From IMG/VR virus record IMGVR_UViG_3300042898_001199, positions 1 to 63,903 of that record: a stretch of 63,903 nt of DNA; one strand, given 5' to 3'. Position 1 is the first letter of the stretch, and each line of letters opens with the position of its first letter. Below the pieces are notes generated by a model. That model saw nothing but the letters and a program-made list of their open reading frames with translations. It did no database searches and was not told where the DNA came from. The DNA is from a virus. Taxonomy: Duplodnaviria > Caudoviricetes. This document shows, piece after piece, positions 1 through 63,903 of the stretch. The position numbers and the translations under genes are program-made.

Positions 1-8
1 AAAGAACA

Positions 9-206
9 ATGGCTGATATAAGTAAGTGCATAGGGACAGATTGTCCCCACAAAGAAAAGTGCTACCGATTTACAGCACCGGCTAACGAGTACGCCCAAGC
101 CTATTTTACGGAGCCGCCAATCAAGGAGGACGGAACCTGCGATATGTTCTGGGGAAAGACACAGACAGACATCCTCTCCCAACTCAAGGAGATTGTCAAG
201 GGATAG
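9..206 (+). CDS. small Cys-containing phage hypothetical protein
   Basis: 65-aa ORF with C-x4-C-x5-C; in frame with the ATG at 63898 if the window ends are joined. Confidence 0.75.
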   Translation: MADISKCIGTDCPHKEKCYRFTAPANEYAQAYFTEPPIKEDGTCDMFWGKTQTDILSQLKEIVKG

Positions 207-1100
207 CGTGACAAATCCTCACGCCTTCAAAAATTGTCAAGATATCGTTTTACCTTTTGGATTTTTTTGTCCTGCAAGTCAATGACTTTTCGTGACAAAT
301 ACATAGGTAAAAATGTTACCACACTATAGTATGGTATAACAGTCATTAACCCCAATTTCACAGGCTAATGCATAGTATATCATACTTTAATGTGGTTTAG
401 GTAAAATGGCAAACCTCTCCCTTATAAGGAGCATAGCCGCCTAATTTTATCCCTCTAATGACATCTTATGAGTTAGATGCTATAAACCACACCTGTCCGA
501 TATAAGCGGACAACCAACAAAAGACAGTGTTCTCATTTACTGGCAAATGTTTGATTGTGGAAAATAATCCCCAGAACAGGCGATATAGTGGAAAATAATC
601 AATAAAGCATACACCTTTATCAATCATAGTGGAAATATCAGTTTCAAACTGACAAGGGTGATATAAAACGCCATTACTAAAAAATCACAAGAGTATTGGC
701 GAAATATAGAATGCCAAACTCCGTAACAAAAACACGCCAAACTCGGAAGTTCTCCGAATTACCTGCATGAATTTTTCCACAATCCCCATGCGCCATTGTC
801 AAGTTTATTACGCAAAAAACTAGACACAAGCACCTAGGGACAACTCGTCCCCACAGCAACACACAAATCTCACCTACACCCGAAAGGACCATTAGGTCGA
901 CACCAACAAGATGGTAGATTATATCTTAACGCTGTACGAAAATTATATATTAAAGCAGTCGGTTACAAAACGTAGCCAACTGGTGACAAAAACCCGTGAT
1001 AAACTGTCACGGGTTGGTTAGCACCACTACCCAACTGTAGACACATAGTCGACACTCCATAAAAATTTTTTTTTAGAGGGGTCGATTTCGACCACCTTTA
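206..1100. repeat. array of many different short inverted repeats (operator-like sites)
   Basis: e.g. GCGTGA-N7-TCACGC 206-224, AAGTCA-A-TGACTT 276-288, TGTCCG-N7-CGGACA 494-512, TCAGTTT-C-AAACTGA 638-652, GGGAC-N5-GTCCC 837-851, AACCCGTGA-N7-TCACGGGTT 991-1015, GGTCGA-TT-TCGACC 1080-1093; no credible ORF. Confidence 0.7.
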
Positions 1101-1140
1101 GCATTATGCAAGATCTGCATTTTACGATACCACCCCCCTC

Positions 1141-1329
1141 TTATCCTATAACCACATTAATCCGGTAGCCTAAGTGGGACAGCATCGAACACATATCGCC
1201 AAAGGACACGTCAATCGATCCTCTCTCAACACGACTCAGCCACGCACCACTCTTCCCCACTACACCAGCCAAAGAACATAAGCTCATACCATGTAACTTA
1301 CGCAAACGTCTCAAATCATCCGTCAACAT
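1141..1329 (-). CDS. XRE/Cro-family helix-turn-helix protein
   Basis: LRRLRKLHGMSLCSLAGVVGKSGAWLSRVERG matches the HTH_3 pattern. Confidence 0.8.
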   Translation of the reverse strand: MLTDDLRRLRKLHGMSLCSLAGVVGKSGAWLSRVERGSIDVSFGDMCSMLSHLGYRINVVIG

Positions 1330-1330
1330 A

Positions 1331-2122
1331 TTAAAATAATTTTAATTGACCCATGCTCTTAACGCCATCCATAATAGGTTGAACATTAGGGTCTATAATA
1401 TCAGCAAACTCTATCTCGCAAAAAGTACCGCAGTCAGGCACAATAGGTGGATCATGTCTCCCCTCACTCTCACTCATCTCATCCAAGAAACGCCCCTTAA
1501 TACACGAATGACCAACCTCCCTCTCCAAAACAGCCATACGCTCATACTGATCCGGGAAGTGCTTCCGTACATGATTCCAATAACCCTTTCCCCCCTTGAC
1601 ACAACCAATACAGTTATTGTTATGGAAACCGAGAGTATACATCTCAGGCAAGCGTATACCATTCTTCAATAAAAGCTCGGCACACATACTCTTAGTCATC
1701 CTCTGGTCAATCAAAGGATAAACAGGCCTGCTGTCAGGATACTGTTGAGCAAAGCGTATAGCTCGATTAACCTCCTTCTGGCTGAACTCAAAGCCAAATA
1801 CTTGCCCCTCATATTCAAAATCTTTCTCGATAGCCTTACGAACATCCTTCTTTAACTCCTTGGTACACCTAGCACCAGCAGCACCATTAACATAACCAGT
1901 ACGCTTGATCACATCAAACTGATCTACATACTTACCGCTACGCCTACGCTCAACAGGGACACCAATCCAACGCTCACAGTCAACAATAAAACGCTCGTTA
2001 TCCTTATGGGCAGAGTCAATCTCCATGTAAAACAAACGGACATTCTCTTTACCATACATCTCTACAGCTATGCGACACGCTACAGCCGAAGTAACACCAC
2101 AACTAAACCATCCAATGTACAT
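1331..2122 (-). CDS. PAPS-reductase-like (PP-loop) protein
   Basis: N-terminal WFSCGVTS PP-loop-like motif, RCTKELK, and C-terminal NNCIGCVKG Cys cluster typical of phage PAPS-reductase family. Confidence 0.75.
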   Translation of the reverse strand: MYIGWFSCGVTSAVACRIAVEMYGKENVRLFYMEIDSAHKDNERFIVDCERWIGVPVERRRSGKYVDQFDVIKRTGYVNGAAGARCTKELKKDVRKAIEKDFEYEGQVFGFEFSQKEVNRAIRFAQQYPDSRPVYPLIDQRMTKSMCAELLLKNGIRLPEMYTLGFHNNNCIGCVKGGKGYWNHVRKHFPDQYERMAVLEREVGHSCIKGRFLDEMSESEGRHDPPIVPDCGTFCEIEFADIIDPNVQPIMDGVKSMGQLKLF

Positions 2123-2152
2123 AATTTTTAAATTTTTTTTTAATGCGTTTTA

Positions 2153-2160
2153 CAAATATA
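2153..2160 (-). promoter_or_regulatory. Bacteroidota-type -7 promoter element (TATATTTG)
   Basis: matches TAnnTTTG, 30 nt upstream of the 2122 start. Confidence 0.55.
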
Positions 2161-3029
2161 CAACAAATTTACGTCTCAGTTAACAAAACGCGGTAAAAGT
2201 TTTACTCAGAAGTAAATAAATAACCGCAAAAAGGGGATCAGGGGATAACCAAATCCAAAACAAAAAGGGGGCAAGAAGTCAAATGTGAGGGGTTTCCAAT
2301 CCCATGGCCCACCCCCCTCAAGTAAATAAAATCGGGATTTGCGACCCCACCCCGGCCTAGCAGGAACCATGACCCAAGCCAAGACCTTGGTTATCAGCAT
2401 GTTGCATCCACGTTTCGCCCCTAACTTTAAGGATTGCCCAGCCAACACATTATATATGTAGCGATACATGATGTCGGCATCATACATCACACGTCAGCTC
2501 TAGCACACAGCATAGCAACCCAACAACAACAAGCCATGCAATACTATACAGCTCACACACAACGCATGCCTATTGCCCTGCAATACTACGGCATATCATC
2601 AGTCAACAAAGCCTTGACCTCAACCCCTTAGTGTATCATGTACACTTACTACGTTTTCCACATAAGCCTGTTCATAACTATAGTGTGCCGTCAACACAAT
2701 AAACCATGGCATACCTGAGTTGCGCCAAACCCTTGACCTTAGTGTACATTACACACCAACCTTAGTGTACTTCATACACATTAGCCTATTCGTTACGGCA
2801 GAAACCCTCCGCATGTGACCATTTATAAGTCCTGCCAAACCTACATTCCTTTCCTATAGACCTTCTGCATCCCTTGTCTTTGCTATGTTCTTAAAATAGT
2901 ACGAATTATTATCATTTTTTTATCATTGGTTATCAGTTAGTTACAATTTATTTTCATTTATTTTCATATGCCACACAATATAATCTAGCAATCTGCATTA
3001 TCCCTTCAAGAGCAACGGCTCGGAGCAAA

Positions 3030-3230
3030 GATTCCCTTACTGATTACTACCCGTACTGATGAGATATCAGTTGTACACAGGAGTGTTATTCGAATAGAGG
3101 TAGTAGAGGGTAGAGAGTTTAGCTAGATAGAAGTAGTACTCAACTATACTTAGCCGTCAAAGGTAACTAACTGAGCAAGGGTGTTACACGGAGAGAGTAC
3201 TAGTCACACAGGTCGGACTTAAAAGACCAA
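3030..3230 (+). ncRNA. structured leader RNA upstream of the early operon
   Basis: nested stems TACTACC/GGTAGTA, ACTGAT/ATCAGT, TAGTACTC/GAGTACTA, CCGT..GTAAC/GTTAC-ACGG, GGTC/GACC; no ORF. Confidence 0.5.
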
Positions 3231-3231
3231 A

Positions 3232-3243
3232 GTTCTTTGACAT
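3232..3243 (+). promoter_or_regulatory. boxA-like antitermination site
   Basis: GTTCTTTGACAT resembles rRNA-operon boxA (GYTCTTTRAMA) and follows a GGTC/GACC hairpin. Confidence 0.55.
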
Positions 3244-3256
3244 ATCGGTAACACAC

Positions 3257-3318
3257 TGAAACGCTTGGAGAGGTCTGCTCGTGAGAGAGGCTTTGGGGTT
3301 CGACTCCCCACGTTTCGC
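3257..3318 (+). ncRNA. tRNA-like element without an anticodon arm
   Basis: 7-bp acceptor stem TGAAACG/CGTTTCG, T-arm TGGGG-TTCGACT-CCCCA, stemless D-loop CTTGGAG, and a GTGA-tetraloop helix in place of the anticodon arm. Confidence 0.75.
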
Positions 3319-3339
3319 TAACCAATTAATACACACACT

Positions 3340-3699
3340 ATGTACAAAATTGCATTTCATCTAGCACGAGGAGTTCACTTCATGCATTGGCAAATTAAGG
3401 GAGATAACGGAGAGGTAATCTACGTTAACCCTAACGAGAGTGACATTGTTATTCACGGATGTAAACTGAAGAACCAAAGGAGTACCTCACTCAAGATTCA
3501 CCAAGGCGGTGACAAGTTCAGATGTGCTTGGGTTCAATTCGATTCATTCGAGATTGTGCCACTATCTAACTACACGTCAAAGACTCAAGTTCGTTTCAAT
3601 CCGAGGGTTAAACCTACGTGGGTTGTAGGAGGTGTTGACGAGCAGGACAACAGAGAGTTCAACGTCCTTTACACTAACCGTTCACAGCTATTTGCATAA
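3340..3699 (+). CDS. early hypothetical protein
   Basis: 119-aa ORF with TAACCAA..ACACAC leader. Confidence 0.8.
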   Translation: MYKIAFHLARGVHFMHWQIKGDNGEVIYVNPNESDIVIHGCKLKNQRSTSLKIHQGGDKFRCAWVQFDSFEIVPLSNYTSKTQVRFNPRVKPTWVVGGVDEQDNREFNVLYTNRSQLFA

Positions 3700-3752
3700 G
3701 GTTTACTGAAGAGAGTTTAATACTCGAAACGGGGGTTATCCCCGTCTAAACC
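3700..3752 (+). ncRNA. type I hammerhead ribozyme (HH1)
   Basis: stem I GGTTTA/TAAACC, core CTGAAGA, stem II GAGT/ACTC, GAAA, stem III CGGGG/CCCCG, GTC triplet; predicted cut after C3746. Confidence 0.93.
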
Positions 3753-3771
3753 AATTTAAATCAATAATGCC

Positions 3772-3879
3772 ATGGAGACTAAAATCTTAAGAATCGAGGG
3801 GAACTTTGAAGTAATCGGGTTCTTCATCAACGGAGTATTAGTACGCACTACGAAGAGACGTGTATACTCTTGGAACTAA
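3772..3879 (+). CDS. 35-aa early protein (not in ORF track)
   Basis: METKILRIEGNFEVIGFFINGVLVRTTKRRVYSWN, downstream of the HH1 leader. Confidence 0.6.
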   Translation: METKILRIEGNFEVIGFFINGVLVRTTKRRVYSWN

Positions 3880-3906
3880 AACATTAATCATCTAATACCA
3901 ATTGCC

Positions 3907-4062
3907 ATGAACTCAAATCAGAAAACCATCAACAGCCTGTCTTTACTAGGTATCGCAGGAGGACTTCTTCTAGTGAGCTTGAGCATGACCTTCTTTGGAG
4001 GAGTGTTCATCACACTATTCACCTTATCATTGACAGCTAACCTGCTGTTGCCACAACACTAA
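3907..4062 (+). CDS. 51-aa early membrane protein (not in ORF track)
   Basis: two hydrophobic segments; leader ATACCAATTGCC-ATG. Confidence 0.6.
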   Translation: MNSNQKTINSLSLLGIAGGLLLVSLSMTFFGGVFITLFTLSLTANLLLPQH

Positions 4063-4082
4063 CCAATAAATACATAGAAAAC

Positions 4083-4412
4083 ATGAACGTATTACAATTG
4101 AACATTGGGCTGAATAACAACCCTTACAGCCCTGAGGAAGTTACTCGACTACTTACTACATACTTTGACGGATTAGTGGGAGTCAGAGAACACATGGGCG
4201 AGTGGGAGGGTGAGCCTGAGCCAACGATGGTTGTTAAGATTGTTGTTGACATGGAGTATACCGATGCTTACATCATGGTCTCAACAATGGCTAGCAACTT
4301 CACTCAAGACTGCATCGCAATGAAGTTCAACGATAAAGGAACTTTGGTTTATAATGTCGATTACGAGGGGAACCCATTCGACTTCAGCGATGAATATTTC
4401 ATCGAGTTCTAG
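4083..4412 (+). CDS. acidic early hypothetical protein
   Basis: 109-aa ORF; its TAG stop overlaps the first base of HH2. Confidence 0.8.
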   Translation: MNVLQLNIGLNNNPYSPEEVTRLLTTYFDGLVGVREHMGEWEGEPEPTMVVKIVVDMEYTDAYIMVSTMASNFTQDCIAMKFNDKGTLVYNVDYEGNPFDFSDEYFIEF

Positions 4413-4471
4413 GTTAACTGATGAGTCCTGAGTGGACGAAACGTGAGGCTCTCCAGCCTCATGTCTTAACC
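4412..4471 (+). ncRNA. type I hammerhead ribozyme (HH2)
   Basis: stem I GGTTAA/TTAACC, core CTGATGA, stem II GTCC/GGAC, GAAA, stem III CGTGAGGCT/AGCCTCATG, GTC triplet; predicted cut after C4465. Confidence 0.95.
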
Positions 4472-4485
4472 AAATAATTATTGCC

Positions 4486-4722
4486 ATGAATACTGAAGAA
4501 CAACTGAAAAAAAGGCTTGCCCTTATTGAGGATGACTTGCGAGTAATTCGAGAGTTCATCTACATCCAAGGTTTGACATCGGAGTTCGAGAAATCGACCC
4601 CGTATTCTGACGAGGCTTGGGTTCACCTGAACAACATCGACATTGCATGTGACCTAAGCGATGACGAGTGCCTGACTTGGAAAACATTTACAAACTTTAA
4701 CGAACAAACTAGACCGCTATGA
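4486..4722 (+). CDS. early hypothetical protein
   Basis: ORF immediately after HH2. Confidence 0.75.
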   Translation: MNTEEQLKKRLALIEDDLRVIREFIYIQGLTSEFEKSTPYSDEAWVHLNNIDIACDLSDDECLTWKTFTNFNEQTRPL

Positions 4723-5000
4723 GCAGAATCACCAAACTTCAGAAGCAGATTGCCGATGCACACATCAGAGCAAATCGAGAGGGTTCATTCACTAACTTGA
4801 AAGTAAATTCAAAAGAGGAATTTCACCAAGCCTTGGAGAGAGGTGAGACCTACGAAATAGTCTACAAAGAAATTGTATACAGATACGCCTCGATGACTAG
4901 CCTGATAATGGCTAATGTACTAGACCACGAGAGCAAGGCTTACACACAGGCTGTGTACAAAGGATTTAAAAACGTGCTTAATTCAATCGATGTAAAATGA
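4719..5000 (+). CDS. early hypothetical protein
   Basis: ATGA-coupled ORF. Confidence 0.75.
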   Translation: MSRITKLQKQIADAHIRANREGSFTNLKVNSKEEFHQALERGETYEIVYKEIVYRYASMTSLIMANVLDHESKAYTQAVYKGFKNVLNSIDVK

Positions 5001-5209
5001 AACCGAGTTACCACAACATGAAGCTACCCATGATTAAGGGAGCAATAACCTTCCCCTGTAGGGCTAAGGTAGAACTACGCATTCAGGTATACGGAAGAGT
5101 GGTAGTGAGTGAGGTGAACTTCAGCAATGAGGTTCACGTTATGAACTACACGAAACTGATGTACCGCAAGATGATGGACGTACTGACAATTGAAAAACTT
5201 AATAACTAA
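4997..5209 (+). CDS. early hypothetical protein
   Basis: ATGA-coupled ORF. Confidence 0.7.
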   Translation: MKPSYHNMKLPMIKGAITFPCRAKVELRIQVYGRVVVSEVNFSNEVHVMNYTKLMYRKMMDVLTIEKLNN

Positions 5210-5222
5210 TAAATACACACAC

Positions 5223-5429
5223 ATGAACATTGACACACTAATCGCATACGAGTCAGGGGAACTGAACGATGCCGATACTATAACCTTCTTTGCAGACCTT
5301 GTTAAAACCAAGATGGCTTGGAGTCTTCAGGGAAGTTACGGACGCATGGCTTCAGCCATGATTGATGCAGGGTTTATCTCTCCTGAGGGAGAGGTGACCG
5401 AGTTAGCAGAAGAAACCTTTAATAATTAA
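5223..5429 (+). CDS. early hypothetical protein
   Basis: start moved to MNIDTL after the ACACACAC leader; AWSLQGSYGR motif. Confidence 0.75.
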   Translation: MNIDTLIAYESGELNDADTITFFADLVKTKMAWSLQGSYGRMASAMIDAGFISPEGEVTELAEETFNN

Positions 5430-5433
5430 TACA

Positions 5434-5661
5434 ATGGAAAAACTATTCAAACAATTAGTGGGGAAAAAAATCGCCAGTCTCCGTTACATGACCAAGGGCG
5501 AGTGCGAGGCACTAGGGTTCCACAAGAGTTCGATAATCATTCGACTAGACGATGGCACATGGCTCATCCCAATTGCAGATGATGAGATGAATGACGGAGG
5601 TTCTCTGTACACGATAGGCAAAGGGGAGGAAAATATAATACCAACAACGTACACCACATGA
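5434..5661 (+). CDS. early hypothetical protein
   Basis: ORF in operon, DDEMNDGG motif. Confidence 0.75.
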   Translation: MEKLFKQLVGKKIASLRYMTKGECEALGFHKSSIIIRLDDGTWLIPIADDEMNDGGSLYTIGKGEENIIPTTYTT

Positions 5662-5822
5662 AGACTAAAAGATATATCCTGACATTGCTCAATGAAACGG
5701 GAGGAGTAATTGACGCGAGAATATTTTACGCACTCAGTAGAGTGGATGCACTCGAGCAGGCAAAACTGTTCATGAATTTTCAAAATCTTAAACTTAAATT
5801 TAAACTAAACCTTTTTAAATAA
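5658..5822 (+). CDS. 54-aa early protein (not in ORF track)
   Basis: ATGA-coupled, fills the gap between neighbours. Confidence 0.55.
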   Translation: MKTKRYILTLLNETGGVIDARIFYALSRVDALEQAKLFMNFQNLKLKFKLNLFK

Positions 5823-5830
5823 TAAACACC

Positions 5831-6316
5831 ATGAAATACACAACACAAGAAGGCTTCAATTGGGAGATTGTAAGCAAGGAAAGAGCAATTGCATTACTTC
5901 AGGCAGGTGCAGAGGTCTACAAGGTATACGATGACGAGAGTGAATCTCTTATTGACTTGGAAGATGAATTATGGGACGTTTCCGGACTCATGTTCTACGC
6001 CATCGATGGAAACACTGCAAGGATTTTTCAGAAACAAGCACCGAGGAAATGGGCGAGGGTTGACACTGCGACTGGCAAAGGAATGAACGAGGGTTTCTGC
6101 GTAGGTGAGGGTGACGCTTACTTCGAGGAAGAGGCTGACCTGATTAAGTACCTGAGAGGGCTGAATGAAGAGGGGAACAAGGAGTTGTCTGATGACTTCA
6201 TTCTTGCCGAGGCTTACGCTTTGGAAGAGTATTACTACACAGAGTGGGACGTTGAAGACAGCGACTATTACTACGAGGAACAAGCGGACGGAACACTAAT
6301 AGAAATTAACCTTTAA
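5831..6316 (+). CDS. highly acidic early protein
   Basis: 161 aa, D/E- and aromatic-rich C-terminus. Confidence 0.8.
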   Translation: MKYTTQEGFNWEIVSKERAIALLQAGAEVYKVYDDESESLIDLEDELWDVSGLMFYAIDGNTARIFQKQAPRKWARVDTATGKGMNEGFCVGEGDAYFEEEADLIKYLRGLNEEGNKELSDDFILAEAYALEEYYYTEWDVEDSDYYYEEQADGTLIEINL

Positions 6317-6328
6317 AAAATAAACACC

Positions 6329-6577
6329 ATGAAAAAAGTAAATTCAGTAACAGCATCACGCTTCTTAGCTTGGTACTTCTCAGATTCAGATATGGTAGAA
6401 TCATTCGGCCAGCGTGCAGTAAAAATGCTACAGGATGAGGGGTTCGTGAATATCTCAGCAAGACAATTATTTGAAGATTGCGGATACATTCCTTCATTCA
6501 TCTGCGAACATGGGGACGTGGATTGGGATGATGCACGAGAGTACTCTCCTGAAGAAATAGAATTTATCAATGACTAA
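6329..6577 (+). CDS. early hypothetical protein
   Basis: ORF with AAATAAACACC-ATG leader, also present before 5831. Confidence 0.75.
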   Translation: MKKVNSVTASRFLAWYFSDSDMVESFGQRAVKMLQDEGFVNISARQLFEDCGYIPSFICEHGDVDWDDAREYSPEEIEFIND

Positions 6578-6595
6578 CCAATAAAACCAAACGCC

Positions 6596-6973
6596 ATGAA
6601 CACACAACAAGTAACACAGGAAGACATCTTCAAAGTAATCAACACACTTGCTATTCAGGTGCGAAATGACCTGATGGAGAGTGAGGTATTCGAAGATTCA
6701 GATACACTGGAAACGATAAAGACCATTGTCTTTCTAGCTCAACTACACAACTCTGATTGGAGCTACCCTTTTACCGAGGGAGATACTTACTATACCATCG
6801 AACATGATACAATTGTCGAGTCGGTGTGGGACGAGGAGAGTAAGGAGTTGTACCTGAGCGACAGCAATAAACTTTACAACCACTCAGACCAGCAATACTT
6901 CAGCAGTCTAGATGAAGCAGTACACTACTTCAAGAGTAAAGCTAAAACAACCCCTAAAATCTCATTGCTATGA
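6596..6973 (+). CDS. early hypothetical protein
   Basis: ORF with TAACCAA leader. Confidence 0.75.
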   Translation: MNTQQVTQEDIFKVINTLAIQVRNDLMESEVFEDSDTLETIKTIVFLAQLHNSDWSYPFTEGDTYYTIEHDTIVESVWDEESKELYLSDSNKLYNHSDQQYFSSLDEAVHYFKSKAKTTPKISLL

Positions 6974-7197
6974 ACGTAATAACCATTAAGAAACGCCCGA
7001 TGCAACAACACCTCGGAGGAAGTCAGGACATTGTCTTCTACACACGGAACAAGGCTCTCTCTCGCTTCTTCGAAATGACAGACGAGTTAGGCTACGAGGT
7101 GGAGGTAACCTACAAGAACAATCTTGTCACATACGAGGCAGGAGGGCGAGGCCATGATCATAGAATTGAACTTGAACTAACAAACGTACTAGTATGA
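6970..7197 (+). CDS. early hypothetical protein
   Basis: ATGA-coupled ORF. Confidence 0.7.
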   Translation: MNVITIKKRPMQQHLGGSQDIVFYTRNKALSRFFEMTDELGYEVEVTYKNNLVTYEAGGRGHDHRIELELTNVLV

Positions 7198-7373
7198 AAG
7201 AAACAACATTCTTCTTCAACGAGGTTGGAGAGACCTGCACCATCGAGGTGCATCTGAACCGCAAGCTAGACTACAGGAAGACCTTTAGCAAGGTGACATC
7301 ATTCTCTGAGGCAGTTGCCAAGTATGAGCAGTGGAAGGCAGACCAAGAAACATTTAAATCCGTAATGATATGA
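7194..7373 (+). CDS. 59-aa early protein (not in ORF track)
   Basis: ATGA overlaps at both ends. Confidence 0.65.
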   Translation: MKETTFFFNEVGETCTIEVHLNRKLDYRKTFSKVTSFSEAVAKYEQWKADQETFKSVMI

Positions 7374-7660
7374 ACGAGCAAGAATTTCTGGACTTCATGT
7401 ACAAAGAGTACATCGAGGTAATCGCAACGACTCAGCAGGTCTGTCCCATAACTTATGAACTATTGGACTACAAAACTTGTGTAGTGGTGGATGCTTATGA
7501 TGGTGATACTCTGAAGGATACGCAGGCACTCTCGCCTAACGCTATTGCAGAGGATAGCTTGAGGATAATCATAACCGACTTTGCTATTATGAGAATACGC
7601 CCAGTCTTCCTATCTTTGAACCCACTATTAAAGGACACAATCAAATCACTAAACAATTAA
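7370..7660 (+). CDS. early hypothetical protein
   Basis: ATGA-coupled ORF. Confidence 0.7.
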   Translation: MNEQEFLDFMYKEYIEVIATTQQVCPITYELLDYKTCVVVDAYDGDTLKDTQALSPNAIAEDSLRIIITDFAIMRIRPVFLSLNPLLKDTIKSLNN

Positions 7661-7664
7661 TCTA

Positions 7665-7823
7665 ATGGAACGAGACGAGAAAATCATCATCGGATGCGTA
7701 GCTGTGCTTATTGCCACGATATACTTCAGCATCCTGTTTAACATGAAGGCCATGGCCATAGTAAGCATGCTTGTTCTAGTCGCTGCCTTCCTAGTCGCAC
7801 AACTTATTGAATCAATTAAATAA
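7665..7823 (+). CDS. 52-aa membrane protein (not in ORF track)
   Basis: MERDEKIIIGCVAVLIATIYF..., two hydrophobic segments. Confidence 0.6.
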   Translation: MERDEKIIIGCVAVLIATIYFSILFNMKAMAIVSMLVLVAAFLVAQLIESIK

Positions 7824-7834
7824 ACCAAACACCC

Positions 7835-8239
7835 ATGAAAAAACAAATAGAAACATTAATCAGTCTAGCTCGCATGGTAGCAGACCTTCACTACAATTAC
7901 AATATCAAAGATGAGGTTGTAAACCACACGCACAACATCCGAGTAATTCAGGCTAACGAGAGAGATAATGAATTTATCGTGGTGGTATTCACTCGTAATA
8001 GACTTGATTTTAGTGTTCGTTTCTCTAACTACAGCGGAGTTAACTTGGAGTTCCCCTTCTCAGCAAATATTGAAGAGACCCTCGACCCTCTTATTGAAGA
8101 GGTGAGTGAGTCTCTGAACGAATGGCAGGCAAATAGTCAAGAGGATATAGTTCAAATGAAATTGGATGCCGTAGAGAAGAGAAGACAGACTTTGATAAAA
8201 TTAACAAACGAACTAAACGAATTGGAGGGCAAACTATGA
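7835..8239 (+). CDS. early hypothetical protein
   Basis: 134-aa ORF with TAAACCAAACACCC-ATG leader. Confidence 0.75.
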   Translation: MKKQIETLISLARMVADLHYNYNIKDEVVNHTHNIRVIQANERDNEFIVVVFTRNRLDFSVRFSNYSGVNLEFPFSANIEETLDPLIEEVSESLNEWQANSQEDIVQMKLDAVEKRRQTLIKLTNELNELEGKL

Positions 8240-8514
8240 AACACTTTGTAAAAGACATTGCAGACCAAGTAATGCTAGATGTATGTCCATCAGGAAGATT
8301 ACTAGCCTTCAACGAAGTCCATGTTGTGGATTGTGGGAACAAGAATATCAAGGTATACCTTCAAGGTGTAATTAACATGGATGAGGAGAACTTGATAATC
8401 CACACCGCAACTTACACGGATGATATGGAAGCAGATGAAGACTTGCCTGAGGACTGGAAAGAGTTCGATGACAGCGAGATTATTTATCTAGAAAAGCATT
8501 TACAATACTCGTAG
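8236..8514 (+). CDS. acidic early hypothetical protein
   Basis: last ORF before the terminator. Confidence 0.75.
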   Translation: MKHFVKDIADQVMLDVCPSGRLLAFNEVHVVDCGNKNIKVYLQGVINMDEENLIIHTATYTDDMEADEDLPEDWKEFDDSEIIYLEKHLQYS

Positions 8515-8534
8515 TTCATGGGTAAATTGGTTAG

Positions 8535-8570
8535 AAGAGAGGGGGTAGACTTTGTCTATTCCCTTTTTTT
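8535..8570 (+). terminator. intrinsic terminator ending the early operon
   Basis: GGGGGTAGAC-TTT-GTCTATTCCC followed by T7. Confidence 0.85.
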
Positions 8571-8761
8571 GTTTTCACTATCTTTGTAATCAATAGGTTA
8601 AACACTATCTCACTAATAAAAATACACGCTCACATGAATAAGCAAATATCACCCCGTAAAAACAACATGACTTACGCTGTAGTATACATGATGGTTGCTT
8701 TTAGAAAGCTCAGCAAAATCAACATCCAGAACGCATTTATCACAAAAAAAATTGGCCGTTT

Positions 8762-9085
8762 ATGATAGTAAGAGAAACCATTCAGGAGGGGACTTTAAAA
8801 CAAAATAAGAACCCATCAATAGAGATACCTAAGCATGTTTTAGACCACCTTATTTCATCTTGTAGGTCACACGCTGACGTATTAAACATGCACTATATAT
8901 GTAACAAGCAGAAACTCCCGTTAAGATTCATGAACGACCTTATCATCAGGAAGAAGCCTCTAAAGAATAGAGAGAAGATAGATTTGATGCTCAAGGGCTT
9001 GATTGAATACTGCGAAGAGGTAGACGAATTACGGCTCAAAATACAAAAGATAATAGATGAAATCGGTACACAAGACAAGGGCTAA
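8762..9085 (+). CDS. hypothetical protein
   Basis: 107-aa ORF; TATCTTTG promoter-like element at 8579-8586. Confidence 0.7.
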   Translation: MIVRETIQEGTLKQNKNPSIEIPKHVLDHLISSCRSHADVLNMHYICNKQKLPLRFMNDLIIRKKPLKNREKIDLMLKGLIEYCEEVDELRLKIQKIIDEIGTQDKG

Positions 9086-9296
9086 GTGGCTAATTTATTT
9101 TGCCAATAGGAATATCAACCCGAAGAAAGCTTTGATGGTATTCCGTCCTGAATATGACAAGCCTGATATAAGTAGGATGATGTCACTTTTCTTCGGTACG
9201 CCTAAATTTACCGAGGCTGACATTGAAGACTGGAGAGCAATTAAGAAATGTATAGAACGAACTGAAGATAGAAACAATGGCAAACTTTTCTCGTAG
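9057..9296 (+). CDS. hypothetical protein
   Basis: overlapping ORF in operon. Confidence 0.65.
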   Translation: MKSVHKTRAKWLIYFANRNINPKKALMVFRPEYDKPDISRMMSLFFGTPKFTEADIEDWRAIKKCIERTEDRNNGKLFS

Positions 9297-9564
9297 TAAT
9301 AAGTACAGAAGTCGGGCTGAGAAGTACATGGAAATTGACAGCCTACATAAAAGGGTTGTTGCCATACTCACAAAGACTGGCCTTAGAAATGATCCCAAGG
9401 CTTACCTGACATTTGATCTGGCTCTCTATCCCATGGATATCGATCAGAGGAGGAAGATTCTAAAGAAGATATTCAGCCCTGATGGGAGAGAGATTAAGGA
9501 GGAGCATAAACAACAAATAGAATTGTTAGAAACTTTTTTCGATAGGAATTGTAAAAGTTTGTAA
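9277..9564 (+). CDS. hypothetical protein
   Basis: ORF in operon. Confidence 0.7.
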   Translation: MANFSRSNKYRSRAEKYMEIDSLHKRVVAILTKTGLRNDPKAYLTFDLALYPMDIDQRRKILKKIFSPDGREIKEEHKQQIELLETFFDRNCKSL

Positions 9565-9580
9565 TTCTTTTGTATATTTG
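9549..9580 (+). promoter_or_regulatory. Bacteroidota primary-sigma promoter
   Basis: TTG(9549)-N21-TATATTTG(9573-9580). Confidence 0.75.
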
Positions 9581-9606
9581 CATAAACCAATAAATAATAA
9601 ATAACT

Positions 9607-9786
9607 ATGGAAACACACGACTTATTCTTCTGTCGCTACTGCGATGAAGACTTACTAGACGAAAGAATCAAAACCGTGGCCGAAGACCAGAACATCGAAG
9701 AGGATGAGGCCAAGGACATCATTGACACCGAGGGGGAGATTGGATTATGCAGAGCATGTCAAAGCGAAGAGGATTCAGACTGGTAA
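9607..9786 (+). CDS. 59-aa acidic Zn-finger-like protein (not in ORF track)
   Basis: CRYC...CRAC pairs; first gene after the promoter. Confidence 0.7.
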   Translation: METHDLFFCRYCDEDLLDERIKTVAEDQNIEEDEAKDIIDTEGEIGLCRACQSEEDSDW

Positions 9787-9811
9787 ATATTAACAAGTAA
9801 ATTACACACAA

Positions 9812-10681
9812 ATGTCAAACATAACAATTTCACCAAAGACGGTAATGCCGTTCATCGAACCTCGCAGAGAGGAAATGATTAAGCTGATGGGAGGAGAAGA
9901 AGTTCTCATGAGAGAGATGTCTTTCGCCATCCAAGCTGCTAACAACAACCAAGTGTTGGCAAATTCTAACCCACAATCAATTGCAATGGCTGTGTACAAC
10001 TGTGCATTGACCAAGTTGTCTCTGAACCCTGTAATGAACCTAGCTTATCTAGTTCCTTTCAAGGGCAACGCGAAGCTAATGCCAGGATATCAGGGGATGA
10101 TTAAGCTTATCTCTGACACAGGGATTATCAAGTCGGTATCTTCGGCGGTAGTTTATCGAGGGGACGATTTTGACTTTGTTCAGGGGACTAGCCCGGAGAT
10201 TATACACAAGCCTAAGGGTGAGACCTTCAAGAACAGCGATGTCATAGCCGTGTACGCAATCTTCGTACTACACAATGACGAGAAACTGTTCGAGATTATG
10301 TGGAAGCCTCAGATTGATGCCATCAAGAACCGATCGGAGACAGGGCGTAAAGATGAAGGGCCGTGGTCTACAGACTACGGGGAGATGGCACGCAAGACGG
10401 TTGTCAAGAGAGGTTGGAAGTCTATACCGAAATCATCTTTCGCACTAGACAAGATTGAGAAGGTTAACACGGCTATCAGCATCGACAACGAGGAGTACAA
10501 GACAGTCGAGTATGTTAAGATGAGCGAGGAGCAAATCGAGAGACTGCTTGAGAAGACAACCAACGTGGTAGAACTTGAGGCTGCACTATCTGACGAGTCG
10601 GTGATGATCGATCCAGAGCAGAAGAAAGAAATCATAGAGAAAGCTAAAAACAAAAATAAAAAAGGAGGTGACGATGAGTAA
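9812..10681 (+). CDS. recT: RecT-family ssDNA annealing recombinase
   Basis: LSLNP..LAYLVPF..GYQGMI and PWSTDYGEMARKTVVKR motifs. Confidence 0.9.
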   Translation: MSNITISPKTVMPFIEPRREEMIKLMGGEEVLMREMSFAIQAANNNQVLANSNPQSIAMAVYNCALTKLSLNPVMNLAYLVPFKGNAKLMPGYQGMIKLISDTGIIKSVSSAVVYRGDDFDFVQGTSPEIIHKPKGETFKNSDVIAVYAIFVLHNDEKLFEIMWKPQIDAIKNRSETGRKDEGPWSTDYGEMARKTVVKRGWKSIPKSSFALDKIEKVNTAISIDNEEYKTVEYVKMSEEQIERLLEKTTNVVELEAALSDESVMIDPEQKKEIIEKAKNKNKKGGDDE

Positions 10682-11357
10682 CTTGTTAAATGAAATCTTA
10701 AAGGAACAGGCCATGGCCGCAGATCAAAGGTCACAGGCATGGTTCAACGCTCGTGTGGGTAAGTTTACCTCATCAGAGATATACAAGCTTCTTACTAACC
10801 CTCAATCAAAAGAGGCCCGTGAGAAGGGAGAGATGTCTGAGACGGCTAAGACATACGTCATGTCTAAGGTTGCCGAGGAGATGGCCGGGATGGAGCAGAC
10901 TACTAACTCGGCAGCTACAGACTGGGGCTTGGACCACGAGGCAGAGGCTTGCAACCTATACGCAGAGATGATGGAGTCTCATGTTGACTCTACCGGATTC
11001 ATACCGTACGGAGACCACGCAGGGGGTTCTCCTGACGGTATCTGTTCACGCTTCGGAGTGATTGAGATTAAATGTCCTTACAACTTTGAGAATCACATTC
11101 AGAATCTACTCATAAAGGACGAGGCTGAGTTGCTTAAGGAGAGAAAGGCTTACTGGTGGCAACTTCAAATGAACATGCTGGTCGCAGGCAAGGAGGAGGG
11201 GATGTTTATATCTTACGATCCTAGAATGGATGGCAAGAGTAAATTACAAATAATTCCCGTACATTTGCAAAGCAACACAAAAGAAGTCATAGACACTGTC
11301 CTTGATAAAGCAGTAGCTTACAAGCAAATGTTAATTGAGATGATAAAAAACAGATAA
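10668..11357 (+). CDS. YqaJ/lambda-exonuclease-like recombination exonuclease
   Basis: QRSQAWFNARVGKFTSS, GGSPDG, EIKCP, YWWQLQ motifs; adjacent to recT. Confidence 0.9.
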   Translation: MTMSNLLNEILKEQAMAADQRSQAWFNARVGKFTSSEIYKLLTNPQSKEAREKGEMSETAKTYVMSKVAEEMAGMEQTTNSAATDWGLDHEAEACNLYAEMMESHVDSTGFIPYGDHAGGSPDGICSRFGVIEIKCPYNFENHIQNLLIKDEAELLKERKAYWWQLQMNMLVAGKEEGMFISYDPRMDGKSKLQIIPVHLQSNTKEVIDTVLDKAVAYKQMLIEMIKNR

Positions 11358-11359
11358 GT

Positions 11360-11686
11360 ATGTTAACAGACAAAAAGAAACACCAAATCATTGCCTCTGT
11401 GCTACACGCAAACTGTTTTGTAATACTATCTGACGAGATAGGGCCACCATACTGGGAAAAGGAAATCAAGATGATTGCCAAGAGGTATGTGGAAGCTATC
11501 GAGAAGAAGTACAAATTGCTAGCATCTGTTCTGTTCCAAATTGAAGGGGGGGATATGTATCAAAAGGCTCAGTCCGACTGTGAAGAACTTGTTGCCCTAA
11601 TTAGTAAGCTAGACTGGCACAAACACCACAAAGTAATTGAATACATTAAAACCCTTGAAGAAGATGAACAAGATTCAGAAAACTAA
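11360..11686 (+). CDS. hypothetical protein
   Basis: 108-aa ORF in operon. Confidence 0.7.
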   Translation: MLTDKKKHQIIASVLHANCFVILSDEIGPPYWEKEIKMIAKRYVEAIEKKYKLLASVLFQIEGGDMYQKAQSDCEELVALISKLDWHKHHKVIEYIKTLEEDEQDSEN

Positions 11687-12044
11687 TCTATACTTTATTG
11701 CTTTCATTGTCGTTCTTATTTTATCTGGAGTAATCCTGACTAAAATATACACTGGCGAGAAAGTAATGGTTAGATCTTACAACGATTCAATCTCAGCAAA
11801 CAATCTTAAAATAAGAGAGGCGCAAAAGATTGTAGATTCATTAAAGAAAGAGTTAGCTAAACAAGATGTAGAGTACGTCTACATAAAACAAAAAGAAAGT
11901 GAAACAATTAAAACCTACAAAAATGAAAAATCTATTATTGATCACGCTCCTATTAGCGAGCAGCTTGAGCTTTTCACAAAAAACCTCAAAAGGCTTGACA
12001 GCCTCAACAAGCAAGGATACTTTGATTTCAATCAACAAGAATGA
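11664..12044 (+). CDS. membrane-anchored coiled-coil protein (i-spanin-like)
   Basis: N-terminal TM LYFIAFIVVLILSGVIL followed by coiled coil. Confidence 0.55.
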   Translation: MNKIQKTNLYFIAFIVVLILSGVILTKIYTGEKVMVRSYNDSISANNLKIREAQKIVDSLKKELAKQDVEYVYIKQKESETIKTYKNEKSIIDHAPISEQLELFTKNLKRLDSLNKQGYFDFNQQE

Positions 12045-12372
12045 TGTTGACTTGTTAAACAAAGTAATTCTGTCAGAGAACTTCTACAGGTCTTTGTACG
12101 ATTTGAATGACGAAAAGATTAATTTGTTTGAGAGTAAAATAAAAACTCTTCAAGGTGTTGTGCTGTACGATTCAATTGTTATGAAAAACTTACAAGACAA
12201 TGTATACCTTTTAGAGTACGACTTATCTGTAGCTAAAGAAAGTGCTGACCGTTCTTACAGCGAAAGATCAAAAGCTGTTATAAAAGCATACGAGTGGAAA
12301 CAACGTGCAATTTTAGGTATTCCAATCTCTTTAGCCGGAGGATTTTTAATCGCAACTCTAATCCAACACTAA
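11923..12372 (+). CDS. secreted/membrane coiled-coil protein (spanin partner-like)
   Basis: signal peptide MKNLLLITLLLASSLSFSQ, C-terminal hydrophobic segment; overlaps the previous gene by ~120 nt. Confidence 0.55.
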   Translation: MKNLLLITLLLASSLSFSQKTSKGLTASTSKDTLISINKNDVDLLNKVILSENFYRSLYDLNDEKINLFESKIKTLQGVVLYDSIVMKNLQDNVYLLEYDLSVAKESADRSYSERSKAVIKAYEWKQRAILGIPISLAGGFLIATLIQH

Positions 12373-12373
12373 T

Positions 12374-12649
12374 ATGAAACCACTATTTGATCGTATAAAG
12401 TTTAAGCCACACATACGCAAGGCTGTAACGTCCGACATTATTATAACAGAGACTAATGAGAAAGTGTTTAAGGACGAGGGATACGTCACAGACATTGGAG
12501 AGGAGGTTGAGTTTGTAAAAGTTGGAGACAGGATTAAATTCCTAGAGAAAAATGTAACATGGGTTTCTGAAAACGATGTGACCTTTGGTCTTATCTCTGA
12601 GGATCATGTGTTAGCTATAATTGATGATGAGAACGTTCAGGAAGGTTAA
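12374..12649 (+). CDS. groES: GroES-like co-chaperonin
   Basis: MKPLFDRI..., VKVGDRI, LISEDHVLAII fit the Cpn10 pattern. Confidence 0.8.
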   Translation: MKPLFDRIKFKPHIRKAVTSDIIITETNEKVFKDEGYVTDIGEEVEFVKVGDRIKFLEKNVTWVSENDVTFGLISEDHVLAIIDDENVQEG

Positions 12650-12944
12650 GTACTGGAACGGCATCTTAATCGAATCTGGGGCCTGCTTTAGGTGGGTTAA
12701 TGACAATCAAGTTGTCCACTTCGATGGTGCTAAGGAAGGCTTCTTTCACTCTTGGGGGTTCTCAAGCGGAGAAACTGTCGGCATAGTTGAATCTCTCGAG
12801 GGGGAGATTCATCTTGTCGATCCTCCGTTCATTAGATTTACACACACAGATAGCACTACAGAATCTTTAAACGAGGCTCTAGAATTTATTAATGATGAGG
12901 AACAGAGACAGAGAGTAATAGATGTTATATTTAAAATGAAGTGA
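12621..12944 (+). CDS. hypothetical protein
   Basis: GFFHSWG..TVGIVE..GEIHLVDP..IRF motif. Confidence 0.7.
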   Translation: MMMRTFRKVKYWNGILIESGACFRWVNDNQVVHFDGAKEGFFHSWGFSSGETVGIVESLEGEIHLVDPPFIRFTHTDSTTESLNEALEFINDEEQRQRVIDVIFKMK

Positions 12945-13264
12945 TGAAGGTAAATGTAAAACCATTGTCTATAAACCAAGCGTTTCAGGGCAGAAGATTT
13001 AAATCTCCGGAATATAAGGCATACGAAAAAGAATGTCTTCTTAATTTACGACCGTTTAAGTTTCCACAGGGACAAGTATCTATAACTTTGATCGTGGGGT
13101 ACTCAAATAAGGCAAACGATATAGATAACAGTATTAAACCTATCCTAGATATACTACAGAAGAAATATACCTTTAACGATAAAGATGTATATGAGCTGCA
13201 TGTGTATAAGGTAATTGTAAAAAAGGGAGAAGAGTTCTGGCAATTTGATGTCAGGCCACTATAA
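12941..13264 (+). CDS. rusA: RusA-like Holliday junction resolvase
   Basis: PLSINQ, DIDNSIKPILDILQ, FNDKDV catalytic pattern. Confidence 0.85.
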   Translation: MMKVNVKPLSINQAFQGRRFKSPEYKAYEKECLLNLRPFKFPQGQVSITLIVGYSNKANDIDNSIKPILDILQKKYTFNDKDVYELHVYKVIVKKGEEFWQFDVRPL

Positions 13265-13294
13265 AGAAGTTTTAGTTAAACAAAAGAAGGGCGG

Positions 13295-13585
13295 TTACTT
13301 CAAACGTGGAGTGCCGCCTTTTCCATTTCTAGCGCGATTGCTAGACTGTTTCTCTTTTACTATCAACCCTTTCTTTGTGTGGCTCATGTCTTTACCGTCC
13401 TTGTTACCGTAAGTTCCAGATTTTTTATTCTCTTTATTCAGCTCTGAACGATACTTACGTCTCTCGGGAGTAGAGTGATATTCTTTGTTATACTCATCCT
13501 TCTTAGCCTTAGCCTTTGGGTTAGACTGAAAGTATTTAGCACTCTCTGATTTGCCTTTTTTAGTACCTGCTAGTGAATTTCTCAT
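13295..13585 (-). CDS. basic HNH-like protein
   Basis: DGKDMSH...SSNRARN motif. Confidence 0.6.
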   Translation of the reverse strand: MRNSLAGTKKGKSESAKYFQSNPKAKAKKDEYNKEYHSTPERRKYRSELNKENKKSGTYGNKDGKDMSHTKKGLIVKEKQSSNRARNGKGGTPRLK

Positions 13586-13609
13586 GTGACAAATATACAT
13601 ATAAAAATA

Positions 13610-14029
13610 TTACAAGCCTTCCGAGTAATATGCTATCTTAAGGATCCCGTAAAGCTTGAAGACATACTCCCACCTCTTATCCTTCCGCAAGAGTTTTTCT
13701 CTCGACAAGGTATGCCAATCTGTATGATACTCCGCGTTGACAAAAATGATATTGGAGGGATTGAGACGATAGGCAGGAAAAGCTCCTTTGCCTAGGATGT
13801 GAAAGCAGATTGATGGAGAGAACTCTAACTCTCTTCCGGTTACATAACAACGATGCTTACGACTCTCCCATAGATGTTTGAAGAGATCCATCTCTCCAGT
13901 AGGCTTATACTTTTTTTTGAAATCAGTTCTCTTGAGTCCTTTTGATTTAGGTTTTGCGTCTTCTCTATAGTTTTTACAGAATGCACGATTAAAATCCGTA
14001 CAAAAACACTCCTCGGCTTGGCACTTCAT
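13610..14029 (-). CDS. HNH-like nuclease (Ref/NinG-like)
   Basis: HRCYVTG..CFHILGKG..NII..YHTDWH. Confidence 0.6.
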   Translation of the reverse strand: MKCQAEECFCTDFNRAFCKNYREDAKPKSKGLKRTDFKKKYKPTGEMDLFKHLWESRKHRCYVTGRELEFSPSICFHILGKGAFPAYRLNPSNIIFVNAEYHTDWHTLSREKLLRKDKRWEYVFKLYGILKIAYYSEGL

Positions 14030-14042
14030 GGGCGTTGTGTTT

Positions 14043-14120
14043 AAAACAAATAAGGAGGATTGCTCCCCCTTATATGTAACCTAATAAATAATCAATAAAT
14101 CTATGAGAAACAATTGAACA
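14043..14120 (-). ncRNA. candidate sRNA antisense to TAACC-AATAAAT..ATG leaders
   Basis: promoter TTTG-N21-TATATTTG (14156-14124), ~75 nt non-coding, then GCAA-tetraloop hairpin (14050-14073) plus U-rich tail. Confidence 0.55.
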
Positions 14121-14167
14121 TTGCAAATATACAAAATAATCTTTTGTAATTACAAATGTTAATAAAT

Positions 14168-14293
14168 TTAATTCTCTTCGTCTGGAACTTCTTCCGTGAC
14201 CACTTCGTAATTTCCCCACTCAATAGCCTCTTGCTCGTTTAGTGTTTCGATGTAACCGTTCTCGGTAAACATTCTATATTTAGTTATTATCAT
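14168..14293 (-). CDS. 41-aa fibre-associated small protein (not in ORF track)
   Basis: ATGA-coupled to the tail fibre stop. Confidence 0.55.
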   Translation of the reverse strand: MIITKYRMFTENGYIETLNEQEAIEWGNYEVVTEEVPDEEN

Positions 14294-16254
14294 CGTGCTG
14301 TTGTTAAGATATTTTCATAACCGATATAGTCGCAATAAAAACCTCTCGTTGTGATGCCTATTGTTTTTGCAAGTCCTGTTTTCATAAGAACATATCTGCT
14401 ATTTGATGCAAGCGGAATGTTGGTTGTGTGCGTTGCGATAGCTGTACCATTAACGTAAAATGTAACCGATGTTCCTGCTGCATTAATCTCTATTCTTAAC
14501 TTATTCCAAGCCGATGCCGTTACTGCCGTTGTTGATGTCGTTAGTGTACGCACTGAGTTAGCAACCGTTACACATTGCCAGTTAGCACTTGCTACCGTTC
14601 CATTTGCAGTACCGCCTTCATCGTATGTAATAAATACACCATCTGCTTCTGAGCTATTTGAAATGACTGAGCCAAAGCCAAAAATCATTCTATACCGTTC
14701 AAGCGCAGTGCTTAAATTATTTATGTTAATTAACGCTTCGTAGTTCCATGCACCGCCACCAAACCAAAGTTGTGCGGCTCCCGAGCTGCTACAATAATTG
14801 ATGTAGTTAGTAGCAATTATATTCGTTTGAAAAAACGCTACTCCCTGCTGATTTGTTCTGTTAGGAATCTGTGATCCTACAATTAAACCTAATGAACCAC
14901 CCGATGCAAATGATTGGCCCCCATCTAACGTTGCGTTAGTTAAAAAGTCCGTAAAGAAAGATACCATTCTTTTGCCCTTGTCAATAAATGACAAAGAATT
15001 CACAGCGTCTACCGTTGGGAATTTTACTCCTGTTCCATCTATTGCTAACGAGTTCTGTTTGTTGGCTGCATCTTCGGGGGTGAAGCCTAACGCATTTTGC
15101 TTGCCGTTGAATGTAGCCCAATCTGTTGATGATAGCTTTCCTGTATTAGTAGCCGAGGCAATAGGGACATTAAACGTATGAGTAGTTCCTGTTGAGGAGA
15201 TGGCAAAGTCTGTTCCTGCTGTTCCTGTAGCTAGCGTTTGAACAGCTCCTGCCAATGAGTTAATGGCGGTAATACCTGTACCTGCCAATATACCTGCCTG
15301 CTGAGTAACTGTTAAGATTACTGAAGCAGCTGATGGAGGAGGAGATCCTGCGGCATAAAACTGCATTGTTACACTAGCAGCAGCAGTTGTACTCCACATC
15401 AACTCATAATATTGACCTCCGACTACATCAAGCAGATAGTTCCATGAAACTACACAATGTCCGTTAACACTACCATGTTTAGCTGGTACTCCAATAAAAC
15501 CACTTGACCCAGGTACATCTACTCCGTTTAATCGAAGCCAAATAGTTACATCATGTTCTTGATTATCTGTGTTTTGAAACTGGGATGAGAACTGAAGGTT
15601 GTATACACCTGTGTGAGCAAAGGTAATTCTTGTTAAATTGGTTCCATTAGTAATTACCGAGATGCCATTGGCTAAATCGATAGTTCTAAATATCATCGGG
15701 TAACCGGTATTGCTTACAGCCGCAGTTTGAGTTATGTCATCTTGCCACGCTCCGTAGTACCCTAAAGGGGTTGGAGCAGTTCCTGAAACTAATTCGTGAT
15801 AAGCACCTGCATCCCAATAGTATGCGATTCCTGTAGACTCGTCAATATATATTACTGAGGGAGTACCTACAGCAGGAAAAGAGAAGTAGTCGGGATAAGC
15901 CGCCACAACTCCTCCAACAAAGGTGGGTCCAGGGCAACATCCTTGGATAACGTCTGAAATTAAAAAGGCGTATATGTCGTAAAGTCTACTTACATAAGCA
16001 TCACTTGTGTCAGATGGGTCTATCCCTGCTGAGTATATCTTATTGCTTGTCGCTCCATAGATGGCAATTACATTAAATACATTGAAAGAGAGAGTCTTTA
16101 CGCTGTTTGAGAATACAATTGTCTTGGCTGTATTGTTCTCAGATCCAACAGAGACAGAGCTTGTAATGTTGAAAGAATCTACAATATCTGATCCGTTGTA
16201 AAACTGGACTATCCCGTTGGTTAAACGCTGTATTTTCGTTACATTTACATTCAT
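14290..16254 (-). CDS. tail fibre / receptor-binding protein
   Basis: G/T/S/A-rich; FPAVG..YID..YYWD linker, C1q/TNF-like ITFAHTGVYNLQFS, GKLSSTDWATFNGKQ repeat, lectin-like C-terminus. Confidence 0.75.
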   Translation of the reverse strand: MNVNVTKIQRLTNGIVQFYNGSDIVDSFNITSSVSVGSENNTAKTIVFSNSVKTLSFNVFNVIAIYGATSNKIYSAGIDPSDTSDAYVSRLYDIYAFLISDVIQGCCPGPTFVGGVVAAYPDYFSFPAVGTPSVIYIDESTGIAYYWDAGAYHELVSGTAPTPLGYYGAWQDDITQTAAVSNTGYPMIFRTIDLANGISVITNGTNLTRITFAHTGVYNLQFSSQFQNTDNQEHDVTIWLRLNGVDVPGSSGFIGVPAKHGSVNGHCVVSWNYLLDVVGGQYYELMWSTTAAASVTMQFYAAGSPPPSAASVILTVTQQAGILAGTGITAINSLAGAVQTLATGTAGTDFAISSTGTTHTFNVPIASATNTGKLSSTDWATFNGKQNALGFTPEDAANKQNSLAIDGTGVKFPTVDAVNSLSFIDKGKRMVSFFTDFLTNATLDGGQSFASGGSLGLIVGSQIPNRTNQQGVAFFQTNIIATNYINYCSSSGAAQLWFGGGAWNYEALININNLSTALERYRMIFGFGSVISNSSEADGVFITYDEGGTANGTVASANWQCVTVANSVRTLTTSTTAVTASAWNKLRIEINAAGTSVTFYVNGTAIATHTTNIPLASNSRYVLMKTGLAKTIGITTRGFYCDYIGYENILTTAR

Positions 16255-17105
16255 TGCTCAAGCATTAGTACAGACGCAATCTCGTCATCGGATGCGTTAA
16301 TACAAAAATACTGAAAATTATTGTACTTATCTGCCATTTCTGGACTTATTTTAGAAAAGGATTGGCTGTTTACACCAGCTGCTATCATTTTGCCGATCAC
16401 ATACTTAGCATCGGAATGAGTTCGAGATGTTGATGGAATAGGTTCTACCGGTATTTTATATTCCTGAACAGGTGTAGTTATACTATCATCTTCTTTCTTC
16501 GGTTCAAAAACACGTTCGGCCTTTCTCTTTTTAAAGCTAGACTTAACCTTGCTGTAGTTTGATTCTCCGTAGAGGAACTCAAAAAATTGCTTGGTTGTTA
16601 CCCTTTCCGAATCAAACTTTTTCTGAACTTCTTCCAGAGCCTGGCCAATAGGGAAATTAAGGGGCTTACAATACCTACGAAGAGACTTAATAGTACTGCA
16701 CTTAGAAACCATAATAGGATCCAAGGCATGCTCTTCAGCCACAATCTTCCACGACTTAACTTCATGATATTCTGTTGGTTTTTTATTCTTTTCAAATTGA
16801 AATTCTACGGGTATCCCAAGAGCGTTGCAGCACATTACAAGCAACTTAATAGTCGCTATGGCTGTTATCACCTCTCTAGGCCTGTTATCTTCGCAAATAG
16901 TTGTAAATGAATCGGATCTTCTCTCTAATCCATTCTCAACAATACTAATGTATCCGCTGATTTTTGCGCTTTTAGGGGAGAGAGACTCTTCCTTAACTAA
17001 GGACCATAAAGAATTAGGGTTATTCAGCTGGCCGTTTAAAATCGTGTAAAGATCCATCAGAGCCTTTTCTTCCGAGGAAAGAGAGAACGGTATTTTAAAA
17101 CTCAT
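16251..17105 (-). CDS. hypothetical protein
   Basis: 284-aa ORF with ACACAAC leader. Confidence 0.75.
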   Translation of the reverse strand: MSFKIPFSLSSEEKALMDLYTILNGQLNNPNSLWSLVKEESLSPKSAKISGYISIVENGLERRSDSFTTICEDNRPREVITAIATIKLLVMCCNALGIPVEFQFEKNKKPTEYHEVKSWKIVAEEHALDPIMVSKCSTIKSLRRYCKPLNFPIGQALEEVQKKFDSERVTTKQFFEFLYGESNYSKVKSSFKKRKAERVFEPKKEDDSITTPVQEYKIPVEPIPSTSRTHSDAKYVIGKMIAAGVNSQSFSKISPEMADKYNNFQYFCINASDDEIASVLMLEQ

Positions 17106-17117
17106 GCGTTGTGTTTT

Positions 17118-17366
17118 TTATTTTTCTTCTTCGGATGGTGTGTCATCCTTCTTCTTGTATCGCGTAAAGATACTCTCAATAACCGTAAGTCCCAAACCTC
17201 CTCCTGCTATGACAAGAAGTCCCTCAAACATATAGTCAGGGCATCTGTATGAAGTGAATGTGGCAATGTACGCAAGCGATATGCAAACGAGTAAAGATAA
17301 TAAAGCACTGACTCTTTTTGTACTCGCATCTCCTTCAGAACTTAGTAGTGATTTTATCCATTTCAC
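17118..17366 (-). CDS. holin-like membrane protein
   Basis: two TM segments, STKR motif, charged C-terminus, next to the putative endolysin. Confidence 0.6.
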   Translation of the reverse strand: MKWIKSLLSSEGDASTKRVSALLSLLVCISLAYIATFTSYRCPDYMFEGLLVIAGGGLGLTVIESIFTRYKKKDDTPSEEEK

Positions 17367-17536
17367 TTCTTTTTAGCCATTTTAATTATGGTGTAAATAG
17401 AGGCTATACCGGATAAGAAGAGGCAAAACATTTTAAGAGCAAACTCAACATCCAACAACCATGCTGGAACTGATAATAGAATGCTGCTGATTGTACCCGT
17501 TACCCCTTCCGCTATTTGTTGTTGGTGGTTGCTCAT
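17363..17536 (-). CDS. 57-aa membrane protein, holin/antiholin candidate (not in ORF track)
   Basis: hydrophobic ORF ending MAKKK, coupled to both neighbours. Confidence 0.6.
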   Translation of the reverse strand: MSNHQQQIAEGVTGTISSILLSVPAWLLDVEFALKMFCLFLSGIASIYTIIKMAKKK

Positions 17537-18090
17537 TATGAGAAGTCTTTTTCGTTAAACAATATGCACGAGAAATATTTAACTCCACTATTTTGGCAGA
17601 GTGTCATAAACTCGTTAAATTCTTTAGGGTTGTTTCTTACTTGACATCCGGCACTCCACTTATCAATTATTCTGCTAATTGCATTGGCATTTGCACGATG
17701 ATGGTTAATACCATAGTTACCATAGATAGCTTTACCTATCTGCTCGCTTTTATTGTTTTTATTTGTATCTCTGAATACAGGAAGGGGAGCGTATTGAACT
17801 AGAGCCTTGTATTGCTTCTTGTGATATCCTATTACCCATGAGTTTAGGTGCTGACCTTCTGCAAGGACAGCGGTACCTTTTGGGTTCATAAAGTTTTTCA
17901 ACCAATGCACGCCAGGATTAGTTGTTCCGGTATGCCATGTAACCTGTTCATCATGAACTACCCCCATGACATCATCAAATTGATCGGGAGCGTCATCAGC
18001 AGAGCGAATGTTCACCAATTGAAATGGTAACCATTTGTATCCCATCTTAGCGGCAACTGCTTTTAATTCTTCTATTGTTGGCTTTTTCAT
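17536..18090 (-). CDS. putative endolysin (L,D-peptidase/YkuD-like His-Cys motif)
   Basis: GINHHRA...WSAGCQV motif; next to holin-like genes. Confidence 0.6.
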   Translation of the reverse strand: MKKPTIEELKAVAAKMGYKWLPFQLVNIRSADDAPDQFDDVMGVVHDEQVTWHTGTTNPGVHWLKNFMNPKGTAVLAEGQHLNSWVIGYHKKQYKALVQYAPLPVFRDTNKNNKSEQIGKAIYGNYGINHHRANANAISRIIDKWSAGCQVRNNPKEFNEFMTLCQNSGVKYFSCILFNEKDFS

Positions 18091-18095
18091 ACTTA

Positions 18096-18127
18096 CAAAT
18101 TTACGTCATTTTGTTATTTGCTTTCAA
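18096..18127 (-). promoter_or_regulatory. promoter for the lysis cassette, probably leaderless
   Basis: TTG-N21-TAAATTTG ending 5 nt before ATG 18090. Confidence 0.6.
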
Positions 18128-21100
18128 TTTTATTGTCAATAATCTTGAAATAATTAGTTTTTATAGGCTTAACATTTGTCAACTTCTTATTGTATTGATA
18201 CAAGTCGTAGTAATATCTTTCTAAAGCTTGTTGACCACCTGCCTCACTAGCTTCATACTTACTGTAATCAGTATCTGTTTCAATTGATTTAGTGATGTAA
18301 TCAGACACTTCTTGATCGTATTCCTCTTTAGAGAATCCCTCTAAGAATTTACCTAACGCAACATCATCAAGGAAAGTTAAGTTTTCAAAGTTTAACTTAG
18401 GATAATCAGCAGGATCAACATCATACTTCAACTTCTTCTTAGCGTCAAACTTTGCCTTCTCAGCTAAGAATTTAATTACCGCATATTTACCCTCATCATT
18501 TCTATCTTTCAAGGCATATCTATTATTCTTCAACTCATCTTGTATGTAGTTCTTGAACATTGATGTAGCCTCTTGAGTCAGAGCTTCAGATCTTTCTTTT
18601 CTCTTTTCTGCTGAGACAAATTTAGAGTTGTCTTGTACAGACAAAACACCTACACCGTTCTGATCAAAGTTCAACACACCAGCTACCAAGTTGTATTTAC
18701 CGTCAGATGATAAAATAACTACGTCTTGTTGAATAGCAACCTCATCTTGAAGCGACTTGATAAAGTCTCTAGAGAATGGAATTTGCTTACCATCCATAGC
18801 AAGTATTAAGTTCGTTGCCATGATCGTAGCGGAAAGCATTTTATTTAGGTCTGCTGTTTCTTCGTTGAACAATTTACCACCCTCTTCCCATAAGTCATAA
18901 ATAGTTGCCTTGTTGTGTCCTGGCTCATCAAGATAATCTTTATATAACTTTTGAGCTTCTTGCATCAACATATATACTGGAGGAACGCTAGTTGCAAATG
19001 CTAAAGCGGCATACTTTTCTACAGCATCATATTTTTCAAAGTCAATACCTTCTGTAAAATAAAGAGATTGTAGAACTTCATCAATAGGTTGTCTTTCTGC
19101 ACCTTTCATATTTCTAGCAAACTGCAATAAAGATATAGCCATCGCTCTACCAGAAGCACCGTATCTAGAGGTGGTTACATTGGCCGCTAGATTAATACCC
19201 ATAGAGGCGATCATCTTCCACATCTTGTCCGGGTTAGTAAACATTTCTAAAGTTTCTTCACCTTTTTTCTTTTCCTTGTCATCATCACTAAAGAAAGCTC
19301 TTTCAATACCTTTTACAGCAGCAAATATCACAGTATACATAGTCAAACTTGTAGCTGAAGTGGCAAATTTAAATAATCCTCTTCCTAGATCTGCTCCCTT
19401 ATTCATCCGGTCATCCTTAGTGATACCTCTTCCAGCTCTCTTAGCTCCGTAAAGCATGTTGCTAACGTCTCTGTATACAAAGTTGTTGAATAAGTTAAGC
19501 ATTTGAGCGACAGTATCATTTGATGATACAAGACCTTTACTAACGTCAGATTTGCTTCCCTTGCCTGTCAATGCCATTTTAGGTATACTAAACAAATCGG
19601 GCAACCATCTGTAGTTTGCTCTTGCCTGACCTTTGAATGAACCACCTTTAATAGATTGAATTCTCTGATCTGCAAATGAGGCAGCCCTATCTAAATCATA
19701 TTTGTAATCACTATCATCAAAATGTTTAGCTTCAGAATAATCTTCGCCAGTTAAACGCTTGAACTCTGATCTAAAATAAGACATCCATTCCCCAGGAGTT
19801 AATGGTGCTGTTAAGTTGTGCAATGAAGCGATTGAGTTTTCTAATTGCTGAGAGAAAGTATTCTTTGTAAGGTTTCCTTTCTTAGTAGTTACCTTGACCT
19901 TAAAATCCCAGTTTAAATTAGCTACAGGGCTGCCAAATTTCTCCATAAGATTTTTAGCCTCTCTGTAAGACTTGGGGTCAAAACCTCTAAGGCTTAAAGT
20001 TCTAAAAATACCAGAACCTATATTTGTTAAAGTCTCAGCTGCTGTTCTTCCAATACCAATCAAAAGTTTAGCCGCAAAAGATTTTGTCAACTTTGTTAAG
20101 AAGTTATTTGCAGATCTGCTTAATTGATGGTCAACACGATTTCTGTTTGACTGTTGAAGAGCGTTTAATGTTTTGACATCTGCATCTCTTCCTTCCGCTC
20201 TAGCCGCCTCTCTTGCGTTTTTAAACACTTCATTAACGTAAGATATTGCGTTGCTAATATAGAAATCTCGTGCAGATTCAAAGGCGTTGTTTGCCACAAG
20301 AGAATCAACATTGAATTGTAATGGCCCAGCAGGATCTTTTGACACACGACTGTAAGATGACTGAGATCTAACAGTACCTCCAACAGCACCACCATATCCA
20401 AGCTCAACATTAGAGTCTTCAGACATTCCCTTTCCAATATATCTACGAGGAGAGAAGAACTCTGTCAGCTCACCATTAACACCTCTTACAGCGTTAGCGT
20501 TGATAATTAACTCGCCAGAAGTTCTGTTGGCCTCTCTAAATGCACTGTAAAGCTTTTGCTCGCTCTCAGACATCAAAGAAGAAGGGTCGTTAAGATAAGC
20601 TTCGTATATCTTTCTATAATCTAACTTGCCGTTCGTTACAAATGCAGGGTTAGATATTAAGTTGTTGTATACGTCTTCTACGATATTCAAGACACCTTCC
20701 TCATCGTATATCGCACGCTCGATAGAATCTTCTTTTAGCTGATTGCCTAACCAGTCATTCGTATTCTCGTTATACTGATAAGCTTTATGACCTGAGTCAA
20801 GGATATGAGAGAGTATACCAACTCTGTGTTTGAAATATTTCTTAGCACTTACAGAACCTTTTGCAGTCTTAACTCTATCTTTTAAGAATAAGAATTTACG
20901 ATTTGCAAATGATAAGTCAGCAGTTTTCTTGTAGTAAGAATCTAATATCTGATTTACCTTATCGCTCATCTTCTTAAACGATCTGTCGATAGGAGCAACA
21001 ACATATTGATATAAAGCATCTCCTTCTTTCAATCCAAGAACGTCTTCCCATTGGGCAGCCTCTTCAGACGATAACTTTCTCAACAAAAGATTAACCCCTT

Positions 21101-24100
21101 TCGTTAACTTTTTATAAATATCACCTAGTTGATTTACAATTCTTAATCCAGCCTCTTGCGATCTAATCTCAACACGATTAACCATTTCACGAACTTCCTT
21201 TTCCGGCATGAAGCCGTACTCCATTCTGTCTAAAGCTTCGTTTAATTTTAACAAGTCTTTTACATCTAAGTTCATTAACTCGTTAGCAGACAAGCTTCTT
21301 AATCTTTCAAACAAGCTTTTTTGCTCACCAACAAATAAATCGTTAGTAGTAATGCTTGAAATCTTCTGGAACAAATCATCTGTCAAACCTTCTTTCAAAG
21401 TGTCAATTTGATCTTGATGATTTGCCTCATAGACTCTCAGCCCATTTTCCATAGTGTAAAGATCTCCTGAGGCCCATTGCTCGTGTGTAGCGGCATCAAT
21501 TAACCCCTGGTTATACAGCGAGTCCAAAATTCTTTTAGCCTTGTTTACAGATCTTACAAATGCGGTATACTCCTCTAGCGTGTCAATAGGCATAGACTTG
21601 ATATCTGTTAGTAGATCAAAATAATCTGCCGGCAGAAATTCTTTCTTGCCTAAATCTGCGCTAAAAGCCTTGTCAGCCAAAGACATATCTAATCCCGTAT
21701 GATCAGGAACCGGCTTTGCCAATCTAGCAACCGCGTCTAAATAACGATCCATCTCTGCATCAGTCAATAGAGGATTGTTGTCCGTGTCAAACAAAGGAAT
21801 AGATACGAATCTTAAAACATCTTCTGTAAATTCATTGTGCCTTCTCTTAAGGGCTGTCTTTCTATTAGAAGCTAAAGCATCCATTTTAGCAGCAAACTCC
21901 TTGTTAGCAACAATCTTATCAACATACTGTATGAAGTTGTCAATTTGCTTGTCTGTAAGAGATGTCACTGCACCTGTAGCTCTGTTTACAATAGCTGAAA
22001 TTTGCTGGCTATTCAACCCACTCAGTTTAGCTAATTTTAAATATTCCTTAACAAAGTATCTAAAACTATTACGTTTGTTTTTCTCGTCAGCCTTAGCTTG
22101 CTTAATATTTTCTTTTGTTTGAGATAATTCAGTTCTCAGTTCTTTTAGTTTTTCTTTTAACTTAAACACATCAGGCTTTTCATCACCTCTCTTAGCCTTA
22201 AGTTCAGCCTTGTTTATTTTATCCCACTGTGCATTTACAGCGTCTTTTAACTCGTCAACCGTAAAGAACTCCATGCCATCTCTTGTGGCATCAGCAAATG
22301 CTTTTTCTATAGCAATAGCTTTTGAAGAGTTATCCATTTCGGAATATATCTTAGCAACAGTAGCAATATCTTCAGCTAATTTATTTTTTAAGTCCCTTTC
22401 AATATTCTCCTCAAACTCTCTTTTTTTCCAAGAAGACATATCTCTAAAGCCTTTAATCTTTCTAGCTTTAGCAATCAAGTCATTTACTGTATTTAAAATA
22501 CCAGCACCTTTCCTTACCTTATCCGCAGACTCGTCAAGAAGTAAACTGTATTCCAATTTATCACTATTATTCATTTGAAGTTTAGTAGTGATGTTTTCCG
22601 ATTTGCCTGTTGAGGTTTTATTTTTCTCAGCCAATACTTCGTTAGCCTCAAACATTTCTAAAGCTGGGTTGAACTCAATAGAAGAAGGATAATCTTTATC
22701 AGGTCTCTGATAAAACTCTCCCTTCATTTTCTCAGTTGTCTCAGCTCTTAAATCTTCACCCCACTTAACAACAATCATTGGATAACCTAAATTAGCCGCT
22801 TCTTGAGCAATGAATGCAGCTTGTTTATTAGGATCAAAAGCCTGGCCTGGATACATCTTCTCAAACGTAGCTTTTGCCGCATCATATAAGTTCAATGGAT
22901 CCTCATTAAAAGGATACACATTATCTTTAGGTATTCTTACAACATAACCATATTTACCTGATACATCTAATACGTCAGGTCGAGTGTAGTACATGCTGAT
23001 ATTTAACCCCGGTCTTTCGTCTTTTCCTGTTCTTGAGGTGTTTTTACCAAAGTACTTAGGATCGATAGAAGATATTTTATTTGGAGAGTAGTGGTAGAAC
23101 AAGTAATTACCTTGGTCATCCTCGGTCATATGCTTAGTTAACTTAGCATTGTCTACTAAAGATTTAACTTGAGACTTAGACACGAAATTTTTAAATCCTT
23201 CCGTATCTTTTTTGGAACCTAATACATGAACTTGTTTATTTGAATCAACCGCTATCTGATCCATCTCTGGAGTTAGCTCGTTAAATTTCTGGTATGCAGG
23301 CAATCCGTTCTCATCAACCGGCCCAACATATTCACCTATATATGTATTATTTTCACCTTCCGTTTTAAAGTCAACATAATTATCTTTATCAAGACCCTTG
23401 TAAGCAATAATAGCGTCAGCACCGTTTGTTACTTTAGAAACAGTCAACTCTTTAAGACCTGCGTATCCTCTTCTCCAGTTGGCATCTATATCAACTACAT
23501 GAAAATTATTAACATTAAGAATTGCAGCTGAAATTCTACCTTTGCCACCACCTGTATAGTCAGCAGATTTATTTTTATTAAGTGTCCAATATAAACCCTT
23601 GCCTAAGTTCTTAGCCCCTGTACCTTTTTCAGGATCTAAGTCTTCCGCTTCAATCATATCTGAATTTTCAGATCCTCTGTAAAAGATATTTTGCAATAAA
23701 CTTTTTGGGAAAATATTTTTGAGGTACTCGGCATATTTTTCAACTGTCCCAATAGATTTTAATTCGGGATTTTGTTCAAACACTTCGTTTAAAACTGCAC
23801 GTTGAGTATCATCTATTTGAGATTTAACTTGAGCTTTATATTTTATACCAGTATTAATTCTAACTACTGAATAAGGTATATTTCTAGCTCCTGCAAAATT
23901 AGCCGCATATTCTAAATCTCTTAAAGGAGTATTATCATTTTCAATTTTTTCTGATGTTCTAACTTCACCATCTTTTACTGAAGATAAAATATCTTTATAA
24001 TTTTTCCTTTCTGATAACATATGGACAGTTACTCTTTGGCCGTCTTCTGTTTTCATTACTCCTGGATAAGAAATGTGTTTTCTTTTTTTCGCTGGAATAT

Positions 24101-27100
24101 CAGACTCGTCTTCAACAATTAATTTAGAAGGTATTTCAATATAAGCAACTGCCGATTCAATAGGAGCGTTTTCCATAAAACCTTCTTCCTGTACATTGCC
24201 TAATCTTTTAGTTGCGGCATCAACTGTTATTTTACCGCTTTTATTTAATGGGATATTTAACTTCTTAGATAAACTACTAAAGTCAATTTCATTAGATTTA
24301 AATATTTCAGCTATAATTTTCTTCCCAACATCAACTCTTTTCTTAAAGGTTTCATCGTTAGAGTTTATAAAGTAGTCTTTAATAACACTATGAAGTTCTT
24401 TTGCGCTTAATTTTCCGCTAAATAATTTGATCCCCTCATTATCTTTTTCTTCTTTAACTGCCGTATTTAAAGCATTTCTAAATACACTTAATGGTATATC
24501 ACCATCTTGAACTGCTAACTCTAAAATATCTATAGCAGCAGCCATACCATCTCGACTACTTAATACTTTTAAATCTGTTGATTTAAATACAACTACTCTC
24601 ACAGGCTTGCCTGGGTATTTGTCAAATATTTTATTTACTAAATTGATAAATGTTTTTGACATCTTAGGAGTTGAAGCCCAGAATGTACCGTCTTTATTAT
24701 ATTTAATAGCAAAGTGCAAACCTCCATTTCCTTCTAATACTACTCTCTTATCTCCTTTTTTATACTTAACGCCATCAACTTCCGTGTCTTTGTCATAAGT
24801 GCCGTAAGATAAATCTCCAACCATTTTATTATCAGGGAACATTGATATTACGACCTCACCCTCTAACTCTTCAATCTTTGCATTTTGAACTAAATACCCC
24901 TCATCTTCCAATTTTTTCAAATCAGATGCAGGTATAAGATTAGCTTCAAAATTTCCACCTAATGAATATTTTGACTTTACTTCATCAGACGTGTTAACGT
25001 TTTCAGCAAATTTATTATCAAGTTTTATTTTTTGACCATAGTAAACTTTGCTTGCAAAAGTCTGGAAGAATTCCATAATCTCTTCTGGAGAAGATGTATC
25101 GTCAATAGGCTTAAGATCAGGGCCAAAATACTTAGCAATAAGTTGGTTGATATACTCAGCAATAGACTTTAAGAAAGATTTATTAGCAGGATCAGACTCT
25201 TTTAATTGAGACAATAAAGCTGTAACCTCAGAAACATATTCCTCAGCACGCTCAACATCGCTATACTCTTCATTAGAAGCTAAATCAGCAGCGATCTCAT
25301 CTATTGATATCTCAAATGGAACGCCATCTTTATCTAAGGCTATTAGTTTTTTACCCTTAGCAAGATCTGCTATTTTATTTTTAAACTGAGCGTATAACTC
25401 AGGCTTATCTCCAAACATTTTAAACAATAGAGCGTGAGTCATCTCATGCGCTACAGTACGAAGATTAGCAGACTCTAAATTAATCGCAATAACTCCAGTT
25501 TCTTCCCCAGGAAGAATTGTGAATAAACCTCTTGAGTCAGCATTAGCACCAACAGAGTTAGCGTAATTTTTAAAATCACTTTCATTATCAAAAACAATAA
25601 TGTTAAAGTTAGGAAGCACAGACTTTAATGTTTTTAAAGCCTTGACAACTTGAGCTACTACTCTCTTCTGAGTAGGGGTCTTTGCCACTTTTGCTAACTC
25701 CTTAGCTCTGTTGTTATCAGAAACATTATATCCGGTAGTATTTGCTTGGTTTAAAATATCGTCTGTTGTAGGCTGAACGTTTTCTTCATTAGAAGTCTCT
25801 ATTTTATTGCCATCCTTATCGAGCAAAGTATCAAAGTCGTATTCTATAGCAAAGTCTACTTTCTCACCAGCTACATTCATCGTGCTGTAATTATCTCCTT
25901 GAGATTCAAACTTCTCGGCTCCCTTGATTCTAGGATGGTAAGATCCATCTTGAAATACTAATCCGTCATGGGCAGCTACAGACTCTTGATCAAATTCTAT
26001 TGCAAAAGCAACAGCGTCTTCTCTAGACAAATTAGGAACAAAGAAACTAAGTTCTGAATTACCATACTTGCCAAATGCACCGTCAGTAGAGTAACCTCTT
26101 TCTTCTAGCCAAGATTTAGCAGCCTCATTTCTTTTAGCGTTTTCTTCATCGCTAAGAGATTTTCTTTGAGGGTTCCAAGCTGTAAGAAGACCAAATACAC
26201 CGTTCTTAATCGTTTCTATAAATGAATTACGGTCAGGAAAAGAAGACTCCGGTAAATTTGCTATAGCATTCTCATCCCAAGCCTCGTCTCTAACTATTTC
26301 TGGGGTGTTGGTTTCTGTTCCTGGAGTTTGCTCAGATTTAACTTCACGCAATAGAGGGGTGATAAGAGCATCGTATTTATCATAGATAGGCTTATAGATA
26401 GCGTACAAATCATCCGGCATGCTGCCTTGTGTATCACCTTTTGTATCTGAATAATTGTCTATATCAGGTATCGCATTACGAAGATCTTCCTGTTCTCTAG
26501 CTCTTAGATCAGCTATGTCTTGATCTTTGTTTTCTTCAACAGGCTTAACCTTTTCTTCTTCATCTTTTTGTTTATTAGCCTGCTCTCTTGCTTTTAACAA
26601 TTGAGCGTTGATTAATTCTTTTGCCTTAGGTAGATTTTCTTCAACCATACCTCCAGATACTTCAGGAGCAAAGTTCACTTCTTTAACAGTGCCATCTTGA
26701 TTCATTGAATAAGAAACCACACCTAGCTCAGAAAGAGAATTAACGAGAACGTCTGACGATTGTCTTCTCTTTTGATCAGCATTAAATGCAGTTAATATCT
26801 TATTATCTAATTCTTCAATTTTTGCAGTAGACTCCACGTCAACTATGCCTAATTTTTCAGCTTCTTTAGTCGCTTGAACTAGTTTGCCTTTTTGAATGTA
26901 TAGGTCTAAAATCTCAGCCTTGGCCAAGTCTCCAGCTTTCTTAAAAGGAATTACTCTTTCTAACTCTTTATAAGTATTGTTAACCTTTTGGAAGTCCTTA
27001 TACTGATCAGTTTCTTTTACATCGGCATTTCTCTTTTCAGCTTGAGCTAAAATTTCCTTGCCGTTTTTACCAACCTCTAATTGCATGAATTTCAAACCAG

Positions 27101-30100
27101 CAGTCTTATCAGTTTTTTCTGAAATAACTTCTGCGGTAGTTGCTATAGATGCGCTAGCTGTTCCGATTAAAGCCCCGATGGCCCCTTGAACTAAAACTTC
27201 TTTAGCCGCCTCAGGAAGAGTGTCATTTTTAATTTCTGCTAAATTCATGATTGTAGACTCTACAACACCAGAAGTTATCTCTTCCCCAGCTTCTTTTGTA
27301 CCTTGAGAGAACACTTTAAACCCAGCATTTCTAGTTATTTCGTATGCGTTTGCAAGAAGTGCCTTGGAAATTTGTTGAGCAGATAAACCATCAGCTAATC
27401 CTCTAGAAATGATTTGAGCTGAATTCTTTTTAATAGTAATTCCCACAGCGTCCGGAAGTTCAGGTACTAAAGCTTCAATAGAAGCTAGTGTGCCTGCTGT
27501 CAAGGTTCCGTACAACATTGCTAATCCTTTGTCATACCCAGCGTCTTCAAATTGCTTAACCATATCTCCTTCCATTACAAGGAAGTTATATGTAATAACT
27601 CCTGCTGCGCCAAAAGACATGGATGCTCCTACATTATACACTAGATTTGGCACTTGAGATATAGCGTTGCTATACCACCACATTCCACTATACTCTTCTA
27701 AATAAGGATTGACAGCCATTTCTGACCATCTTGTTTTTCTAAACTGAGTATTTTGCATATTTGCATCTACCTCGTCCCAAGTATTACTATCATCTGTAAA
27801 CACAGATTCAATAACATTATACGTTTGAATAAAACCTTCCCCAATATTTTTATTTGCAGTGAAAATAGTTTTCACTGTTGATTCAAGAATATTATCCTCT
27901 TTAGCACTTTTTTTCAAATAAGCGTTCCACTCGTCTTCTTTTAATTTTGCAGCGGAATATGCTCCTGAATATCCGCCACCAGAAACTACAGAATATTGAG
28001 GGTTTTCACGAAGATTAATATCTAAATTGTCAATAGTATATTTAATTGATTTTAAATCAGCAAAACCTTTATCTTTAGACACGATATTCAACTTAGAACT
28101 TAAAAAAGCAATCTCTTCGTAATCTTCTTTATGATCATCATAAAACTTTTGAAGCTTACCAGCGTCTCCACCAAGTGACTTGCTAGACTCAACTATCTTA
28201 TTTCTTTCTTCTATTAATTGTTTTTGTTTAGCGAGAATCTCGTTAACCTTATCAGAATTCTCATTTTTAATATAAGATTCTCCCTTTTCATTTTTGTCTA
28301 AATAGGGTTGAAGTTCGCCTTCTAACTTATCTAATTGATTTATTTTTTGATTAACTAAATCTAATAATTCTTGAGCTTTATTTTTATCAACACCATCCTT
28401 AAGGTGCAATCCATCTTCTTGAACATCATAATACTGTTCAATCTCTTTAGATATTTCCTGAACCTCTGTATTAAGTTTTGTTAAATCCTCAGAAATCTTC
28501 GCAGCTTTTGCCGATCCGTCAGTAGATTTCAAAATAATCTGATTGTCAACAACATCGGCATATTGAGCTAGCTCAGTTTCTGTTTCTTTAATGGATTTAT
28601 CAAAGTTTGAAATAAGCTCATTGTTTTTCTTAATCTCTTGTAGGTTAATATCTAATTCAGATTTATCTATATCTAATTTAGATTCTTCATCTGCAATTTT
28701 ACTATTTAAATTTTCTAATCTTCGAGAGTCTTTATCAGCAGTTCTCAAAGCACCAGATGATTTCAAGTCATCCGTCTTTAAATATGCAGATGCACTATAA
28801 AAAGATGTTACATCATTTAAAGCAGATCTTCTAATATTCATAGCCCATTGAGCATCTGCTTGAAAACCTTTATCCATTTCACCATACCCTCTTCCGGCAA
28901 CATTGTTTTCATGAATTTGCTTCATGTGATCAAGATCCTCTTGCTTAAACTTACCAGTCTCAATACCTTTTTCGATGTATTTTAAATCCATGTAATAAGC
29001 AACGTCCTCGTTCAATTTATTGTAAAGATCATCAGCAGCTTTAGCTTTTGCCTGTGCTTCTAATTCCTTAACTTTTGCAAAATCATATTCAATCGGATTG
29101 CCAAATTGATCTACCTCTGGCAACTTAACATTCTGAACGTATTCAGAGTTTGCAATTAAGCGTTTTAAGTCATTTTGATTGCCAATTAAAAACTCTTTTG
29201 GAGAGATGCCCATGCCACTCAATATTTGAGCAGATTCAGACACATTTATATTGTTGAAGAAATCTTCGTCAATTTTATCAACATGTGCGTTGTTAGTAAC
29301 TATTTGCTCTGCACTCTCTCTATTTTTTCTTTTATTAATACCAGCAAAGAAAGTTCCTTCTCCAGGACGGCCAAGTATACCTCCAAGAATGTTAAACTTG
29401 CCGTCTAAAGATTTAGCTTGAGTTTTTTGGACTTCCTTGTTTTTCTTGATCGTGCCTCTAAGAACATCCATAAATGTTTTAGGAGCATTCTCGTCAGCTG
29501 TAGCTACTACTTCCTGCTCTCCCATCAAACCTTCAATGGTTCCTAAGTTATATTGCCCTTGGTGTTTAGTCAAGGCCAAGTCTACAAGAGCTGTAGCGGA
29601 GTTTTCATCCCATTCGGGATTACTAGCTCTAATCTCTTCCTTAAGTTTAGTTTCTTCCTCAGCACTCATGCCGTGAAATAAAGAAACTGTTTTTCTATTA
29701 AGGTCATTCCACGCATCATCATTACCAGTGTAATTACGAATAGTAGAAGAAGATTTTTTGATATAATCATTATAAACAGCGTCACCCACTTGGCCTGTGT
29801 AGTTATTTGCTGTTTTTTTAGCTTTAGTTACATAATCTTTTGAGTAATCGCTTTCTTCATTTTCAGAGAAGTATACAATTTCATAAGTGCCATCTGCATT
29901 ATCCTTATACCCCAATATCTGATCAACTCCATATTCAGGACCTTGATCTACACTCGGGTCGTTTTTTCTTGCAAATGAAAATTTCTTTTGCTTTTCCTTT
30001 TTTTTTCTGCCTGGTTTTTCCGGGTCATCAACTTCTATATCTTCCTCCACAACTTCTGGCTCTTCAAAAAATCCTCCCCCTGTTGATTGGGAAAGTAAAT

Positions 30101-30527
30101 TACTAGCTTTAGATCGAAGATCCTTTAAGTCAGAAGCATCCTGCATGAAGTTCTGTGGTGCTGGGGCAGCAAATGTCTGCGTAGGCTCAGTTGGCGCAGG
30201 CTCACCTGCACTATCTATAACAGAACCCTGCTGAGTATCAGCAGAAACCTGACCGGTTGCTTCTGTAGTCTCTAATGGCTGATCTGTAGGCTGAGATAAT
30301 TCTTCCTCTCCAACCTCTTTTTTTTTTCCAGAAATCAGATTTTCAAAATCCGACAGAGTTTGTACACGCAAATGTTCTGGAGCGTCAGATGAAAACTTCA
30401 AAACCTTGGCAATTCTTGTCTTATAGACATCGTTGCTTGATAATAAAGTATCAAATTCTTCTTTGTCAGAATTAATCTTACCATTTGTTTTCAAATACGA
30501 ATACAATTCTTCTGTTTCTAAAGCCAT
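18114..30527 (-). CDS. giant polyvalent internal virion/ejection protein (4137 aa)
   Basis: last of the ejection-like genes; DUF3293-like LTAWNP..EENAKRN, zincin VAHEMTH, two ART-like YRG/YHY..[GM]xY[WY]T segments, long coiled coils. Confidence 0.8.
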   Translation of the reverse strand: MALETEELYSYLKTNGKINSDKEEFDTLLSSNDVYKTRIAKVLKFSSDAPEHLRVQTLSDFENLISGKKKEVGEEELSQPTDQPLETTEATGQVSADTQQGSVIDSAGEPAPTEPTQTFAAPAPQNFMQDASDLKDLRSKASNLLSQSTGGGFFEEPEVVEEDIEVDDPEKPGRKKKEKQKKFSFARKNDPSVDQGPEYGVDQILGYKDNADGTYEIVYFSENEESDYSKDYVTKAKKTANNYTGQVGDAVYNDYIKKSSSTIRNYTGNDDAWNDLNRKTVSLFHGMSAEEETKLKEEIRASNPEWDENSATALVDLALTKHQGQYNLGTIEGLMGEQEVVATADENAPKTFMDVLRGTIKKNKEVQKTQAKSLDGKFNILGGILGRPGEGTFFAGINKRKNRESAEQIVTNNAHVDKIDEDFFNNINVSESAQILSGMGISPKEFLIGNQNDLKRLIANSEYVQNVKLPEVDQFGNPIEYDFAKVKELEAQAKAKAADDLYNKLNEDVAYYMDLKYIEKGIETGKFKQEDLDHMKQIHENNVAGRGYGEMDKGFQADAQWAMNIRRSALNDVTSFYSASAYLKTDDLKSSGALRTADKDSRRLENLNSKIADEESKLDIDKSELDINLQEIKKNNELISNFDKSIKETETELAQYADVVDNQIILKSTDGSAKAAKISEDLTKLNTEVQEISKEIEQYYDVQEDGLHLKDGVDKNKAQELLDLVNQKINQLDKLEGELQPYLDKNEKGESYIKNENSDKVNEILAKQKQLIEERNKIVESSKSLGGDAGKLQKFYDDHKEDYEEIAFLSSKLNIVSKDKGFADLKSIKYTIDNLDINLRENPQYSVVSGGGYSGAYSAAKLKEDEWNAYLKKSAKEDNILESTVKTIFTANKNIGEGFIQTYNVIESVFTDDSNTWDEVDANMQNTQFRKTRWSEMAVNPYLEEYSGMWWYSNAISQVPNLVYNVGASMSFGAAGVITYNFLVMEGDMVKQFEDAGYDKGLAMLYGTLTAGTLASIEALVPELPDAVGITIKKNSAQIISRGLADGLSAQQISKALLANAYEITRNAGFKVFSQGTKEAGEEITSGVVESTIMNLAEIKNDTLPEAAKEVLVQGAIGALIGTASASIATTAEVISEKTDKTAGLKFMQLEVGKNGKEILAQAEKRNADVKETDQYKDFQKVNNTYKELERVIPFKKAGDLAKAEILDLYIQKGKLVQATKEAEKLGIVDVESTAKIEELDNKILTAFNADQKRRQSSDVLVNSLSELGVVSYSMNQDGTVKEVNFAPEVSGGMVEENLPKAKELINAQLLKAREQANKQKDEEEKVKPVEENKDQDIADLRAREQEDLRNAIPDIDNYSDTKGDTQGSMPDDLYAIYKPIYDKYDALITPLLREVKSEQTPGTETNTPEIVRDEAWDENAIANLPESSFPDRNSFIETIKNGVFGLLTAWNPQRKSLSDEENAKRNEAAKSWLEERGYSTDGAFGKYGNSELSFFVPNLSREDAVAFAIEFDQESVAAHDGLVFQDGSYHPRIKGAEKFESQGDNYSTMNVAGEKVDFAIEYDFDTLLDKDGNKIETSNEENVQPTTDDILNQANTTGYNVSDNNRAKELAKVAKTPTQKRVVAQVVKALKTLKSVLPNFNIIVFDNESDFKNYANSVGANADSRGLFTILPGEETGVIAINLESANLRTVAHEMTHALLFKMFGDKPELYAQFKNKIADLAKGKKLIALDKDGVPFEISIDEIAADLASNEEYSDVERAEEYVSEVTALLSQLKESDPANKSFLKSIAEYINQLIAKYFGPDLKPIDDTSSPEEIMEFFQTFASKVYYGQKIKLDNKFAENVNTSDEVKSKYSLGGNFEANLIPASDLKKLEDEGYLVQNAKIEELEGEVVISMFPDNKMVGDLSYGTYDKDTEVDGVKYKKGDKRVVLEGNGGLHFAIKYNKDGTFWASTPKMSKTFINLVNKIFDKYPGKPVRVVVFKSTDLKVLSSRDGMAAAIDILELAVQDGDIPLSVFRNALNTAVKEEKDNEGIKLFSGKLSAKELHSVIKDYFINSNDETFKKRVDVGKKIIAEIFKSNEIDFSSLSKKLNIPLNKSGKITVDAATKRLGNVQEEGFMENAPIESAVAYIEIPSKLIVEDESDIPAKKRKHISYPGVMKTEDGQRVTVHMLSERKNYKDILSSVKDGEVRTSEKIENDNTPLRDLEYAANFAGARNIPYSVVRINTGIKYKAQVKSQIDDTQRAVLNEVFEQNPELKSIGTVEKYAEYLKNIFPKSLLQNIFYRGSENSDMIEAEDLDPEKGTGAKNLGKGLYWTLNKNKSADYTGGGKGRISAAILNVNNFHVVDIDANWRRGYAGLKELTVSKVTNGADAIIAYKGLDKDNYVDFKTEGENNTYIGEYVGPVDENGLPAYQKFNELTPEMDQIAVDSNKQVHVLGSKKDTEGFKNFVSKSQVKSLVDNAKLTKHMTEDDQGNYLFYHYSPNKISSIDPKYFGKNTSRTGKDERPGLNISMYYTRPDVLDVSGKYGYVVRIPKDNVYPFNEDPLNLYDAAKATFEKMYPGQAFDPNKQAAFIAQEAANLGYPMIVVKWGEDLRAETTEKMKGEFYQRPDKDYPSSIEFNPALEMFEANEVLAEKNKTSTGKSENITTKLQMNNSDKLEYSLLLDESADKVRKGAGILNTVNDLIAKARKIKGFRDMSSWKKREFEENIERDLKNKLAEDIATVAKIYSEMDNSSKAIAIEKAFADATRDGMEFFTVDELKDAVNAQWDKINKAELKAKRGDEKPDVFKLKEKLKELRTELSQTKENIKQAKADEKNKRNSFRYFVKEYLKLAKLSGLNSQQISAIVNRATGAVTSLTDKQIDNFIQYVDKIVANKEFAAKMDALASNRKTALKRRHNEFTEDVLRFVSIPLFDTDNNPLLTDAEMDRYLDAVARLAKPVPDHTGLDMSLADKAFSADLGKKEFLPADYFDLLTDIKSMPIDTLEEYTAFVRSVNKAKRILDSLYNQGLIDAATHEQWASGDLYTMENGLRVYEANHQDQIDTLKEGLTDDLFQKISSITTNDLFVGEQKSLFERLRSLSANELMNLDVKDLLKLNEALDRMEYGFMPEKEVREMVNRVEIRSQEAGLRIVNQLGDIYKKLTKGVNLLLRKLSSEEAAQWEDVLGLKEGDALYQYVVAPIDRSFKKMSDKVNQILDSYYKKTADLSFANRKFLFLKDRVKTAKGSVSAKKYFKHRVGILSHILDSGHKAYQYNENTNDWLGNQLKEDSIERAIYDEEGVLNIVEDVYNNLISNPAFVTNGKLDYRKIYEAYLNDPSSLMSESEQKLYSAFREANRTSGELIINANAVRGVNGELTEFFSPRRYIGKGMSEDSNVELGYGGAVGGTVRSQSSYSRVSKDPAGPLQFNVDSLVANNAFESARDFYISNAISYVNEVFKNAREAARAEGRDADVKTLNALQQSNRNRVDHQLSRSANNFLTKLTKSFAAKLLIGIGRTAAETLTNIGSGIFRTLSLRGFDPKSYREAKNLMEKFGSPVANLNWDFKVKVTTKKGNLTKNTFSQQLENSIASLHNLTAPLTPGEWMSYFRSEFKRLTGEDYSEAKHFDDSDYKYDLDRAASFADQRIQSIKGGSFKGQARANYRWLPDLFSIPKMALTGKGSKSDVSKGLVSSNDTVAQMLNLFNNFVYRDVSNMLYGAKRAGRGITKDDRMNKGADLGRGLFKFATSATSLTMYTVIFAAVKGIERAFFSDDDKEKKKGEETLEMFTNPDKMWKMIASMGINLAANVTTSRYGASGRAMAISLLQFARNMKGAERQPIDEVLQSLYFTEGIDFEKYDAVEKYAALAFATSVPPVYMLMQEAQKLYKDYLDEPGHNKATIYDLWEEGGKLFNEETADLNKMLSATIMATNLILAMDGKQIPFSRDFIKSLQDEVAIQQDVVILSSDGKYNLVAGVLNFDQNGVGVLSVQDNSKFVSAEKRKERSEALTQEATSMFKNYIQDELKNNRYALKDRNDEGKYAVIKFLAEKAKFDAKKKLKYDVDPADYPKLNFENLTFLDDVALGKFLEGFSKEEYDQEVSDYITKSIETDTDYSKYEASEAGGQQALERYYYDLYQYNKKLTNVKPIKTNYFKIIDNKIESK

Positions 30528-30535
30528 ATTATTTT

Positions 30536-32029
30536 TTATTTGAATTTAGTACCGCTACTTTGCCAAAACGTCCACATATCAGGGTTAGCTACATTTGAAT
30601 TTAACTGATTTGCAAAGAGCAAAGAGTTATTTTTAGAAATATTTTTAAGAGTTGGCTTATCAGACCATAAGAAAACGATAATATCATCATTTAAATCAGC
30701 AGGATCTCCACCTTCTAATACACCAACAAGATCTCCTGAGGCAGTGTGTCTTACCGAAGTAATCTTGCCTGTTATAGTTTCACCTTTGGTATTTTTGTAT
30801 GAATTTGATTTCATTGCTTGCCCAGAAGCTAAACTATCTGTAATAGTCATCTCTTGATCAGCAGATAACCCAAGAACATCTGAATTTACTTTTACGGAGC
30901 CATCTCCCTCTAAAGAATAAATATATTTATTAGACAAGTCTGAACTTATCGTTTGATTCATTGCATCAACATCAGCTTTAGTAAATGCAGAACCATCGTT
31001 TTTCTTTATACTTATGGTTCCATTTGTAGTGCCTCCTGTTAAATCGTAATTAACACTATTGAAGTCAATAGGATTATTAGCAATACTTGTTGCAGGAAGA
31101 ATTTGAGCTTGACCAATAACTGGAGTTGTTTGAGTATTGTTAATTTTCACTGTAATATTTTGCGGTGCTTTAGGATCTTTATAAACATCCGCACTTACAC
31201 CTTTAATATCAACTTGATTTAAAACTAAATCTTTTAAATATTCATCAAAATCTTCAAATCCACCGTATTGTGCCTTGTCAAAAATACCTTTTTCTTTTTT
31301 AAAATCAAAAATACCTCTTGCTTTTTGTATTTCTGGATTAGAATTTAAGTTAGCTAAAATTGCAGGGATCTTAGTTTCATTTATTTCCTTTGTTAATGTA
31401 AGAATTTCATCACTCTTTTTGCTAGAAAAATCAGCTTTTTTTAAATCTTCAATTAACACATCTAAACCAGCGGCTCCAACTGAATTTGTGACAGCATCGG
31501 TTACTTTTGGTATCGCTGTTAATAAATCTTTGCTATTATTATACTCTTCAATTGTTTCTCTAATACCCTCAACAGTAGGGTTGGTCATGATTTTATCATG
31601 GAAATAATTATACACATCGTTATCTGCTCCTTTGATCCCATTTATGCCCTCCATTTTTTTTGAAACATCGGCCATCTGAGCTTGAAAACTTTTAAGATCA
31701 TTTATATCAGATTGCAACGCTTTACCAGCAGGTGTTGTTGCGTCCCAAATAGGTAATTCTTGAGATCCCCATTCAGAATAAATATCCGTGATTTTATCAG
31801 CTTTTAATTGAATAGCTTCATTTATTATTGCGCTTGGAGTTAAATCCGCTTTTGCTAATTTAAGACCGCTTAAAGCAACGTCACCCTTAGCTTTATTAGC
31901 TTTCCTCTGCTCAAGCTCGTATCTTAATTTAGCATCTTTCTTATTTGCAACATTTTCTATCTTTCCACCTATATCGGCAGCTTGATAAACATATGGTGTA
32001 GGTATATCCGCATTGGTTTCTAATGCCAT
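30536..32029 (-). CDS. putative internal virion/ejection protein
   Basis: position between small ejection-like gene and giant protein; starts MALET like the giant protein. Confidence 0.6.
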   Translation of the reverse strand: MALETNADIPTPYVYQAADIGGKIENVANKKDAKLRYELEQRKANKAKGDVALSGLKLAKADLTPSAIINEAIQLKADKITDIYSEWGSQELPIWDATTPAGKALQSDINDLKSFQAQMADVSKKMEGINGIKGADNDVYNYFHDKIMTNPTVEGIRETIEEYNNSKDLLTAIPKVTDAVTNSVGAAGLDVLIEDLKKADFSSKKSDEILTLTKEINETKIPAILANLNSNPEIQKARGIFDFKKEKGIFDKAQYGGFEDFDEYLKDLVLNQVDIKGVSADVYKDPKAPQNITVKINNTQTTPVIGQAQILPATSIANNPIDFNSVNYDLTGGTTNGTISIKKNDGSAFTKADVDAMNQTISSDLSNKYIYSLEGDGSVKVNSDVLGLSADQEMTITDSLASGQAMKSNSYKNTKGETITGKITSVRHTASGDLVGVLEGGDPADLNDDIIVFLWSDKPTLKNISKNNSLLFANQLNSNVANPDMWTFWQSSGTKFK

Positions 32030-32030
32030 T

Positions 32031-32738
32031 TTATTCTGCTTTAAGGTTTGGATATGCTTGTATAAGAGCTTTACCTGCCGCTGTGGTAGGACCTCCAGCT
32101 TCAGCTAGTTTTTCTGTAAATTTCGCTTGATCGTATCCCAAATCTTGAAAACTCTTAATAATTGTAGGATCTAAATTTATCGATTGAGCTGAGATAGCAG
32201 ATCCGATAGTATCAAAGCCTGATGCAATACCTCCACCAATATTGCTAGCTCCAGCAGCTTTCATATCAGCAATCTGCTGTTGCTTCTGCATGTATGGTTG
32301 AAGCTCATTAATGTCATATGCTTTATCAGCATAATTCTGCAACCCCGAAACTCCTTGTAAATAATTTTGCTGTAACCCTAATTTAGTCTGGGCAGCTTGA
32401 CCTAAAACATCAGCAGAGGCCTGCATACCTGAAGCGTTAGCTTGAACTAAAGCACCAAGACCAGCAGCTCCAGAGGGAGCCATTGTTTGAATATTTTGAG
32501 TAGTGTTTGCTAGGTTTTGATTAATACCCTGCATCTGCTGAGCAAGACCTGGAGCCTCACCTTGTGCTAAGGCTAACTGTCCCTGAACAGCTCTTTGAGC
32601 ATCATTATATTCATATTTTGGTCGAGGGCCTAACTTTTTTTGAAGATCTTTAGCCTGTTTATTTTGGTAAATACCATAACCAATCTGACCTGCGGCTTGT
32701 ACTGCACCTGCTATTGCTAAACCTGCTCCTGGAATCAT
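32031..32738 (-). CDS. putative ejection/pilot protein
   Basis: G/A/Q-rich, hydrophobic N-terminus GAGLAIAGAVQAAG, typical of podovirus ejection proteins. Confidence 0.65.
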   Translation of the reverse strand: MIPGAGLAIAGAVQAAGQIGYGIYQNKQAKDLQKKLGPRPKYEYNDAQRAVQGQLALAQGEAPGLAQQMQGINQNLANTTQNIQTMAPSGAAGLGALVQANASGMQASADVLGQAAQTKLGLQQNYLQGVSGLQNYADKAYDINELQPYMQKQQQIADMKAAGASNIGGGIASGFDTIGSAISAQSINLDPTIIKSFQDLGYDQAKFTEKLAEAGGPTTAAGKALIQAYPNLKAE

Positions 32739-32779
32739 AGTAATAATTTGAATGTAAAGTTCAAATATACAAATAAAAT

Positions 32780-35700
32780 CTATTGCATCATCGGTTCTGA
32801 AGGAACAAAGTTAACATTTGCTGAAAACAATATCATTTTATTTGTTGTGTCTGAGTTTGTTAAAGAGTGGTCTAGGACATACCCCCTTAACTCTCTCCCG
32901 TTCAATCTTTTTAAAGCGTATGGTAAAAATGGGTTAGGATCTGACATATCTCTAAAATATTTAGAGACGTAATAAGACTCTTGATTTCTAAAATTATCAA
33001 TCAATATATTAGAAGACATGCCGCCCGGGTATTGATTTGTTGGAGGGACAATAACCTGAACTTGAAAAGGCATGTTCGACTGAGTGGTAAACGTTAAAAA
33101 CCTTTTCATTGTTGTTGGGTTAGATTTAAATAAAAATCTTACATTCTGATTATAACCTCTATCAAAAAATGTCAACTCGCTACCACCCTTATCCTCCTCG
33201 TATAATTCACCCATATTAGTTGTAGGGTAACCTCCAACAGTATAAGCTCTGTTACCAAACTGAGTGGCCCATAAAACAGGTTGGTTCATATAGGAAGACC
33301 ATCTTTGCCTGTTAAACGAATAAACAATAGCCTCTGTAGAAATGTCTGCCTCTGGGTATATTGTAATAGTTCCTGGGCTTGGTTTTTCCATTGTTGAAAG
33401 CGTTCCGTTAATAGAGATAGATGTTACATCTTTCCCTGGATTATAACTAGATCCAATTACTGTATACGTCCCATTATTATTAGAGTCAAAAGCACCCGAA
33501 ATAACAAATGTAGTTCCTGGTTGAAAATACGAGGTGTAATCACCAACAAAATCAATTGTGCCTGGGGGTATTATTGAAAACTCAGTAAGCTCAATACTAT
33601 TAGGTATATTATCTAAACTAGAACCTGCATATAAAATATATTCACCATTAGAGCGATTAATATGAGAAATTATATTCATTAATTGTCCGCTGTCGTATTC
33701 AGCCTGTCTTATAGAGTTGGTGAAATTTTCAATACCCAAACCAAATTTACGCTCTCCTTCACATATGTTAACTAATCCACCTTGAGTTGCCTGAACTGCG
33801 GCAGCGTTGTAGAAGTCGTAAAAAAACACGTTGTTCTCAACTTTTGCTACAGAACCTGGATGAATACATCCGTAATCATCATCGTGTGGGCGAATACCTG
33901 CAAATGTTTTATCGGAAATAATTACATTGTTAGTACCATCCCCGTTAAGAGCAAATGCCTTTTGGATATAAACAGATGTAATTTTCTTATCTTGGAAAGC
34001 CTTGAGAGTGTCTCCAATTTGCGTCAGTCTATTGATACTTCCATGTTCATCTTTCAACACCACGTTGTTAAAAAACTCTATTCGGCTAAGTCCGTTAATC
34101 TGAGTGTTGTCAATAAGAGCGTTGGTGTGATAAATAGATGCCTTTAAGTGTTGCTGTTTAGCAAATGGTGAAAATAAACCTACACGACCTTTATTATTCC
34201 AATTTGAAATATAAAAGTCAGAGTAATGAGGATCTTCACAGAACCAAGCACCTATATGGTCATTTGCATCTTTAACATCTGCTAAACTGCCTTCATAATC
34301 ATATCCTGTTGACATCACCCTTTGACGTATATAAACATCACCACAATTTAAATTAACTACAGCTTCTCTAATTCCGTAAATTTGATTCGTATCACCACCG
34401 TGTGATCTTGTAGATGTATGGGGATTTAGTACAGGGAACTCAATTCCAACCTCATACCAAGGATCATTTTCACTTTCTTTTTTAGGAGTGTATATTTCTA
34501 TTTGAAATCCTCCTGTTGCAAATGGTCGTTGAGGATTACTTCCTCCAAACCTTAAATACTCACCTAATAAATTAACGTCAAAATTATTTACAATAATAAC
34601 CTCTTCTCCATTAGGACCTCCTCCGAGTTCATAAGCTAAAACATTTAATTCTTGAATTATATTATTTTCATTAGTTATATAATCTGGATAATATTGACTA
34701 TTATTATAATTACAATCCAATAATGATATAGAATATGATGAATTTGAATTTGACATTAATATATTCAAAGGCCCGCTTGCAACGCTATACTCGCAATAAA
34801 ATGTTAATGTGTCAGAAGCAACTAAAGGAATTTCAAAACTTCCACTGTAGGAGAAGACAGAACTTCCAATAGCATTAAGAACCCCTCCCACAAAACTTGT
34901 TCCTGGAAAACTATTTTTTCTTACAGTTATTTCTAAAATAGGAGATCCAGTAAAACCAGATCCAGTAATTGTTGTTGTTGTTTCAAATTTAATGCGATAT
35001 GTACCAGAAATCGGTGCTGTAAAAACTCCTGAACTCATTGTTGAATTTGGATCATACGTTTCATTAATGTATGACGATAAATCTAACTGATACATAAATA
35101 CATTTGGCATCGTCCCACTTGCAATTCTTGGAACATTAATAGAAACCTGATTTGCTGTAAATTGATTGTAAATAACAAAATCCTTCTCAAACAAAGCCCT
35201 TGCTCTTACAAAACGTACAAAATCACCTTTTGAAGGAGTGTGGTTTATTGAAGATCCTAAAACTTGTTCTTTATAATAATTATCTAAAACAAGTTTAACG
35301 GTAGTATCTGGATTGTAAATAACTTGCTTAACGGACCTTTGCTGGAAGTTAGAAATATTTGTAGACGGCTTGTATAATATTTGATAGGTATCTGCCCACA
35401 TTGGTGGTTGATATGTAGAAGCAATTATTATGTCTATATTGTTGATATACGGTCTTTTCTTCAATCCAAAATTTCCACTATTAAGTGCAAGGTCAGTTAA
35501 ATCCGTATTGAATGGAACGTAAACATCTCCAGCAGGAACCGTTAAAACTGTTCCGTCACGATTTGCTCTATCGTAATATTGAAAAGCAAACTCGTGTTTT
35601 GCTCCTGATTTGAAAGTTCTTGTAGCTTTATTTTCACGATAAACGATCATTGCTCCTACTGTAGGAGTGTTTAGCTGGGCCTGAGTTCTAGTATACCAAG

Positions 35701-37162
35701 TTTTTCCTAATATTTGTAATGTTGGCCATGTTACAGTAGTATTCCATGATGCAGGAGCCATTACTTGTGACGTAATACCCAATGTATTTAAATAGTTTTG
35801 AAGCTCTACACATAATTGATTTATTTTTTGGAGATCACTTATGTAAATACTAGGATCTATATAAGGAACTAAAAAGTATATAACAGGATCAGGCAAAACA
35901 GTATTTAAAGAAAATAAATCATTATTTTTTAATTGAAGAGCTATTATGTCTCCAGCTTGAAATCTGTATTTTATAAAATCACCACCAACTTGTAGAAATG
36001 AAATAAATAGTCGATTAAAAGTTGTATAATCACAATAAAAAGAAGCTTGAGGATATGTAAATGCTGTATTTTCAATAGCCCTTCTATCAACAGTAAAATA
36101 AACACTACTATTTGTAATTTCTTGTTTATCGTAACCTTCTATATAATTACCTAGAGCAAACTCATTAGACGGCAAGTATTCAATTGTTTTTACAATCTGA
36201 GGTATTAGGTCATAATTTCTCTCAGAATTGCTTATTGCTGGTCCAGAAGTTTCATTTTTGAAATTAATTGTCTCTGTTGAATAGTCGGACCATCCTAATT
36301 GGTTTTTATCGTATTCCTTATATAAGAAAAATTCTCCTGTGTTTCCTATACGATATGCCACTCGAATCAAACGAGAAATTGAAGATCCAGTTTCAATGTT
36401 AAGTCTTATTGTGTTATCAATGTATGAATCAATATTAACGGTTTGCGTAATATACTCGGAAGAATTAGGCAATACCATTTCTGATATTGGAGACCATGCA
36501 GACTCTTCGTTGTCATCGTAAACGTATTGATAACGAAATTGAAAAAGTTTATTTTTTAAGTTGTTAACTGATTCAGTTGTATCTGAATCGTATGTAAATG
36601 TCGGAGAAAACAGCGGAGGGTGTTTAATCCAATCTAAATTATTAAATGTGATCTCTGAATATCCTTCAGGATCTGTTCCTCCAGATTGAGTATACAAGAT
36701 TGCCTTTTGAATATTAATCTTGCGAGGAGGGTTAAAATTATTATTGATGTAAGTCTTAAAGAAATTGTCTGTCCAGTACAATAAGTTATTAACAACAGAT
36801 GCGTGATAAATTTGGTTTTCTTTTTGGAAATTTAATATTTTATCTTCAAGAATAAGGGTATATTGAAAATCTTCTACAGTGTATCTCCATATTGAATGAT
36901 TTTCATTATCATTCCACACGAACAAGATAATTGCCTTATGCTCTACATCTTCGCAAGAGCCGATAACGATATTAACACCAGCAGCAAGATGGGTATTTTC
37001 TTGAAGTAGATTCCCTGTCCTAGACTGCAAAGCACCTTCTGATGGAGCGTTTCCTCCATAGTTTCTAGAAAATGCTGCGTATCTATAATCTCCATTAGGG
37101 ATAAGACGATCTTCATCGTCTGTATTCATACCTCCGTTAAAAAATATTCCTTCTTGATACAT
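32780..37162 (-). CDS. tail nozzle/muzzle (stabilisation) protein
   Basis: GGMNTDDEDRLIPNGDYR N-terminus, LLYWTDN..NPPRKIN, FRYQYVYDDNEESAWSP, TFKSGAKHEF; similar to crAss-like muzzle proteins. Confidence 0.75.
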   Translation of the reverse strand: MYQEGIFFNGGMNTDDEDRLIPNGDYRYAAFSRNYGGNAPSEGALQSRTGNLLQENTHLAAGVNIVIGSCEDVEHKAIILFVWNDNENHSIWRYTVEDFQYTLILEDKILNFQKENQIYHASVVNNLLYWTDNFFKTYINNNFNPPRKINIQKAILYTQSGGTDPEGYSEITFNNLDWIKHPPLFSPTFTYDSDTTESVNNLKNKLFQFRYQYVYDDNEESAWSPISEMVLPNSSEYITQTVNIDSYIDNTIRLNIETGSSISRLIRVAYRIGNTGEFFLYKEYDKNQLGWSDYSTETINFKNETSGPAISNSERNYDLIPQIVKTIEYLPSNEFALGNYIEGYDKQEITNSSVYFTVDRRAIENTAFTYPQASFYCDYTTFNRLFISFLQVGGDFIKYRFQAGDIIALQLKNNDLFSLNTVLPDPVIYFLVPYIDPSIYISDLQKINQLCVELQNYLNTLGITSQVMAPASWNTTVTWPTLQILGKTWYTRTQAQLNTPTVGAMIVYRENKATRTFKSGAKHEFAFQYYDRANRDGTVLTVPAGDVYVPFNTDLTDLALNSGNFGLKKRPYINNIDIIIASTYQPPMWADTYQILYKPSTNISNFQQRSVKQVIYNPDTTVKLVLDNYYKEQVLGSSINHTPSKGDFVRFVRARALFEKDFVIYNQFTANQVSINVPRIASGTMPNVFMYQLDLSSYINETYDPNSTMSSGVFTAPISGTYRIKFETTTTITGSGFTGSPILEITVRKNSFPGTSFVGGVLNAIGSSVFSYSGSFEIPLVASDTLTFYCEYSVASGPLNILMSNSNSSYSISLLDCNYNNSQYYPDYITNENNIIQELNVLAYELGGGPNGEEVIIVNNFDVNLLGEYLRFGGSNPQRPFATGGFQIEIYTPKKESENDPWYEVGIEFPVLNPHTSTRSHGGDTNQIYGIREAVVNLNCGDVYIRQRVMSTGYDYEGSLADVKDANDHIGAWFCEDPHYSDFYISNWNNKGRVGLFSPFAKQQHLKASIYHTNALIDNTQINGLSRIEFFNNVVLKDEHGSINRLTQIGDTLKAFQDKKITSVYIQKAFALNGDGTNNVIISDKTFAGIRPHDDDYGCIHPGSVAKVENNVFFYDFYNAAAVQATQGGLVNICEGERKFGLGIENFTNSIRQAEYDSGQLMNIISHINRSNGEYILYAGSSLDNIPNSIELTEFSIIPPGTIDFVGDYTSYFQPGTTFVISGAFDSNNNGTYTVIGSSYNPGKDVTSISINGTLSTMEKPSPGTITIYPEADISTEAIVYSFNRQRWSSYMNQPVLWATQFGNRAYTVGGYPTTNMGELYEEDKGGSELTFFDRGYNQNVRFLFKSNPTTMKRFLTFTTQSNMPFQVQVIVPPTNQYPGGMSSNILIDNFRNQESYYVSKYFRDMSDPNPFLPYALKRLNGRELRGYVLDHSLTNSDTTNKMILFSANVNFVPSEPMMQ

Positions 37163-37165
37163 ATC

Positions 37166-37909
37166 TTATCGTAGTTTTAGTCCTGGTGCTGAGTAGAATG
37201 CGTCAAGGATTTCATCCATAGTGTTTCCTTGAGCCATTGCTGCTTCTGCCATAGACTCGGTATAAATTCTTTCTCTATTTTGAGAGTTAACAGGATATTT
37301 CTGAGGCTCGAACTCTGCAAGCTGCCAGATAATATAGTTACGCATCGGCTCAATGTAATAGTGAGGAACAAGCGTCTGAGCGTTTATATCAGCACCTGTG
37401 CTTAAATACTCAAGAACAACTTTATTATTCATAACTCCACTAGTAAATTGTATAAAAGTATTGGTGGGATCAATTCTATAATAAGCCTGATTAAAGCCAC
37501 CCCCTGATGCAAAAAGAGCAGGAAAATAATTTCCGTTATAAGAGTGATCTAAGAAAAACACTCCTGTTGTCACTGATGAGTTTTCAGCGGAAGTTAAGTT
37601 ATTTGAAAATTCCATTGTGGTAGGGATAGATAAATTTTCATCTAGTCCTAAAGTCCACAATCTTCCACCGTAATCGATCGCAATTTTGGTATATCTCATG
37701 AAATCTGAAGGTAGAGGAACCTGACCTACAGAGTTAATCATAAGATGAGCTACTTTTAAACACGGGAAAGAGGTAGTGCCTCTAACCACTTCGCTCATCC
37801 ACTCAATAGCAATTTGCTCTAGACGGGGAATCTCAGCAGTCTGACCTTTAACACGGTTAAGAGTAGACTGAGTTACATATTCTATATTTTTTACTGGAGT
37901 TCCTTCCAT
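37166..37909 (-). CDS. tail ring/adaptor structural protein
   Basis: VPLPSDFMRYTKI, VVLEYLSTG; synteny. Confidence 0.65.
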   Translation of the reverse strand: MEGTPVKNIEYVTQSTLNRVKGQTAEIPRLEQIAIEWMSEVVRGTTSFPCLKVAHLMINSVGQVPLPSDFMRYTKIAIDYGGRLWTLGLDENLSIPTTMEFSNNLTSAENSSVTTGVFFLDHSYNGNYFPALFASGGGFNQAYYRIDPTNTFIQFTSGVMNNKVVLEYLSTGADINAQTLVPHYYIEPMRNYIIWQLAEFEPQKYPVNSQNRERIYTESMAEAAMAQGNTMDEILDAFYSAPGLKLR

Positions 37910-38502
37910 TATGATGAGTAATTAGTAGGTCTTGGATTAGTATCCTCAACCGTATTGTTAATAACTTCTTCAGGGCGAGCGTCCGTTGATCGGATTAATT
38001 CAATCACACGAGCAAAAATAGGCCCTATAGCTGTTGGCATTACAACCTCATCATCTTCAGAAGAATCTAAGAATGAAGGTATGATATAAAACGTAATTGT
38101 ATCCGAGTAAGGTTTTGCTGTCCAGTTAACTTGTTTGCCGCGAACATAAAACTCAGGTCTTGCCATATTCTTAATTGTGTTCAAGAATATATTTTGATCT
38201 TCGCTTTGACGAGCAAAGTAATTGTTACACGAGTCATCTGTAGCGTATTTTACACTCTTGTTTCCTGCAATAGGAGATACTGGCAATACACTTGTGTATT
38301 TGCCATTAGAGCATGCTACAGGAACGTTGTAAGGAGTTGTCATGTTTGTAGTCAACTCATTATCAGAAACAGAGGCTTCCTGAAAAATAATATCTAAAAT
38401 TGCAGCTACAGTATTGTACTTGTATCTACCTAAAATATCATTCGGGACATCGCCTGAAGCAAGACGCTCCTGTATTAATTCTATTAGTTGTCTCTTTGTC
38501 AT
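37909..38502 (-). CDS. tail ring/adaptor structural protein
   Basis: synteny; translationally coupled to neighbours. Confidence 0.6.
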   Translation of the reverse strand: MTKRQLIELIQERLASGDVPNDILGRYKYNTVAAILDIIFQEASVSDNELTTNMTTPYNVPVACSNGKYTSVLPVSPIAGNKSVKYATDDSCNNYFARQSEDQNIFLNTIKNMARPEFYVRGKQVNWTAKPYSDTITFYIIPSFLDSSEDDEVVMPTAIGPIFARVIELIRSTDARPEEVINNTVEDTNPRPTNYSS

Positions 38503-39248
38503 GGCGTTCTTCCTTTTTCAATTTCTAAAATTCCAAGTGAATTAAGATCTTTAAGATTAATCATAAAGTATTTAGTCAGCTCATTTACCAAATCTATATG
38601 CACGTCTTCATACCACTCAAATTCTACACTTATACTTGGATCACCAGGTGAAAAATTAGGATTGCACGTTAATGTAGAAGAGTTACTATGAGTTGCCCCG
38701 GGAACAAGATAATACGGCATCCCTGTTGCTGTAATAATATCATAATCAAAAAACGGAATAGCAGGGTATCTTACATAAGTTAAATTAATTGTAGGAATAC
38801 CCTGAGGTCTTACAAGTAGCTTTTCGTTTTGTATGGTTACAATAGGACGAGCAAAACTTGGTGAAAATAAAGAGGTGGAAAGTCTGTAAGAAAAATCTTT
38901 ATTAGATAAAATCTCAACGTGACGATAAATTTGATTAGATCCGGTAGAAGTGTTTTCGTAATCATATCTGCTAGCTCTACCAAACCTTAAGTAATCATTA
39001 GGTAAAATTCCATACCCGTAAGAATCTAAGGGAAGGGGAGTAGATCCGTTATCGCCAAGAGTAACAATAAAAGGACGGAGATTATCAGTAAGTTCCTGAT
39101 CCTCTTCATATACCTCTAAAAAATCATTCATCTTAGCAGTATTTGCATAGTCAAGGGCCTGATTATAAATATCAGGAGTGATAAGGTTGCCGTAGGCATC
39201 CTTTCCGATCTTGTTATATACCTGATCTAATATCTCGTTAAGATTCAT
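38499..39248 (-). CDS. head-tail adaptor/ring protein
   Basis: GNLITPDIYN, LPNDYL, LTYVRYP motifs; synteny. Confidence 0.65.
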   Translation of the reverse strand: MNLNEILDQVYNKIGKDAYGNLITPDIYNQALDYANTAKMNDFLEVYEEDQELTDNLRPFIVTLGDNGSTPLPLDSYGYGILPNDYLRFGRASRYDYENTSTGSNQIYRHVEILSNKDFSYRLSTSLFSPSFARPIVTIQNEKLLVRPQGIPTINLTYVRYPAIPFFDYDIITATGMPYYLVPGATHSNSSTLTCNPNFSPGDPSISVEFEWYEDVHIDLVNELTKYFMINLKDLNSLGILEIEKGRTP

Positions 39249-39257
39249 AATCTTCTA

Positions 39258-40484
39258 TTAGTTATAAACTCTAATTTCAAAAGGATTAAGAGACAAAATT
39301 CCATCAGCTGAAGCTGTTGTTACAGTAATTATATTGTCCCCTGATCTTAACGCAATTGCTGCCCCACCTACAGAAGATGGATTTATTCTTACAAATGTTT
39401 TGCCACTAGGGAAAGCTCCGTTCAATGTTGCTGTATAGGATCCGGCAGCTGACCTTGACCACAATATACTTCCTATAGAATTTTCTAATTCAGTAGCAGT
39501 AGGAGCAGCTGTACTAGATTGACTAAGTAAAGCTACATATGATTTGTATCCACCGCCACTCGTGTTATCCACCCATTGAGGAGTAGAATCATCTCCGCTA
39601 CAACCGCAAGAAGAATCGCAACCGCAAGAAGTATCACCACAACCGCAAGAGCAATTAGATGAAGTATCTGTGCCAGTAACCAGCGCAGTGATTTTTTCAG
39701 CGTAGGCAGCTGCTGCAAGAGTGTCTCCACACGCTCTTTCAATTTGGTATTGAGTGTAGTAAGCATTGGCTAAAGTTAATTCTTGTGCATAACGAGGAGT
39801 GGTAGATCCACCAGCAACATCTTCTGCATATATTCTTGTTATTTTATCTAGAGTGTCGTTTACGCTGCATAGCTGAGCGTTGCAAGCCACATTGTGATTT
39901 AACGTCTTTGTTAAAACAGCAATTAAAACCAAACCGTCAGTTTGTGTCTTTGTTATATTTTTTGTTGCAATTACGGTCCACATCCCTGTAGCCAATGTAT
40001 TTACAACAAGAGTGTCTGCCGTTGTTGTTTCCTCATACAAAGAAATAGGAGCAGGAGTTAATCCATTCGGGTAATATAATCTAAGACTCTTGCTAGAGAT
40101 TGTCCAACCTGCGTAACTTGTAGAGTCGGTTGCTGTAATCTGACCGTTAGGGTAGAAGTTGCAATCGTTAGTTACAGTAACATCTTGACAAACAATATCA
40201 ACACCTAAGTAATTGTATAAAGTTGTAGTTACTCCAGAACCCATCCCTGCAACTGTGCCGAATTCAAATTTATAAGTACCTAATAAAACATTAGACGAAG
40301 TGTCTAAAGGCAAGTTATAAAATGCGGAAGTTGTAGATGCGGTAATAAAAGCATTTCCTACAGCACTCTTATCTAAAATTAGATTGCCTGCTGGGTCAGT
40401 CAACTTTGCGTAAATAGTTGCTGAGGGAGATGTTATCCCCTGATACTTTTTTGTGGAAACGTTAAAACTGAGGTTAGTAGGCAT
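39258..40484 (-). CDS. structural protein with Cys-rich cluster
   Basis: T/S-rich beta-type sequence; CSCGCGDTSCGCDSSCGCSG segment; start set at MPTN. Confidence 0.7.
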   Translation of the reverse strand: MPTNLSFNVSTKKYQGITSPSATIYAKLTDPAGNLILDKSAVGNAFITASTTSAFYNLPLDTSSNVLLGTYKFEFGTVAGMGSGVTTTLYNYLGVDIVCQDVTVTNDCNFYPNGQITATDSTSYAGWTISSKSLRLYYPNGLTPAPISLYEETTTADTLVVNTLATGMWTVIATKNITKTQTDGLVLIAVLTKTLNHNVACNAQLCSVNDTLDKITRIYAEDVAGGSTTPRYAQELTLANAYYTQYQIERACGDTLAAAAYAEKITALVTGTDTSSNCSCGCGDTSCGCDSSCGCSGDDSTPQWVDNTSGGGYKSYVALLSQSSTAAPTATELENSIGSILWSRSAAGSYTATLNGAFPSGKTFVRINPSSVGGAAIALRSGDNIITVTTASADGILSLNPFEIRVYN

Positions 40485-40561
40485 TTTCTTATAATTTATA
40501 CACAAAGATAAAAAAAATAGGGTACAAATAGTACCCCATTTCAGATTATTTTTATTTTAGT

Positions 40562-41431
40562 TTAAGCTAGGACTTTCTTGAGCAAAGCAAGAGCTTTCTT
40601 ATCCTTAGCTAAGTACTCAGATAAAGCCTGGCGATCGTCTACTGGAATGTCAGCTAAAACAACTTCTTTATCTCCTACTATCACCACGGTCTTTTCACCG
40701 TCACTACTAGGCATAATAGCGTCAATATTCCAAGCCTCTTCGATCATATTTCTAATTTCATCATCATGCTCGGGAGAAAATGTCTCAATTAACTTAACTT
40801 TTTTATCTGCGTTATTATCCATTTCGGTGTAGAGACGAGATAAAATTAATTCTTTATTTGTGTCATCGTAATTTAATGCAATTCCTAGACTTTGGCAAAG
40901 TTCAACCATTTTCTCTTTAGTCAAATTGCCTATTGCAGCTTTAGCTTTTGCTTCTGCAAACATGCTAATCGCTTTTGTTTTAGCGTCTTTTTCTGGCATT
41001 AAGAACTTAAAAGAAGAGCCTTGATTGCCTTTTTTACCATTTTCAAATGCTTGGCAAAAATTATAACAAAACCATAAAAGCTCTTTATGTCTTTCAGGAT
41101 TAAACATAAATCCAGAATCAATCATTAAACTTTTTGAACCATATTGTCTTCTTCCATCATTACCAAACTTTGGTGCGGAATCAGTATAGCGAACTTCTCG
41201 CTCTTCTCCTGTTTCAGAATCAGCCCAAGTATGGAATAAAAGAATACCTTTTAATGGCTTAGAATGCACCCAAGGGACATGAGGATTGTTAGTTTGAACT
41301 CGTGTTGAAGCAGATTCAGTATAAGCAATTCTCTGAGGTTTGTTTTTCATCATAAACTCAGGAAAAACGGCTTTTAATTGGTTAAGCTCATCTTGGCCTA
41401 ACGTGAATTTTTCATCATCTATAAATAACAT
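40562..41431 (-). CDS. capsid-associated protein
   Basis: 289-aa ORF directly after the major capsid gene. Confidence 0.65.
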   Translation of the reverse strand: MLFIDDEKFTLGQDELNQLKAVFPEFMMKNKPQRIAYTESASTRVQTNNPHVPWVHSKPLKGILLFHTWADSETGEEREVRYTDSAPKFGNDGRRQYGSKSLMIDSGFMFNPERHKELLWFCYNFCQAFENGKKGNQGSSFKFLMPEKDAKTKAISMFAEAKAKAAIGNLTKEKMVELCQSLGIALNYDDTNKELILSRLYTEMDNNADKKVKLIETFSPEHDDEIRNMIEEAWNIDAIMPSSDGEKTVVIVGDKEVVLADIPVDDRQALSEYLAKDKKALALLKKVLA

Positions 41432-41461
41432 ATTGTGTTTTTTTTTGTGTGTTAAAAAGAT

Positions 41462-41497
41462 AAAATGCTGGGGAGGGATATTCCGCTCCCCAACATT
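41462..41497 (-). terminator. terminator after the major capsid gene
   Basis: minus-strand hairpin ATGTTGGGGAG..CTCCCAGCAT followed by TTTATCTTTT. Confidence 0.6.
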
Positions 41498-41518
41498 TAT
41501 TAAAGAAGATTATGCAGA

Positions 41519-43003
41519 TTATGCATATTTCAAACGTCCGAATTGCTCCAAACAGTAGAAATCAAATCCTAAGTCTGAAGACAAGTAAAGACGAGCAACG
41601 TCAGTTTGTCCGATCTTACGAGCAGATGCACGACCATCATCAGTTACTTCCATGAAACGGCTATAACCATCCATTTCCTTGTAAACTAATTCGATACGGT
41701 TGCGAAGTACTCCTTCAGCATCAGCCATCTTGTTCAATGGGATAGCCCATCCACGGTAACGCAAGTTCGGAGCTGTAGTAGCATCAAGAACAGCGGTAGT
41801 GTTAGGATCTTGCATGAAACGAGCTTGCTTGATCATGAAGTTGTAACCATCTACAATAAGTCCATTGTAAGACAAAGTACCCATTAATGATTCAACGTCA
41901 TTCATTTTTCCACCGAAGAATACGTCAGCAACTGATTCATTCAATGCATTTACGTTAGCATTACCGAATCCGTTAGCACTAGTTGTGTTAACTGCACCAG
42001 CAGAGTCATTCAAACTAGAGTATAACTCTTGAGTTAACCATAGTAAGAACAAATTGCTAGAATAACGCTTAGACATTGCATTAGCCATATCTCTTAAGTC
42101 CTGAACTGTTAAAGTACTACCAACAGTTAAATCAACTCCACGAGAAGCAATTTGAGAATCCAAACCAGAAAACGTAGTAGGTACGTTAGAGTTTGTATTT
42201 GTCTTACCAAAGATCATTGATAAAGCGATTTGCTTAATCAAACGATATTCAGCCTCGTCTTGTCCTTCGTAGAAGAAACCGTTCATCTTCTTAGTCTTAC
42301 CATCACCATACTCAACTTCCATCCATTGTGGTTGGTTAGTTTTTTGAGTACCAGTTAATTCGTAAGTTTCTTTGAAGATTTGAGTCTGCCAGTTATACTT
42401 AGTCCAAAAAGACTGAGATGAAGTTGGTTGGTTTGTTCCTTCGCCCCAAGCAGAACCTACAACTACAGCAGTAGCAGTAGCAGCAACAGAAGCAAAAGCA
42501 CCATTTTCAATTGCGTCAATAACAACTGTAAAGATATCAGCAACACCTAAACCAGTAGTTGTAGCAGTAACTGAACGAACACGACCTAAAGGAAGAGTTG
42601 AATGAGAAGCAAGCATTACTACTTGACCTTCTTTAGCGTAAACTAAATCAATAAAGTCGTTAGGAGAACCTGCTGGAGGAGGAGTTCCTGTTTGAGATGT
42701 AACGAAAGCAGTGTAAGTACTGTTTGCAGTACCACTTGGGCTAGCTGAAACAACACCACCTGTCATTGAAATAGGAGCATCATAGAAGCCCTTTTCCCAG
42801 TGCCATCCAGTTGTGTTTTGAACGCCACGCTTCATTCCAAGTCCCATCAAAAGTTGGAAGTCAGAAAGACCGTTGTCACCATACTTGTTTTTCAAAGTAC
42901 GCAAATAATGTGGAACTAAAAGTCCACTTGTGTAAGACGCATCAAAGATAGATAGCATGCTACCACTCAGACCTGCGTTCGATACGGGATTAAAAAAAGC
43001 CAT
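41519..43003 (-). CDS. major capsid protein
   Basis: 494 aa after scaffold and portal; GSAWGEGT, QTQIFKETYELTG, TFSGL motifs; expression-biased codons; downstream terminator. Confidence 0.8.
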   Translation of the reverse strand: MAFFNPVSNAGLSGSMLSIFDASYTSGLLVPHYLRTLKNKYGDNGLSDFQLLMGLGMKRGVQNTTGWHWEKGFYDAPISMTGGVVSASPSGTANSTYTAFVTSQTGTPPPAGSPNDFIDLVYAKEGQVVMLASHSTLPLGRVRSVTATTTGLGVADIFTVVIDAIENGAFASVAATATAVVVGSAWGEGTNQPTSSQSFWTKYNWQTQIFKETYELTGTQKTNQPQWMEVEYGDGKTKKMNGFFYEGQDEAEYRLIKQIALSMIFGKTNTNSNVPTTFSGLDSQIASRGVDLTVGSTLTVQDLRDMANAMSKRYSSNLFLLWLTQELYSSLNDSAGAVNTTSANGFGNANVNALNESVADVFFGGKMNDVESLMGTLSYNGLIVDGYNFMIKQARFMQDPNTTAVLDATTAPNLRYRGWAIPLNKMADAEGVLRNRIELVYKEMDGYSRFMEVTDDGRASARKIGQTDVARLYLSSDLGFDFYCLEQFGRLKYA

Positions 43004-43031
43004 TTTTTCTAAATATTAAATTTATTATTTT

Positions 43032-44129
43032 TTACATTTGAGATTCGAAGTACCTCTGTAGTTGAGACTTTTCAGACTGAGCATCAGGTTTCTCCAGCTT
43101 TACCACTTCTGAGCCGTTGTGAAATTCCTTGAGAGCTGATTCACGGGCCTCCCCTTTTACAGCTGATATCAAAGATTTATAAATGCTTGCCGCTTCCAAA
43201 GCTTCTGCACGATTCCGCACATATGTTTGAATTGCTTTCACATTCTGCTCGTCAGTTGGTAATGGGTTTGAAGAGATGATTCCTAGAACTTCTTGCTGAA
43301 TTTGGTTCATCGTTTGTTCCGATACCGGAGCTTTTATTTTTAAACCGTCAACTTCTACTTCTATTTCTCTAATCTTTGTTGCCTCTGCCGCAACAGGCTT
43401 CCAATCATTAACCAACTTTTCAGCACTTTGTTGTCTAGTGCTGAATTGTTCTCGCAAAGATGCAACAAAATCTTTGTTGTCACCAATATTTTGTAATTTT
43501 TCTTCTACAATATTTACATTTTTTCCCAATTTCATTTTCATTGTCTTAGGAGCATCTTCAAATGTAACATCAGAGTAGGTGTTGTTTTCTTCAGCTATAG
43601 TATCGCAAATCTCTTCAAATGTCATTGTTTTAAGCAAATCTGGCTCTTGTATTATTTGAGAAAGTGCCATTACCTGTACAGGGTTTTGCTTGATCTCATC
43701 TGTGGTTTTACCAACAAATTTATTAGCAACCCCTAAGTCATTAATGCCCGTGCCTTTAATAAAGGAATTTAAATTCGCCAACTTTTCATTAGCGAAAGGA
43801 GATTCTAATTGTTGCATCAAAGTTTCTTGCTCACGAATAAAAGGCTCAAACTCTTCGTACTTCTTTGACTTCTCTTCGAACATAGAATACTTTTCCTTTA
43901 CCGCATCGATAGAGTCGAAATCTCCAAAGATAGATCTTAGATCAGAAGCTTTAAATGTAGCTTCTTCTGTCACTACAGGGTCTACCGAAGGTATTGGATC
44001 TGGATTCTGATTATCATTATTAACAGGATCTGTATCCGGGTTAATATTTTCAGCAGGTGCTGGATCAGGGTTTTGAATACCTAAAGCAGCAAAAATACTA
44101 GTTGGGGTTTGTTGTTCTGAATTTTCCAT
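43032..44129 (-). CDS. capsid scaffolding protein
   Basis: acidic P/D/N-rich N-terminus and helical body, between portal and capsid genes. Confidence 0.65.
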   Translation of the reverse strand: MENSEQQTPTSIFAALGIQNPDPAPAENINPDTDPVNNDNQNPDPIPSVDPVVTEEATFKASDLRSIFGDFDSIDAVKEKYSMFEEKSKKYEEFEPFIREQETLMQQLESPFANEKLANLNSFIKGTGINDLGVANKFVGKTTDEIKQNPVQVMALSQIIQEPDLLKTMTFEEICDTIAEENNTYSDVTFEDAPKTMKMKLGKNVNIVEEKLQNIGDNKDFVASLREQFSTRQQSAEKLVNDWKPVAAEATKIREIEVEVDGLKIKAPVSEQTMNQIQQEVLGIISSNPLPTDEQNVKAIQTYVRNRAEALEAASIYKSLISAVKGEARESALKEFHNGSEVVKLEKPDAQSEKSQLQRYFESQM

Positions 44130-44153
44130 GTATGTTGTTTTGTGTGTTTTATA

Positions 44154-46493
44154 TTATTTCTTTCTCATCGATCCGGTAATTTCAGTCCCGGTTTGTTCTT
44201 GAAGATAGGCCTCTGTTTTAATTTCCTCAATATTACCTTGAGTTTTGGTCATGATTTCGAATTGCTTTTCTTTCATTCTTAATTCAGATAAAACAGTTTC
44301 TTCTTGAATCTTAGCTTGCATTTTAGCTTGGATAACTTGCAATTCAGATTGAAGCTTTTGCTGCTCTAGATCTATCAAAGATTGAGATTGAGCTTGCTGA
44401 GATTGGGCCGACTGCTCGTCATTATACTTTCTTTTCTTAGCAGACTTGTAATTTAAATACCAGGTAGCTTCTTTTATTCTACCTTTCTCAAGCATGTCTA
44501 AAATAAGAGTATAATCTGCAAGTTCAATTTCAGGCATACCGTTACGACCTACTTTCAAAGCGGTCTCAGCAGCCTCCATAATTTTAAACTTCTGCGTCTG
44601 AGAAACTTTATTGGTTAAGGAAAGTCCAAGCTCGTCTAATGTGATATCAGCTCCAGTTAAAATTGCATCTACAGCAGTCAACCCAAACACTTTACCGTAA
44701 TAGTCCTTAGTATCTTTATCATACTTCATGGTTGTTACAGCACGAAGAACCATATTTTCAGAGGCTTTCATTTTAATCTGCTCTAGAGCTTGTTGTAGTG
44801 GCCATAGAGCATTATTAGTAGCCTCAACCTCAAGCTCTGCAATACCTACTAGCTTATCACCCTTTGCAGGAGATGCAGCCATTGTTGGGGTTATGCCTGT
44901 AATCTGTAGCAACTTTTCCACGTCATGTTGATAGGCTAGAATCCATTCAGACAATTGCTTACCAATACCACCTTCTAACTCTTCAAAAGAACGAGAGGTA
45001 TTTACCTTACCACCAAGCACAGATGACTTATAAAAGAAATTACCTGTGTGAGAATATACTTGAACAAGATCAAAAGGAGTGAATAAAGAACCTGCAATGC
45101 TATTAACATTTAAAGCTCCAATATCAATTGCAATACCCTTAGGAGCAGCAGCTAATTTAGCTGCCTGTAACTTAAGGTGATTAATTTGCAAAGAATCGTA
45201 AACTGGAATAGCTGTCTCTGTAATAGACTTGCCCGGTATCTTTGTAAAACGATAAGACAGTTGAGGTCTTTGTTTGTTTACACGCTTCATGTTTTTTTGC
45301 TTGCCTCCAACACAAATATTTGCTCCTGGCAAGAAAAATCCTTCGTATATAAAATGACCGTCAATAACCACCGTTTTCTTTTTCTCGGTATTTACATATT
45401 CGCCAAACATGTCTTTGTAAAACTGAATTGACTGTTCTTTTTGTTTTTTCTTAAAGAACATGCTATCTTTAGAGATATACTCAAACTCAAGAACATCTAC
45501 AAAGAAGTCATCGTAACGCATACGATCAGTCATTGTGTCTCTCTGAGAATACCAAGACCATCCATAACGATCATTAGCGTAAACAGTATCGTAACACCAT
45601 TTAGCAATTTGATTTATAAATCCTTCGATTAACTCTTCTTCATATCCATTTTGAGCTAATAATTTACGAACTTGAGGAATGCTGTATTTCTCAAAATGTC
45701 CTGCAAATGGACTATTATCTCCCTGACTTTCATCTGTCCAGGCGCAAATAAATTTAGTTGCGTCTACATATTTAATCTTAGCGGCACCTGAGTCAGGATC
45801 TGAATAATCCTTAACAACCATAAATCCAAAATTAATAGCATCATCCTTTAATTGACGCTCTATCTTGGTCCAGTCGCTATTTTTAAATCCAAATTCAGCT
45901 AGTTTTTCTAACCCAATTTCAAAGTTTAATTTAAAGCCACCTAATGTTTCATAAAGCTCTAATTCTGTAATATTTTCGGGAGCAAATTCAGTATCAGCTA
46001 TCTGTGCCATTCCTATTTTTCTTAAAATAGGATCTAACTTACTCTTTATGAATAATCTATATTTCTTTAAAGCTCTTTGATTTCTAATATCTGGATTTAT
46101 TGAATCCACTTGTATTCTTTGGTTTTCAGTGCCAATTACAGACATGATAATTCTCTTTAGCTCTGGAGCCATTGAAAATATTTTAAAGTCAATGTTTGAA
46201 TAACCTTTGCGTTTTCCTCTTGCATTTGCCGCATTAAAATTAGCCCCAGTTCCACCAGCTCCTGTCTTCTCATCGCCTCTGGTTGACCACATATCAATAT
46301 ACTTTTGTGGGCTTTGATTTCCCTCAGAGTAATTTCTCATCTCCATTAAGCGAGACATATCAGATCTACTAAAATAAGTTTTATTATTTTCGTATCTGAA
46401 AAATATAGCACGGCCTACTTGAGATAACCACTTGTTATCTTTCTTTTTAGGGTCTACGTTATCCCTTGGCCATAATACTGTGTAATCACTCAT
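44154..46493 (-). CDS. portal protein
   Basis: 779 aa directly after TerL; ITGIT motif and Q-rich coiled-coil C-terminus. Confidence 0.8.
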   Translation of the reverse strand: MSDYTVLWPRDNVDPKKKDNKWLSQVGRAIFFRYENNKTYFSRSDMSRLMEMRNYSEGNQSPQKYIDMWSTRGDEKTGAGGTGANFNAANARGKRKGYSNIDFKIFSMAPELKRIIMSVIGTENQRIQVDSINPDIRNQRALKKYRLFIKSKLDPILRKIGMAQIADTEFAPENITELELYETLGGFKLNFEIGLEKLAEFGFKNSDWTKIERQLKDDAINFGFMVVKDYSDPDSGAAKIKYVDATKFICAWTDESQGDNSPFAGHFEKYSIPQVRKLLAQNGYEEELIEGFINQIAKWCYDTVYANDRYGWSWYSQRDTMTDRMRYDDFFVDVLEFEYISKDSMFFKKKQKEQSIQFYKDMFGEYVNTEKKKTVVIDGHFIYEGFFLPGANICVGGKQKNMKRVNKQRPQLSYRFTKIPGKSITETAIPVYDSLQINHLKLQAAKLAAAPKGIAIDIGALNVNSIAGSLFTPFDLVQVYSHTGNFFYKSSVLGGKVNTSRSFEELEGGIGKQLSEWILAYQHDVEKLLQITGITPTMAASPAKGDKLVGIAELEVEATNNALWPLQQALEQIKMKASENMVLRAVTTMKYDKDTKDYYGKVFGLTAVDAILTGADITLDELGLSLTNKVSQTQKFKIMEAAETALKVGRNGMPEIELADYTLILDMLEKGRIKEATWYLNYKSAKKRKYNDEQSAQSQQAQSQSLIDLEQQKLQSELQVIQAKMQAKIQEETVLSELRMKEKQFEIMTKTQGNIEEIKTEAYLQEQTGTEITGSMRKK

Positions 46494-46496
46494 ATA

Positions 46497-48902
46497 TTAA
46501 TAATAAAAAGTACCAAATAATTCACCATCTATTTTTGAAGCTTGTTCATTCATTTCTACAAATTTAGGGTATAATGACTTACTTCCCAAAAGTGCGTAGC
46601 CTCCAGCTGTAAATAAATCGTATTTTGTCATTTCTTGCTTCCCATCAATATTTGCCGTTTCTTCTAACATCTCAATATGATTCTCATAATCACAAGCATC
46701 TTTTAAATATTGCTCCCACACGTCAAATATATCCTGTTTTGTAGAATTATTTGAACCATCCGTAGTAATTCTACCCGGCAATGGCTTTTTCTCTCCCTGT
46801 TCGTTCATATCGTAAAGCAAGTATCCTCTCAAGCCCCAGTCAATAAATCTCTCATATAAATGAGTGATATTCATCTCAGGATAAAGCATGGCTCCAAAAA
46901 AGACACACGCCTTGGCTAGATCATCAGCATACTCCTCTCTACCTACATCTCTTTGTTTATAAGTTAGTACAAATTTATCACTAATCCACTGACTACGCAA
47001 TTTTATTTCATTGCCATTATCACCGTCAATTGAATTGTCTCTTTTGTAAAAAATAGCCCCTGCGTTGTAAGACTTTTTCTTACCGCTTACCTCTTGGGAT
47101 TCGTATTTTGCAGGGTCGGCCCCCATTACAAATCTATTCATCACGTTCCACGAAGGTCGCCAAGATTCTAATTCAGAGTCCCACTCTTTTAAATTTCTTT
47201 GGTCAGGCCTTGGGACATGTGATATAACAAATTTACCCTCCTCGTTTTCTTTTAATCTCACAGTAGATCCACGTCCGTCTACCCACTCTAAGTCATATCT
47301 TCTGGTGACGTGAGTTTGAAATGTCAGCTGAGTTATTCTTTTTCTTATTCTTAAAACTGGAAAAGAAGAGTCTTTTGAAGCAGACATAAAACATTCTTTC
47401 AGATTAAATGGAAAGTTTTGCATCTCCTCGATTAATCCTGTTTGGTCATCATTTGACTCAAGTGATTTTCTTTTGTTTTGTAGATATGTTCTTGCTCCAA
47501 TTGACACTAAGCGACCGTCACTATTTTTTACAGGTCTCTTAGGATCTGCTACAATAGAGTTGCCGTACTCGTCAATAAATCCATCTAAACCATCGTATGC
47601 CGGGAAAAATATAGTAAACAATCCCGAAGCAGTTTGTCCGTTATCATTTCTTTCATCAAATTTAGAGGCTAGGATAAGTCGCTTCATCTGATCACCACCA
47701 CCCTTCTCCATCTCCCCTAAGGTAGAGGTTAGAAGGCCAAGTCCGTGGATGTAAGGGCCTTGAGCAAGACACTTCATAACAACCCTCCACCTATCAATAA
47801 TATTCACGTTAATACCGTTCTTAGGATCAACCTTACCTACCTCATCATGGTGAATGAAGTGCAGCTTTTCCATGTCATACGCTCTCTCTCCTGATGGTCT
47901 GTGATTAATCCAACCCTCGTGTGGAGGAAGAGAAGTTGTTCCAACACCTCCTGCCGTTCTATTTGCCGGAGCTGTAAACTGTATTGCCTCCTTTGGAACA
48001 GAAGACCCTTCAGTCATTAACTTAAAGAAGAAGGGCATTCTTCTCAAACGCTTGGCAATATGATCCACAAATACTTGAGTGGAGTGGTAGTCAGACATGC
48101 TCTGAATACCTCCAAAACGCTGTATTCCTAGGGTTGCCGTCACATACCAATTCAAAAATCCTGCGCGAGATGTGGCACCTTCTCTTCGATGCTTAGGATA
48201 GATAACTCCATACATCGTTCTTTCACCAGTATCTACTAAGAACTTACCTTCCTCAACATATGATTTTGGGTTCATTTCTTTAAACTCATCTACACCTTTT
48301 TTAGTGTTAAAATATCTAACGAAACTATCTTTGCCGTCTGTATAAACAGCCTTGTGTTTATAAATACCATCTGTTGTTGTATATCCATACATTACACCTA
48401 AAAACCATCTTCTGTCTCGATCTCGGTACTCAGGATAACCTTCTCTGTTTTTAGAGTTACCAATAGGCCAAAAATTTAAATAGGTATACATGCAGCCGGG
48501 TATGTATGTTGGCTTACCGTTATTAAAGAAGAAATACCCGACATAGTGCCTCTTAATTTGTTTCTTAATCCACACTATCTCCTTAGAGTAATAGGCAGCG
48601 TTGTTAAATAGCTCTTCATCAATATCTTCTAGTTTAACAACTTCTTTCGGCTTAATTTTTTTCTTTTTTCGGATAACAGATTCAATATCTTTAAGCCTAG
48701 CTGGCATTTCCTGATATTGAAACTTTTGTTTGTCGGGAGGATTGCCATACCCATCAATTTTTTTTATAGCCTCCTCATATGGGAGGTTGTAAAATTTATC
48801 TGGAGTTAAGACTTTAACTTCAATTGGGAATAAGTCTTCATCATCTATATTTAGAAAAATAGACGAGTCGGCTTTATCATATTTATATTTTGTTTCACGC
48901 AT
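46497..48902 (-). CDS. terL: terminase large subunit
   Basis: Walker A-like PKHRREGATS, Walker B HHDEVGK, coupling LTST, nuclease MGADP and YPEMN. Confidence 0.9.
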   Translation of the reverse strand: MRETKYKYDKADSSIFLNIDDEDLFPIEVKVLTPDKFYNLPYEEAIKKIDGYGNPPDKQKFQYQEMPARLKDIESVIRKKKKIKPKEVVKLEDIDEELFNNAAYYSKEIVWIKKQIKRHYVGYFFFNNGKPTYIPGCMYTYLNFWPIGNSKNREGYPEYRDRDRRWFLGVMYGYTTTDGIYKHKAVYTDGKDSFVRYFNTKKGVDEFKEMNPKSYVEEGKFLVDTGERTMYGVIYPKHRREGATSRAGFLNWYVTATLGIQRFGGIQSMSDYHSTQVFVDHIAKRLRRMPFFFKLMTEGSSVPKEAIQFTAPANRTAGGVGTTSLPPHEGWINHRPSGERAYDMEKLHFIHHDEVGKVDPKNGINVNIIDRWRVVMKCLAQGPYIHGLGLLTSTLGEMEKGGGDQMKRLILASKFDERNDNGQTASGLFTIFFPAYDGLDGFIDEYGNSIVADPKRPVKNSDGRLVSIGARTYLQNKRKSLESNDDQTGLIEEMQNFPFNLKECFMSASKDSSFPVLRIRKRITQLTFQTHVTRRYDLEWVDGRGSTVRLKENEEGKFVISHVPRPDQRNLKEWDSELESWRPSWNVMNRFVMGADPAKYESQEVSGKKKSYNAGAIFYKRDNSIDGDNGNEIKLRSQWISDKFVLTYKQRDVGREEYADDLAKACVFFGAMLYPEMNITHLYERFIDWGLRGYLLYDMNEQGEKKPLPGRITTDGSNNSTKQDIFDVWEQYLKDACDYENHIEMLEETANIDGKQEMTKYDLFTAGGYALLGSKSLYPKFVEMNEQASKIDGELFGTFYY

Positions 48903-49560
48903 CTACATCCGGGAATATATTTCCTTTGTCTTGAAATTCTCTAATGTATTCTTCCGGTCTAATACCCAAAGAATCTAACAACGTAAATTCGGTTAACTCA
49001 TCTTCTAAATCCTTACTTTTTTCTCCTTGTAAAAATTCATTCTTAGAAGAAGTAATTTGACTCATCGTCATATTAATAATCTCTCTTCGAGTCTTCTCTG
49101 CTTGAACGATCTTTGCTTGAGCAACTTCATCCTCTGCCTCTAGTTTAATCTCTAACTCTGTGTAGCGCAAGAGAGCCTCCTCGGCAGACTTCCACACCAT
49201 GTACTGCTCACCACCCATAAGTAACAAGAAATATATTGCCCTTCTATTTACACCCTTAATTTTCCAAGACAACATGTCTGTAATATATTTTGGATAGGGA
49301 GGCTCAATATTTAAACACTGCATCGCCCACGTCTTCCTTCTTTTTAAATCGGGAATACCTTGCCCTGGAGATCCTAGGTCGTACATGTATATTAAATAAC
49401 GAAGCACAACATCTGGATCTAAATCTTTAGGCAAATCATTTGCTGAAAATATAACAGAGAACTTAGATAAATCTGAAAATTCAAATAAGACAGGCTGATC
49501 CATAGGTATCTTATGGATTGCATATTTTAACTTATCAAATTCGTTACTCTCGTACTTCAT
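48895..49560 (-). CDS. hypothetical protein, possible terminase small subunit
   Basis: helical protein overlapping the terL start; function from position only. Confidence 0.5.
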   Translation of the reverse strand: MKYESNEFDKLKYAIHKIPMDQPVLFEFSDLSKFSVIFSANDLPKDLDPDVVLRYLIYMYDLGSPGQGIPDLKRRKTWAMQCLNIEPPYPKYITDMLSWKIKGVNRRAIYFLLLMGGEQYMVWKSAEEALLRYTELEIKLEAEDEVAQAKIVQAEKTRREIINMTMSQITSSKNEFLQGEKSKDLEDELTEFTLLDSLGIRPEEYIREFQDKGNIFPDVDA

Positions 49561-50182
49561 ATCCCATTACTTCGTTATGTCTAATAAGATAATATCTGTC
49601 AGATAATCTTTTGTTTAAAGAGGCCTCCAAAGGAACCCCTGAGTTTTTTTTAACTTTTATATAACTACCCACTGTAGGTATAGCATCCGTGCCATAAACT
49701 AGTTCCTTTTCCGGGCTTGGACCTCCAACATGGGAGACTTTCCAAATATCTTCCTCATATTTATCTTCTTCGTAATTATCAAGAATAATAATTGTCTTGC
49801 TCTTTGGCTTGTTCTGTATTACAGGAAGGACTAAAGAAAAACCGTCTGGCGGTATTAATTTACCATCTCGAATTGTAAGGTAAACATATTCTGTATTTAT
49901 TAAGCATATTTGTAGTCCGTCTATGTAAACCACACGGGTAGATGCGTTTTCGGCACTCATGCCAAATACCGTTCTCATCTCTACATACTTAATAAATACA
50001 CGGTCTCCTTTTTTCCAACCCTTGTAATCTTCATGTACCGTGCAGTCTATATTAGTCCAATATTCTCCTTCCTCTCCATTTTGACGTATTACCAAATGAA
50101 TTTTCTGATCTCCTACATTAAAACCATCAGCCAAAGGATTTTTGTCATTTAAAACAACGGGCAAATAATTTAAATACTTCAT
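49544..50182 (-). CDS. tandem GroES-like-fold protein
   Basis: two segments resembling Cpn10 (KKGDRVFIKY; VGSYIKV..YYLIRHNEVMG). Confidence 0.45.
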   Translation of the reverse strand: MKYLNYLPVVLNDKNPLADGFNVGDQKIHLVIRQNGEEGEYWTNIDCTVHEDYKGWKKGDRVFIKYVEMRTVFGMSAENASTRVVYIDGLQICLINTEYVYLTIRDGKLIPPDGFSLVLPVIQNKPKSKTIIILDNYEEDKYEEDIWKVSHVGGPSPEKELVYGTDAIPTVGSYIKVKKNSGVPLEASLNKRLSDRYYLIRHNEVMGYEVRE

Positions 50183-50221
50183 ATAATCTTTTTTTTGTGT
50201 GTAAAATTGAAATACTTTTGT

Positions 50222-50293
50222 ACAGGACTGTTCTGGTCCTGTGTGTGTTTTTTATTTGTGTGCAGAAAGTGGGGGCAACGGTCCCCATTTTTT
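50222..50293 (+). ncRNA. candidate sRNA antisense to ACACACA leaders
   Basis: TACTTTTG at 50213-50220, 5' hairpin ACAGGAC/GTCCTGT, single-stranded GTGTGTTTTTTATTTGTGTG, plus-strand terminator TGGGGGC-AACG-GTCCCCA-T6 within a minus-strand gene block. Confidence 0.5.
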
Positions 50294-50294
50294 G

Positions 50295-50396
50295 TTAGTG
50301 ATTTCTTAACTGTGTAAAAGTGGTGGGCAACAACATTGCCTCTCTGCTGTTCTCTGTCTCATAGGCAGTGTCAAATGACAAAACGTGTAATTTCAT
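50295..50396 (-). CDS. 33-aa ORF (not in ORF track)
   Basis: MKLHVLSFDTAYETENSREAMLLPTTFTQLRNH with AAAACAC leader. Confidence 0.35.
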   Translation of the reverse strand: MKLHVLSFDTAYETENSREAMLLPTTFTQLRNH

Positions 50397-50415
50397 AGCT
50401 GTGAGTTATTGTGTT

Positions 50416-51573
50416 TTATTTAACATTGCTTTGTAAATATCCTTCAAGACCTTCATCATGGTTCCAAATAAACGCCTGAGCTGTTCTCAGTGCTTGATAA
50501 CCCATCTTCTTGTGCCATTCGTCTAACGCACAAATCGAAGGTAGAAATCTTACTTTCACACCTCGATATTCGTTTACCTGTTCTTTATGATAATGCCCAC
50601 AATGGGCCTCTCTAAATTCAGTCATCGCAAACATTTCCGGCTGCTCCGTAGCCATTATTAACGGCATATCAGAAGGCTTTTCATTATCTCCGTGAGTAAA
50701 CATTATCATGTTTTTTCCATACCTATAATATTTTCTAGGCGTTGTAGAGTTGTCTACATTAACATTGGGGTCGTTTCGATACCAACCTGCTATGACATCT
50801 CCAGCGTAAAACATTCTCTCGTAGTCGTGGTTGCCAGACACAACAATTATATCAACAGGAGCTACATCTTTCAAGAAATCTACCGCTCTAACTATTAGGG
50901 TCCAGTATCCTTTAAATGATTCTTTCCACCCTATGGTATCATGTTGAGGGGTTCCTTTTGTTGTAGCCATCCTCATGCCGTCTGTATTCATTCCATCGTT
51001 TCCAATTGGAAGAAGAATCTTCTCGATATTTATACCTCGACCTTTGTTGACTAAATCTTCAATTGTATCGAGAAATTGTTTTTCCATTTCCTCTAGGGTA
51101 ATGTCCGTCAACTTTCCATAATGAATATCAGGTAAAGATATTTCAAGAGTTGATTTTGTTTTGTAGTCGGGCCTTCTGCCTTTAGTTATTACTCTAGTTT
51201 TAGGGCTGTAACTAGCTGCAAATTCTTCAATATCATTTTGAATCTCTTCTACCGTCCTGTCATTTTTGGTAACTACAGAGAACCTTTGCTCTCCTTTCAT
51301 GTTTTGCCAATATTTAACAGAATTAACCATTGAATGGTCAATACCGTTTTTATCTAAATACTGCTCAAACTCAGTTATAACATTATCCGAATCGTTGGCC
51401 AATTCAACCTTTACTACTTTTCTATTAACTTGGTTTCTTTCGGCCCTTGCAGACTTCAATGCTGCTGTAGCGTCTTGTAAACTAACTTTAAATTTTCTTG
51501 CTATGTAACTTGGGCCTGACTTTAAGTAACCTGGCCTAGCGTGGAGTATCTGTACTAGTTTTGGGATTGTCAT
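50416..51573 (-). CDS. calcineurin-like metallophosphoesterase with N-terminal HTH-like region
   Basis: PDIHYG, GND, SGNHD, THGD, GHYH motifs. Confidence 0.85.
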   Translation of the reverse strand: MTIPKLVQILHARPGYLKSGPSYIARKFKVSLQDATAALKSARAERNQVNRKVVKVELANDSDNVITEFEQYLDKNGIDHSMVNSVKYWQNMKGEQRFSVVTKNDRTVEEIQNDIEEFAASYSPKTRVITKGRRPDYKTKSTLEISLPDIHYGKLTDITLEEMEKQFLDTIEDLVNKGRGINIEKILLPIGNDGMNTDGMRMATTKGTPQHDTIGWKESFKGYWTLIVRAVDFLKDVAPVDIIVVSGNHDYERMFYAGDVIAGWYRNDPNVNVDNSTTPRKYYRYGKNMIMFTHGDNEKPSDMPLIMATEQPEMFAMTEFREAHCGHYHKEQVNEYRGVKVRFLPSICALDEWHKKMGYQALRTAQAFIWNHDEGLEGYLQSNVK

Positions 51574-51589
51574 ATAGCTAATTTAAAAC

Positions 51590-51943
51590 TTAGTGGTTTG
51601 CGTTGTTGTGGAACTCGTTAGATTTTAAAAGCGTAAAATATTCTACAAAAGATTGGTATGGAGCGTCAATTATTAAAGGCTCTGTTGATCCTGTTATGTA
51701 TATTAAAGTTCTTGAACCTATTGACGTAGAACCATCGTTACGGAACTCCACATCTGCTTGTATTGCGGCAACCTTTGTAATATCAAAAATTATTGGAACA
51801 GAGTCTGTGTATACACTTTGTCCAGGGTTTGCTTCAATTTCTTCTTCGGTATTCCACACCACACAAACAGTAGCGCAAAGTACAGGAAGTGGTTTTTTAT
51901 CATCCTCTTCCTCTTCTCTCCTTTTTTTGGACTTAAAGAACAT
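51590..51943 (-). CDS. hypothetical protein
   Basis: start set at MFFKSKK; the longer track version crosses a terminator and the SSB gene. Confidence 0.65.
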   Translation of the reverse strand: MFFKSKKRREEEEDDKKPLPVLCATVCVVWNTEEEIEANPGQSVYTDSVPIIFDITKVAAIQADVEFRNDGSTSIGSRTLIYITGSTEPLIIDAPYQSFVEYFTLLKSNEFHNNANH

Positions 51944-51968
51944 ATGGTTAATTTTATCCAAAAATACA

Positions 51969-52000
51969 AAAATCCCCCTAAATAAGGGGGACTTTATTTT
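51969..52000. terminator. intrinsic terminator (possibly bidirectional)
   Basis: AAAATCCCCCT-AAATA-AGGGGGACTTTATTTT. Confidence 0.7.
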
Positions 52001-52004
52001 TAAC

Positions 52005-52349
52005 TTAGAATGGGAGGTCTCCGTCTTCTTTGTTTTGGTTTGTGGTCTGGGGGGTAGTTTCTGTTGGTACTGTTTCATTGTTGCTTGATTTAGATTCACC
52101 TTCAATCTTCCACGCCTGCAATGAGTTGTAGACCCTTCCATTATGCTCTCTTCCCTTGAGATTAAACTGTACATCAATCTCATCACCTACCTTATACGGG
52201 TCAATAATGAACGTGTTGTTGTTTATAAGTTGAAACTCAATGACCTCAGGGTACTTACCCTCGATCTCAAGAACAAATGTTCTAACAGCAAACTTGTCAC
52301 TCTTTTGTTCGGTCTGACCTACCGATTTGATTTTTCCTTTAATATTCAT
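52005..52349 (-). CDS. DUF3127-family single-stranded DNA-binding protein
   Basis: KYPEVIEFQ, FNLKGRE, YNSLQAWKI and acidic DLPF tail. Confidence 0.85.
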   Translation of the reverse strand: MNIKGKIKSVGQTEQKSDKFAVRTFVLEIEGKYPEVIEFQLINNNTFIIDPYKVGDEIDVQFNLKGREHNGRVYNSLQAWKIEGESKSSNNETVPTETTPQTTNQNKEDGDLPF

Positions 52350-52452
52350 TTTGTGTAATTTTGTTTGCAAATATATTTGTTTTATTTTTAAATACAATCT
52401 GTTGTTTTGTATACTTTTTAACAATTTGCTGTTTGTTTGTTATTAAAATTTA

Positions 52453-52485
52453 TTTGGAATATTTGTAAGAGTATCACTACATTTG
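52453..52485 (+). promoter_or_regulatory. promoter for the replication block (divergent from TATATTTG at 52375-52368)
   Basis: TTTG-N21-TACATTTG. Confidence 0.75.
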
Positions 52486-52516
52486 CAAAAGTAAAAACAC
52501 ACATAATAAAAAAACC

Positions 52517-52735
52517 ATGTTAAATATTGACAAAAACATTCCGATCCCAGATAGCAGTGGAAGAGGCCGCAAGACAGAATACATCTTGCCTGAATTAGAG
52601 GTTGGGGATTCTTTCTTTGTTAAAGGAGAGACCTCAAAGTACTTAGCTAAATTGTTCTACCAAAAGAAGAAAAGAAACTACGAGCTTACCGCAAGAACTA
52701 TGGAAGGCGGTGTTCGTATTTGGAGAGCAGCGTAA
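52517..52735 (+). CDS. small putative DNA-binding protein
   Basis: IDKNIPIP..LEVGDSFFV..GVRIWR, a common phage family pattern. Confidence 0.75.
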   Translation: MLNIDKNIPIPDSSGRGRKTEYILPELEVGDSFFVKGETSKYLAKLFYQKKKRNYELTARTMEGGVRIWRAA

Positions 52736-52745
52736 TAAGAATTTA

Positions 52746-52844
52746 TTTGTTTAGTTGGAGTCGAGGCCAACAAGTAAACAAGAATACTGGCCCTGTTGAA
52801 TGGTGTGAGACCTCGACCTCCCCATTCTTCGGGGCATTTTTTTT
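52746..52844 (+). ncRNA. kissing-loop two-hairpin RNA with terminator upstream of the initiator
   Basis: loop GTCGAGG (52760-66) complementary to loop CCTCGAC (52811-17); second hairpin followed by a T-run. Confidence 0.65.
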
Positions 52845-52852
52845 CACACACA

Positions 52853-53578
52853 ATGAATACAGGACAAATTGTAAGGGCAAAATCTATAAGAGATTTTACA
52901 ATGGTTAAGAACGATGTTCTTAGATCAAAAAGTTTAACAATAGAAGAAAGAGGTCTTCTTGTTTATCTACTTTCTTTACCAGAAGATTGGGTACTGTATA
53001 AATCAAAGTTACATGAAAATATGCCAGACTCTAAGGGTACTATTGATCGTGTGTTTAAAGGCTTGCAAGAAAAGGGATACATAGTATCTGTTAAAGTTAT
53101 TGAGCCTCAAACAAAAGTATTTAAAGGGTGGAATCACATTGTCTATGAAGATCCGATATTAGAAGAATCCGACACTCGGGAAAAGCCGACATCGGTGTTT
53201 GCCGACATCGGTCAAAGTATGCCTATACAAAGACAGAGTATTAATACAAATACAGATATAAATACAAATACTTTGGTGAAAAAACCGAAAAGTAGTTTTA
53301 TGCCACCTAAAGTAGAAGAAGTAAAAATGTTTTTTAAGGAGAAGGGTTATACAGAAGAAGCAGCGGTAAAAGCCTTTGACTATTACACAGATGGTAATTG
53401 GCACGACAAGAGTGGATCTCCCGTTAGAAATTGGAAACTCAAGATGCATGTTTGGTTTAAGGATGGTTATAAGATTCAAGAGGGCAAGATTAAGGTGAGA
53501 GATATTTTCGGAAGCACACACTTAAAAACACAAGAAGAAATAAATAGAGCTGAACCAGGATACTTCAAACAAATATGA
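52853..53578 (+). CDS. replication initiator (HTH, lambda O/DnaD-like architecture)
   Basis: FTMVKNDVLRSKSL..GLLVYLLSLPEDW N-terminus, internal repeats, FMPPKVEEV..FDYY..W..VRNWK C-terminus. Confidence 0.8.
   Translation: MNTGQIVRAKSIRDFTMVKNDVLRSKSLTIEERGLLVYLLSLPEDWVLYKSKLHENMPDSKGTIDRVFKGLQEKGYIVSVKVIEPQTKVFKGWNHIVYEDPILEESDTREKPTSVFADIGQSMPIQRQSINTNTDINTNTLVKKPKSSFMPPKVEEVKMFFKEKGYTEEAAVKAFDYYTDGNWHDKSGSPVRNWKLKMHVWFKDGYKIQEGKIKVRDIFGSTHLKTQEEINRAEPGYFKQI
53169..53271. repeat. iterons plus AT-rich tract: probable replication origin
   Basis: CCGACACTCGG 53169, GCCGACATCGGT at 53185 and 53201, then AATACA repeats inside the initiator gene. Confidence 0.65.
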
Positions 53579-55323
53579 GCAACTACCAAAAAATAACAGC
53601 ACTAGGAATTAAGTGCAAGGACATCTCAGGACAACAGAAAGTTAATTGCCCATTCTGTGTAGACGGGAGATCAAACAAAAAGGACAAGAGCCTATCTGTC
53701 AATGTGGAGATGGGTGTGTACAAGTGTCACTACCCAGCATGCTCCGCGTCAGAAGGTAAAAGCGTAAATCTAAATGAGAGAAAGGTAGAATATGTGAGAC
53801 CTATCTCTCGATTGCAAAAGGTAAGCGATAAGGTTGTCACTTGGTTTGAGTCGAGAGGTATATCCAACAATACCCTACTGCAATTTAAAATTACGGAGGA
53901 GGAGCAGTTCTTTCCTCAGGTTCAGAAATCTAGAAATGCAATCTGCTTTAACTATTTCAAGAATGATGTTTTAGTTAACGTAAAGTACCGCGATGCCGAA
54001 AAGAATTTCCGTATGGTTTCCGGGGCTGAATTGATTATGTACAACTTGACCTCATTAGAGGGCTATAAATGGTGCGTAATCGTTGAAGGTGAGATAGACT
54101 GTCTGTCAATGCATGAAAGTGGAATCTACCCCGTTGTGAGTGTCCCAAACGGGGCCTCTAAAGGTAATCAGAACTTAAAATACTTAGACAACTGTATTGA
54201 TGACTTTGCTGATAAGGAGAAAATCATCATTTTCACGGACAATGATTCGGCAGGACTCTCTCTACGCGATGAGCTAACAAGAAGACTTGGTAGAGAGAGA
54301 ATATGGTATGTAAATAGTATTGATGGTTGTAAGGATGCCAACGAGATACTTCTCACCTACGGGTCAGATATGCTACAAAAAGTAATAGCTGAAGCATATC
54401 AGATACCAATAGAGGGTATAGAAAAAGTAAATGACGTTAAGGATAAGATAAATGATATATATCTTAACGGTTTCCCAACAGGGCTTAAGGCCGGATATCC
54501 AATGCTTGATGAACATATTTCTTTCAGGGGTTCGGAGTTTACAATTATTACAGGCACACCTAACGCAGGGAAGTCTACATTTCTGAGTAATATCATTGTT
54601 AGACTTGCAGCAAAGCACTCGTGGAAGATAGCAATGTTTTCCCCAGAAAAGCAACCTACAGAGATTTTATTTACCGAGTTAGCTGAGTTATTTATCGGCA
54701 AGTCTTTCTTCTCCTATAATCCAATAAGCAAGATGACCGAGAGTGAGGTTGATAAGGCCCGTGAATTTGTGGAGGATATGTTCTTTTTCATGAAGATAGA
54801 TGAGATGGATGTAACCATAGACGGCATACTTGATAAGGCTGCCGAGCTTGTAAAGAGAAATGGAATTAACTGTCTTGTAATAGACCCGTGGAATTATGTA
54901 GAGCATCAGGTCCCAAAAGGAATGAGCGAGACACAATATATATCAGAGGCATTAACAAAAGTAAAAAGATTTAAAGATCGTTATGGAGTACACGTTTTCC
55001 TTGTCGCACACCCGACTAAAATTAGAAAAGAGAATGGAGCTTATGTTGTCCCTACTCTCTACGACATCGCTGGTTCAGCGCATTTCTTCAACAAATGTGA
55101 CAATGGTTTTGTGGTCTATAGAGATTACGCAACTGGAGAGACGCAGGTCCATATTCAGAAAATCAGGTGGTCTTTTGTGGGAAGAGTTGGAGAGGTTAGA
55201 TTCGTATACGATGTAAAATGTAAAAGATTTACAGAGATTGGAAGCGAAGAGAGATTTAGCCCATTGAATGATTACGAACAAAAGAACAATGAAGAATATG
55301 GAAACGAAGATATACCATTCTGA
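53575..55323 (+). CDS. primase-helicase (T7 gp4/Twinkle-like)
   Basis: Zn ribbon CPFC..CHYPAC, TOPRIM VEGEIDCLS/SVPNGA/FTDND, Walker A GTPNAGKS, LVIDPWN, LVAHP. Confidence 0.92.
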   Translation: MSNYQKITALGIKCKDISGQQKVNCPFCVDGRSNKKDKSLSVNVEMGVYKCHYPACSASEGKSVNLNERKVEYVRPISRLQKVSDKVVTWFESRGISNNTLLQFKITEEEQFFPQVQKSRNAICFNYFKNDVLVNVKYRDAEKNFRMVSGAELIMYNLTSLEGYKWCVIVEGEIDCLSMHESGIYPVVSVPNGASKGNQNLKYLDNCIDDFADKEKIIIFTDNDSAGLSLRDELTRRLGRERIWYVNSIDGCKDANEILLTYGSDMLQKVIAEAYQIPIEGIEKVNDVKDKINDIYLNGFPTGLKAGYPMLDEHISFRGSEFTIITGTPNAGKSTFLSNIIVRLAAKHSWKIAMFSPEKQPTEILFTELAELFIGKSFFSYNPISKMTESEVDKAREFVEDMFFFMKIDEMDVTIDGILDKAAELVKRNGINCLVIDPWNYVEHQVPKGMSETQYISEALTKVKRFKDRYGVHVFLVAHPTKIRKENGAYVVPTLYDIAGSAHFFNKCDNGFVVYRDYATGETQVHIQKIRWSFVGRVGEVRFVYDVKCKRFTEIGSEERFSPLNDYEQKNNEEYGNEDIPF

Positions 55324-55720
55324 TCCGGCCTTTCAATACGGGCTTAGACAAGTGGCAATTACGAAATGGAAAGATGGTGAGTTAATTGGCTCTAAGCAAG
55401 ACTTTTACGAAAATATTGAGGCTGTTTACATTTGTGTTGATAAAAAATATATTGAAATAGTTGAAGTTTTATTTGCATTCTGTGAAAAAAATGTTAGATA
55501 TTTGCGTAAATATAATTTAATACCTAAAGAAGTAAATGAAAGAATCAAACGAAGTGCAAGTATTAGGTCGTGTAAAGACCTTGGAATTTCGAAAGCCAGC
55601 GGCTCCAAAAAGTACAGAGATACATATATGCATAATCTCTATAAGTTCGTCTACTGGGAATTCATTCAGAGTCATACATGTGAGCAAGTAAAAGAAATGT
55701 TTAACCAAATAAATCAATAA
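55268..55720 (+). CDS. hypothetical protein
   Basis: ORF overlapping the helicase end; true start uncertain. Confidence 0.6.
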   Translation: MITNKRTMKNMETKIYHSDPAFQYGLRQVAITKWKDGELIGSKQDFYENIEAVYICVDKKYIEIVEVLFAFCEKNVRYLRKYNLIPKEVNERIKRSASIRSCKDLGISKASGSKKYRDTYMHNLYKFVYWEFIQSHTCEQVKEMFNQINQ

Positions 55721-55726
55721 ATAAAA

Positions 55727-56239
55727 ATGACAACAGAAAAAAAAGAAAAGACAATTCATTTTGGAGATATCTTAGAATATGTGCCAAATGATCGCAAGGA
55801 AAGATTCATTAGTGATTTAATCCTCTACGTTCCTCACTTAAAAGAAGAGGCCGATAAGTTTAGTCATGTAATTCACAATGTTGCCGTAGGAACTAATATG
55901 AGGAACTACATTAACCTTATGAAAGATGTGAGTCTAAAGGTTTATAACGCTACGGGGAAAAAAGATAGGAAGAGAGCAAACATTCTTTACAGACAGTTAA
56001 TGTATTGGATGATATACAAAACATTACCTGTAACATTAGAAGGTATTGGTGACGAGTTTGAAAATAAAAAACACGGTACTATTTTACATGGCATTAAGAT
56101 GTTTGAAAATACGATGGAGACATCGTGGAAAGATAGAATGGTTGTCCAGTACTTTGTCGAGAAAATGGAAGAACTCGGATACCCACAGCCTAGACAGGCA
56201 TACAGAGAATTATTTTTTAAGTTAAACATTCAACACTAA
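55727..56239 (+). CDS. protein with DnaA C-terminal-like HTH domain
   Basis: RQLMYW..TLEGIGDEF..KKHGTILHG resembles DnaA domain IV. Confidence 0.65.
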   Translation: MTTEKKEKTIHFGDILEYVPNDRKERFISDLILYVPHLKEEADKFSHVIHNVAVGTNMRNYINLMKDVSLKVYNATGKKDRKRANILYRQLMYWMIYKTLPVTLEGIGDEFENKKHGTILHGIKMFENTMETSWKDRMVVQYFVEKMEELGYPQPRQAYRELFFKLNIQH

Positions 56240-56244
56240 AAAAA

Positions 56245-56481
56245 ATGGAGATTACAATTGAAAAGCCGCATCAGACTATTTACCATTTTAACGGTGAAGT
56301 TATTTTAGATATGAAGTATGAATACACTCTTACTAAGATTGTCAATTTCACAGGAACATCATATGAGGTAGAAGCTCATCCATCTTCAAATGAGACAAAT
56401 TGGGGAAACTGGAATGAATTAAAAAAACAATTTGTTGAGGATATCATTGTTAAACACTACGAGACACATGGAGCAGAGTAA
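56245..56481 (+). CDS. hypothetical protein
   Basis: ORF in operon. Confidence 0.65.
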   Translation: MEITIEKPHQTIYHFNGEVILDMKYEYTLTKIVNFTGTSYEVEAHPSSNETNWGNWNELKKQFVEDIIVKHYETHGAE

Positions 56482-56707
56482 GACCACTATAAGCAAAGTA
56501 AAGTACAATTACAAGGATGAAAAAAGTTCAAATACTCTTGAAGCAGTAATTGCAGACCTTCGCAAAAGGGAGGAAAAAGGTTTGAAAGAATATGGGACCA
56601 CCGTTGATCGAAAAGACTTAATTTTGAAAGATTGGATAAAAGAAGCCTATGAAGAAGCCCTCGACCTTGCCGTCTACCTACGAAGAGCTATGGATGACAT
56701 ACAATGA
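56468..56707 (+). CDS. MazG-like helical phage protein
   Basis: GLKEYGTTVDR..WIKEAYEEALDLAVYL. Confidence 0.55.
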   Translation: MEQSKTTISKVKYNYKDEKSSNTLEAVIADLRKREEKGLKEYGTTVDRKDLILKDWIKEAYEEALDLAVYLRRAMDDIQ

Positions 56708-56775
56708 AGAAACAGAGACTTACACCCCAGTAATTGTCACTTTAATGGATTACGACTACGAAGAAAATAAAAAAT

Positions 56776-56919
56776 ATGGAAAATAACTTGCCTTTTTTAA
56801 AGCACCTGATCAAGAACATGCATCCCGAATGGAGCGATGCTCAAATTGAAATGGAAGCTATCCGTGTTTTAAATTCTAATGATGAGGAAGAAGAGGGGTG
56901 TCTTTATTGCGGATCGTAA
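56776..56919 (+). CDS. 47-aa protein ending CLYCGS (not in ORF track)
   Basis: A-rich leader; acidic stretch followed by CxxC. Confidence 0.55.
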   Translation: MENNLPFLKHLIKNMHPEWSDAQIEMEAIRVLNSNDEEEEGCLYCGS

Positions 56920-56943
56920 CAAACTCTTGTTAATATCTTTTAA

Positions 56944-56973
56944 TTGACTTTATAAAATTCTTTTATATCTTTG
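56944..56973 (+). promoter_or_regulatory. Bacteroidota-type promoter
   Basis: TTG-N19-TATCTTTG. Confidence 0.65.
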
Positions 56974-56982
56974 TAAAAGAAT

Positions 56983-57189
56983 ATGAACACACACACGCTG
57001 ATTCTGGCTACAATTTTACTAGCAGGATGTCAAGAAACAAAATGTCTGGATGATAAGCGCATTCACGATCTCACCTCAACGGAGGTGGAAAGTGTTGACT
57101 CTTTACTAATAAAACAGTGCCAAGAATCAGGTGTTGATTATAACACGGTAGGTACCACAACAGATCCTACAGAAGAAGAACTTAACTAA
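56983..57189 (+). CDS. small lipoprotein
   Basis: signal peptide with lipobox LLAGC. Confidence 0.7.
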   Translation: MNTHTLILATILLAGCQETKCLDDKRIHDLTSTEVESVDSLLIKQCQESGVDYNTVGTTTDPTEEELN

Positions 57190-57301
57190 AATAAAATTTT
57201 ATTATGAACAATTGGTTGTTAACATCTATAATCATTTCTGTAATAGTAGTGATTATATCATACTTAAATAATGGTGATGACAATAAAAATGGTTTTGCCT
57301 C

Positions 57302-57787
57302 ATGACCATTACGCTAAACGAATCTGAAGTACATTTTCTTAGAACATTTGCATCGACAAGATCTTTTTTTAGTAGGAAGAAAAATGTCGTAGACCAAAAG
57401 TTTGCCTCAGACAAATCTGGTTTTGAAATAGACTTTGATGGGTGTCTCTCAGAGTATGCTTTTTGTAAGTGGCACAACATACATTTTAGTTTATCCTTTG
57501 GAGACGATACAGCAGGTCAACCTGATTGTATATATAAAGATTTGACAATAGACATCAAAAGCACTCGCCTACCAAATGGCCGCATGATTGTCAAGTTAAA
57601 TCCTCAGCCGATGGATATGTATATCCTTGCCATAGTAGAGGATGACTACACAATTCGCTTTGCTGGATACGCTCGCTCGGAGGATATAAAAAAAGAAGAG
57701 AATATTCGTAACATGGGAACAGGAGACTCGTATGTATTAGACCAACATCAACTATTAAAATTTAAAGAAAATGGCAAAACTAAATGA
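57302..57787 (+). CDS. PD-(D/E)xK-like nuclease-fold protein
   Basis: GCLSEYAF..QPD..IDIKST. Confidence 0.55.
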   Translation: MTITLNESEVHFLRTFASTRSFFSRKKNVVDQKFASDKSGFEIDFDGCLSEYAFCKWHNIHFSLSFGDDTAGQPDCIYKDLTIDIKSTRLPNGRMIVKLNPQPMDMYILAIVEDDYTIRFAGYARSEDIKKEENIRNMGTGDSYVLDQHQLLKFKENGKTK

Positions 57788-58406
57788 GAACATTGAATTG
57801 TTCAAGTGTTATGTAAAAGCATCTCACTTCACAAAAAGAGAGAAGGATTCAAATACTTACCACAAGACTTATGCATTTGCGGTACAATCTTGCGCTGGTA
57901 AAATACTTACCTTTCACGTTATGACAGATTACGGTATGATGAGATCAAGAGTGCCTATCTCTGAAATATACATGCACGAACCAACTAATGACGTTCCATT
58001 TCATTTTAAACAGCTGTGGGATTGTTTCTCAGAAAATGTCTCTGTCATAACTTACGACTATTTGTACGAGAAGAGATGTCAAGTAGTTCTGAGAGATAGC
58101 ACATTAATTTGGGCAACTTATCTTATGACAGTTGATTGGTATAGAAATCCATATAGCGATGAGCCTAGCGATTACAAAGCAGGACATATACTTATTGCCG
58201 ATGATGGTTATTTACTTTGTCAGCCTAATAATAGAATATACTGGAAAGATTCTAACTGGATCACAAAAGAATTCCCAATGGAGCCATCAACATTTAAAGT
58301 TGATACAGACTTACACTGCGTAGAGACTCTTTCTGATAAATGGGTTTCTGAAGACTCAGATTGTTATTACTATAATATAAAAGAAAATGCACACAAAAAA
58401 AATTAA
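57771..58406 (+). CDS. conserved phage hypothetical protein
   Basis: 211-aa ORF; QLWDCFS, YLMTVDW, QPNNR motifs. Confidence 0.75.
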   Translation: MAKLNENIELFKCYVKASHFTKREKDSNTYHKTYAFAVQSCAGKILTFHVMTDYGMMRSRVPISEIYMHEPTNDVPFHFKQLWDCFSENVSVITYDYLYEKRCQVVLRDSTLIWATYLMTVDWYRNPYSDEPSDYKAGHILIADDGYLLCQPNNRIYWKDSNWITKEFPMEPSTFKVDTDLHCVETLSDKWVSEDSDCYYYNIKENAHKKN

Positions 58407-58590
58407 AGTAGCTTACTTCCACGATAAAGAAGAAAGTAAATTACTAGAAGTCTCTGAATGGGCTAGTGGAGCCGGTGTAGACATAGCTATTACAAATGAA
58501 AAAGGGAGACAGTTAATCCCCCTGTCATATCGTGACGCTAAAAATTTGCGAAGACTTATTCGTTATATACTTAGGCCAATTGTTGATTAG
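58387..58590 (+). CDS. hypothetical protein
   Basis: VSEWASGAGVDI motif; last plus-strand ORF of the block. Confidence 0.65.
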   Translation: MHTKKIKVAYFHDKEESKLLEVSEWASGAGVDIAITNEKGRQLIPLSYRDAKNLRRLIRYILRPIVD

Positions 58591-58856
58591 CAATTCCACT
58601 TCTTTAGTGATAATGCTTTTCTTGTTGGCCGACCTTTCTCGTCCTTCATTGGACCAGGCATGCCGGACATTCTTGCACAGAATGATTTGCGCCTCTTATC
58701 GTCTTTGCTACCCTTTTTTATCTCAGAAGGTTTCTTAGTTACAGCAGTTTGCAACTTAGATCCTGGGTTTGCTTTTCTATACGAGGCAACACCTTTCTTG
58801 TTGAGTCCTCCTGTAGCACTCTTACCTTCCTTTCGAGTCCATGCAGCAGTTGCCAT
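58587..58856 (-). CDS. basic DUF6321-like protein
   Basis: GGLNKKG..RRKSFCARM..LKKWNC. Confidence 0.75.
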   Translation of the reverse strand: MATAAWTRKEGKSATGGLNKKGVASYRKANPGSKLQTAVTKKPSEIKKGSKDDKRRKSFCARMSGMPGPMKDEKGRPTRKALSLKKWNC

Positions 58857-59002
58857 TACTTTTTCTTTTTAATTTTACTCTCCTGTTTTAACATGGCGGC
58901 AGTAGGTTTTTTCCCAGACCCCTTGTTGGCGCGAATGTTATCCCAAAGTCCTCTTTGAGATACACTTCCATCCTTTCGTTTTAACATTTGTTTTTTAATC
59001 AT
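58856..59002 (-). CDS. 48-aa basic protein (not in ORF track)
   Basis: ..GLWDNIRANKGSGKKP..; coupled to neighbours. Confidence 0.65.
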   Translation of the reverse strand: MIKKQMLKRKDGSVSQRGLWDNIRANKGSGKKPTAAMLKQESKIKKKK

Positions 59003-59484
59003 CACTTCTTTCTTCTGCTTATAGACTCGTCCGCCTTAAACATTTGTCTAGCATATCTTGCATTAGAAGTTCCTCCGATAGAAGTTTTACTGGTAGCTCC
59101 AGAAACTTTATAAACAGGTTTGTCCGATCCAGATTTTGTTCTAAGCAATTGAGAGTTGTTGCTATTATTTGTTCTCTTAACAAAATTCTCTTTTACTCCA
59201 CCTGTGTTTTTAACTCCTACAGAGATAGATCTAGAAGGGCTAATAACAGCAGCGGTTTTAATCTTAGTTTTTTTTCCATCAGGATTAGTAAAAGAAGTTC
59301 TTCCAAAAGAGATAGATTTATCTCCAACTAATCTAGAACGCTCAATAGTTTTTCTATTGCCAGAATCACCGTAAGTTTTGGTTACATTTTTAACCAGCTT
59401 ACCGTTTCTTACAACATTTTTTACTCTTGAAACATTACCCTCTGAAGATACAGAGTAATTAATAGTTTTTTCTCTTCCTTTCAT
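59002..59484 (-). CDS. K/R/S/T-rich basic protein
   Basis: 160-aa ORF. Confidence 0.65.
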   Translation of the reverse strand: MKGREKTINYSVSSEGNVSRVKNVVRNGKLVKNVTKTYGDSGNRKTIERSRLVGDKSISFGRTSFTNPDGKKTKIKTAAVISPSRSISVGVKNTGGVKENFVKRTNNSNNSQLLRTKSGSDKPVYKVSGATSKTSIGGTSNARYARQMFKADESISRRKK

Positions 59485-59618
59485 TACCCTTGTCCTTTAG
59501 ACAGTTTAATATAATTACGAGAACACTTAGAGCAAGAAGACTTGGTTTTCGCATGAACGCCAGGTCTCCTTACTTTAGGTTTCTTTTTAAAAGTGGACGC
59601 TGTTTGTAGCTTTGCCAT
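59484..59618 (-). CDS. 44-aa basic protein (not in ORF track)
   Basis: MAK..RRPGVHAKTKSS..KGQG. Confidence 0.65.
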   Translation of the reverse strand: MAKLQTASTFKKKPKVRRPGVHAKTKSSCSKCSRNYIKLSKGQG

Positions 59619-59629
59619 CTTTTTATTTA

Positions 59630-60610
59630 TTATCGCTTACCAACACGTTTGTGTCGAGCAAAAACTTTAGTTTTAACATCTTCTGCTGTTCCTGTGTACC
59701 CTAATCTCGAATTAGTTACAACACCTCTTGTATCTCCAGAAGCCGCAAATCCTTTTTTAGTGCTAGTACCTACACGGTCAACTTGTTTACTTCTTCTTCC
59801 ATATTTTTTAGCGTTTTTACCAAATAAAAATGGAATGCCAGTATTATCCTGAACTGTTCGTGTTTTAGTAATAATTTTATCTCCGATTTGCTTAGATTTA
59901 GTTCCTTCACCCTGTGTTACAGCACCAAATTGAGCGGTCTTTGTTACAGCAACTCTTCTTCCAAGTAAATTTTTCCTGTAAACAGGTTGTTCTGGATTAC
60001 GTCTAGAATCACCTTTGGCTACCTCACCTCTTTTCTTTTTATCTGCAAATCTTTTTCTTCCAGCATACTCACGATCATTTTGTATAAACATCTGAGATTT
60101 TTTACCAGAAGCAGCATCAGGCTCATCAGTAGTTACTTTTGTATAAGTAGCATTACCTCTTGCTTTTGCTCCGCTAGTTGTTCTATATCCTTTTGAGTAA
60201 TTTTTTCTGATTTTATCCATGTTCTCGTCTTGAGCTTCTTGACGAGCTTCTGCAACTTGTCGCGCTACACCCTTATTATGGGCAGCCCCTTTAGAATAAT
60301 CAACTTTACCCATGGTCTTTTTTATGATTTCCGGGTAATCACTTTCGCCAAGCATTGTTTTTACTTTTTTGGTAACTGGATATCCACTTTCGTTATACAT
60401 GCCTTTAATCGGAACTTCAGTTACAACTTTTTGATCTCGAGCAAAATTAGCACGGTCAAATTGTTGTATATTACCCCTACGTTTAGCACCATATTCAGTA
60501 CCGCTTGCGTTTAATTTAGCTGGAGTTTGGTAACCCTTTTCTTTTGGTTGTTTTGGTTTTCTCTTTGGAGGAGTTCCAGTGTTTAAAGACGTGCGTCTTG
60601 TTGTTGCCAT
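59630..60610 (-). CDS. K/R-rich basic low-complexity protein
   Basis: 326 aa; TATCTTTG promoter element at 60654-60647. Confidence 0.7.
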   Translation of the reverse strand: MATTRRTSLNTGTPPKRKPKQPKEKGYQTPAKLNASGTEYGAKRRGNIQQFDRANFARDQKVVTEVPIKGMYNESGYPVTKKVKTMLGESDYPEIIKKTMGKVDYSKGAAHNKGVARQVAEARQEAQDENMDKIRKNYSKGYRTTSGAKARGNATYTKVTTDEPDAASGKKSQMFIQNDREYAGRKRFADKKKRGEVAKGDSRRNPEQPVYRKNLLGRRVAVTKTAQFGAVTQGEGTKSKQIGDKIITKTRTVQDNTGIPFLFGKNAKKYGRRSKQVDRVGTSTKKGFAASGDTRGVVTNSRLGYTGTAEDVKTKVFARHKRVGKR

Positions 60611-60679
60611 GATTTTTTTTTTAGTTTGTTTAATTAATTATAGACACAAAGATATACAAAATCTTATTATATTGCATTC

Positions 60680-60841
60680 ATGAAAACAAAAAAATATAAA
60701 TGTCCTGAGTGTGGATATTATAACGCTCACCAGCTCGGATGCTCCAAGATCGGAGAAAAGATAAAGCTATGCGATATTGTTAAAGATTACCAGAAAGCAA
60801 AAGACTCTGGAGAGGAGTACAAACTACCTTCAAACATTTAA
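60680..60841 (+). CDS. 53-aa Zn-finger-like protein (not in ORF track)
   Basis: CPECG..H..C. Confidence 0.55.
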   Translation: MKTKKYKCPECGYYNAHQLGCSKIGEKIKLCDIVKDYQKAKDSGEEYKLPSNI

Positions 60842-60861
60842 CAACATTGTTAATAACTTAT

Positions 60862-60894
60862 TTTGCATATTGTTTTTAATATTTTGTACATTTG
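60862..60894 (+). promoter_or_regulatory. Bacteroidota-type promoter
   Basis: TTTG-N21-TACATTTG. Confidence 0.75.
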
Positions 60895-60912
60895 TGAAAT
60901 ATATAACACACA

Positions 60913-61185
60913 ATGCAAAAATTAAGAGTAACTAACCAGACGGTACATGATTTTACCGCCTCTTGCCACACATTATTAACCGAGCTATTGGCACTCAACA
61001 TGGAGCTAACTAACGAAGAAATTATTGAGTCGTTCACAGGATTGACTCAAGAATTAGCCTCTCGTTCAAATGAGGCTTTTGACAAAATGAGAGAAGATCC
61101 TGAGTTTCAACAAGAGTCTGTAGCGTTTTCTAATGCAATAGAAGAAATCCCACTAGATGAAGATAGTGAAGCAGTTGGTGTATGA
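60913..61185 (+). CDS. acidic hypothetical protein
   Basis: ORF after promoter, ACACACA leader. Confidence 0.7.
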   Translation: MQKLRVTNQTVHDFTASCHTLLTELLALNMELTNEEIIESFTGLTQELASRSNEAFDKMREDPEFQQESVAFSNAIEEIPLDEDSEAVGV

Positions 61186-61403
61186 GCGTATGCTCCGCAA
61201 AACCTTTAGCGAGGATCTATCTGATGATTTAAAGCTAGAGGTCTTGACGTGGGTACTCTCTCAAATGAATAAGAAAGAAAAATAATAGCTCCGTTGGCCA
61301 GGAGATCGTAAAACACAGTAAGCCTCTGACACAAGCTCAAGTAACTGTTCTCATCGTATAGGAGATAGGGTTAGCCTTCCCGATGTCGTTTAAAAAGGCA
61401 CAT

Positions 61404-61540
61404 AGGGGAGTGGCGGAATAAAGACGCTAAGGAGGTAAGATAGATAACACATAATAGGATTACCTAAGGTATAAGCAGGAACACCTGTTATAGCCTTTCC
61501 AGTGAGTGTTGTCGTGCAGGGTTATAACCTGTCTCCCTTG
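61404..61540 (+). ncRNA. tRNA-like RNA with a large structured insert in place of the anticodon arm
   Basis: acceptor AGGGGAG/CTCCCTT, Leu/Ser-type D-arm TGGCGGAATAAAGACGC, T-arm GCAGG-GTTATAA-CCTGT with non-canonical loop. Confidence 0.6.
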
Positions 61541-61560
61541 CAAACTTAAAACTAAAGACA

Positions 61561-61947
61561 ATGAGCAAAAGATACACAATTGAACTATCAGAAGAGCAAA
61601 TGAGATTGATCTCAGATTGCATGGATGATGTGTCTCGTTTTGCTGCTGGACAATGGCAGTTAAGAAGCACCATTGAAGAAATGTTGAGAGGCTTGCCATT
61701 TGATGAGCAGATGAAAAGACGTGATGAAGCTGAGGAATTGCTAAGACAGGCTAAAAGAGTTCTTCTCCCTGACTTTGTAGACAACGAAAGTTTTGGATAC
61801 AACAGCACCGAGTTTATTGGAAACACCTATCAAATTACCAGAACAATATTGTATCAACTTGCAAAAGACAATGACTGGGATAATGTTTACTCCTCTCCTG
61901 CCTTGGCAAGTGGAACTTTAGGGACAATTAAAATTGAGCAGATATGA
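61561..61947 (+). CDS. hypothetical protein
   Basis: 128-aa ORF. Confidence 0.75.
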   Translation: MSKRYTIELSEEQMRLISDCMDDVSRFAAGQWQLRSTIEEMLRGLPFDEQMKRRDEAEELLRQAKRVLLPDFVDNESFGYNSTEFIGNTYQITRTILYQLAKDNDWDNVYSSPALASGTLGTIKIEQI

Positions 61948-62120
61948 AAGAAACACTTGAAGAAGCTGCTGAAAACCATATGAATAAAAAACTTAAAGAA
62001 ACGGCTGAAAGATTATTCCCAAAAGAAAAATACCCTACAGAGTTTGAAATATTTAGGAAGTGTTTTATTAGTAATGCTAAATGGGTAAGAGATAAAATCA
62101 ATGGAGGTAACAATGAGTAA
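61944..62120 (+). CDS. 58-aa KETLEEAAE-type protein (not in ORF track)
   Basis: ATGA-coupled ORF. Confidence 0.65.
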   Translation: MKETLEEAAENHMNKKLKETAERLFPKEKYPTEFEIFRKCFISNAKWVRDKINGGNNE

Positions 62121-62331
62121 CAAGAAGCAAACCTCGGTAGATGTCCTCTACGAAATACTATGGGATTGTCCAAGAGATAAGTGGGAGTGGAATGCATTAC
62201 TCAAGGAGGTAAGGGAAATACACAAGCAGGAGATGAAGGATTTGTATCTTGCTCATGTGACTAAAGTCCCTCGCCTGAGAGAAATCTTCGAGAAGCAATT
62301 TGAGGAATACTACACGAATACATTTGAGTAA
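62113..62331 (+). CDS. hypothetical protein (KQT[AS]V family)
   Basis: similar to 63679..63894 at both ends. Confidence 0.7.
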   Translation: MSNKKQTSVDVLYEILWDCPRDKWEWNALLKEVREIHKQEMKDLYLAHVTKVPRLREIFEKQFEEYYTNTFE

Positions 62332-62333
62332 TC

Positions 62334-62555
62334 ATGACAGCAAAGGAAAAGGCGAAGGAACTAGTCGACAAGTATTGGATCTATCTTCGAGCAGGACTGC
62401 TTTACGATGAGGAGGCAAAAGACGATGCGAAGCATTGTGCAATAATAGCCGCAAAAGAAATGCTAGAGGAGATCAAGGAGCATAAGTACGATGACAGCTC
62501 CGCTATTAGAATCATATACTGGTTTAAGGTAATTAACGAAATAGAGAAAATATGA
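62334..62555 (+). CDS. hypothetical protein
   Basis: MTAKEKAKELV..AKHCAII..YWFKVINEIEK. Confidence 0.75.
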   Translation: MTAKEKAKELVDKYWIYLRAGLLYDEEAKDDAKHCAIIAAKEMLEEIKEHKYDDSSAIRIIYWFKVINEIEKI

Positions 62556-62794
62556 GCAAGGTAACAATAGAATTTGACCGGGTAGAAGAGGCAGATGAAC
62601 TCCGTACTGCCCTCGATGGGATTAAATATAAAATGCTCCTCTGGGAACTCGACCAAAAACTCCGCAGCGTGCATAAATACGGAGCCGCCATCGAAGGATC
62701 AGGAGAAGCCACTCCAGAAGAAATGGACGTATGCTACAGGTTACGAGAGTACATCCGCCAGGAACTACAGGACAGTAATCTGACAATAGAATGA
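62552..62794 (+). CDS. hypothetical protein
   Basis: ATGA-coupled ORF. Confidence 0.75.
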   Translation: MSKVTIEFDRVEEADELRTALDGIKYKMLLWELDQKLRSVHKYGAAIEGSGEATPEEMDVCYRLREYIRQELQDSNLTIE

Positions 62795-62836
62795 TTAGCT
62801 TTTGGATATGGGCAGATTAATACGTATAAGTACGTA

Positions 62837-62868
62837 TTGCAATAATTCCAAAAATGTTAATATATTTG
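62837..62868 (+). promoter_or_regulatory. Bacteroidota-type promoter
   Basis: TTG-N21-TATATTTG. Confidence 0.7.
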
Positions 62869-62903
62869 CAAAACACACAATAACTAAATAAAAAAATTAA
62901 TTT

Positions 62904-63290
62904 ATGAAAACAAAAAGAACGGTGTTCATCTACAACACCAAAGAAACAACAGAGCAAGAAGCAAAGTACATTGTCGACATTCTGAACTGTGATGACTCAA
63001 TGCTATGGGATGAAGCAGATCACGACGGAGTAGAAGTCTTTGAAGTACCAGTTGAATCAAATGCAAATCAAGAAACATTTGAAGAATTTTTAGAAAGAGA
63101 AGGCTACGATGAAGGTAAAACCCAAGAGATATGGGAAGACGGTGCTAGAAAAGGTGCTGAATGGCAAGAGAAAAGAATGTATAGTAAGGATGAAGTCTTA
63201 AACTTACTAATAGAGATGAATTCTTGGCCTACTATCTTTGATGGTGAAGAAGATATTACAGAGTGGTTTGAACAATTAAAAACTAAATAA
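62904..63290 (+). CDS. hypothetical protein
   Basis: GAEWQEKRMYS motif. Confidence 0.75.
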   Translation: MKTKRTVFIYNTKETTEQEAKYIVDILNCDDSMLWDEADHDGVEVFEVPVESNANQETFEEFLEREGYDEGKTQEIWEDGARKGAEWQEKRMYSKDEVLNLLIEMNSWPTIFDGEEDITEWFEQLKTK

Positions 63291-63686
63291 CTATGGAAAA
63301 AGAATTTGTACCCTACGAGTTGGCTTGGGAACTTAAGCAACTTAATTTTGATGAAACTTGTTTTGGATATTATCATAACTTGGGGTCTCCCCAATTAGTA
63401 TTGTCCAAAAGGGATTTAAGAGCATATAATGGTAATAGCATTGAGTATTGTTTAGCACCATTATACCAACAAGCATTCAGATGGTTTAGAGAGAAGTATG
63501 ATTTATATGGAGAGGTAAAATTAACTTCTGTAAATCTACCCGATGAATCTGACTTTGCATGGTATGCTTATGATGCATCTGGAAATGATTGGGAAGATAA
63601 CGTATTTCAAGAGACATACGAAGAGGCTGAATTAGTTTGCCTACAAAAGCTAATAGAGATTGTTAAAACTAAATAACTATGGAAAA
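63279..63686 (+). repeat. 22-bp direct repeat at gene junctions
   Basis: AAAACTAAATAACTATGGAAAA at 63279-63300 and 63665-63686; degenerate third copy at 63877-63903. Confidence 0.8.
63293..63676 (+). CDS. hypothetical protein
   Basis: MEKEFVPYELA..APLYQQAFRWFREK..TYEEAELVCL. Confidence 0.8.
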   Translation: MEKEFVPYELAWELKQLNFDETCFGYYHNLGSPQLVLSKRDLRAYNGNSIEYCLAPLYQQAFRWFREKYDLYGEVKLTSVNLPDESDFAWYAYDASGNDWEDNVFQETYEEAELVCLQKLIEIVKTK

Positions 63687-63894
63687 GAAACAAACAGCGG
63701 TTGACTTATTAGTAAGCATACTAAACAAGGAAGGTTTTGCTCCCGTATTAACTGATGAAGAGATACAAATAGCCAGGCAAATGGAGAAGGAGCAGATACT
63801 TGATTCTTACATTGAAGGTCATAGCATATATGGTGAGTCTACAAATGCCGAACAATACTACAACGAAACTTACGGAAAAACTAAAAATTTATAA
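63679..63894 (+). CDS. hypothetical protein (KQT[AS]V family)
   Basis: MEKKQTAV..MEKEQI..AEQYYNETY. Confidence 0.75.
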   Translation: MEKKQTAVDLLVSILNKEGFAPVLTDEEIQIARQMEKEQILDSYIEGHSIYGESTNAEQYYNETYGKTKNL

Positions 63895-63903
63895 CTATGG
63901 AAA

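What the first reader, a model, noticed from the sequence alone, without database searches (positions are those of the whole stretch)
3257..4486. Early transcript segmented by two hammerheads and a tRNA mimic, all releasing the same TAACC leader
Seen: HH1 starts at the base after a stop codon and HH2 at the last base of one. The 3' strand of each stem I (TAAACC, TTAACC) is the leader motif found before many early genes (3319, 4060, 6575, 7821, 9583). The tRNA-like element ends at ~3318, directly before TAACCAA. Established: hammerheads cut after the NUH triplet and leave a 5'-OH; tRNA-processing nucleases cut beside acceptor stems; T7 segments its early mRNA at RNase III sites. Inference: this phage uses self-cleaving and tRNA-mimic RNAs to cut its early polycistron into units with near-identical 5' ends 20-25 nt before the ATG. 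Stem I would mask the leader until cleavage.
Basis: partly seen in the sequence, partly recalled or inferred. Interest (0 to 1): 0.93.

Follow-up and report, generated by a model that had tools for sequence, protein, structure and literature searches.

The report
Ribozyme and tRNA-like punctuation of phage genes
Two genuine hammerhead ribozymes and a stripped-down tRNA look-alike sit between small genes of a freshwater phage, each placed to cut the long RNA about 20 bases before the next gene, a layout shared by hundreds of uncultured phages.

Summary
3700-3752 and 4412-4471 (+) are full-consensus type I hammerheads: 0 of 300 shuffled windows gave anything as good. A covariance model built only from foreign phage hammerheads scores them 61.6 and 57.9 bits, next window hit 10.5. 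3257-3318 is a conserved tRNA-like element with a 7-bp acceptor stem, T arm and GNRA-capped hairpin, and no anticodon loop. Relatives keep it through compensatory changes.

All three end directly before U(U/A)AACCAA, 20-25 nt upstream of an ATG. The same motif precedes 9 of 29 early genes, against 0.31 expected.

The hammerheads belong to a large phage class with a 6-bp stem I, flanking A residues, and the order stop codon, ribozyme, ~22-nt leader without a visible Shine-Dalgarno sequence, ATG. Rfam misses this class at its thresholds. Mini tRNA-likes recur in the same loci.

Processing of phage transcripts by clustered hammerheads was proposed in 2011 (PMC3088659). The tRNA-like partner and the shared leader are the new parts.

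Limits: no cleavage or RNA-end data. TAACC is only one of many stem I variants in the class. Five leaders have no cleavage element.

The parts
3000..3256 (+). Untranslated, purine-rich stretch upstream of the tRNA-like element, partly conserved in relatives. Probably a 5' leader or small RNA that RNase P would release.
   Evidence: No ORF of at least 60 aa lies here. It aligns with L124, L123 and L122. No Rfam family matches.
3257..3318 (+). Reduced tRNA-like element. Acceptor stem 3257-3263 pairs with 3311-3317. Linker CUUGGA. A 9-10 bp hairpin capped by GUGA at 3270-3294. T arm 3294-3310 with loop UUCGACU. Discriminator C3318. Predicted RNase P cut at 3256|3257 and RNase Z cut at 3318|3319.
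   Evidence: ARAGORN and Rfam tRNA models do not call it.
3319..3339 (+). Leader 1, UAACCAAUUAAUACACACACU, 21 nt to the ATG at 3340.
3340..3699 (+). ORF of 119 aa. A homologue in L050 is also preceded by a tRNA-like element.
   Evidence: A weak Pfam Phage_L5_gp82 hit lies below the cut-off.
3700..3752 (+). Hammerhead 1, type I. Stem I GGUUUA/UAAACC, loop II UUAAU. Cleavage after C3746.
   Evidence: Model R1 gives 61.6 bits, E 1.7e-14.
3747..3771 (+). Leader 2, UAAACCAAUUUAAAUC..., 25 nt to the ATG at 3772.
3772..3879 (+). ORF of 35 aa, 100% identical to the L122 ORF that directly follows the tRNA-like element there.
3907..4062 (+). ORF of 51 aa. Its TAA stop is the TAA of the next leader motif.
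4060..4082 (+). Leader with no ribozyme, UAACCAAUAAAUAC..., 23 nt to the ATG at 4083.
   Evidence: No R1 hit and no hammerhead core upstream.
4083..4412 (+). ORF of 109 aa. Its L122 homologue is preceded by a hammerhead; in L123 and L124 a hammerhead follows the homologue.
4412..4471 (+). Hammerhead 2, type I. Stem I GGUUAA/UUAACC, loop II UGAGU, 10-bp stem III. Cleavage after C4465.
   Evidence: Model R1 gives 57.9 bits.
4466..4485 (+). Leader 3, UUAACCAAAUAAUUAUUGCC, 20 nt to the ATG at 4486.
4486..4722 (+). ORF of 78 aa, first of a tightly overlapping gene run.
5806..5830 (+). Leader motif TAAACCUU with no ribozyme, before the ATG at 5831.
6307..6328 (+). Leader motif (U)UAACCUU with no ribozyme, before the ATG at 6329.
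6575..6595 (+). Leader motif TAACCAA with no ribozyme, overlapping the stop of ORF 6329-6577, before the ATG at 6596.
7821..7834 (+). Leader motif TAAACCAA with no ribozyme, 14 nt before the ATG at 7835.
9573..9606 (+). TATATTTG box (the form recalled for Bacteroidota -7 promoter elements), then CA, then the leader TAAACCAAUAAAU... before the ATG at 9607. Here a transcription start would fall in or near the motif.
   Evidence: The same arrangement occurs in L124.

Best explanation
The rightward small-gene operon of this ~64-kb freshwater phage is punctuated by RNA processing elements. The phage's nearest cultured relatives infect Flavobacteriia. Two type I hammerhead ribozymes each fill the gap between a stop codon and the next gene's leader. 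They should cut themselves after C3746 and C4465, leaving a 2',3'-cyclic phosphate on the upstream RNA and a 5'-OH on the downstream RNA. A reduced tRNA-like element (3257-3318) keeps only what RNase P and RNase Z recognise: the stacked acceptor and T arms, and no CCA after the discriminator. It should be cut out by those host enzymes. Each cut would give an mRNA starting with U(U/A)AACCAA, 20-25 nt before its ATG, on an A/U-rich leader with no visible Shine-Dalgarno sequence. Shown here: the motifs, their conservation and covariation, their fixed placement, and that the two element types occupy the same slot in relatives. Inferred: cleavage in vivo, the enzymes involved, and the benefit. The likely benefit is to uncouple neighbouring genes, give each a short unstructured 5' end for Shine-Dalgarno-independent initiation, and leave a stable hairpin at the 3' end of the upstream RNA. 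The TAACC leader is a separate lineage-specific signal that also works without cleavage. Stem I of this lineage's hammerheads is built on it.
For: Hammerheads. Full consensus and three stems. The hammerhead fold is the MFE fold. The strict descriptor hit 0 of 300 shuffles. Model R1, built from 25 foreign sequences, gives 61.6 and 57.9 bits, against 10.5 for the next window hit. In 150 family members, 98.5% of cells pair, 13 of 16 pairs show double changes, and the covariation score is 0.573 against 0.120 when shuffled, with 0 of 500 shuffles as high.

Class architecture, over 317 unique hammerheads from 203 loci. Stem I is exactly 6 bp in 295. The base 5' of stem I is A in 309, and the base 3' of it is A in 293. 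An upstream ORF's stop lies within 3 nt of the ribozyme start in 99 of 317 (99 of the 130 that have such an ORF end within 30 nt). The distance from cleavage site to ATG is 14-32 nt in 177 of 317, peaking at 21-23.

tRNA-like element. Relatives L122, L123 and L124 keep it with compensatory changes in the hairpin. L050 has a different acceptor stem and T stem but the same T loop, and sits before the homologue of ORF 3340. On the model-fitted alignment A6, 98% of cells pair and all 7 acceptor pairs covary, against 41-53% paired when slid. A descriptor finds 49 such elements on the hammerhead strand, 16 on the opposite strand and about 10.7 in shuffles.

Same slot. L122 places the tRNA-like element directly before the ORF 3772 homologue. 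Hammerheads come and go between orthologous genes.

Leader. 9 of 29 early genes carry it, against 0.31 expected. In TAACC-type loci, TAACCA without a ribozyme precedes 112 of 2208 ORF starts, against 26 of 1734 in other loci. Composition-matched hexamers give 18-63.

Host. All 79 named matches to the terminase, of 80 records, are phages of Flavobacteriia. Of about 16 credible class hammerheads found in the genome collection, about 8 lie in records named as Bacteroidota.

Precedent. Perreault et al. 2011 proposed the same processing role and showed in vitro cleavage for three prophage clusters (PMC3088659, passages read).
Against: There is no experimental or RNA-end evidence. Only assembled contigs of RNA runs were available, and none gave usable ends. 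Rfam does not call the hammerheads: RAGATH-1-hammerhead scores 22.4 bits against a 56.3 threshold, and Hammerhead_3 scores 18 against 48.5. The fold energies of HH1 (z -1.65, 12 of 200 shuffles as good) and of the tRNA-like element (z -0.76, 40 of 200) are not exceptional on their own. Short 6-bp stem I hammerheads could be slow unless the conserved loop II and flanking A residues form a tertiary contact, which was not tested. Five leaders have no cleavage element, so cleavage is not needed for a TAACC leader. Phages with other stem I variants show no matching ribozyme-less leaders, for example TAGACA 1 of 13 and TTGACA 4 of 30. A shared leader is therefore not a rule of the class. Alignment A6 was fitted to the model and includes weak hits with E up to 0.8. 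No clear promoter was found upstream of 3257. 'Early' rests only on gene size and position.
Confidence: 0.72

Rival explanations
1. The shared TAACC is a by-product. The motif is a lineage-specific translation or expression signal of the early genes. Hammerheads and tRNA-likes simply landed next to it, or spread with it as gene cassettes. Stem I was fitted to whatever sequence was there. Cleavage happens, but the identity of the released 5' end has no function, and there is no regulatory masking.
For: Stem I varies freely across the class, always as G-NNNN-A paired with U-NNNN-C (GGTTAA is only 12 of 117). Ribozyme-less TAACC leaders exist. Other variants lack ribozyme-less leaders. The homologue of ORF 4083 has a hammerhead upstream in L122 but only a bare leader in the window.
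Against: Three unrelated ways of making a 5' end all place it within a few bases of the same motif: hammerhead, tRNA-like, and a promoter-like TATATTTG box 2 nt upstream at 9573 and in L124. Hammerheads within one genome often keep one stem I variant while stems II and III diverge (33 of 64 loci with two or more).
Confidence: 0.35
2. The elements are mainly recombination or mobility boundaries. Repeated ~50-nt ribozymes and the shared leader give short homologies that shuffle small early-gene cassettes between phages. RNA cleavage is secondary.
For: The cassette made of leader, ORF 3340 and HH1 is present in the window and absent in L122, with breakpoints inside TAACC/TAAACC. An RNA-run contig carries the same 3323-to-3754 joint. 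Gene content between relatives is mosaic, with ribozymes at the junctions.
Against: The catalytic core is invariant and stems covary, which recombination sites do not need. Spacing to stop and start codons is tight. Published prophage clusters cleave in vitro (PMC3088659).
Confidence: 0.15
3. Cleaved gene-length RNAs are rejoined or circularised. Each fragment's 5'-OH UUAACC end can re-pair with the GGUUAA strand of the ribozyme remnant at its own 3' end. That places the two ends for ligation by the ribozyme or by host RtcB.
For: Stem I is uniform within many genomes. Hammerhead products have the end chemistry RtcB needs (established knowledge). The control genome Bacteroides thetaiotaomicron has RtcB.
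Against: In the window, HH1's 3' strand (UAAACC) and HH2's 5' strand (GGUUAA) match at only 5 of 6 positions. The phage encodes no RtcB or RNA ligase family member. Perreault et al. looked for spliced or circular products and found none (PMC3088659).
Confidence: 0.05
4. The tRNA-like element is a decayed tRNA gene or an attachment site carrying a host tRNA 3' half, with no role in mRNA processing.
For: It has a perfect T arm and acceptor 3' strand. An 11-nt copy of that strand lies at 2409-2419.
Against: The 5' acceptor strand is kept and covaries with the 3' strand across relatives. The hairpin covaries. The 3' half has no exact match in 185,579 species genomes. No integrase family hit occurs in the 96%-complete genome. 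Similar elements recur before genes in other phages.
Confidence: 0.03

Closest known systems
Clustered hammerhead ribozymes flanking genes in prophages and phages (Perreault et al. 2011, PMC3088659; passages read)
   Same: Several co-oriented hammerheads lie between genes of one transcription unit. They are proposed to cut long phage RNAs into gene-length mRNAs. In haloviruses HF1 and HF2 a hammerhead lies 13 nt before a start codon, close to a mapped 5' end.
   Different: This is a sharply defined sub-class. It has a 6-bp open stem I flanked by A on both sides, loop II of form U-N-A-N-U, and the order stop codon, ribozyme, ~22-nt leader, ATG. It is paired with tRNA-like elements and with a leader motif that also occurs without a ribozyme. 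The paper's supplementary alignments could not be opened, so some members may already be listed there.
Rfam RAGATH-1-hammerhead (RF03152), Hammerhead_3 (RF00008) and the other Rfam hammerhead models
   Same: Same catalytic core and three-stem junction. RF03152 is the best-scoring Rfam family for both elements.
   Different: Scores are far below the thresholds: 22.4 against 56.3 bits, and 18 against 48.5. Thirteen further loci of this class gave no hammerhead hit at gathering. The upstream hairpin of RAGATH-1 aligns to HH1 only across a 33-nt insertion.
tRNA punctuation of mitochondrial polycistronic transcripts, and MALAT1/mascRNA 3'-end formation (recalled; the weak Rfam mascRNA-menRNA hit is)
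   Same: A tRNA or tRNA-like fold between RNA units recruits RNase P and RNase Z, so their cuts define the ends of the neighbouring RNAs.
   Different: Here it occurs in a DNA phage of bacteria, with reduced elements that are not functional tRNAs, and side by side with self-cleaving ribozymes doing the same job. Processing is not shown.
RNase III processing of T7 early mRNA; RNase P cleavage of phage RNAs such as P1/P7 C4 RNA, phi80 M3 RNA and T4 gene 32 mRNA (the latter group listed in PMC11143913, passages read)
   Same: A phage polycistronic RNA is cut at structured intergenic sites by RNA-processing activities.
   Different: There are no long RNase III-type hairpins here. The cutters would be the RNA itself and the tRNA-processing enzymes.
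Synthetic ribozyme-flanked and tRNA-flanked multiplex guide RNA arrays (recalled from memory, not checked)
   Same: Engineers use hammerheads and tRNAs interchangeably to release units from one transcript.
   Different: Those are artificial constructs. This would be a natural transcript using both.

Membership tests
Hammerhead ribozyme, type I | Core C3 U4 G5 A6 N7 G8 A9 ... G12 A13 A14, an A15.1-U16.1 pair, and H17 at the cleavage site | tested here: met
   Both elements carry CUGA(A/U)GA, GAA, an A-U closing pair of stem III and C17.
Hammerhead ribozyme, type I | Three helices around the core, with stem I open and stems II and III closed by loops | tested here: met
   Stems are 6/4/7 and 6/4/10 bp. 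This is the MFE fold for both.
Hammerhead ribozyme, type I | Helices supported by covariation in relatives | tested here: met
   On alignment A3 (142 distinct sequences), 13 of 16 pairs show double changes and 98.5% of cells pair, against 25-45% when slid. Stem I variation there is limited by the fetch pattern. The sample fetched without constraining stem I shows it covarying.
Hammerhead ribozyme, type I | Score above the gathering threshold of an Rfam hammerhead model | tested here: not met
   No hits at gathering. Best scores are 22.4 bits against 56.3 (RF03152) and 18 against 48.5 (RF00008). This is a limit of the models, not a missing catalytic feature.
Hammerhead ribozyme, type I | Tertiary contact between stem I and loop II that gives fast cleavage | tested here: inconclusive
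   Loop II is conserved as U-N-A-N-U. Stem I has a fixed 6-bp length with A on both flanks. These hint at a contact, but no structure or kinetics is available.
Hammerhead ribozyme, type I | Self-cleavage activity | not testable with these tools
   Needs in vitro transcription or RNA-end mapping.
Canonical tRNA | Cloverleaf with D arm and a 7-nt anticodon loop, recognised by tRNA finders | tested here: not met
   ARAGORN finds 0 genes. No Rfam tRNA hit up to E=10 in 3000-4800. The middle arm ends in a GUGA tetraloop, and a 6-nt linker replaces the D arm.
tRNA-like processing element (RNase P/Z substrate) | 7-bp acceptor stem stacked on a 5-bp T stem, with T loop UUCRANU | tested here: met
   3257-3263 pairs with 3311-3317, 3294-3298 pairs with 3306-3310, and the loop is UUCGACU. 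The pairs covary across 22 elements.
tRNA-like processing element (RNase P/Z substrate) | No CCA after the discriminator, as recalled to be required for RNase Z | tested here: met
   C3318 is followed by UAA.
tRNA-like processing element (RNase P/Z substrate) | Cleavage by RNase P and RNase Z | not testable with these tools
   Needs enzyme assays or end mapping.
Phage attachment site inside a tRNA gene | Integrase in the phage, and identity to a host tRNA 3' end | tested here: not met
   No PF00589 hit. No exact match of the 21-nt 3' half in the genome collection. Serine recombinases were not searched.
T7-type RNase III processing site | Long imperfect hairpin between genes | tested here: not met
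   The intergenic elements fold as a hammerhead and a tRNA-like element. The five ribozyme-less leaders have no notable structure upstream (z -2.3 to +0.4).

The most novel reading that the evidence does not exclude
Phages of Bacteroidota-type hosts, whose ribosomes largely ignore Shine-Dalgarno sequences, use a general system of interchangeable RNA punctuation. Self-cleaving hammerheads, miniature tRNA-likes cut by RNase P/Z, and promoters are all positioned to create an mRNA 5' end about 22 nt before the start codon. Initiation on these leaders depends on a free 5' end, and in this lineage on the 5'-proximal UAACC. Cleavage would then act as a translational on-switch for each gene, not just as transcript trimming.
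Probability: 0.22. Interest if true: 0.85.

Novelty: new variant of a known kind. Interest (0 to 1): 0.62.

Why it matters
The biological role of bacterial and phage hammerheads is still described as open (2019 review PMC6765202, passages read). This locus and its relatives give an unusually clean case. Hundreds of ribozymes sit in one fixed position relative to stop and start codons. They are swapped in evolution with tRNA-like elements, which can only be processing signals. That argues strongly that the function is defining mRNA 5' ends. The work also exposes a large hammerhead sub-class and a set of mini tRNA-like elements that Rfam thresholds miss. It points to two cultured phages where the idea can be tested directly: a Flavobacterium phage and an Agrobacterium phage. 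If the 5' end matters for translation without a Shine-Dalgarno sequence, that would bear on how Bacteroidota ribosomes choose start sites. It would also supply compact natural parts for multi-gene expression.

Tried and rejected
Close relatives by protein. The search for related loci with ORF 3340 and ORF 4083 found none in viral contigs. blastn of 3000-5000 against cultured phages found nothing. Relatives came instead from DNA pattern scans.

RNA evidence. The stretch is held by lake and freshwater runs. Only Logan contigs were available, not raw reads. RNA runs X19 and X20 gave 3 and 11 short contigs, mostly from relatives at 90-95% identity. X21 gave none. No table of molecule ends was produced. 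One X19 contig ends at 3252, 4 nt before the predicted RNase P site. One X20 contig runs across the tRNA-like/leader junction and then skips from 3323 to 3754. I treat these as no evidence for or against cleavage. The joint is used only as a sign that a cassette-less variant exists.

Attachment-site and true-tRNA readings of 3257-3318 were rejected. The idea that the ribozyme-less leaders are decayed hammerheads or follow another structured element was rejected. A third hammerhead around the CUGAUGAG at 3054-3061 was rejected: the descriptor and R1 find nothing there.

The genome contigs pattern scan gave 46 stretches. By my own arithmetic on collection size, about that many are expected by chance. 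Only about 16 contain a complete class hammerhead. The script reported 18, but the hits in L165 and L169 are long and spurious. Several lie on short MAG contigs whose taxonomic labels I do not trust.

Other points. MAFFT misaligned L050 with the other tRNA-likes, so I used model-based alignment. The third fold (L038) used wrong coordinates and is void. blastn of HH2 against cultured phages mostly gave noise, apart from Agrobacterium phage OLIVR1. Maribacter phage Panino and record MW202828.1 gave no R1 hit. No phage RtcB or RNA ligase family hit was found. Literature searches found no paper describing tRNA-like punctuation together with hammerheads in phages, or the TAACC leader.
Full report
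What the window is. The 63,903-base window is a complete IMG/VR virus record, estimated 96% complete. It encodes a portal, large terminase, primase/helicase, exonuclease, RecT and a YqaJ-type recombinase, plus a 4137-aa ORF with no family match. The terminase matches 80 phage records, at only 24-27% identity for the listed top hits. The 79 named ones are Flavobacterium (68), Cellulophaga (8), Tenacibaculum (2) and Maribacter (1) phages. DNA of the region occurs in lake and freshwater runs. From about 3340 to 12400 the + strand carries some 29 small, tightly packed ORFs. Calling them 'early' is an inference from their layout.

The observation. 3700-3752 and 4412-4471 carry every invariant hammerhead position (CUGANGA, GAA, the A15.1-U16.1 pair, C17) and three stems with stem I open, which is type I. 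The hammerhead fold is the minimum-energy fold of both. My strict descriptor (stems at least 6/4/6) hit 0 of 300 Markov-shuffled windows. A loose one averaged 0.18 hits per window. HH1 starts at the base after a TAA stop. HH2's first G is the last base of a TAG stop. Rfam reports nothing at gathering thresholds. With relaxed thresholds the best family is RAGATH-1-hammerhead, at 22.4 bits against a cut-off of 56.3.

3257-3318 has a 7-bp acceptor stem, a 6-nt linker containing GG, a 9-10 bp hairpin capped by GUGA, and a 5-bp T stem with loop UUCGACU. Discriminator C3318 is followed by UAACCAA. ARAGORN and Rfam do not call it a tRNA.

Predicted new 5' ends are U3319, U3747 and U4466, which lie 21, 25 and 20 nt before ATGs. 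The motif TA(2-3)CC[AT][AT] lies 12-30 nt upstream of 9 of 29 early ATGs, against 0.31 expected from its density elsewhere. It precedes 0 of 27 minus-strand ORFs of at least 100 aa, and 1 of 11 other plus-strand ORFs. The bare 7-mer is not enriched window-wide.

A large class of phage hammerheads. Of these, 109 hold a complete hammerhead by my descriptor. A covariance model (R1) built from 25 of them, none from the window, scores HH1 at 61.6 bits and HH2 at 57.9 bits. Nothing else in the window exceeds 10.5 bits. In 150 matches, 98.5% of cells pair, 13 of 16 pairs show double-sided changes, and the covariation score is 0.573 against 0.120 when shuffled.

Across 317 unique hammerheads from 203 loci:
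- Stem I is exactly 6 bp in 295.
- The base before stem I is A in 309, and the base after it is A in 293.
- The stop codon of an upstream ORF lies within 3 nt of the ribozyme in 99.
- The next ATG of an ORF of at least 40 codons lies 14-32 nt after the cut in 177, with a peak at 21-23.

Loop II has the form U-N-A-N-U. The window's two elements are textbook members. Thirteen further loci of the class also give no Rfam hammerhead hit at gathering.

Cultured phages carry the class unannotated. Flavobacterium phage vB_FspP_elemoA_7-9A has one at 17290-17347, under a likely spurious opposite-strand CDS. Agrobacterium phage OLIVR1 has one at 3960-4009.

Is TAACC special? The first scan forced stem I, so I repeated it with a pattern defined by the core and loop II only. 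In that sample, stem I is GGTTAA in only 12 of 117. Other variants, all of the form G-NNNN-A paired with U-NNNN-C, are common. TAACC is therefore one variant, not a class constant.

Within genomes the variant is often uniform: 33 of 64 loci with two or more hammerheads (part of that sample is biased by the first pattern). In loci of the TAACC type, TAACCA without a ribozyme lies 10-35 nt before 112 of 2208 ORF starts. In other loci the figure is 26 of 1734. Composition-matched hexamers give 18-63. For other variants I saw no such ribozyme-less leaders. The leader is thus a real signal of this lineage, and stem I of its hammerheads is built on it. This is not a general rule of the class.

The tRNA-like element. 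Its 3' half has no exact match in 185,579 species genomes, and the phage has no integrase family hit. This argues against an attachment site. Three viral contigs share it. They differ in the hairpin by compensatory changes and keep C-UAACCA and an ATG about 20 nt downstream.

L050 comes from a 63,973-bp contig. Its element has a completely different acceptor stem and T stem but the same T loop. It sits before the homologue of ORF 3340.

Model R2 found further elements in other hammerhead-bearing loci, at 38-41 bits in L013, L014, L074 and L075, and weaker ones elsewhere. Most lie 15-40 nt before an ATG. On the model-fitted alignment of 22 elements, 98% of cells pair and all 7 acceptor pairs covary, against 41-53% paired when slid. 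That alignment leans towards the model and includes weak hits.

An independent descriptor finds 49 such elements on the hammerhead strand, 16 on the other strand and about 10.7 in shuffles. A few of the 49 are true tRNAs. ARAGORN sees none of the reduced ones.

Same slot. In L122 the tRNA-like element directly precedes the 35-aa ORF that in the window follows HH1, at 100% protein identity. The window therefore carries an extra cassette of leader, ORF 3340 and HH1. An RNA-run contig shows the same 3323-to-3754 joint. The ORF 4083 family is preceded by a hammerhead in L122 but by a bare leader in the window. HH2's position is occupied differently in L122, L123 and L124. At 9573 a TATATTTG box lies 2 nt before TAAACC, and L124 has the same arrangement. 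By the recalled Bacteroidota promoter consensus, a transcription start would fall in or next to the motif.

Mechanism. Most likely the long rightward RNA is cut by the two ribozymes and by host RNase P and RNase Z at the tRNA-like element. That would yield units starting with U(U/A)AACC 20-25 nt before the ATG. End chemistry follows from established knowledge: 5'-OH after a hammerhead, and 5'-P after RNase Z. The benefits are inferred. They include uncoupling of genes, a short unstructured 5' end for Shine-Dalgarno-independent initiation, and a stem III hairpin with a cyclic phosphate protecting the upstream RNA. Stem I necessarily sequesters the motif until cleavage, but whether that regulates anything is untested.

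Rivals are that the shared motif is incidental, that the elements mainly serve cassette shuffling, or that fragments are re-ligated. Perreault et al. did not detect circular or spliced products.

What is known. Perreault et al. 2011 described clustered hammerheads flanking prophage genes and showed in vitro cleavage for three clusters. They proposed processing into gene-length mRNAs (PMC3088659, passages). A 2019 review still calls the purpose open (PMC6765202, passages). RNase P is known to cut some phage RNAs (PMC11143913, passages). My four searches found nothing on tRNA-like punctuation alongside hammerheads in phages or on this leader. The library is incomplete and supplements were closed.

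Verdict. The hammerheads are new members of a known kind. The combination with mini tRNA-likes in one fixed slot is a new variant of a known kind.

Noticed in passing
window 18114-30527 (-): A 4137-aa ORF with no PHROG match at E<=1e-5. It is one of the largest genes in the phage, and its function is unknown.
   Followed up: partly
window 2409-2419 and 3308-3318 (+): An 11-nt direct repeat equal to the end of the T stem plus the 3' acceptor strand and discriminator of the tRNA-like element. L122 has a similar upstream copy. By my estimate about 0.17 such repeats are expected by chance in this 1.2-kb region, so its meaning is unclear.
   Followed up: no
window 2600-2790 (+): Repeated CCTTGACCT...TAGTGTAC motifs (three copies) lie in the C/A-rich non-coding region between the divergent gene blocks. 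They may be operators or phage-specific promoters.
   Followed up: no
window 3000-3256 (+): A purine-rich stretch upstream of the tRNA-like element with no long ORF is partly conserved in L124, L123 and L122. One RNA-run contig of a relative ends at 3252. It could be a small RNA released by RNase P.
   Followed up: partly
window 2160 (-), 9573 (+), 14131 (-), 52372 (+): Four exact TATATTTG boxes lie in intergenic positions. Three of them have an upstream TTTG at 15-23 nt. They fit the recalled Bacteroidota promoter consensus and support the host assignment.
   Followed up: partly
L274 (NC_055852.1 17290-17347, minus strand): Cultured Flavobacterium phage vB_FspP_elemoA_7-9A has an unannotated class hammerhead between gp67 and gp69. 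The annotated 35-aa opposite-strand CDS gp68 over it is probably spurious.
   Followed up: yes
L268 3498-3547 (MT234338.1 3960-4009): Agrobacterium phage OLIVR1 (Schitoviridae) has an unannotated hammerhead of the same build (43.7 bits) about 20 nt before gp13 in its early region. A tRNA-Thr gene sits between small genes a little further on.
   Followed up: partly
L079, L118, L199: Each of these phage loci carries three mini tRNA-like elements (~42 nt: acceptor stem, UGG linker, T arm). Those checked in L079 lie within ~40 nt upstream of an ATG, and two of three in L199 lie before ORF starts; L118 was scored mainly by the descriptor, with one ORF start within 60 nt. This looks like tRNA-like punctuation without any anticodon arm.
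   Followed up: partly
L140, L150, L164: Short contigs binned into 'Aliivibrio' and 'Gammaproteobacteria' MAGs carry 5-9 hammerheads within 3-6 kb, one per small gene, all with stem I (A)GAUUAA or GGUUAA. They are probably phage contigs that were mis-binned.
   Followed up: no
window 3319-3753 vs L122; RNA-run X20 contig: The cassette of leader, ORF 3340 and HH1 is present or absent between close relatives, with breakpoints inside the TAACC/TAAACC motif.
   Followed up: partly

Follow-up and report, generated by a model that had tools for sequence, protein, structure and literature searches.

Analysis of the sequence confirmed that 53 bases of the genome of an uncultured phage (3700-3752, + strand), together with a second copy downstream (4412-4471, + strand), are hammerhead self-cutting motifs lying between small phage genes. 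We put the probability at roughly three in four that both sites, termed HH1 and HH2, are active type I hammerheads in one + strand message, each cutting after C17, and they probably sever the long phage message shortly before the next gene begins. The genome, called the window below, corresponds to an entire IMG/VR virus record (63,903 bp), with a G+C content of 37% and an estimated completeness of 96%. Hammerheads between phage genes are a kind of element known since 2011. New here are HH2, a subfamily missed by Rfam, its conserved A flanks and loop II, stop codons built into the ribozyme and its fixed distance from the start codon that follows; such copies may be listed in the supplementary alignments of Perreault et al. 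2011 (PLoS Comput Biol, PMC3088659).

Structure of the two motifs

HH1 was identified as a type I hammerhead by direct reading, folding and a descriptor search. The sequence-only reading had claimed that all hammerhead core nucleotides were present, with a 6-bp stem I, a 4-bp stem II and a CGGGG/CCCCG stem III, and direct reading bore this out. In stem I, 3700-3705 pairs with 3747-3752 (6 bp), and the core strand CUGAAGA occupies 3706-3712. Stem II pairs 3713-3716 with 3722-3725 (4 bp, with a G-C closing pair) around loop II, UUAAU (3717-3721), and GAA lies 3' of it at 3726-3728. Stem III pairs 3729-3734 with 3740-3745, where an A3729-U3745 pair extends the CGGGG/CCCCG helix. C17 is position 3746 in a GUC cleavage triplet, and the predicted cut falls between 3746 and 3747. 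The Watson-Crick pairs adjoining the core are also present, namely G3713-C3725 (10.1-11.1) and A3705-U3747 (1.1-2.1). The minimum-free-energy fold was the three-way junction, both for the 53 nt alone and in a 121-nt context, with an ordinary folding energy (z -1.65 for the 53 nt, 12 of 200 shuffles folding as well; z -0.53 in the 121-nt context).

HH2, a type I hammerhead found by the descriptor, supported by folding and absent from the sequence-only reading, lies 712 nt downstream of HH1 on the same strand. Its stem I (4412-4417 with 4466-4471) differs from that of HH1 at one position, and the sequences of stems II and III differ between the two copies. The core CUGAUGA occupies 4418-4424. 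Stem II, GUCC/GGAC, pairs 4425-4428 with 4434-4437 (4 bp) around loop II, UGAGU (4429-4433), and is followed by GAA (4438-4440). Stem III pairs 4441-4450 with 4455-4464 (10 bp), beginning with A4441-U4464. C17 is position 4465, the predicted cut falls between 4465 and 4466, and the core-adjoining Watson-Crick pairs are G4425-C4437 and A4417-U4466. In a 121-nt context, the minimum-free-energy fold kept the hammerhead, with z -4.02 and none of 200 shuffles as good. The same 121-nt fold contains a 7-bp helix that pairs the end of the upstream ORF (4382-4388) with bases past the downstream start (4491-4497). This helix spans the cut site, so a cut at HH2 would part its strands.

Chance, terminator and Rfam searches

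The descriptor fixed the core letters and required three stems, with no stem sequence fixed. On the window it returned two sites, HH1 and HH2, both on the + strand, and looser stem and loop limits added none. Across 300 dinucleotide-preserving shuffles of the window, it matched twice, both times at minimum stem lengths (about 0.007 per window), and never with stems as long as those of HH1 and HH2. A terminator scan of 2400-5200 found none at either hammerhead and none on the + strand over 3340-5200; its sole terminator-like site was on the - strand (4726-4714). No T-run follows the hairpins of HH1 and HH2.

These results bear on the reading that the motif is a chance match, or that its G+C-rich hairpin is a mere terminator or protein-binding stem. 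The ordinary folding energy of HH1 and the sub-threshold Rfam scores given below are what such a reading would predict. The two observed sites, however, far exceed the frequency in shuffled windows, the core is kept and the stems covary in more than 100 copies, and a terminator does not fit hairpins that lack a T-run at two sites where the scan was blank. We give this reading practically no credence.

At gathering thresholds, Rfam gave no match in the whole window, none in nine relatives without a copy and none for the copies in eight relatives, and to the extent that Rfam detects, relatives without the hammerhead have no ribozyme of another class in its stead. Rfam in E-value mode returned five weak, unrelated matches over the whole window and no hammerhead. 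The check proposed with the original motif, a search with Hammerhead_1 (RF00163), came out weakly. On 3650-3800 the alignment ran from end to end of the motif (model positions 1-45), with the same topology and core, but it scored 13.5 bits against a cut-off of 34 (E 1.5 on 151 nt); no copy was reported at gathering thresholds, whether in the window or among 17 related loci. The best Rfam match on 3650-3800 was RAGATH-1-hammerhead (RF03152), at 21.2 bits against a cut-off of 56.3 (E 0.12). The copies resemble RF03152 in a short A/U-rich stem I ending UUA/UAA, a long G+C-rich stem III and the GUC triplet. They differ from it in a regular 4-bp stem II, where the model consensus has a single closing pair, and in having coding sequence, with no conserved counterpart, where the model has an upstream hairpin and A/U linker; the 5' hairpin of RF03152 was matched solely by two weak pairs within that upstream coding sequence. 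The sub-threshold scores reflect a sensitivity gap of the models and do not count against the motif.

Relatives, covariation and features of the subfamily

With RecT (9812-10681) as the query, we collected 50 loci of related phages whose RecT is 82-96% identical. The descriptor found 15 more copies in 9 of these RecT-linked loci, all on the RecT/gene strand. A covariance model, R1, was trained on 14 copies, and it scored HH1 at 69.0 bits and HH2 at 68.7 bits, both being members of the training set. Applied to the window plus the 50 loci (633,518 nt), R1 gave 20 sites, all on the + strand and 18 of them outside the window, and it also recovered copies outside its training set (L004, L010:500 and a pair in L007). 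Near-identical orthologues of HH1 occur in L005, L007 and L020, with differences confined to N7, the loops and H17. Seven loose matches to the 5' half of the motif (two in L025 and one each in L027, L031, L033, L035 and L039) were without stems II and III and were set aside as chance. With 3000-4500 as the query, blastn found nothing among GenBank phages.

In the alignment of the R1 set (18 distinct sequences), 99.6% of the cells were paired and 11 of 15 pairs had changed on both sides, counts that lean towards the structure because the alignment was fitted to R1 itself; with the partners slid as a control, 29-43% were paired. The core columns of alignment A1 were invariant save N7. We then scanned IMG/VR with a 5'-half pattern, which returned at least 119 stretches, and examined 80 loci. 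Among the matches listed, all 80 loci hold a complete hammerhead (116 copies), with up to 7 copies per locus, and elsewhere 5 copies lie within 1.7 kb. For the 107 distinct sequences among the matches listed, 99.4% of the cells were paired and 10 of 15 pairs were compensatory, again in an alignment fitted to R1 and with the stem I 5' strand fixed by the pattern itself, and the slid control gave 25-43%. Stems II and III of these listed matches use all four Watson-Crick pair types. The full set of type I features, the second copy and the compensatory stem changes in relatives support the hammerhead identity that had been proposed for HH1.

The copies share features that set them apart as a subfamily. 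Stem I reads GGTTAA or GGTTTA in 15 of the 17 descriptor matches, where stem I was unconstrained. Among 115 parsed copies, stem II has 4 bp in 101, loop II is mostly 5 nt with the form U-N-A-N-U, and H17 is either C (87 copies) or A (28). In the set of 126 distinct flanked copies, A precedes stem I (-1) in 121, and the bases after stem I are A in 122 (+1) and 105 (+2), G being rare there. Stop codons do not account for the A at -1, because it is also present in 57 of 57 copies whose upstream ORF reads through that position.

The sequence-only reading had seen no loop for the contact that stems I and II usually make. Stem I indeed has no loop and no bulge, and we found no Watson-Crick pseudoknot, so there is no evident sign of the tertiary contact that fast cleavage at low Mg2+ requires, making activity at cellular Mg2+ uncertain; against that claim, the flanks of stem I and loop II are conserved throughout the family. 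In natural hammerheads, the stem I/loop II contact sits where the A flanks and loop II of this subfamily are conserved. The A flanks and the U-N-A-N-U loop may therefore form a candidate tertiary-contact motif.

Gene junctions and the geometry of stop and start codons

HH1 fills a gene junction, as had been read from the sequence. The upstream ORF of 119 aa (3340-3699, +) ends in a TAA (3697-3699) that abuts the ribozyme. On the other side, an A/U-rich leader that begins with AA and has no Shine-Dalgarno motif (3753-3771, +) separates HH1 from the ATG at 3772, where sequence reading places a small ORF of 35 aa (3772-3879, +), the first gene past the HH1 cut. HH2 follows an ORF of 109 aa (4083-4412, +) that matches phrog_11722 and whose TAG stop (4410-4412) lends its G as the first base of HH2 stem I. 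A 14-nt A/U-rich leader (4472-4485, +) then runs to the start codon at 4486 of a 78-aa ORF taken from the ORF list (4486-4722, +), the first gene past the HH2 cut, which had no Pfam match. The 119-aa ORF had a sub-threshold Pfam match to Phage_L5_gp82 (19.8 bits, cut-off 27), and a homology search of viral contigs found no relatives for this ORF or for the 109-aa ORF. The neighbours of HH1 and HH2 may be early genes, judging only from small ORFs that adjoin recombination genes.

The ribozyme stands at only 2 of about 14 spaced junctions in the + strand operon of the window. Ribozyme-free + strand junctions (3319, 4060, 6578, 7821 and 9583) share a ...TAACCAAT(A/T)AAT...ATG motif, and the hammerhead looks like an addition immediately 5' of this standard leader. 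Within the 119-nt gap after the ORF at 8236-8514, a hairpin with a T-run near 8535-8572 (+) probably terminates the + strand unit to which both hammerheads belong.

The region ahead of this unit was also inspected. About 700 nt without an ORF (2640-3339, +) precede the first + strand gene. Within it, 3250-3325 holds a T-arm-like GGGGTTCGACTCCCC inside GAAACG/CGTTTC, and then CTAACC directly followed by AATTAAT. The 17-nt T-arm-like string was absent from the other 50 loci, and a tRNA at this position was rejected, as ARAGORN found none in the window and an Rfam tRNA-like match reached just 16.5 bits. In the divergent stretch that separates the - strand genes from the + strand genes (2607-2779) lie three repeats of CCTTAGTGTA(C/T) and two of CAAA(G/C)CCTTGACCT, which could be operators, promoters or an origin.

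Across the family, the distance to the next gene is narrowly set. In 118 of the 126 flanked copies, an ORF of at least 30 aa begins 10-28 nt past the ribozyme, most commonly at 13-18 nt. Across these 126 copies, A and U dominate the leader and G is scarce, so that it has no Shine-Dalgarno motif. An open frame lies upstream in 121 copies, and for each of these we recorded where the last base of its stop codon falls relative to the ribozyme's first base. At 0 (15 copies), the stop abuts the ribozyme; at +1 (19 copies), a UAG borrows the first G of stem I; at +6 (33 copies), a UAA lies in the GGU-UAA of stem I; at +10 (20 copies), the stop is the UGA of the CUGA core; and at +20 (4 copies), it lies deeper within the ribozyme. 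The upstream gene thus stops inside the ribozyme in 57 of 121 copies, and in the window the positions are 0 for HH1 and +1 for HH2.

With a stop codon at or in the ribozyme, terminating ribosomes should unfold it, which counts against constant cutting. This geometry would suit a translation-coupled switch, in which the terminating ribosome melts the ribozyme and cutting is confined to the time ahead of the first ribosome or to weak translation of the upstream gene. The stops at 0, +1, +6, +10 and +20 are placed as such a switch would need, but tight gene packing alone would put them there, no conserved alternative structure came to light, and the idea takes its basis from inferred ribosome footprints. 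We regard a switch of this kind as improbable, and cutting of the message ahead of the next gene remains the preferred reading.

Presence and mosaicism among related phages

Two of five near-complete relatives carry copies (one and two, respectively), and three have none; two of the copy-free relatives are 100%-complete genomes with terminal repeats. Together with its absence from most junctions of the window's own operon, this indicates that the ribozyme is dispensable. The 171 pairs formed by 19 hammerhead junctions included 18 with homology on one side only (10 downstream, 8 upstream) and 3 with homology on both. At the level of sequence comparison, this shows that homology between phages often ends at the ribozyme, as an association and not a cause, hammerhead junctions being the only ones compared.

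Public sequencing runs provided further junctions. Three of the six RNA-labelled runs listed share a small fraction of the sampled words with the window (0.05-0.08), all as contigs, and comparison of four public runs yielded five contigs of relatives from three runs, which cover neither ribozyme and show no RNA ends. The region 3754-3880/3957 is present in relatives' contigs from RNA-labelled runs, a presence that is no proof of transcription. In one relative's contig (X2, record 4), position 3323 is joined straight to 3754; a second (X3, record 5) begins at position 3754, with sequence resembling that at 3323 just in front. These joints mark a block of leader, 119-aa ORF and HH1 (3324-3753) as an indel whose ends fall between ...AACC and AA, that is, between the 3' end of stem I and the leader. 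In addition, two R1 matches, L014:2082-2134 and L020:3549-3592, are 5' halves of hammerheads (stem I strand, core, stem II and GAAA) fused to unrelated sequence, with the 3' strand of stem III missing. They have the look of fragments left by recombination within a ribozyme.

Such observations raise another reading, in which ribozyme and leader form a portable junction cassette that persists via swapped modules. It would supply stops in two frames, a conserved palindromic joint (GGUUAA...UUAACC) at which phage recombination occurs and the standard leader; cleavage would be possible without being the selected function. The one-sided homology of junction pairs, the indel, the half-hammerheads, the occurrence of the TAACCAAT...ATG motif at ribozyme-free junctions and the differing presence among close relatives are all consistent with it. 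A bare joint, however, needs no intact core, no invariant A at -1 and no compensatory changes in stems II and III (107 distinct copies), and these three features point to selection on the RNA fold. Gene-boundary breakpoints are, moreover, usual in mosaic phages regardless of content. We consider it unlikely that the element persists as a joint in this way, and cutting of the message stays our preferred reading.

A further possibility is that two cuts free gene-length RNAs that are re-joined, by reversal of the hammerhead reaction or by a host ligase, into circular or spliced RNAs. Stem I is nearly fixed, as in the 15 of 17 descriptor matches above, while stems II and III vary, and a near-identical stem I would let any freed 5' end dock on any upstream ribozyme. 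The arrays of up to 5 copies in 1.7 kb would also suit this idea, which is raised in the accessible part of Perreault et al. 2011 (PMC3088659). The same part of that paper states that no spliced or circular products could be detected. In the window, the one-position mismatch between the stem I sequences of HH1 and HH2 hampers cross-docking, and the relatives' public-run contigs show no back-joints, the sole joint being the skip from 3323 to 3754. A built-in stop, the leader and a tertiary contact are simpler causes of stem I conservation. We find re-joining very hard to credit beside plain cutting of the message.

Host and a cultured relative

The window encodes a portal protein, a large terminase, a primase/helicase, RecT, an exonuclease and a PAPS-reductase-like protein. 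One ORF (18114-30527, -) is giant, at 4137 aa, and in it Pfam found DUF3293 at residues 1448-1517; a sub-threshold S-AdoMet lyase match overlaps that stretch, and there was no other Pfam match. The large terminase matched 80 GenBank phages, all distantly (best identity 26.8%), 79 of which infect Flavobacterium, Cellulophaga, Tenacibaculum or Maribacter. These matches and the leaders without a Shine-Dalgarno motif suggest that the host belongs to the Bacteroidota.

The 5'-half pattern occurred at 56 loci in 185,579 species genomes, and R1 gave 51 matches at E <=0.01, which fall in a minority of the loci; the remaining loci, without an R1 match at E 0.01, were discarded as chance pattern matches. 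The R1-positive loci are mostly labelled Bacteroidota, and two copies lie in a complete Paraflavitalea chromosome; some of these loci are small MAG contigs labelled otherwise, and the labels give no firm host range.

Of three whole phage records searched, one holds a copy, Flavobacterium phage vB_FspP_elemoA_7-9A (NC_055852.1). The copy (17290-17347, -) scored 44.2 bits and ends 22 nt before the start codon of gp69. Its stem I is GGCAAA/UUUGUC, which indicates that the sequence of stem I can change while its pairing is kept. RefSeq places a 35-aa hypothetical protein, gp68, exactly over this hammerhead (17275-17382; locus L175, 1476-1583) and opposite to all its neighbours; gp68 is probably a spurious gene call. 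Our literature search found no paper pairing a hammerhead with a Flavobacterium phage, and none on the present gene-junction arrangement in the accessible text of work on RAGATH-1 hammerheads.

Proposed function

From the observed motif, its conservation and covariation, the stop and start geometry and the variable presence, we infer transcription through the sites, cleavage and effects on stability or translation, as follows. One long + strand message would span from upstream of 3340 to the terminator-like hairpin near 8535-8572. Each ribozyme would fold upon transcription and cut after C17 co-transcriptionally. The upstream fragment would carry a 2',3'-cyclic phosphate and keep the stem II and stem III hairpins at its 3' end, while the downstream fragment would begin with a 5'-hydroxyl and the six former stem I bases, followed by the 14-19 nt A/U-rich leader without a Shine-Dalgarno motif and then the start codon. 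A polycistronic transcript would in this way be converted into shorter messages with defined ends, independently of the host, and the stability or translation of the flanking genes could then differ.

In T7-type phages, RNase III sites between genes process the long early transcript into messages with stable hairpin ends. The hammerheads are like these sites in being structured RNA at gene junctions that would yield shorter messages. Unlike them, they would not need a host enzyme, and the predicted self-cut would leave 5'-hydroxyl and cyclic-phosphate ends.

Comparison with known hammerheads

The accessible part of Perreault et al. 2011 (PMC3088659) describes clustered type I, II and III hammerheads flanking genes of prophages and phages, three prophage arrays that cleaved during in vitro transcription, and a halovirus hammerhead that stands 13 nt ahead of a start codon and has a 5' end mapped close to its cut. 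It proposes that long phage transcripts are cut into gene-length messages. The co-transcriptional cut predicted here agrees with that proposal, with the in vitro results on the prophage arrays and with the halovirus case. In what is accessible of them, reviews still call the role of phage hammerheads unsettled (PMC6765202). Like the arrays described there by Perreault et al. (PMC3088659), the copies studied here have a canonical core, are clustered so as to flank single genes or short blocks, lie on the gene strand and have inconstant flanking genes. They differ from those descriptions in three respects. Stem I is open, exactly 6 bp long and near-fixed as GGUUAA/UUAACC or GGUUUA/UAAACC; invariant A flanks and a 5-nt U-N-A-N-U loop II stand in place of pseudoknot or loop-loop contacts; and upstream stop codons are built into the ribozyme.

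A paper in Nucleic Acids Res 2026 (PMC13725137) reports, in its accessible part, that type I hammerheads of RNA viruses fill small intergenic regions and cut a few nucleotides before a start codon, and it links them to translation initiation; matches in DNA bacteriophages were set aside there as previously described. The phage copies are likewise type I, lie in a junction and would cut shortly before the next start codon. The systems in that text, unlike ours, are RNA viruses infecting eukaryotes, and a translation role for the phage copies would be hypothetical.

Significance

A large, coherent subfamily is missed by the curated Rfam models and consequently goes unannotated. Its A flanks and U-N-A-N-U loop offer a candidate motif for a tertiary contact, and vB_FspP_elemoA_7-9A with its host, Flavobacterium sp. 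BAL314, forms a cultured pair carrying a related copy, in which cleavage could be mapped.

A bolder and rather doubtful proposal is that the subfamily serves phages of non-Shine-Dalgarno hosts as a universal gene separator, uniting stop, cut, leader and exchange joint in one cassette. The upstream ORF would be ended by the UAA in stem I, the UGA in the core or a UAG made with the first G, and the cut would leave a 5'-hydroxyl A/U-rich leader of about 16-34 nt for translation of the next gene. If this were true, the near-palindromic GGUUAA...UUAACC ends would be joints of gene exchange, efficient downstream translation would need cleavage, and the cassette would account for both the expression and the mosaicism of small early genes.

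For the reading we prefer, in which HH1 and HH2 cut the phage message just ahead of the next gene, the fixed stop and start geometry in more than 100 copies turns "mRNA processing" into a specific idea that can be tested on ribosomes and on 5' ends.

Follow-up and report, generated by a model that had tools for sequence, protein, structure and literature searches.

A predicted type-I hammerhead ribozyme between two early genes of an uncultured freshwater phage, and the stereotyped family to which it belongs

The window that we analysed (63,903 bp) spans an entire IMG/VR virus record and carries between two small genes a 60-base element, HH2 (4412-4471, + strand), which tests of sequence, fold, conservation and covariation identify as a genuine hammerhead. 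We put at roughly 0.7 the probability that HH2 is an active type-I ribozyme, one that would cut its RNA co-transcriptionally between C4465 and U4466, uncouple the two cistrons and give the downstream gene a defined leader. The features on which the argument turns are the following.

3700-3752, + strand: HH1, sister type-I hammerhead with core CUGAAGA, 59.4 bits, adjoining the TAA stop of ORF 3340-3699
4083-4412, + strand: upstream ORF, 109 aa, no known function; phrog_11722 (function unknown) at E 1.8e-5, no Pfam match, homologues in 11 family loci
4412-4417, + strand: HH2 stem I, 5′ strand GGUUAA of a 6-bp stem, preceded by A4411
4418-4424, + strand: HH2 catalytic core CUGAUGA (C3-A9)
4425-4437, + strand: HH2 stem II hairpin, 4 bp GUCC/GGAC, with loop UGAGU, which fits the U-N-A-N-U of the family
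4438-4440, + strand: HH2 core G12 A13 A14, conserved in 103/103 of the family
4441-4464, + strand: HH2 stem III hairpin, 10 bp from A15.1-U16.1 inward, with loop CUCC
4465-4466, + strand: HH2 predicted cleavage site, C17 (4465) / U1.1 (4466), from the hammerhead consensus
4466-4471, + strand: HH2 stem I, 3′ strand UUAACC, followed by A4472
4472-4485, + strand: A/U-rich remainder of the leader, without Shine-Dalgarno sequence
4486-4722, + strand: downstream ORF, 78 aa, no known function, with a homologue of 55% identity in L022

By sequence HH2 is a complete type-I hammerhead, in which three helices, every one of them fully paired, surround the core. Read 5′ to 3′, it is composed of GGUUAA, CUGAUGA, GUCC-UGAGU-GGAC, GAA, A-CGUGAGGCU-CUCC-AGCCUCAUG-U, C and UUAACC, and stem III contains a single G·U pair (G4443·U4462). 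The core consists of CUGAUGA (4418-4424), GAA (4438-4440), the pair A4441-U4464 and C4465 at position H17 (not G); the cleavage triplet is GUC, and stem II is closed by G10.1-C11.1, where G4425 pairs with C4437. Stem I is open, stems II and III are closed by loops and the predicted cut lies at the 3′ end, as in the type-I topology. At its minimum free energy (-23 kcal/mol, z = -3.57) the sequence adopts precisely the hammerhead fold, and only 2 of 200 shuffled sequences folded at least as well.

HH1 and HH2 lie 660 nt apart, both on the + strand, and flank three small ORFs. The HH1 core, CUGAAGA, is allowed because position 7 is free, and its predicted cut (C3746/U3747) would leave a 25-nt leader to the ATG at 3772. 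The core words alone are not significant, since CTGATGA-N6-36-GAAA has 3 matches in the window for 2.4 expected. The full descriptor, with the core, the three helices and an H17 other than G, matches two sites only in the 63.9 kb, HH1 and HH2; any match at all, even at looser stem thresholds, was seen in 3 of 200 Markov-shuffled windows. A held-out covariance model, derived from the members of 55 other phage contigs with the window excluded, gave HH2 57.8 bits (E 7e-14) and HH1 59.4 bits, with no other site in the window above 11.3 bits. The first-pass annotation had called 4412-4471 a hammerhead with the architecture of HH1 but with different helices. The call itself is borne out by the full motif, the minimum-free-energy fold and the held-out score, and the common type-I layout stands. 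The contrast between the helices was overdrawn: the two stems I are nearly alike (GGUUAA in HH2, GGUUUA in HH1), and stems II and III, described as completely different yet fully paired, do pair fully but have G10.1-C11.1, A15.1-U16.1 and C15.2-G16.2 in common.

Three loci, L095, L115 and L119, have early genes in common with the window at 50-97% protein identity. In L119 a homologue of ORF 4083-4412 with 55% identity is immediately followed by a hammerhead (L119:3110-3167) whose core is preserved and whose stems II and III are different in sequence and fully paired. The L115 copy (L115:12099-12156) has nearly the same stem III as HH2 and a different stem II, GGGU/ACCC, again fully paired. HH1 also has a counterpart (L119:2179-2230), whose stem I is likewise GGUUUA and whose cleavage triplet is GUA. 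Loss of pairing or of core bases in homologues would have spoken against function, and neither is seen in the L119 and L115 copies, where the core is kept and the stems are fully paired. These compensated orthologues, together with the family covariation described below, support the earlier suggestion that the pairing of HH2 reflects maintained function and not chance.

We scanned IMG/VR with a pattern in which the core and a GGUUNA stem I were fixed and stems II and III left free. The pattern occurs in at least 119 stretches, with 155 matches, 136 of them unique, among the matches listed, and in 6 stretches only of 185,579 prokaryote genomes. Of the 136 unique members listed, 92% form 4 or more consecutive pairs in stem II and 93% form 5 or more pairs in stem III, against 8% in either case after interior shuffling; all four Watson-Crick pair types were seen at the free stem positions of these 136. 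A first alignment, made of the 55 shortest unique members with the window left out, was the source of the covariance model: 98.8% of its cells pair, and its covariation is 0.436 against 0.094 when shuffled (0/500 shuffles as high). Applied to 100 loci (906 kb), the model returned 175 matches with a bimodal distribution, 170 at 46.5 bits or more and 5 below, so that decayed copies are rare. In a model-fitted alignment of 104 matches the core positions are conserved in 103-104 of 104, or in 102-104 when the pair A15.1-U16.1 is counted in, and H17 (n=103) is C in 88 and A in 15, with no G at all. There, 99.7% of cells pair, covariation reaches 0.587 against 0.127 when shuffled and double changes occur in 11 of 15 pairs, counts that lean towards the structure to which this alignment was fitted. 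Covariation among homologues, proposed at the outset as a check on HH2, is thus found in both alignments, and all three helices covary across more than 100 members of the family. A fortuitous match, or a relic that has lost its activity, would be consistent with core words occurring at about the chance rate and with the lack of any Rfam model at threshold; it is nevertheless very improbable, given the intact core, the high held-out score, the compensated orthologues and the near-absence of decayed copies in the family.

The silence of Rfam extends beyond HH2. At gathering score, Rfam gave zero matches in the window, and a whole-window scan by E-value gave two weak, unrelated matches only. The best match for HH2 is RF03152, the RAGATH-1 pseudoknot hammerhead, at 22.4 bits for a gathering score of 56.3. 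Model positions 26-77 align with 4413-4470 in the same type-I order of parts; however, positions 1-25, a 5′ extension, have no counterpart in HH2, where stem II forms an ordinary hairpin of 4 bp. HH2 falls outside RF03152. With Hammerhead_3 (RF00008) the score is 18 bits for a threshold of 48.5, in a forced alignment. HH2 has the catalytic core and the three-way junction in common with the Rfam hammerhead clan, CL00010, of which we take Hammerhead_1 to be a member; no clan member matched at threshold, and only Hammerhead_3 was returned. Similarly, Rfam called no hammerhead at gathering score on 12 family loci (112 kb) in which the covariance model finds several dozen. Since the Rfam models miss the subgroup at their thresholds, it goes unannotated in phage genomes.

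A second scan of IMG/VR, in which only the core and the shape of stem II were fixed and stem I was free, found the same architecture in at least 120 stretches, 19 of the 120 already known from the GGUUNA scan. Among the matches listed in the 101 new loci, 110 of 118 are complete hammerheads, with many different stem I sequences. Stem I is exactly 6 bp long in 110/110 of these, with an A on each side in 109/110; in the GGUUNA scan too, the bases at -1 and +1 of stem I are A in 155/155 copies listed, neither position being part of the search pattern. We considered that the sequence GGUUAA might be conserved beyond its pairing and rejected this, as it is largely a product of the search pattern and the unbiased scan shows many 6-bp stems. 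What is truly invariant in stem I, among the matches listed, is a length of 6 bp and an A at either flank. The conserved U-N-A-N-U of loop II and the flanking A's are the likely partners in a putative tertiary contact between stem I and loop II, of the kind that hammerheads require to cleave fast at cellular Mg2+. The search for convincing covariation of loop II with the flanks gave none that would demonstrate such a contact, and a loop II-flank pseudoknot was rejected, the top z-score among ~42 position pairs being 3.7, with no consistent partner. By these measures HH2 belongs to a large, stereotyped and under-annotated subgroup of phage type-I hammerheads. One contig of 82,750 bp (L038) contains at least 8 family hammerheads within ~5 kb.

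HH2 fills the gap between ORF 4083-4412 and ORF 4486-4722, within a run of small + strand ORFs that begins at 3340. The first G of stem I is also the last base of the TAG (4410-4412) that ends the upstream ORF, and the leader after the predicted cut measures 20 nt (4466-4485) to the ATG at 4486. ORF 4486-4722 is absent from the corresponding position in the relative L119. Searching viral contigs with the two small flanking proteins gave no relative, the relatives having come via the DNA pattern scans, and blastn of 3300-5300 against GenBank phages gave no match.

This placement recurs throughout the family. We counted as downstream gene an ATG-ORF of at least 30 aa and as upstream gene a frame of at least 30 codons with its stop ending between -40 and +16 of the ribozyme start. 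In the GGUUNA subgroup a downstream ATG-ORF is present in 157 of 161 non-redundant copies listed, at a median distance of 23 nt past the cut (IQR 21-24), and an upstream open frame in 148 of 159 copies listed. The commonest offsets of the stop end (n=148) are +6, the TAA in GGU-UAA (49), +10, the TGA of CUGA (25), and +1, a TAG with the first G (22). All of these stops precede the cut, and the upstream message would therefore retain its own. The stem-I-free sample gave comparable figures among the matches listed, with a downstream ORF in 103/104 (median 28 nt) and an upstream frame in 96/109. The family layout is thus one in which the next ATG stands ~20-28 nt past the cleavage site and the upstream stop at or inside the 5′ end of the ribozyme. 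Many leaders of the stem-I-free sample carry a Shine-Dalgarno sequence, which indicates that the family spans more than one host group.

No terminator-like site was found on the + strand from 3300 to 5750, so that the early genes can share one transcript. Stem III as an intrinsic terminator was rejected, as it lacks a following T-run and is not among the terminator calls. A search for sigma-70 promoters was uninformative, with 36 sites for 27 expected. The phage has ~25 early gene junctions, and a hammerhead is found at 2 only, so cleavage is no general requirement for expression in this phage; several of the other junctions have the same UAACCAA leader. The 3′ strand of HH2 stem I is part of this (U)AACCAA motif, which in the window recurs at 3320, 4061, 6576, 7823 and 9585 (+), 11-22 nt before start codons without a hammerhead. 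In the family loci an ATG-ORF follows 42% of the TAACCAA occurrences outside hammerheads (n=215), compared with 9% for the reverse complement. In five loci (L128, L134, L135, L158 and L160) the leader past stem I repeats the sequence of the stem I 5′ strand, and the cleaved 5′ end could there fold a hairpin of its own, for example UUAGAC-AAUCAA-GUCUAA; this recalls the hairpin added in synthetic ribozyme insulators.

Motif, statistics, core conservation, covariation and gene context are demonstrated above; cleavage, the nature of the ends and an effect on stability or translation we infer from the established chemistry of the hammerhead class and from what is known of bacterial RNases. The 60-nt element would fold while the operon is being transcribed and cut itself between C4465 and U4466. 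Because of the type-I topology, almost the whole ribozyme would stay on the upstream product, the message of ORF 4083-4412 with its stop codon, whose 3′ end would be a compact three-way junction terminated by a 2′,3′-cyclic phosphate. The downstream product would begin with a 5′-OH and 6 nt of ribozyme (UUAACC), followed by 14 A/U-rich bases up to the ATG of ORF 4486-4722. The cut would uncouple the two cistrons, and the downstream gene would gain a short, defined and unstructured leader, part of which is held in stem I before cleavage. Bacterial RNases depend on the 5′ end of their substrates, which is the basis for the presumed effect on stability. Several observations count against this best explanation: no Rfam model matches at threshold, no convincing covariation marks a stem I-loop II contact, hammerheads are found at only 2 of the ~25 early junctions, and the stop overlaps stem I, so that terminating ribosomes would unfold the uncut ribozyme.

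The same overlap could be given another meaning. HH2 might be a regulatory switch, in which stem I hides the first 6 nt of the leader and cleavage, and with it expression of ORF 4486, depends on upstream translation or on conditions such as Mg2+. In most copies the stop overlaps the 5′ part of the ribozyme or sits inside it, so that terminating ribosomes would compete with folding, and the stem I 3′ strand belongs to a leader motif that also precedes ribozyme-free genes. However, the stem covers just 6 bases of a 20-nt leader, the start codon and the bases immediately ahead of it stay unpaired before cleavage as well, and neither a ligand-binding nor an alternative structure was found. The overlap of stop and ribozyme may moreover reflect nothing but the compactness of phage genomes. 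We regard a switch as distinctly unlikely, and prefer a ribozyme whose cleavage separates the cistrons.

The early region of this phage is mosaic, and the breakpoints fall at the RNA elements. Nucleotide homology between the window and L119 is limited to islands, 3231-3333 (a tRNA-like element described below, and its leader; 83%) and 3699-3774 (HH1 and its leader; 86%), and the genes between them are unrelated. In run X8 a DNA contig skips 3882-4436, with ORFs 3907-4062 and 4083-4412 missing, and the joint lies inside HH2: the copy at the joint has a different 5′ half and stem II and the same stem III as HH2. A contig of the RNA-library run X20 skips 3324-3753, lacking ORF 3340-3699 and HH1, with the joint AACC|AA on both sides. 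Gene cassettes are gained or lost at hammerhead/leader elements in lake strain variants.

These joints are what would be expected if the hammerheads acted mainly at the DNA level, as portable joints for gene-cassette exchange or as a small selfish repeat, RNA cleavage being incidental or self-serving. In the same direction, HH2 stem II recurs in a different hammerhead of L115 and L095, the copies within one genome tend to have a common stem I sequence, and the phage encodes a RecT recombinase. Yet this reading leaves unexplained the near-invariant core, an H17 that is never G and the compensatory changes in three helices, as well as the strict co-orientation with the genes and the fixed distance to the ATG; the sequence in common amounts to only ~14 + 11 nt, and mosaic breakpoints at conserved intergenic sequence are an expected by-product of any conserved element. 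We therefore think it unlikely that exchange is the main role, if somewhat less so than a switch. The mosaicism at hammerheads is real, and we regard it as a consequence, or a second role, of elements that would act by cleaving RNA.

Upstream of the first operon gene, the slot that hammerheads occupy elsewhere is taken by another kind of element:

3257-3317, + strand: tRNA-like mini-element, 7-bp acceptor-like stem and T-arm loop UUCGACU, with 30 nt replacing the D and anticodon arms

Next come C-UAACCAAU, the same UAACCAA leader and, 22 nt past the element, the ATG at 3340. Its L119 counterpart (L119:1884-1943) is 83% identical, and similar elements occur at L033:530-587, L087:1921-1978 and L103:3758-3815 and in L010, L011, L053, L034, L040, L057, L094 and L096. 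They stand 19-37 nt before start codons and consist of an acceptor-like 7-bp stem abutting a T-arm with a UUCGANU loop, with 10-30 nt in place of the D and anticodon arms. In L033, L087 and L103, where they precede the homologue of ORF 3340, the acceptor stems are unrelated in sequence and fully paired. ARAGORN called no tRNA at the element in the window, and its only Rfam match is a weak one to mascRNA (E = 3). RNAalifold on five elements did not recover the acceptor stem, MAFFT having misaligned the unrelated stems, which are visible sequence by sequence. The t-elements of plant mitochondria are an analogue (PMC1920247), and by this analogy RNase P or RNase Z may process transcripts at the tRNA-like elements.

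If so, the two kinds of element could form one system of punctuation, widespread among phages. A hammerhead, or a tRNA-like element presumably cut by host tRNA-processing enzymes, in the slot from stop to leader (~20-28 nt) would release selected early cistrons as separate mRNAs with a standard 5′ end, and the same elements would be the joints at which cassettes are swapped. We offer this tentatively, as a possible but rather doubtful extension of the reading preferred for HH2.

As for the phage itself, the record has a CheckV completeness of 96% and a G+C content of 37.5%. The nearest cultured relatives of its portal protein are those of Cellulophaga (Flavobacteriia) phages, at ~23% identity, and a search of Cellulophaga phage phi46:3 for a hammerhead of this family found none. 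Almost all early-operon start codons are without a Shine-Dalgarno sequence, and such near-absence fits a Bacteroidota host. The host of this uncultured 64-kb freshwater phage is probably a member of the Bacteroidota. Its DNA is present in many lake-water metagenomes, and two RNA-library runs contain small parts of the stretch as assembled contigs, a form that cannot show RNA ends. Upstream of the early operon, at 2400-3340 (+), lie ~900 bp of non-coding DNA with repeated CCUUAGUGUAC-like words near 2625, 2735 and 2760 and the direct repeat CCACGTTTCGC at 2409 and 3308; this may be a promoter or regulatory region. On the - strand, a giant ORF of 4137 aa (18114-30527) has DUF3293 as its only Pfam match, with a weaker, sub-threshold match to an S-AdoMet lyase family near residues 1448-1519. 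It showed no RNA polymerase domain.

Intergenic hammerheads in phage operons are an element of known kind, and HH2 adds little alone. Perreault et al. (2011) described clustered prophage hammerheads in three arrangements that cleave polycistronic transcripts of ~2 kb in vitro, and clustered phage and prophage hammerheads have been proposed to cut long phage transcripts into gene-length mRNAs (PMC3088659). Clustered intergenic hammerheads of phages and prophages are reviewed in PMC6155905 and PMC6765202, both of which still regard as unsettled what hammerheads do for bacteria and phages. As in the arrangement described in PMC3088659, several hammerheads of one phage operon share the orientation of the genes and border small ones with no known function: HH1 and HH2 are both in gene orientation, with no terminator-like site between them. 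The tested examples presented there come from Clostridium, Azorhizobium and Agrobacterium prophages and are of types I-III, whereas HH2 is from an uncultured, lytic-looking lake phage. Its subgroup also differs from those hammerheads in being stereotyped, all type I with an A-flanked 6-bp stem I, a 4-bp stem II, a U-N-A-N-U loop and a fixed position relative to stop and ATG. In the portions of the phage-hammerhead literature available to us we found no description of such a stereotyped type-I subgroup, and Dataset S1 of PMC3088659 may contain members.

The family reaches a cultured phage. Agrobacterium phage OLIVR1 (Schitoviridae) carries at NC_055840.1 3960-4009 (L229:3498-3547) an unannotated type-I hammerhead that scores 47.6 bits (E = 6e-12). 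Like HH2, it has an A-flanked 6-bp stem I and a GUCC/GGAC stem II, with loop UUAUU, and lies in an unannotated gap between small early genes; it differs in its stem I, GUGUAU, in a shorter stem III and in phage family and host. Being in a cultured phage, this copy might be used as a model for experiments.

In synthetic insulators of the RiboJ type, a hammerhead placed before a gene strips the upstream RNA and leaves a defined leader. They were engineered on a type-III satellite ribozyme with an added hairpin, whereas HH2 is natural and of type I. With a family that has a fixed position between stop and start, a member in a cultured phage and a tRNA-like equivalent in the same slot, ribozyme-defined mRNA 5′ ends in phage operons become directly testable.

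Follow-up and report, generated by a model that had tools for sequence, protein, structure and literature searches.

A complement of the early leader and start codon in front of the early-operon terminator of a probable Flavobacteriia phage

Early operon, leaders and processing elements

The window, i.e. the complete stretch of DNA analysed, corresponded to one entire IMG/VR virus record (63,903 bp) with an estimated completeness of 96%. Shine-Dalgarno (SD) sequences were absent and upstream regions A-rich in nearly all of the 91 called genes. The word TANNTTTG, which we take to be a candidate for the -7 promoter box of Bacteroidota, was observed 96 times against 74 +/- 7 expected occurrences, a number reached in none of 100 shuffles. 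The portal protein had its sole cultured-phage matches in podophages of Cellulophaga baltica (23% identity). From the SD-less genes, the TANNTTTG excess and the portal matches, a host within the Flavobacteriia (Bacteroidota) is probable. A near search of positions 7800-9300 against annotated phages yielded no match, and a genome contig search with the primase/helicase revealed no relative. Two RNA runs (Logan contigs) contained contigs of relatives at small shares, 0.07 and 0.04.

The early operon is a rightward block of ~20 small genes (3340-8514) followed by a terminator; the next rightward block, beyond the terminator, includes RecT and an exonuclease (Table 1). The protein encoded by the last early gene had no match in Pfam and PHROG searches, and its homologues were present in seven viral contigs with 74-83% identity. 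The operon end has the properties of a strong intrinsic terminator, namely a GC-rich hairpin, a U-tract and a compensated stem: among relatives, compensatory changes retained the pairing despite sequence differences. The fold had a z-score of -3.6 and was equalled by none of 200 shuffles. Since the stem needs its G.U pairs, it has to be seen as a signal of the + strand RNA, on which it is strongest; on the minus strand the hairpin is weaker, with A.C mismatches in place of G.U. A match to the L20-leader family of Rfam over 8488-8577 (E up to 10) was dismissed, as it covered only hairpin and U-tract. Behind the terminator, TATCTTTG is by consensus presumably a Bacteroidota-type -7 box candidate.

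Table 1 Features of the early operon and of its 3' end, in coordinates of the window
Feature	Position	Strand	Basis or remark
tRNA-like element	3258..3318	+	acceptor-like stem, one hairpin, T-arm GGGGTTCGACTCCCC; its end is 2 nt 5' of the first leader (3319)
First early leader (TAACCAATT...) before ATG 3340	3319..3339	+	
Type-I hammerhead	3698..3756	+	3' strand of stem I is the gene 3772 leader; 77.2 bits with own covariance model
Type-I hammerhead	4410..4475	+	3' strand of stem I is the gene 4486 leader; 76.0 bits with own covariance model
Gene 6596 leader	6575..6595	+	overlaps the preceding stop codon; no ribozyme upstream
Gene 7835 leader and start, best predicted partner (7823-7838)	7821..7846	+	duplex, MFE fold and accessibility energy
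Last early-operon gene, 92 aa	8236..8514	+	ORF list; stop codon TAG 8512-8514
Anti-leader	8514..8534	+	reverse complement of the early leader and start-codon consensus
ATTGGTTA core, exact complement of the TAACCAAT leader core	8526..8533	+	alignments; invariant in nine type A genomes
Intrinsic terminator of the early operon	8534..8570	+	17-pair hairpin and T7
TATCTTTG, candidate box of the next operon	8579..8586	+	TANNTTTG excess; block kept in relatives

Many early genes carry TAACCAAT or TAAACCAAT 12-25 nt 5' of the ATG. The leaders of genes 3340, 3772 and 4486 are those exposed by a ribozyme or by the tRNA-like element. The hammerheads follow the layout CUGANGAG, stem II, CGAAAC, stem III, GUC and leader. 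An alignment of 16 sequences from the window and its relatives gave a three-stem fold with 8 of 16 pairs kept via two-sided changes; stem I was near-invariant (GGUUWA with UWAACC), stems II and III varied freely. The covariance model derived from this alignment detected exactly the two hammerheads of Table 1 in positions 1-14000. Rfam had no passing match at the gathering score and two weak RAGATH-1-hammerhead matches at E up to 10. The tRNA-like element, aligned from 10 sequences, showed changes on both sides in 8 of 16 pairs; ARAGORN reported no tRNA at 3258..3318. The leaders before genes 3907, 6596 and 7835 are present exactly as quoted in the first-pass annotation, which had pictured a timer aimed at leaders that ribozymes expose. 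None of these three has a ribozyme in front, and they have very short spacers overlapping the preceding stop codons. Because these ribozyme-less leaders carry the word as well, it is constrained beyond its part in stem I and probably has an own function as leader. The same hammerhead stem I word was present in at least 119 other viral contigs. A comparison of hammerhead plus leader with annotated phages gave only core-level matches (Agrobacterium phages OLIVR1-3) and chance matches.

The segment between the last stop codon and the terminator

The segment GTTCATGGGTAAATTGGTTAG was found where the first-pass annotation had placed it, downstream of the final early stop codon and ahead of the terminator. 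Its first base is the G of the TAG stop codon, its last base the foot of the terminator. As expected for a 3'UTR-derived sRNA, it is part of the 3' UTR and has its intrinsic terminator in common with the mRNA. The reverse complement reads as the leader word, a short spacer and CCATGAAC, and in this way the segment mirrors the early-gene consensus of leader and start, TAACCAAT...ATGAA, in agreement with the earlier description of a mimicry of leaders and start codon. The likeness is gapped; as a 21-mer with up to three mismatches the segment matched only itself (1 match). Against a role as anti-leader, each transcript has only one such segment but at least six leaders. Part of the start mimicry may be the remnant of a + strand start, because CATG is its own reverse complement, so that the 'ATG' half is also readable as a + strand TCATGG junction, and because in the relatives L003 and L006 the next gene begins at such a TCATGG stop/start junction, as TAATCATGG. 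Further candidates were rejected: a second anti-leader, GGTTAA at 8595 in the 5' UTR of the next operon, had a duplex mean of -5.5, equal to background, and varied in relatives; a + strand ATTGGTTA at 2925-2932, 5' of the first leader, was absent from relatives; and a local hairpin of 8482-8493 with 8515-8527 had no obvious conservation in relatives inspected by eye.

Duplex energies of the 22-mer 8515-8536 were calculated with RNAduplex against the start regions (-35..+12) of 19 early + strand genes and of 72 other genes. The means were -12.5 kcal/mol for the early and -7.7 kcal/mol for the other genes (Mann-Whitney p=4e-7), and the early mean was equalled by none of 500 dinucleotide shuffles. 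When the early transcript was divided into 2,625 overlapping windows, the 22-mer at 8514 ranked first with -14.0; the four best all overlapped the segment, the next best reached -11.8. A further 2,775 windows, taken from the 5' non-coding region and the next operon (2500-3298 and 8550-13298), attained at best -10.6. Six of the 19 early start regions formed duplexes of -14 kcal/mol or below with the segment, the strongest being the start region of gene 7835 (-19.5 kcal/mol); gene 6596 had -17.6 kcal/mol.

In the MFE fold of 7800-8571, bases 8516-8532 were paired with 7823-7838, a predicted fold-back of the 3' end onto a start region of its own RNA. With the opening energies of both partners included, gene 7835 retained -11.6 kcal/mol, a minimum matched by 3 of 200 shuffles. 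The accessibility-corrected energies, which contain a crude term, were -6.9 for gene 6596 and -5.8 for gene 3907. The segment bases were mostly predicted as paired in a 400-nt context, with an unpaired probability of 0.1-0.3. Thus the enriched pairing with early start regions, anticipated in the first-pass annotation, was recovered by duplex energy against shuffled controls, but as a general property it was lost with accessibility terms, when the early mean was reached by 26 of 200 shuffles and only the gene 7835 start region stayed strongly favourable.

This loss bears on the reading as a small RNA, in which an RNase would release a stable ~55-nt 3' fragment of anti-leader and hairpin. This fragment would build up and, as a feedback timer, shut off early translation by targeting every TAACCAAT leader in trans. 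An unstructured seed directly 5' of an intrinsic terminator corresponds to the architecture of known 3'UTR-derived sRNAs, and the complementarity is directed to the generic leader consensus, as in the six strong duplexes, and not to one target. Besides the vanished enrichment over all early genes, the stoichiometry speaks against such a timer: unless the fragment were much more stable, its output would equal that of its targets. Bacteroidota are also not known to possess Hfq, which counts against it. A trans-acting timer is thus considered unlikely.

A smaller chance still is given to an origin from a hammerhead, in which the segment and terminator would be a decayed 5' half, with GGTTA(A/G) from stem I, the purine tract from CUGANGA and the terminator hairpin from stem II. 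In relatives, GGTTAAC-GAAGAG is one T short of the GGTTAACTGAAGAG of the real hammerheads in L003 and L006. However, the covariance model, with 10 matches at E up to 10, had nothing at 8514-8570; the site contains no CUGANGA...GAAA core, and Rfam had no match to a hammerhead there. A real stem I has 6 bp, whereas here the complementarity extends over 9-13 nt and is followed by the start codon, and base pairing to the U-tract accounts for the purine tract. In 29 operon ends no intact hammerhead was present at the homologous position. A hammerhead remnant appears therefore very improbable.

Relatives, cassette types and conservation

Relatives were obtained via the 92-aa protein (seven contigs) and via RecT (50 loci). 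Operon ends were read in 29 of the 50 RecT loci and in the loci of the 92-aa protein search; across the searches, 34 genomes or loci were counted in all. Type A has TTC(A/G)TGG..ATTGGTTA(A/G) directly behind the stop codon, and then a terminator of the GGGGGTAGGC type. It comprises the window and eight contigs (L013, L014, L016, L002/L015, L004/L028, L005, L007, L008), and the segment was present in all nine genomes. Type A' (L053, L054) has a different upstream gene and a version shorter by 10 nt that keeps only TTCGTGGTTAG. In type B (23 loci), another terminator is preceded by unrelated sequence and the segment is absent. Thus, among the 29 RecT-anchored relatives, 23 were without the segment and two had it reduced to TTCGTGGTTAG. 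The type A cassette consists of anti-leader, terminator A, promoter block and a gene for 43 aa; behind the same 92-aa gene, the type B cassette consists of genes for 107 and 49 aa and terminator B. In L003/L019 and L006/L024 the 92-aa gene is directly followed by two more genes and a type B terminator; these two have the same hammerheads and leaders without an anti-leader. TAACC leaders numbered 2-7 in type A genomes, together with 1-4 hammerheads; in most type B genomes there were 0-3 such leaders, and hammerheads were lacking. Since the anti-leader is absent from type B, including two genomes with the same hammerheads and leaders, it is a feature of one exchangeable cassette and not universal to the leader and ribozyme system. 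Its lack in these two genomes, together with the truncation in two others, is a further argument against the trans-acting timer. In 15 type B loci no intergenic + strand copy of the anti-leader was found.

The complementarity returned in the type A relatives (n=8), whose segments surpassed 198-200 of 200 shuffles against their own early start regions. The 3' UTRs of type B (n=9) had no such signal, their means being reached by 32-194 of 200 shuffles. The complementarity of segment and leaders is beyond chance and lineage-specific. A scan of viral contigs for the anti-leader pattern revealed at least 117 stretches, mostly by chance; a stricter pattern reduced them to 13, of which seven were already-known type A contigs. 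Matches in L066 and L163 were rejected as chance, being inside an ORF of 1,307 aa, those in L155 and L170 represent a leader in forward orientation that precedes an ORF of 807 aa, and those in L104 and L121 look like chance. Among the 119 contigs with the stem I word (1.07 Mb), there was one weak same-strand combination of anti-leader and terminator only. In L082, L103 and L162, the 21 nt that exactly reverse-complement the L004 version serve as a genuine forward leader with ATGAAC before an ORF of ~98 aa. Because of this forward leader, the segment may plausibly have come from a real start region by inverted copying.

The available donor sequence also favours a functionless copy. In this reading, a leader and start was inverted by recombination at the boundary of an exchangeable terminator and promoter cassette, and the copy persists as it is short, young and flanked by a constrained stop codon and terminator. 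The locus is indeed a swap point, with types A and B behind the same 92-aa gene and the 10-nt shorter version of type A' behind a different one, and TCATGG serves also as stop/start junction in L003 and L006. Conservation can be read in both directions. In the seven genomes of the common version, 2 of 24 columns of the segment were variable against 44 of 92 synonymous sites (third codon positions) of the adjoining gene (p=3e-4); in all nine type A genomes the variable columns were 6 of 24 and 72 of 92 (p=2e-6). This variability far below that of synonymous sites argues against a functionless copy, whereas in its favour the conservation is no higher than in the neighbouring intergenic sequence, from which the segment was not distinguishable (p=0.24 and 0.47). 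The ATTGGTTA core was invariant in nine genomes, whereas the GGTTAA 60 nt downstream varied (GGTTAA, CATTAA, TGTTAA, GATTAA). Moreover, two diverged versions of the segment, which differ at 6 of 24 columns and by indels, are both significantly complementary to the leaders. Invariant core and dual complementarity speak against a mere by-product of recombination.

Co-variation with possible partners is in favour of the functionless copy: all four tests were negative, with low power as only four sequence variants were available. The segment did not co-vary with the homologous start of gene 7835, with the first leader or with the last hammerhead-exposed leader. A cross-genome matrix indicated no genome-specific matching, and the start regions of the window had -15.0 with the common version in comparison to -12.2 with their own. 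The leaders of gene 7835 homologues are without the TAAACCAA word, and their own-genome energies of -12.2 to -15.7 were no better than cross-genome values; a conserved fold-back pairing was therefore not found in these homologues.

The complement of the start codon had as sole change A/G (CATG to CGTG), by which A-U or G.U pairing on the + strand RNA is kept. The same change destroys the ATG of the minus strand, therefore a minus-strand micro-ORF is out and a + strand RNA is favoured. For a translated micro-ORF (MNYEYCKCFSR) speak the leader-like sequence and ATG on the minus strand of the window and a reading frame of 11 codons up to a stop, the length given in the first-pass annotation. Only three of nine type A genomes (window, L013, L004/L028) have the ATG, the other six carrying the segment have ACG, and L004, which keeps the ATG, has just two codons. 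Nearby, there were neither minus-strand genes nor a minus-strand promoter, and the hairpin is weaker on this strand. The start of a translated micro-ORF, which by the earliest inspection would have refuted the sRNA, was rejected; hardly any probability remains for it.

The A/G change with its fit to RNA wobble also weakens an explanation at the level of the DNA or of the terminator module, by which the segment would be a protein-binding site sharing the TAACCAAT word in either orientation, an upstream element that modulates termination, or part of the upstream region of the following promoter. Segment, terminator and promoter block are conserved as a unit in the intergenic block, and the segment is situated ~45-70 bp 5' of the TATCTTTG box (8579-8586). 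Yet elsewhere in the early region every copy of the word has one orientation and goes with an RNA feature, either a start codon or stem I of a hammerhead, and L017 has the promoter block without the segment. Such a DNA signal is seen as quite unlikely, somewhat less so than a hammerhead remnant.

Possible mode of action and known systems

We propose that the segment is a maintained inverted copy of the early leader and start consensus, acting as + strand RNA. An anti-leader at the RNA level, folding back on or annealing to early start regions, is our tentatively preferred explanation, and the functionless copy is nearly as likely. Against the anti-leader count its lack in most relatives, the negative co-variation tests, the enrichment lost with accessibility terms, a conservation no higher than that of the intergenic block and the one weak combination in 119 hammerhead-bearing contigs. 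The early mRNAs of this SD-less phage would have the TAACCAAT leader in common, which may be brought to or near the 5' end via hammerhead self-cleavage, the tRNA-like processing element or short spacers. Once the polymerase has arrived at the operon end, the anti-leader could anneal to the leader and its AUG by the ATTGGTTA core and UUCAUGG just 5' of the terminator hairpin. The favoured partner in the window would be the gene 7835 start region in the same RNA, at a predicted fold-back distance of ~690 nt; other early start regions may pair less strongly, either in cis or in trans. Less initiation at the paired start would be expected. The sequence, its complementarity and position, its presence in nine genomes and the predicted fold-back were observed; the pairing in the cell and the lowered translation are inferred.

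A wider version of the anti-leader assumes a protein-free timer. Hammerheads, tRNA-like element and promoters would place a common leader (UAACCAAU...) at the 5' end of early mRNAs, and an accumulating 3' fragment with the exact complement of this leader and its AUG, stabilised by the terminator, would progressively mask all such leaders, possibly also those of superinfecting relatives. The latter may be considered because the stem I and leader word is shared by at least 119 other viral contigs. This extended timer has a low probability. If functional, two RNA-only devices would be joined in one phage operon: the ribozyme and tRNA-like processing leading to a common leader, and a 3'-terminal antisense to that leader. 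They would represent a compact timing of early expression for Bacteroidota, which are not known to have SD-based initiation or Hfq. The leader itself is probably a 5'-end-dependent signal of translation or stability. Even as a relic, the segment would mark a joint of recombination at which alternative terminator cassettes are exchanged among close relatives.

The closest known mechanisms are the fbi-tac pairing of hok, the T7 gene 1.1/1.2 mRNA and 3'UTR-derived sRNAs; by our comparison, membership in these classes fails on conserved pairing or would call for a processed RNA species to be placed beside them. A literature search yielded no description of a 3'UTR antisense circuit of a phage against its own early genes. 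In the hok/sok system, the 3' end of the hok mRNA (fbi) pairs with the 5' translation-activating region (tac), presumably locking translation once the transcript is complete. Similarly, the phage segment at the mRNA 3' end complements a start region of the same RNA. The fbi-tac pairing is conserved with covariation and relieved by 3' trimming, whereas the cis partner in the phage, the gene 7835 start, is not conserved, and unlike in hok the complement is directed to a generic leader common to many genes. For T7, Saito and Richardson reportedly observed in 1981 that the gene 1.1/1.2 mRNA has a 3' terminus which, if not cut off by RNase III, pairs with the ribosome-binding site. Both cases concern an early phage mRNA with a 3'-terminal segment complementary to an upstream start region; the T7 case depends on an RNase III site, here an intrinsic terminator closes an operon with hammerheads and a tRNA-like element. 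Enterobacterial 3'UTR-derived sRNAs such as CpxQ and SroC have the seed just 5' of the parental terminator hairpin, complementary to translation initiation regions. The phage segment resembles them in its position directly before the terminator and in its complementarity to start regions, but is encoded by a phage and has the phage's own early genes as candidate targets. Clustered type-I hammerheads between small genes of phages and prophages are considered to split long transcripts into mRNAs of gene length (PMC3088659). A common leader after cleavage or an antisense copy at the operon end is not described in the accessible portion of that article (Perreault et al. 2011, PMC3088659). With this picture of clustered phage hammerheads, as far as that portion depicts it, the two hammerheads of the window are consistent (Perreault et al. 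2011, PMC3088659).

Hammerheads, a tRNA-like element and the leader word

Stem I was near-invariant (GGTTWA with TWAACC) in both type-I hammerheads of the window (3698-3756 and 4410-4475), and at least 119 further viral contigs (loci L180 onward) carry the same stem I plus core, thus the leader word left after cleavage, a TAACC-type motif upstream of early-gene ATGs, is widespread. A region matching the hammerhead core was also observed in the early region of the 75.6-kb genomes of Agrobacterium phages OLIVR1-3, where it is intergenic and unannotated (about 3963-3991 of each record).

The first early leader begins 2 nt past the end of a tRNA-like element, which is preserved by compensatory changes among 10 sequences. 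ARAGORN made no tRNA call at this element. Its probable role is to free the first leader as a signal for processing by RNase P/Z. Further downstream, relatives keep the arrangement of the TATATTTG box, TAAACCAAT and ATG. Transcription initiation at this arrangement may represent a third route by which the same leader is placed at the 5' end of an mRNA.

Features of the window and of the related viral contig L003
Feature	Position	Strand	Description
Repeat, CCCTTGACC..TTAGTGTAC-like	2600-2790		three copies (families D16 and I12); non-coding, between divergent left and right gene blocks
tRNA-like element	3258-3318		acceptor-like stem GAAACG/CGTTTC, one hairpin, T-arm GGGGTTCGACTCCCC
Type A cassette	8515-8765		anti-leader, terminator A, promoter block, 43-aa gene
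TATATTTG box	9573-9580		followed after 2 nt by TAAACCAAT, then ATG 9607 (arrangement 9573-9606)
4,137-aa ORF	18114-30527	-	DUF3293 (residues 1448-1517), the sole above-threshold Pfam match
Type B cassette	L003 4154-4700		107-aa gene, 49-aa gene, terminator B

Alternative cassettes at the operon end

Behind the same 92-aa gene, in the window the last of the early operon, two alternative cassettes were present, type A in the window and type B in L003. The promoter block is retained in another contig (L017), there behind a third, unrelated upstream sequence. The exact reverse complement (21 nt) of the anti-leader of L004, itself the reverse complement of the early leader/start consensus, occurs in three loci (L082, L103 and L162) as the forward leader, plus ATGAAC, of an ORF of about 98 aa.

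Candidate control sites, the 4,137-aa ORF and the portal protein

The three repeat copies between the divergent gene blocks may be early promoters or sites for regulators, of a non-Bacteroidota type. Where the leftward block ends (990-1030, minus strand), the word TAACCAACC immediately precedes a terminator-like hairpin, and a similar arrangement was seen in L006 near position 214. The 4,137-aa ORF had in addition a sub-threshold match of the S-AdoMet lyase-like type. The portal protein shares 23 % identity with the portals of Cellulophaga baltica podophages (71-76 kb).
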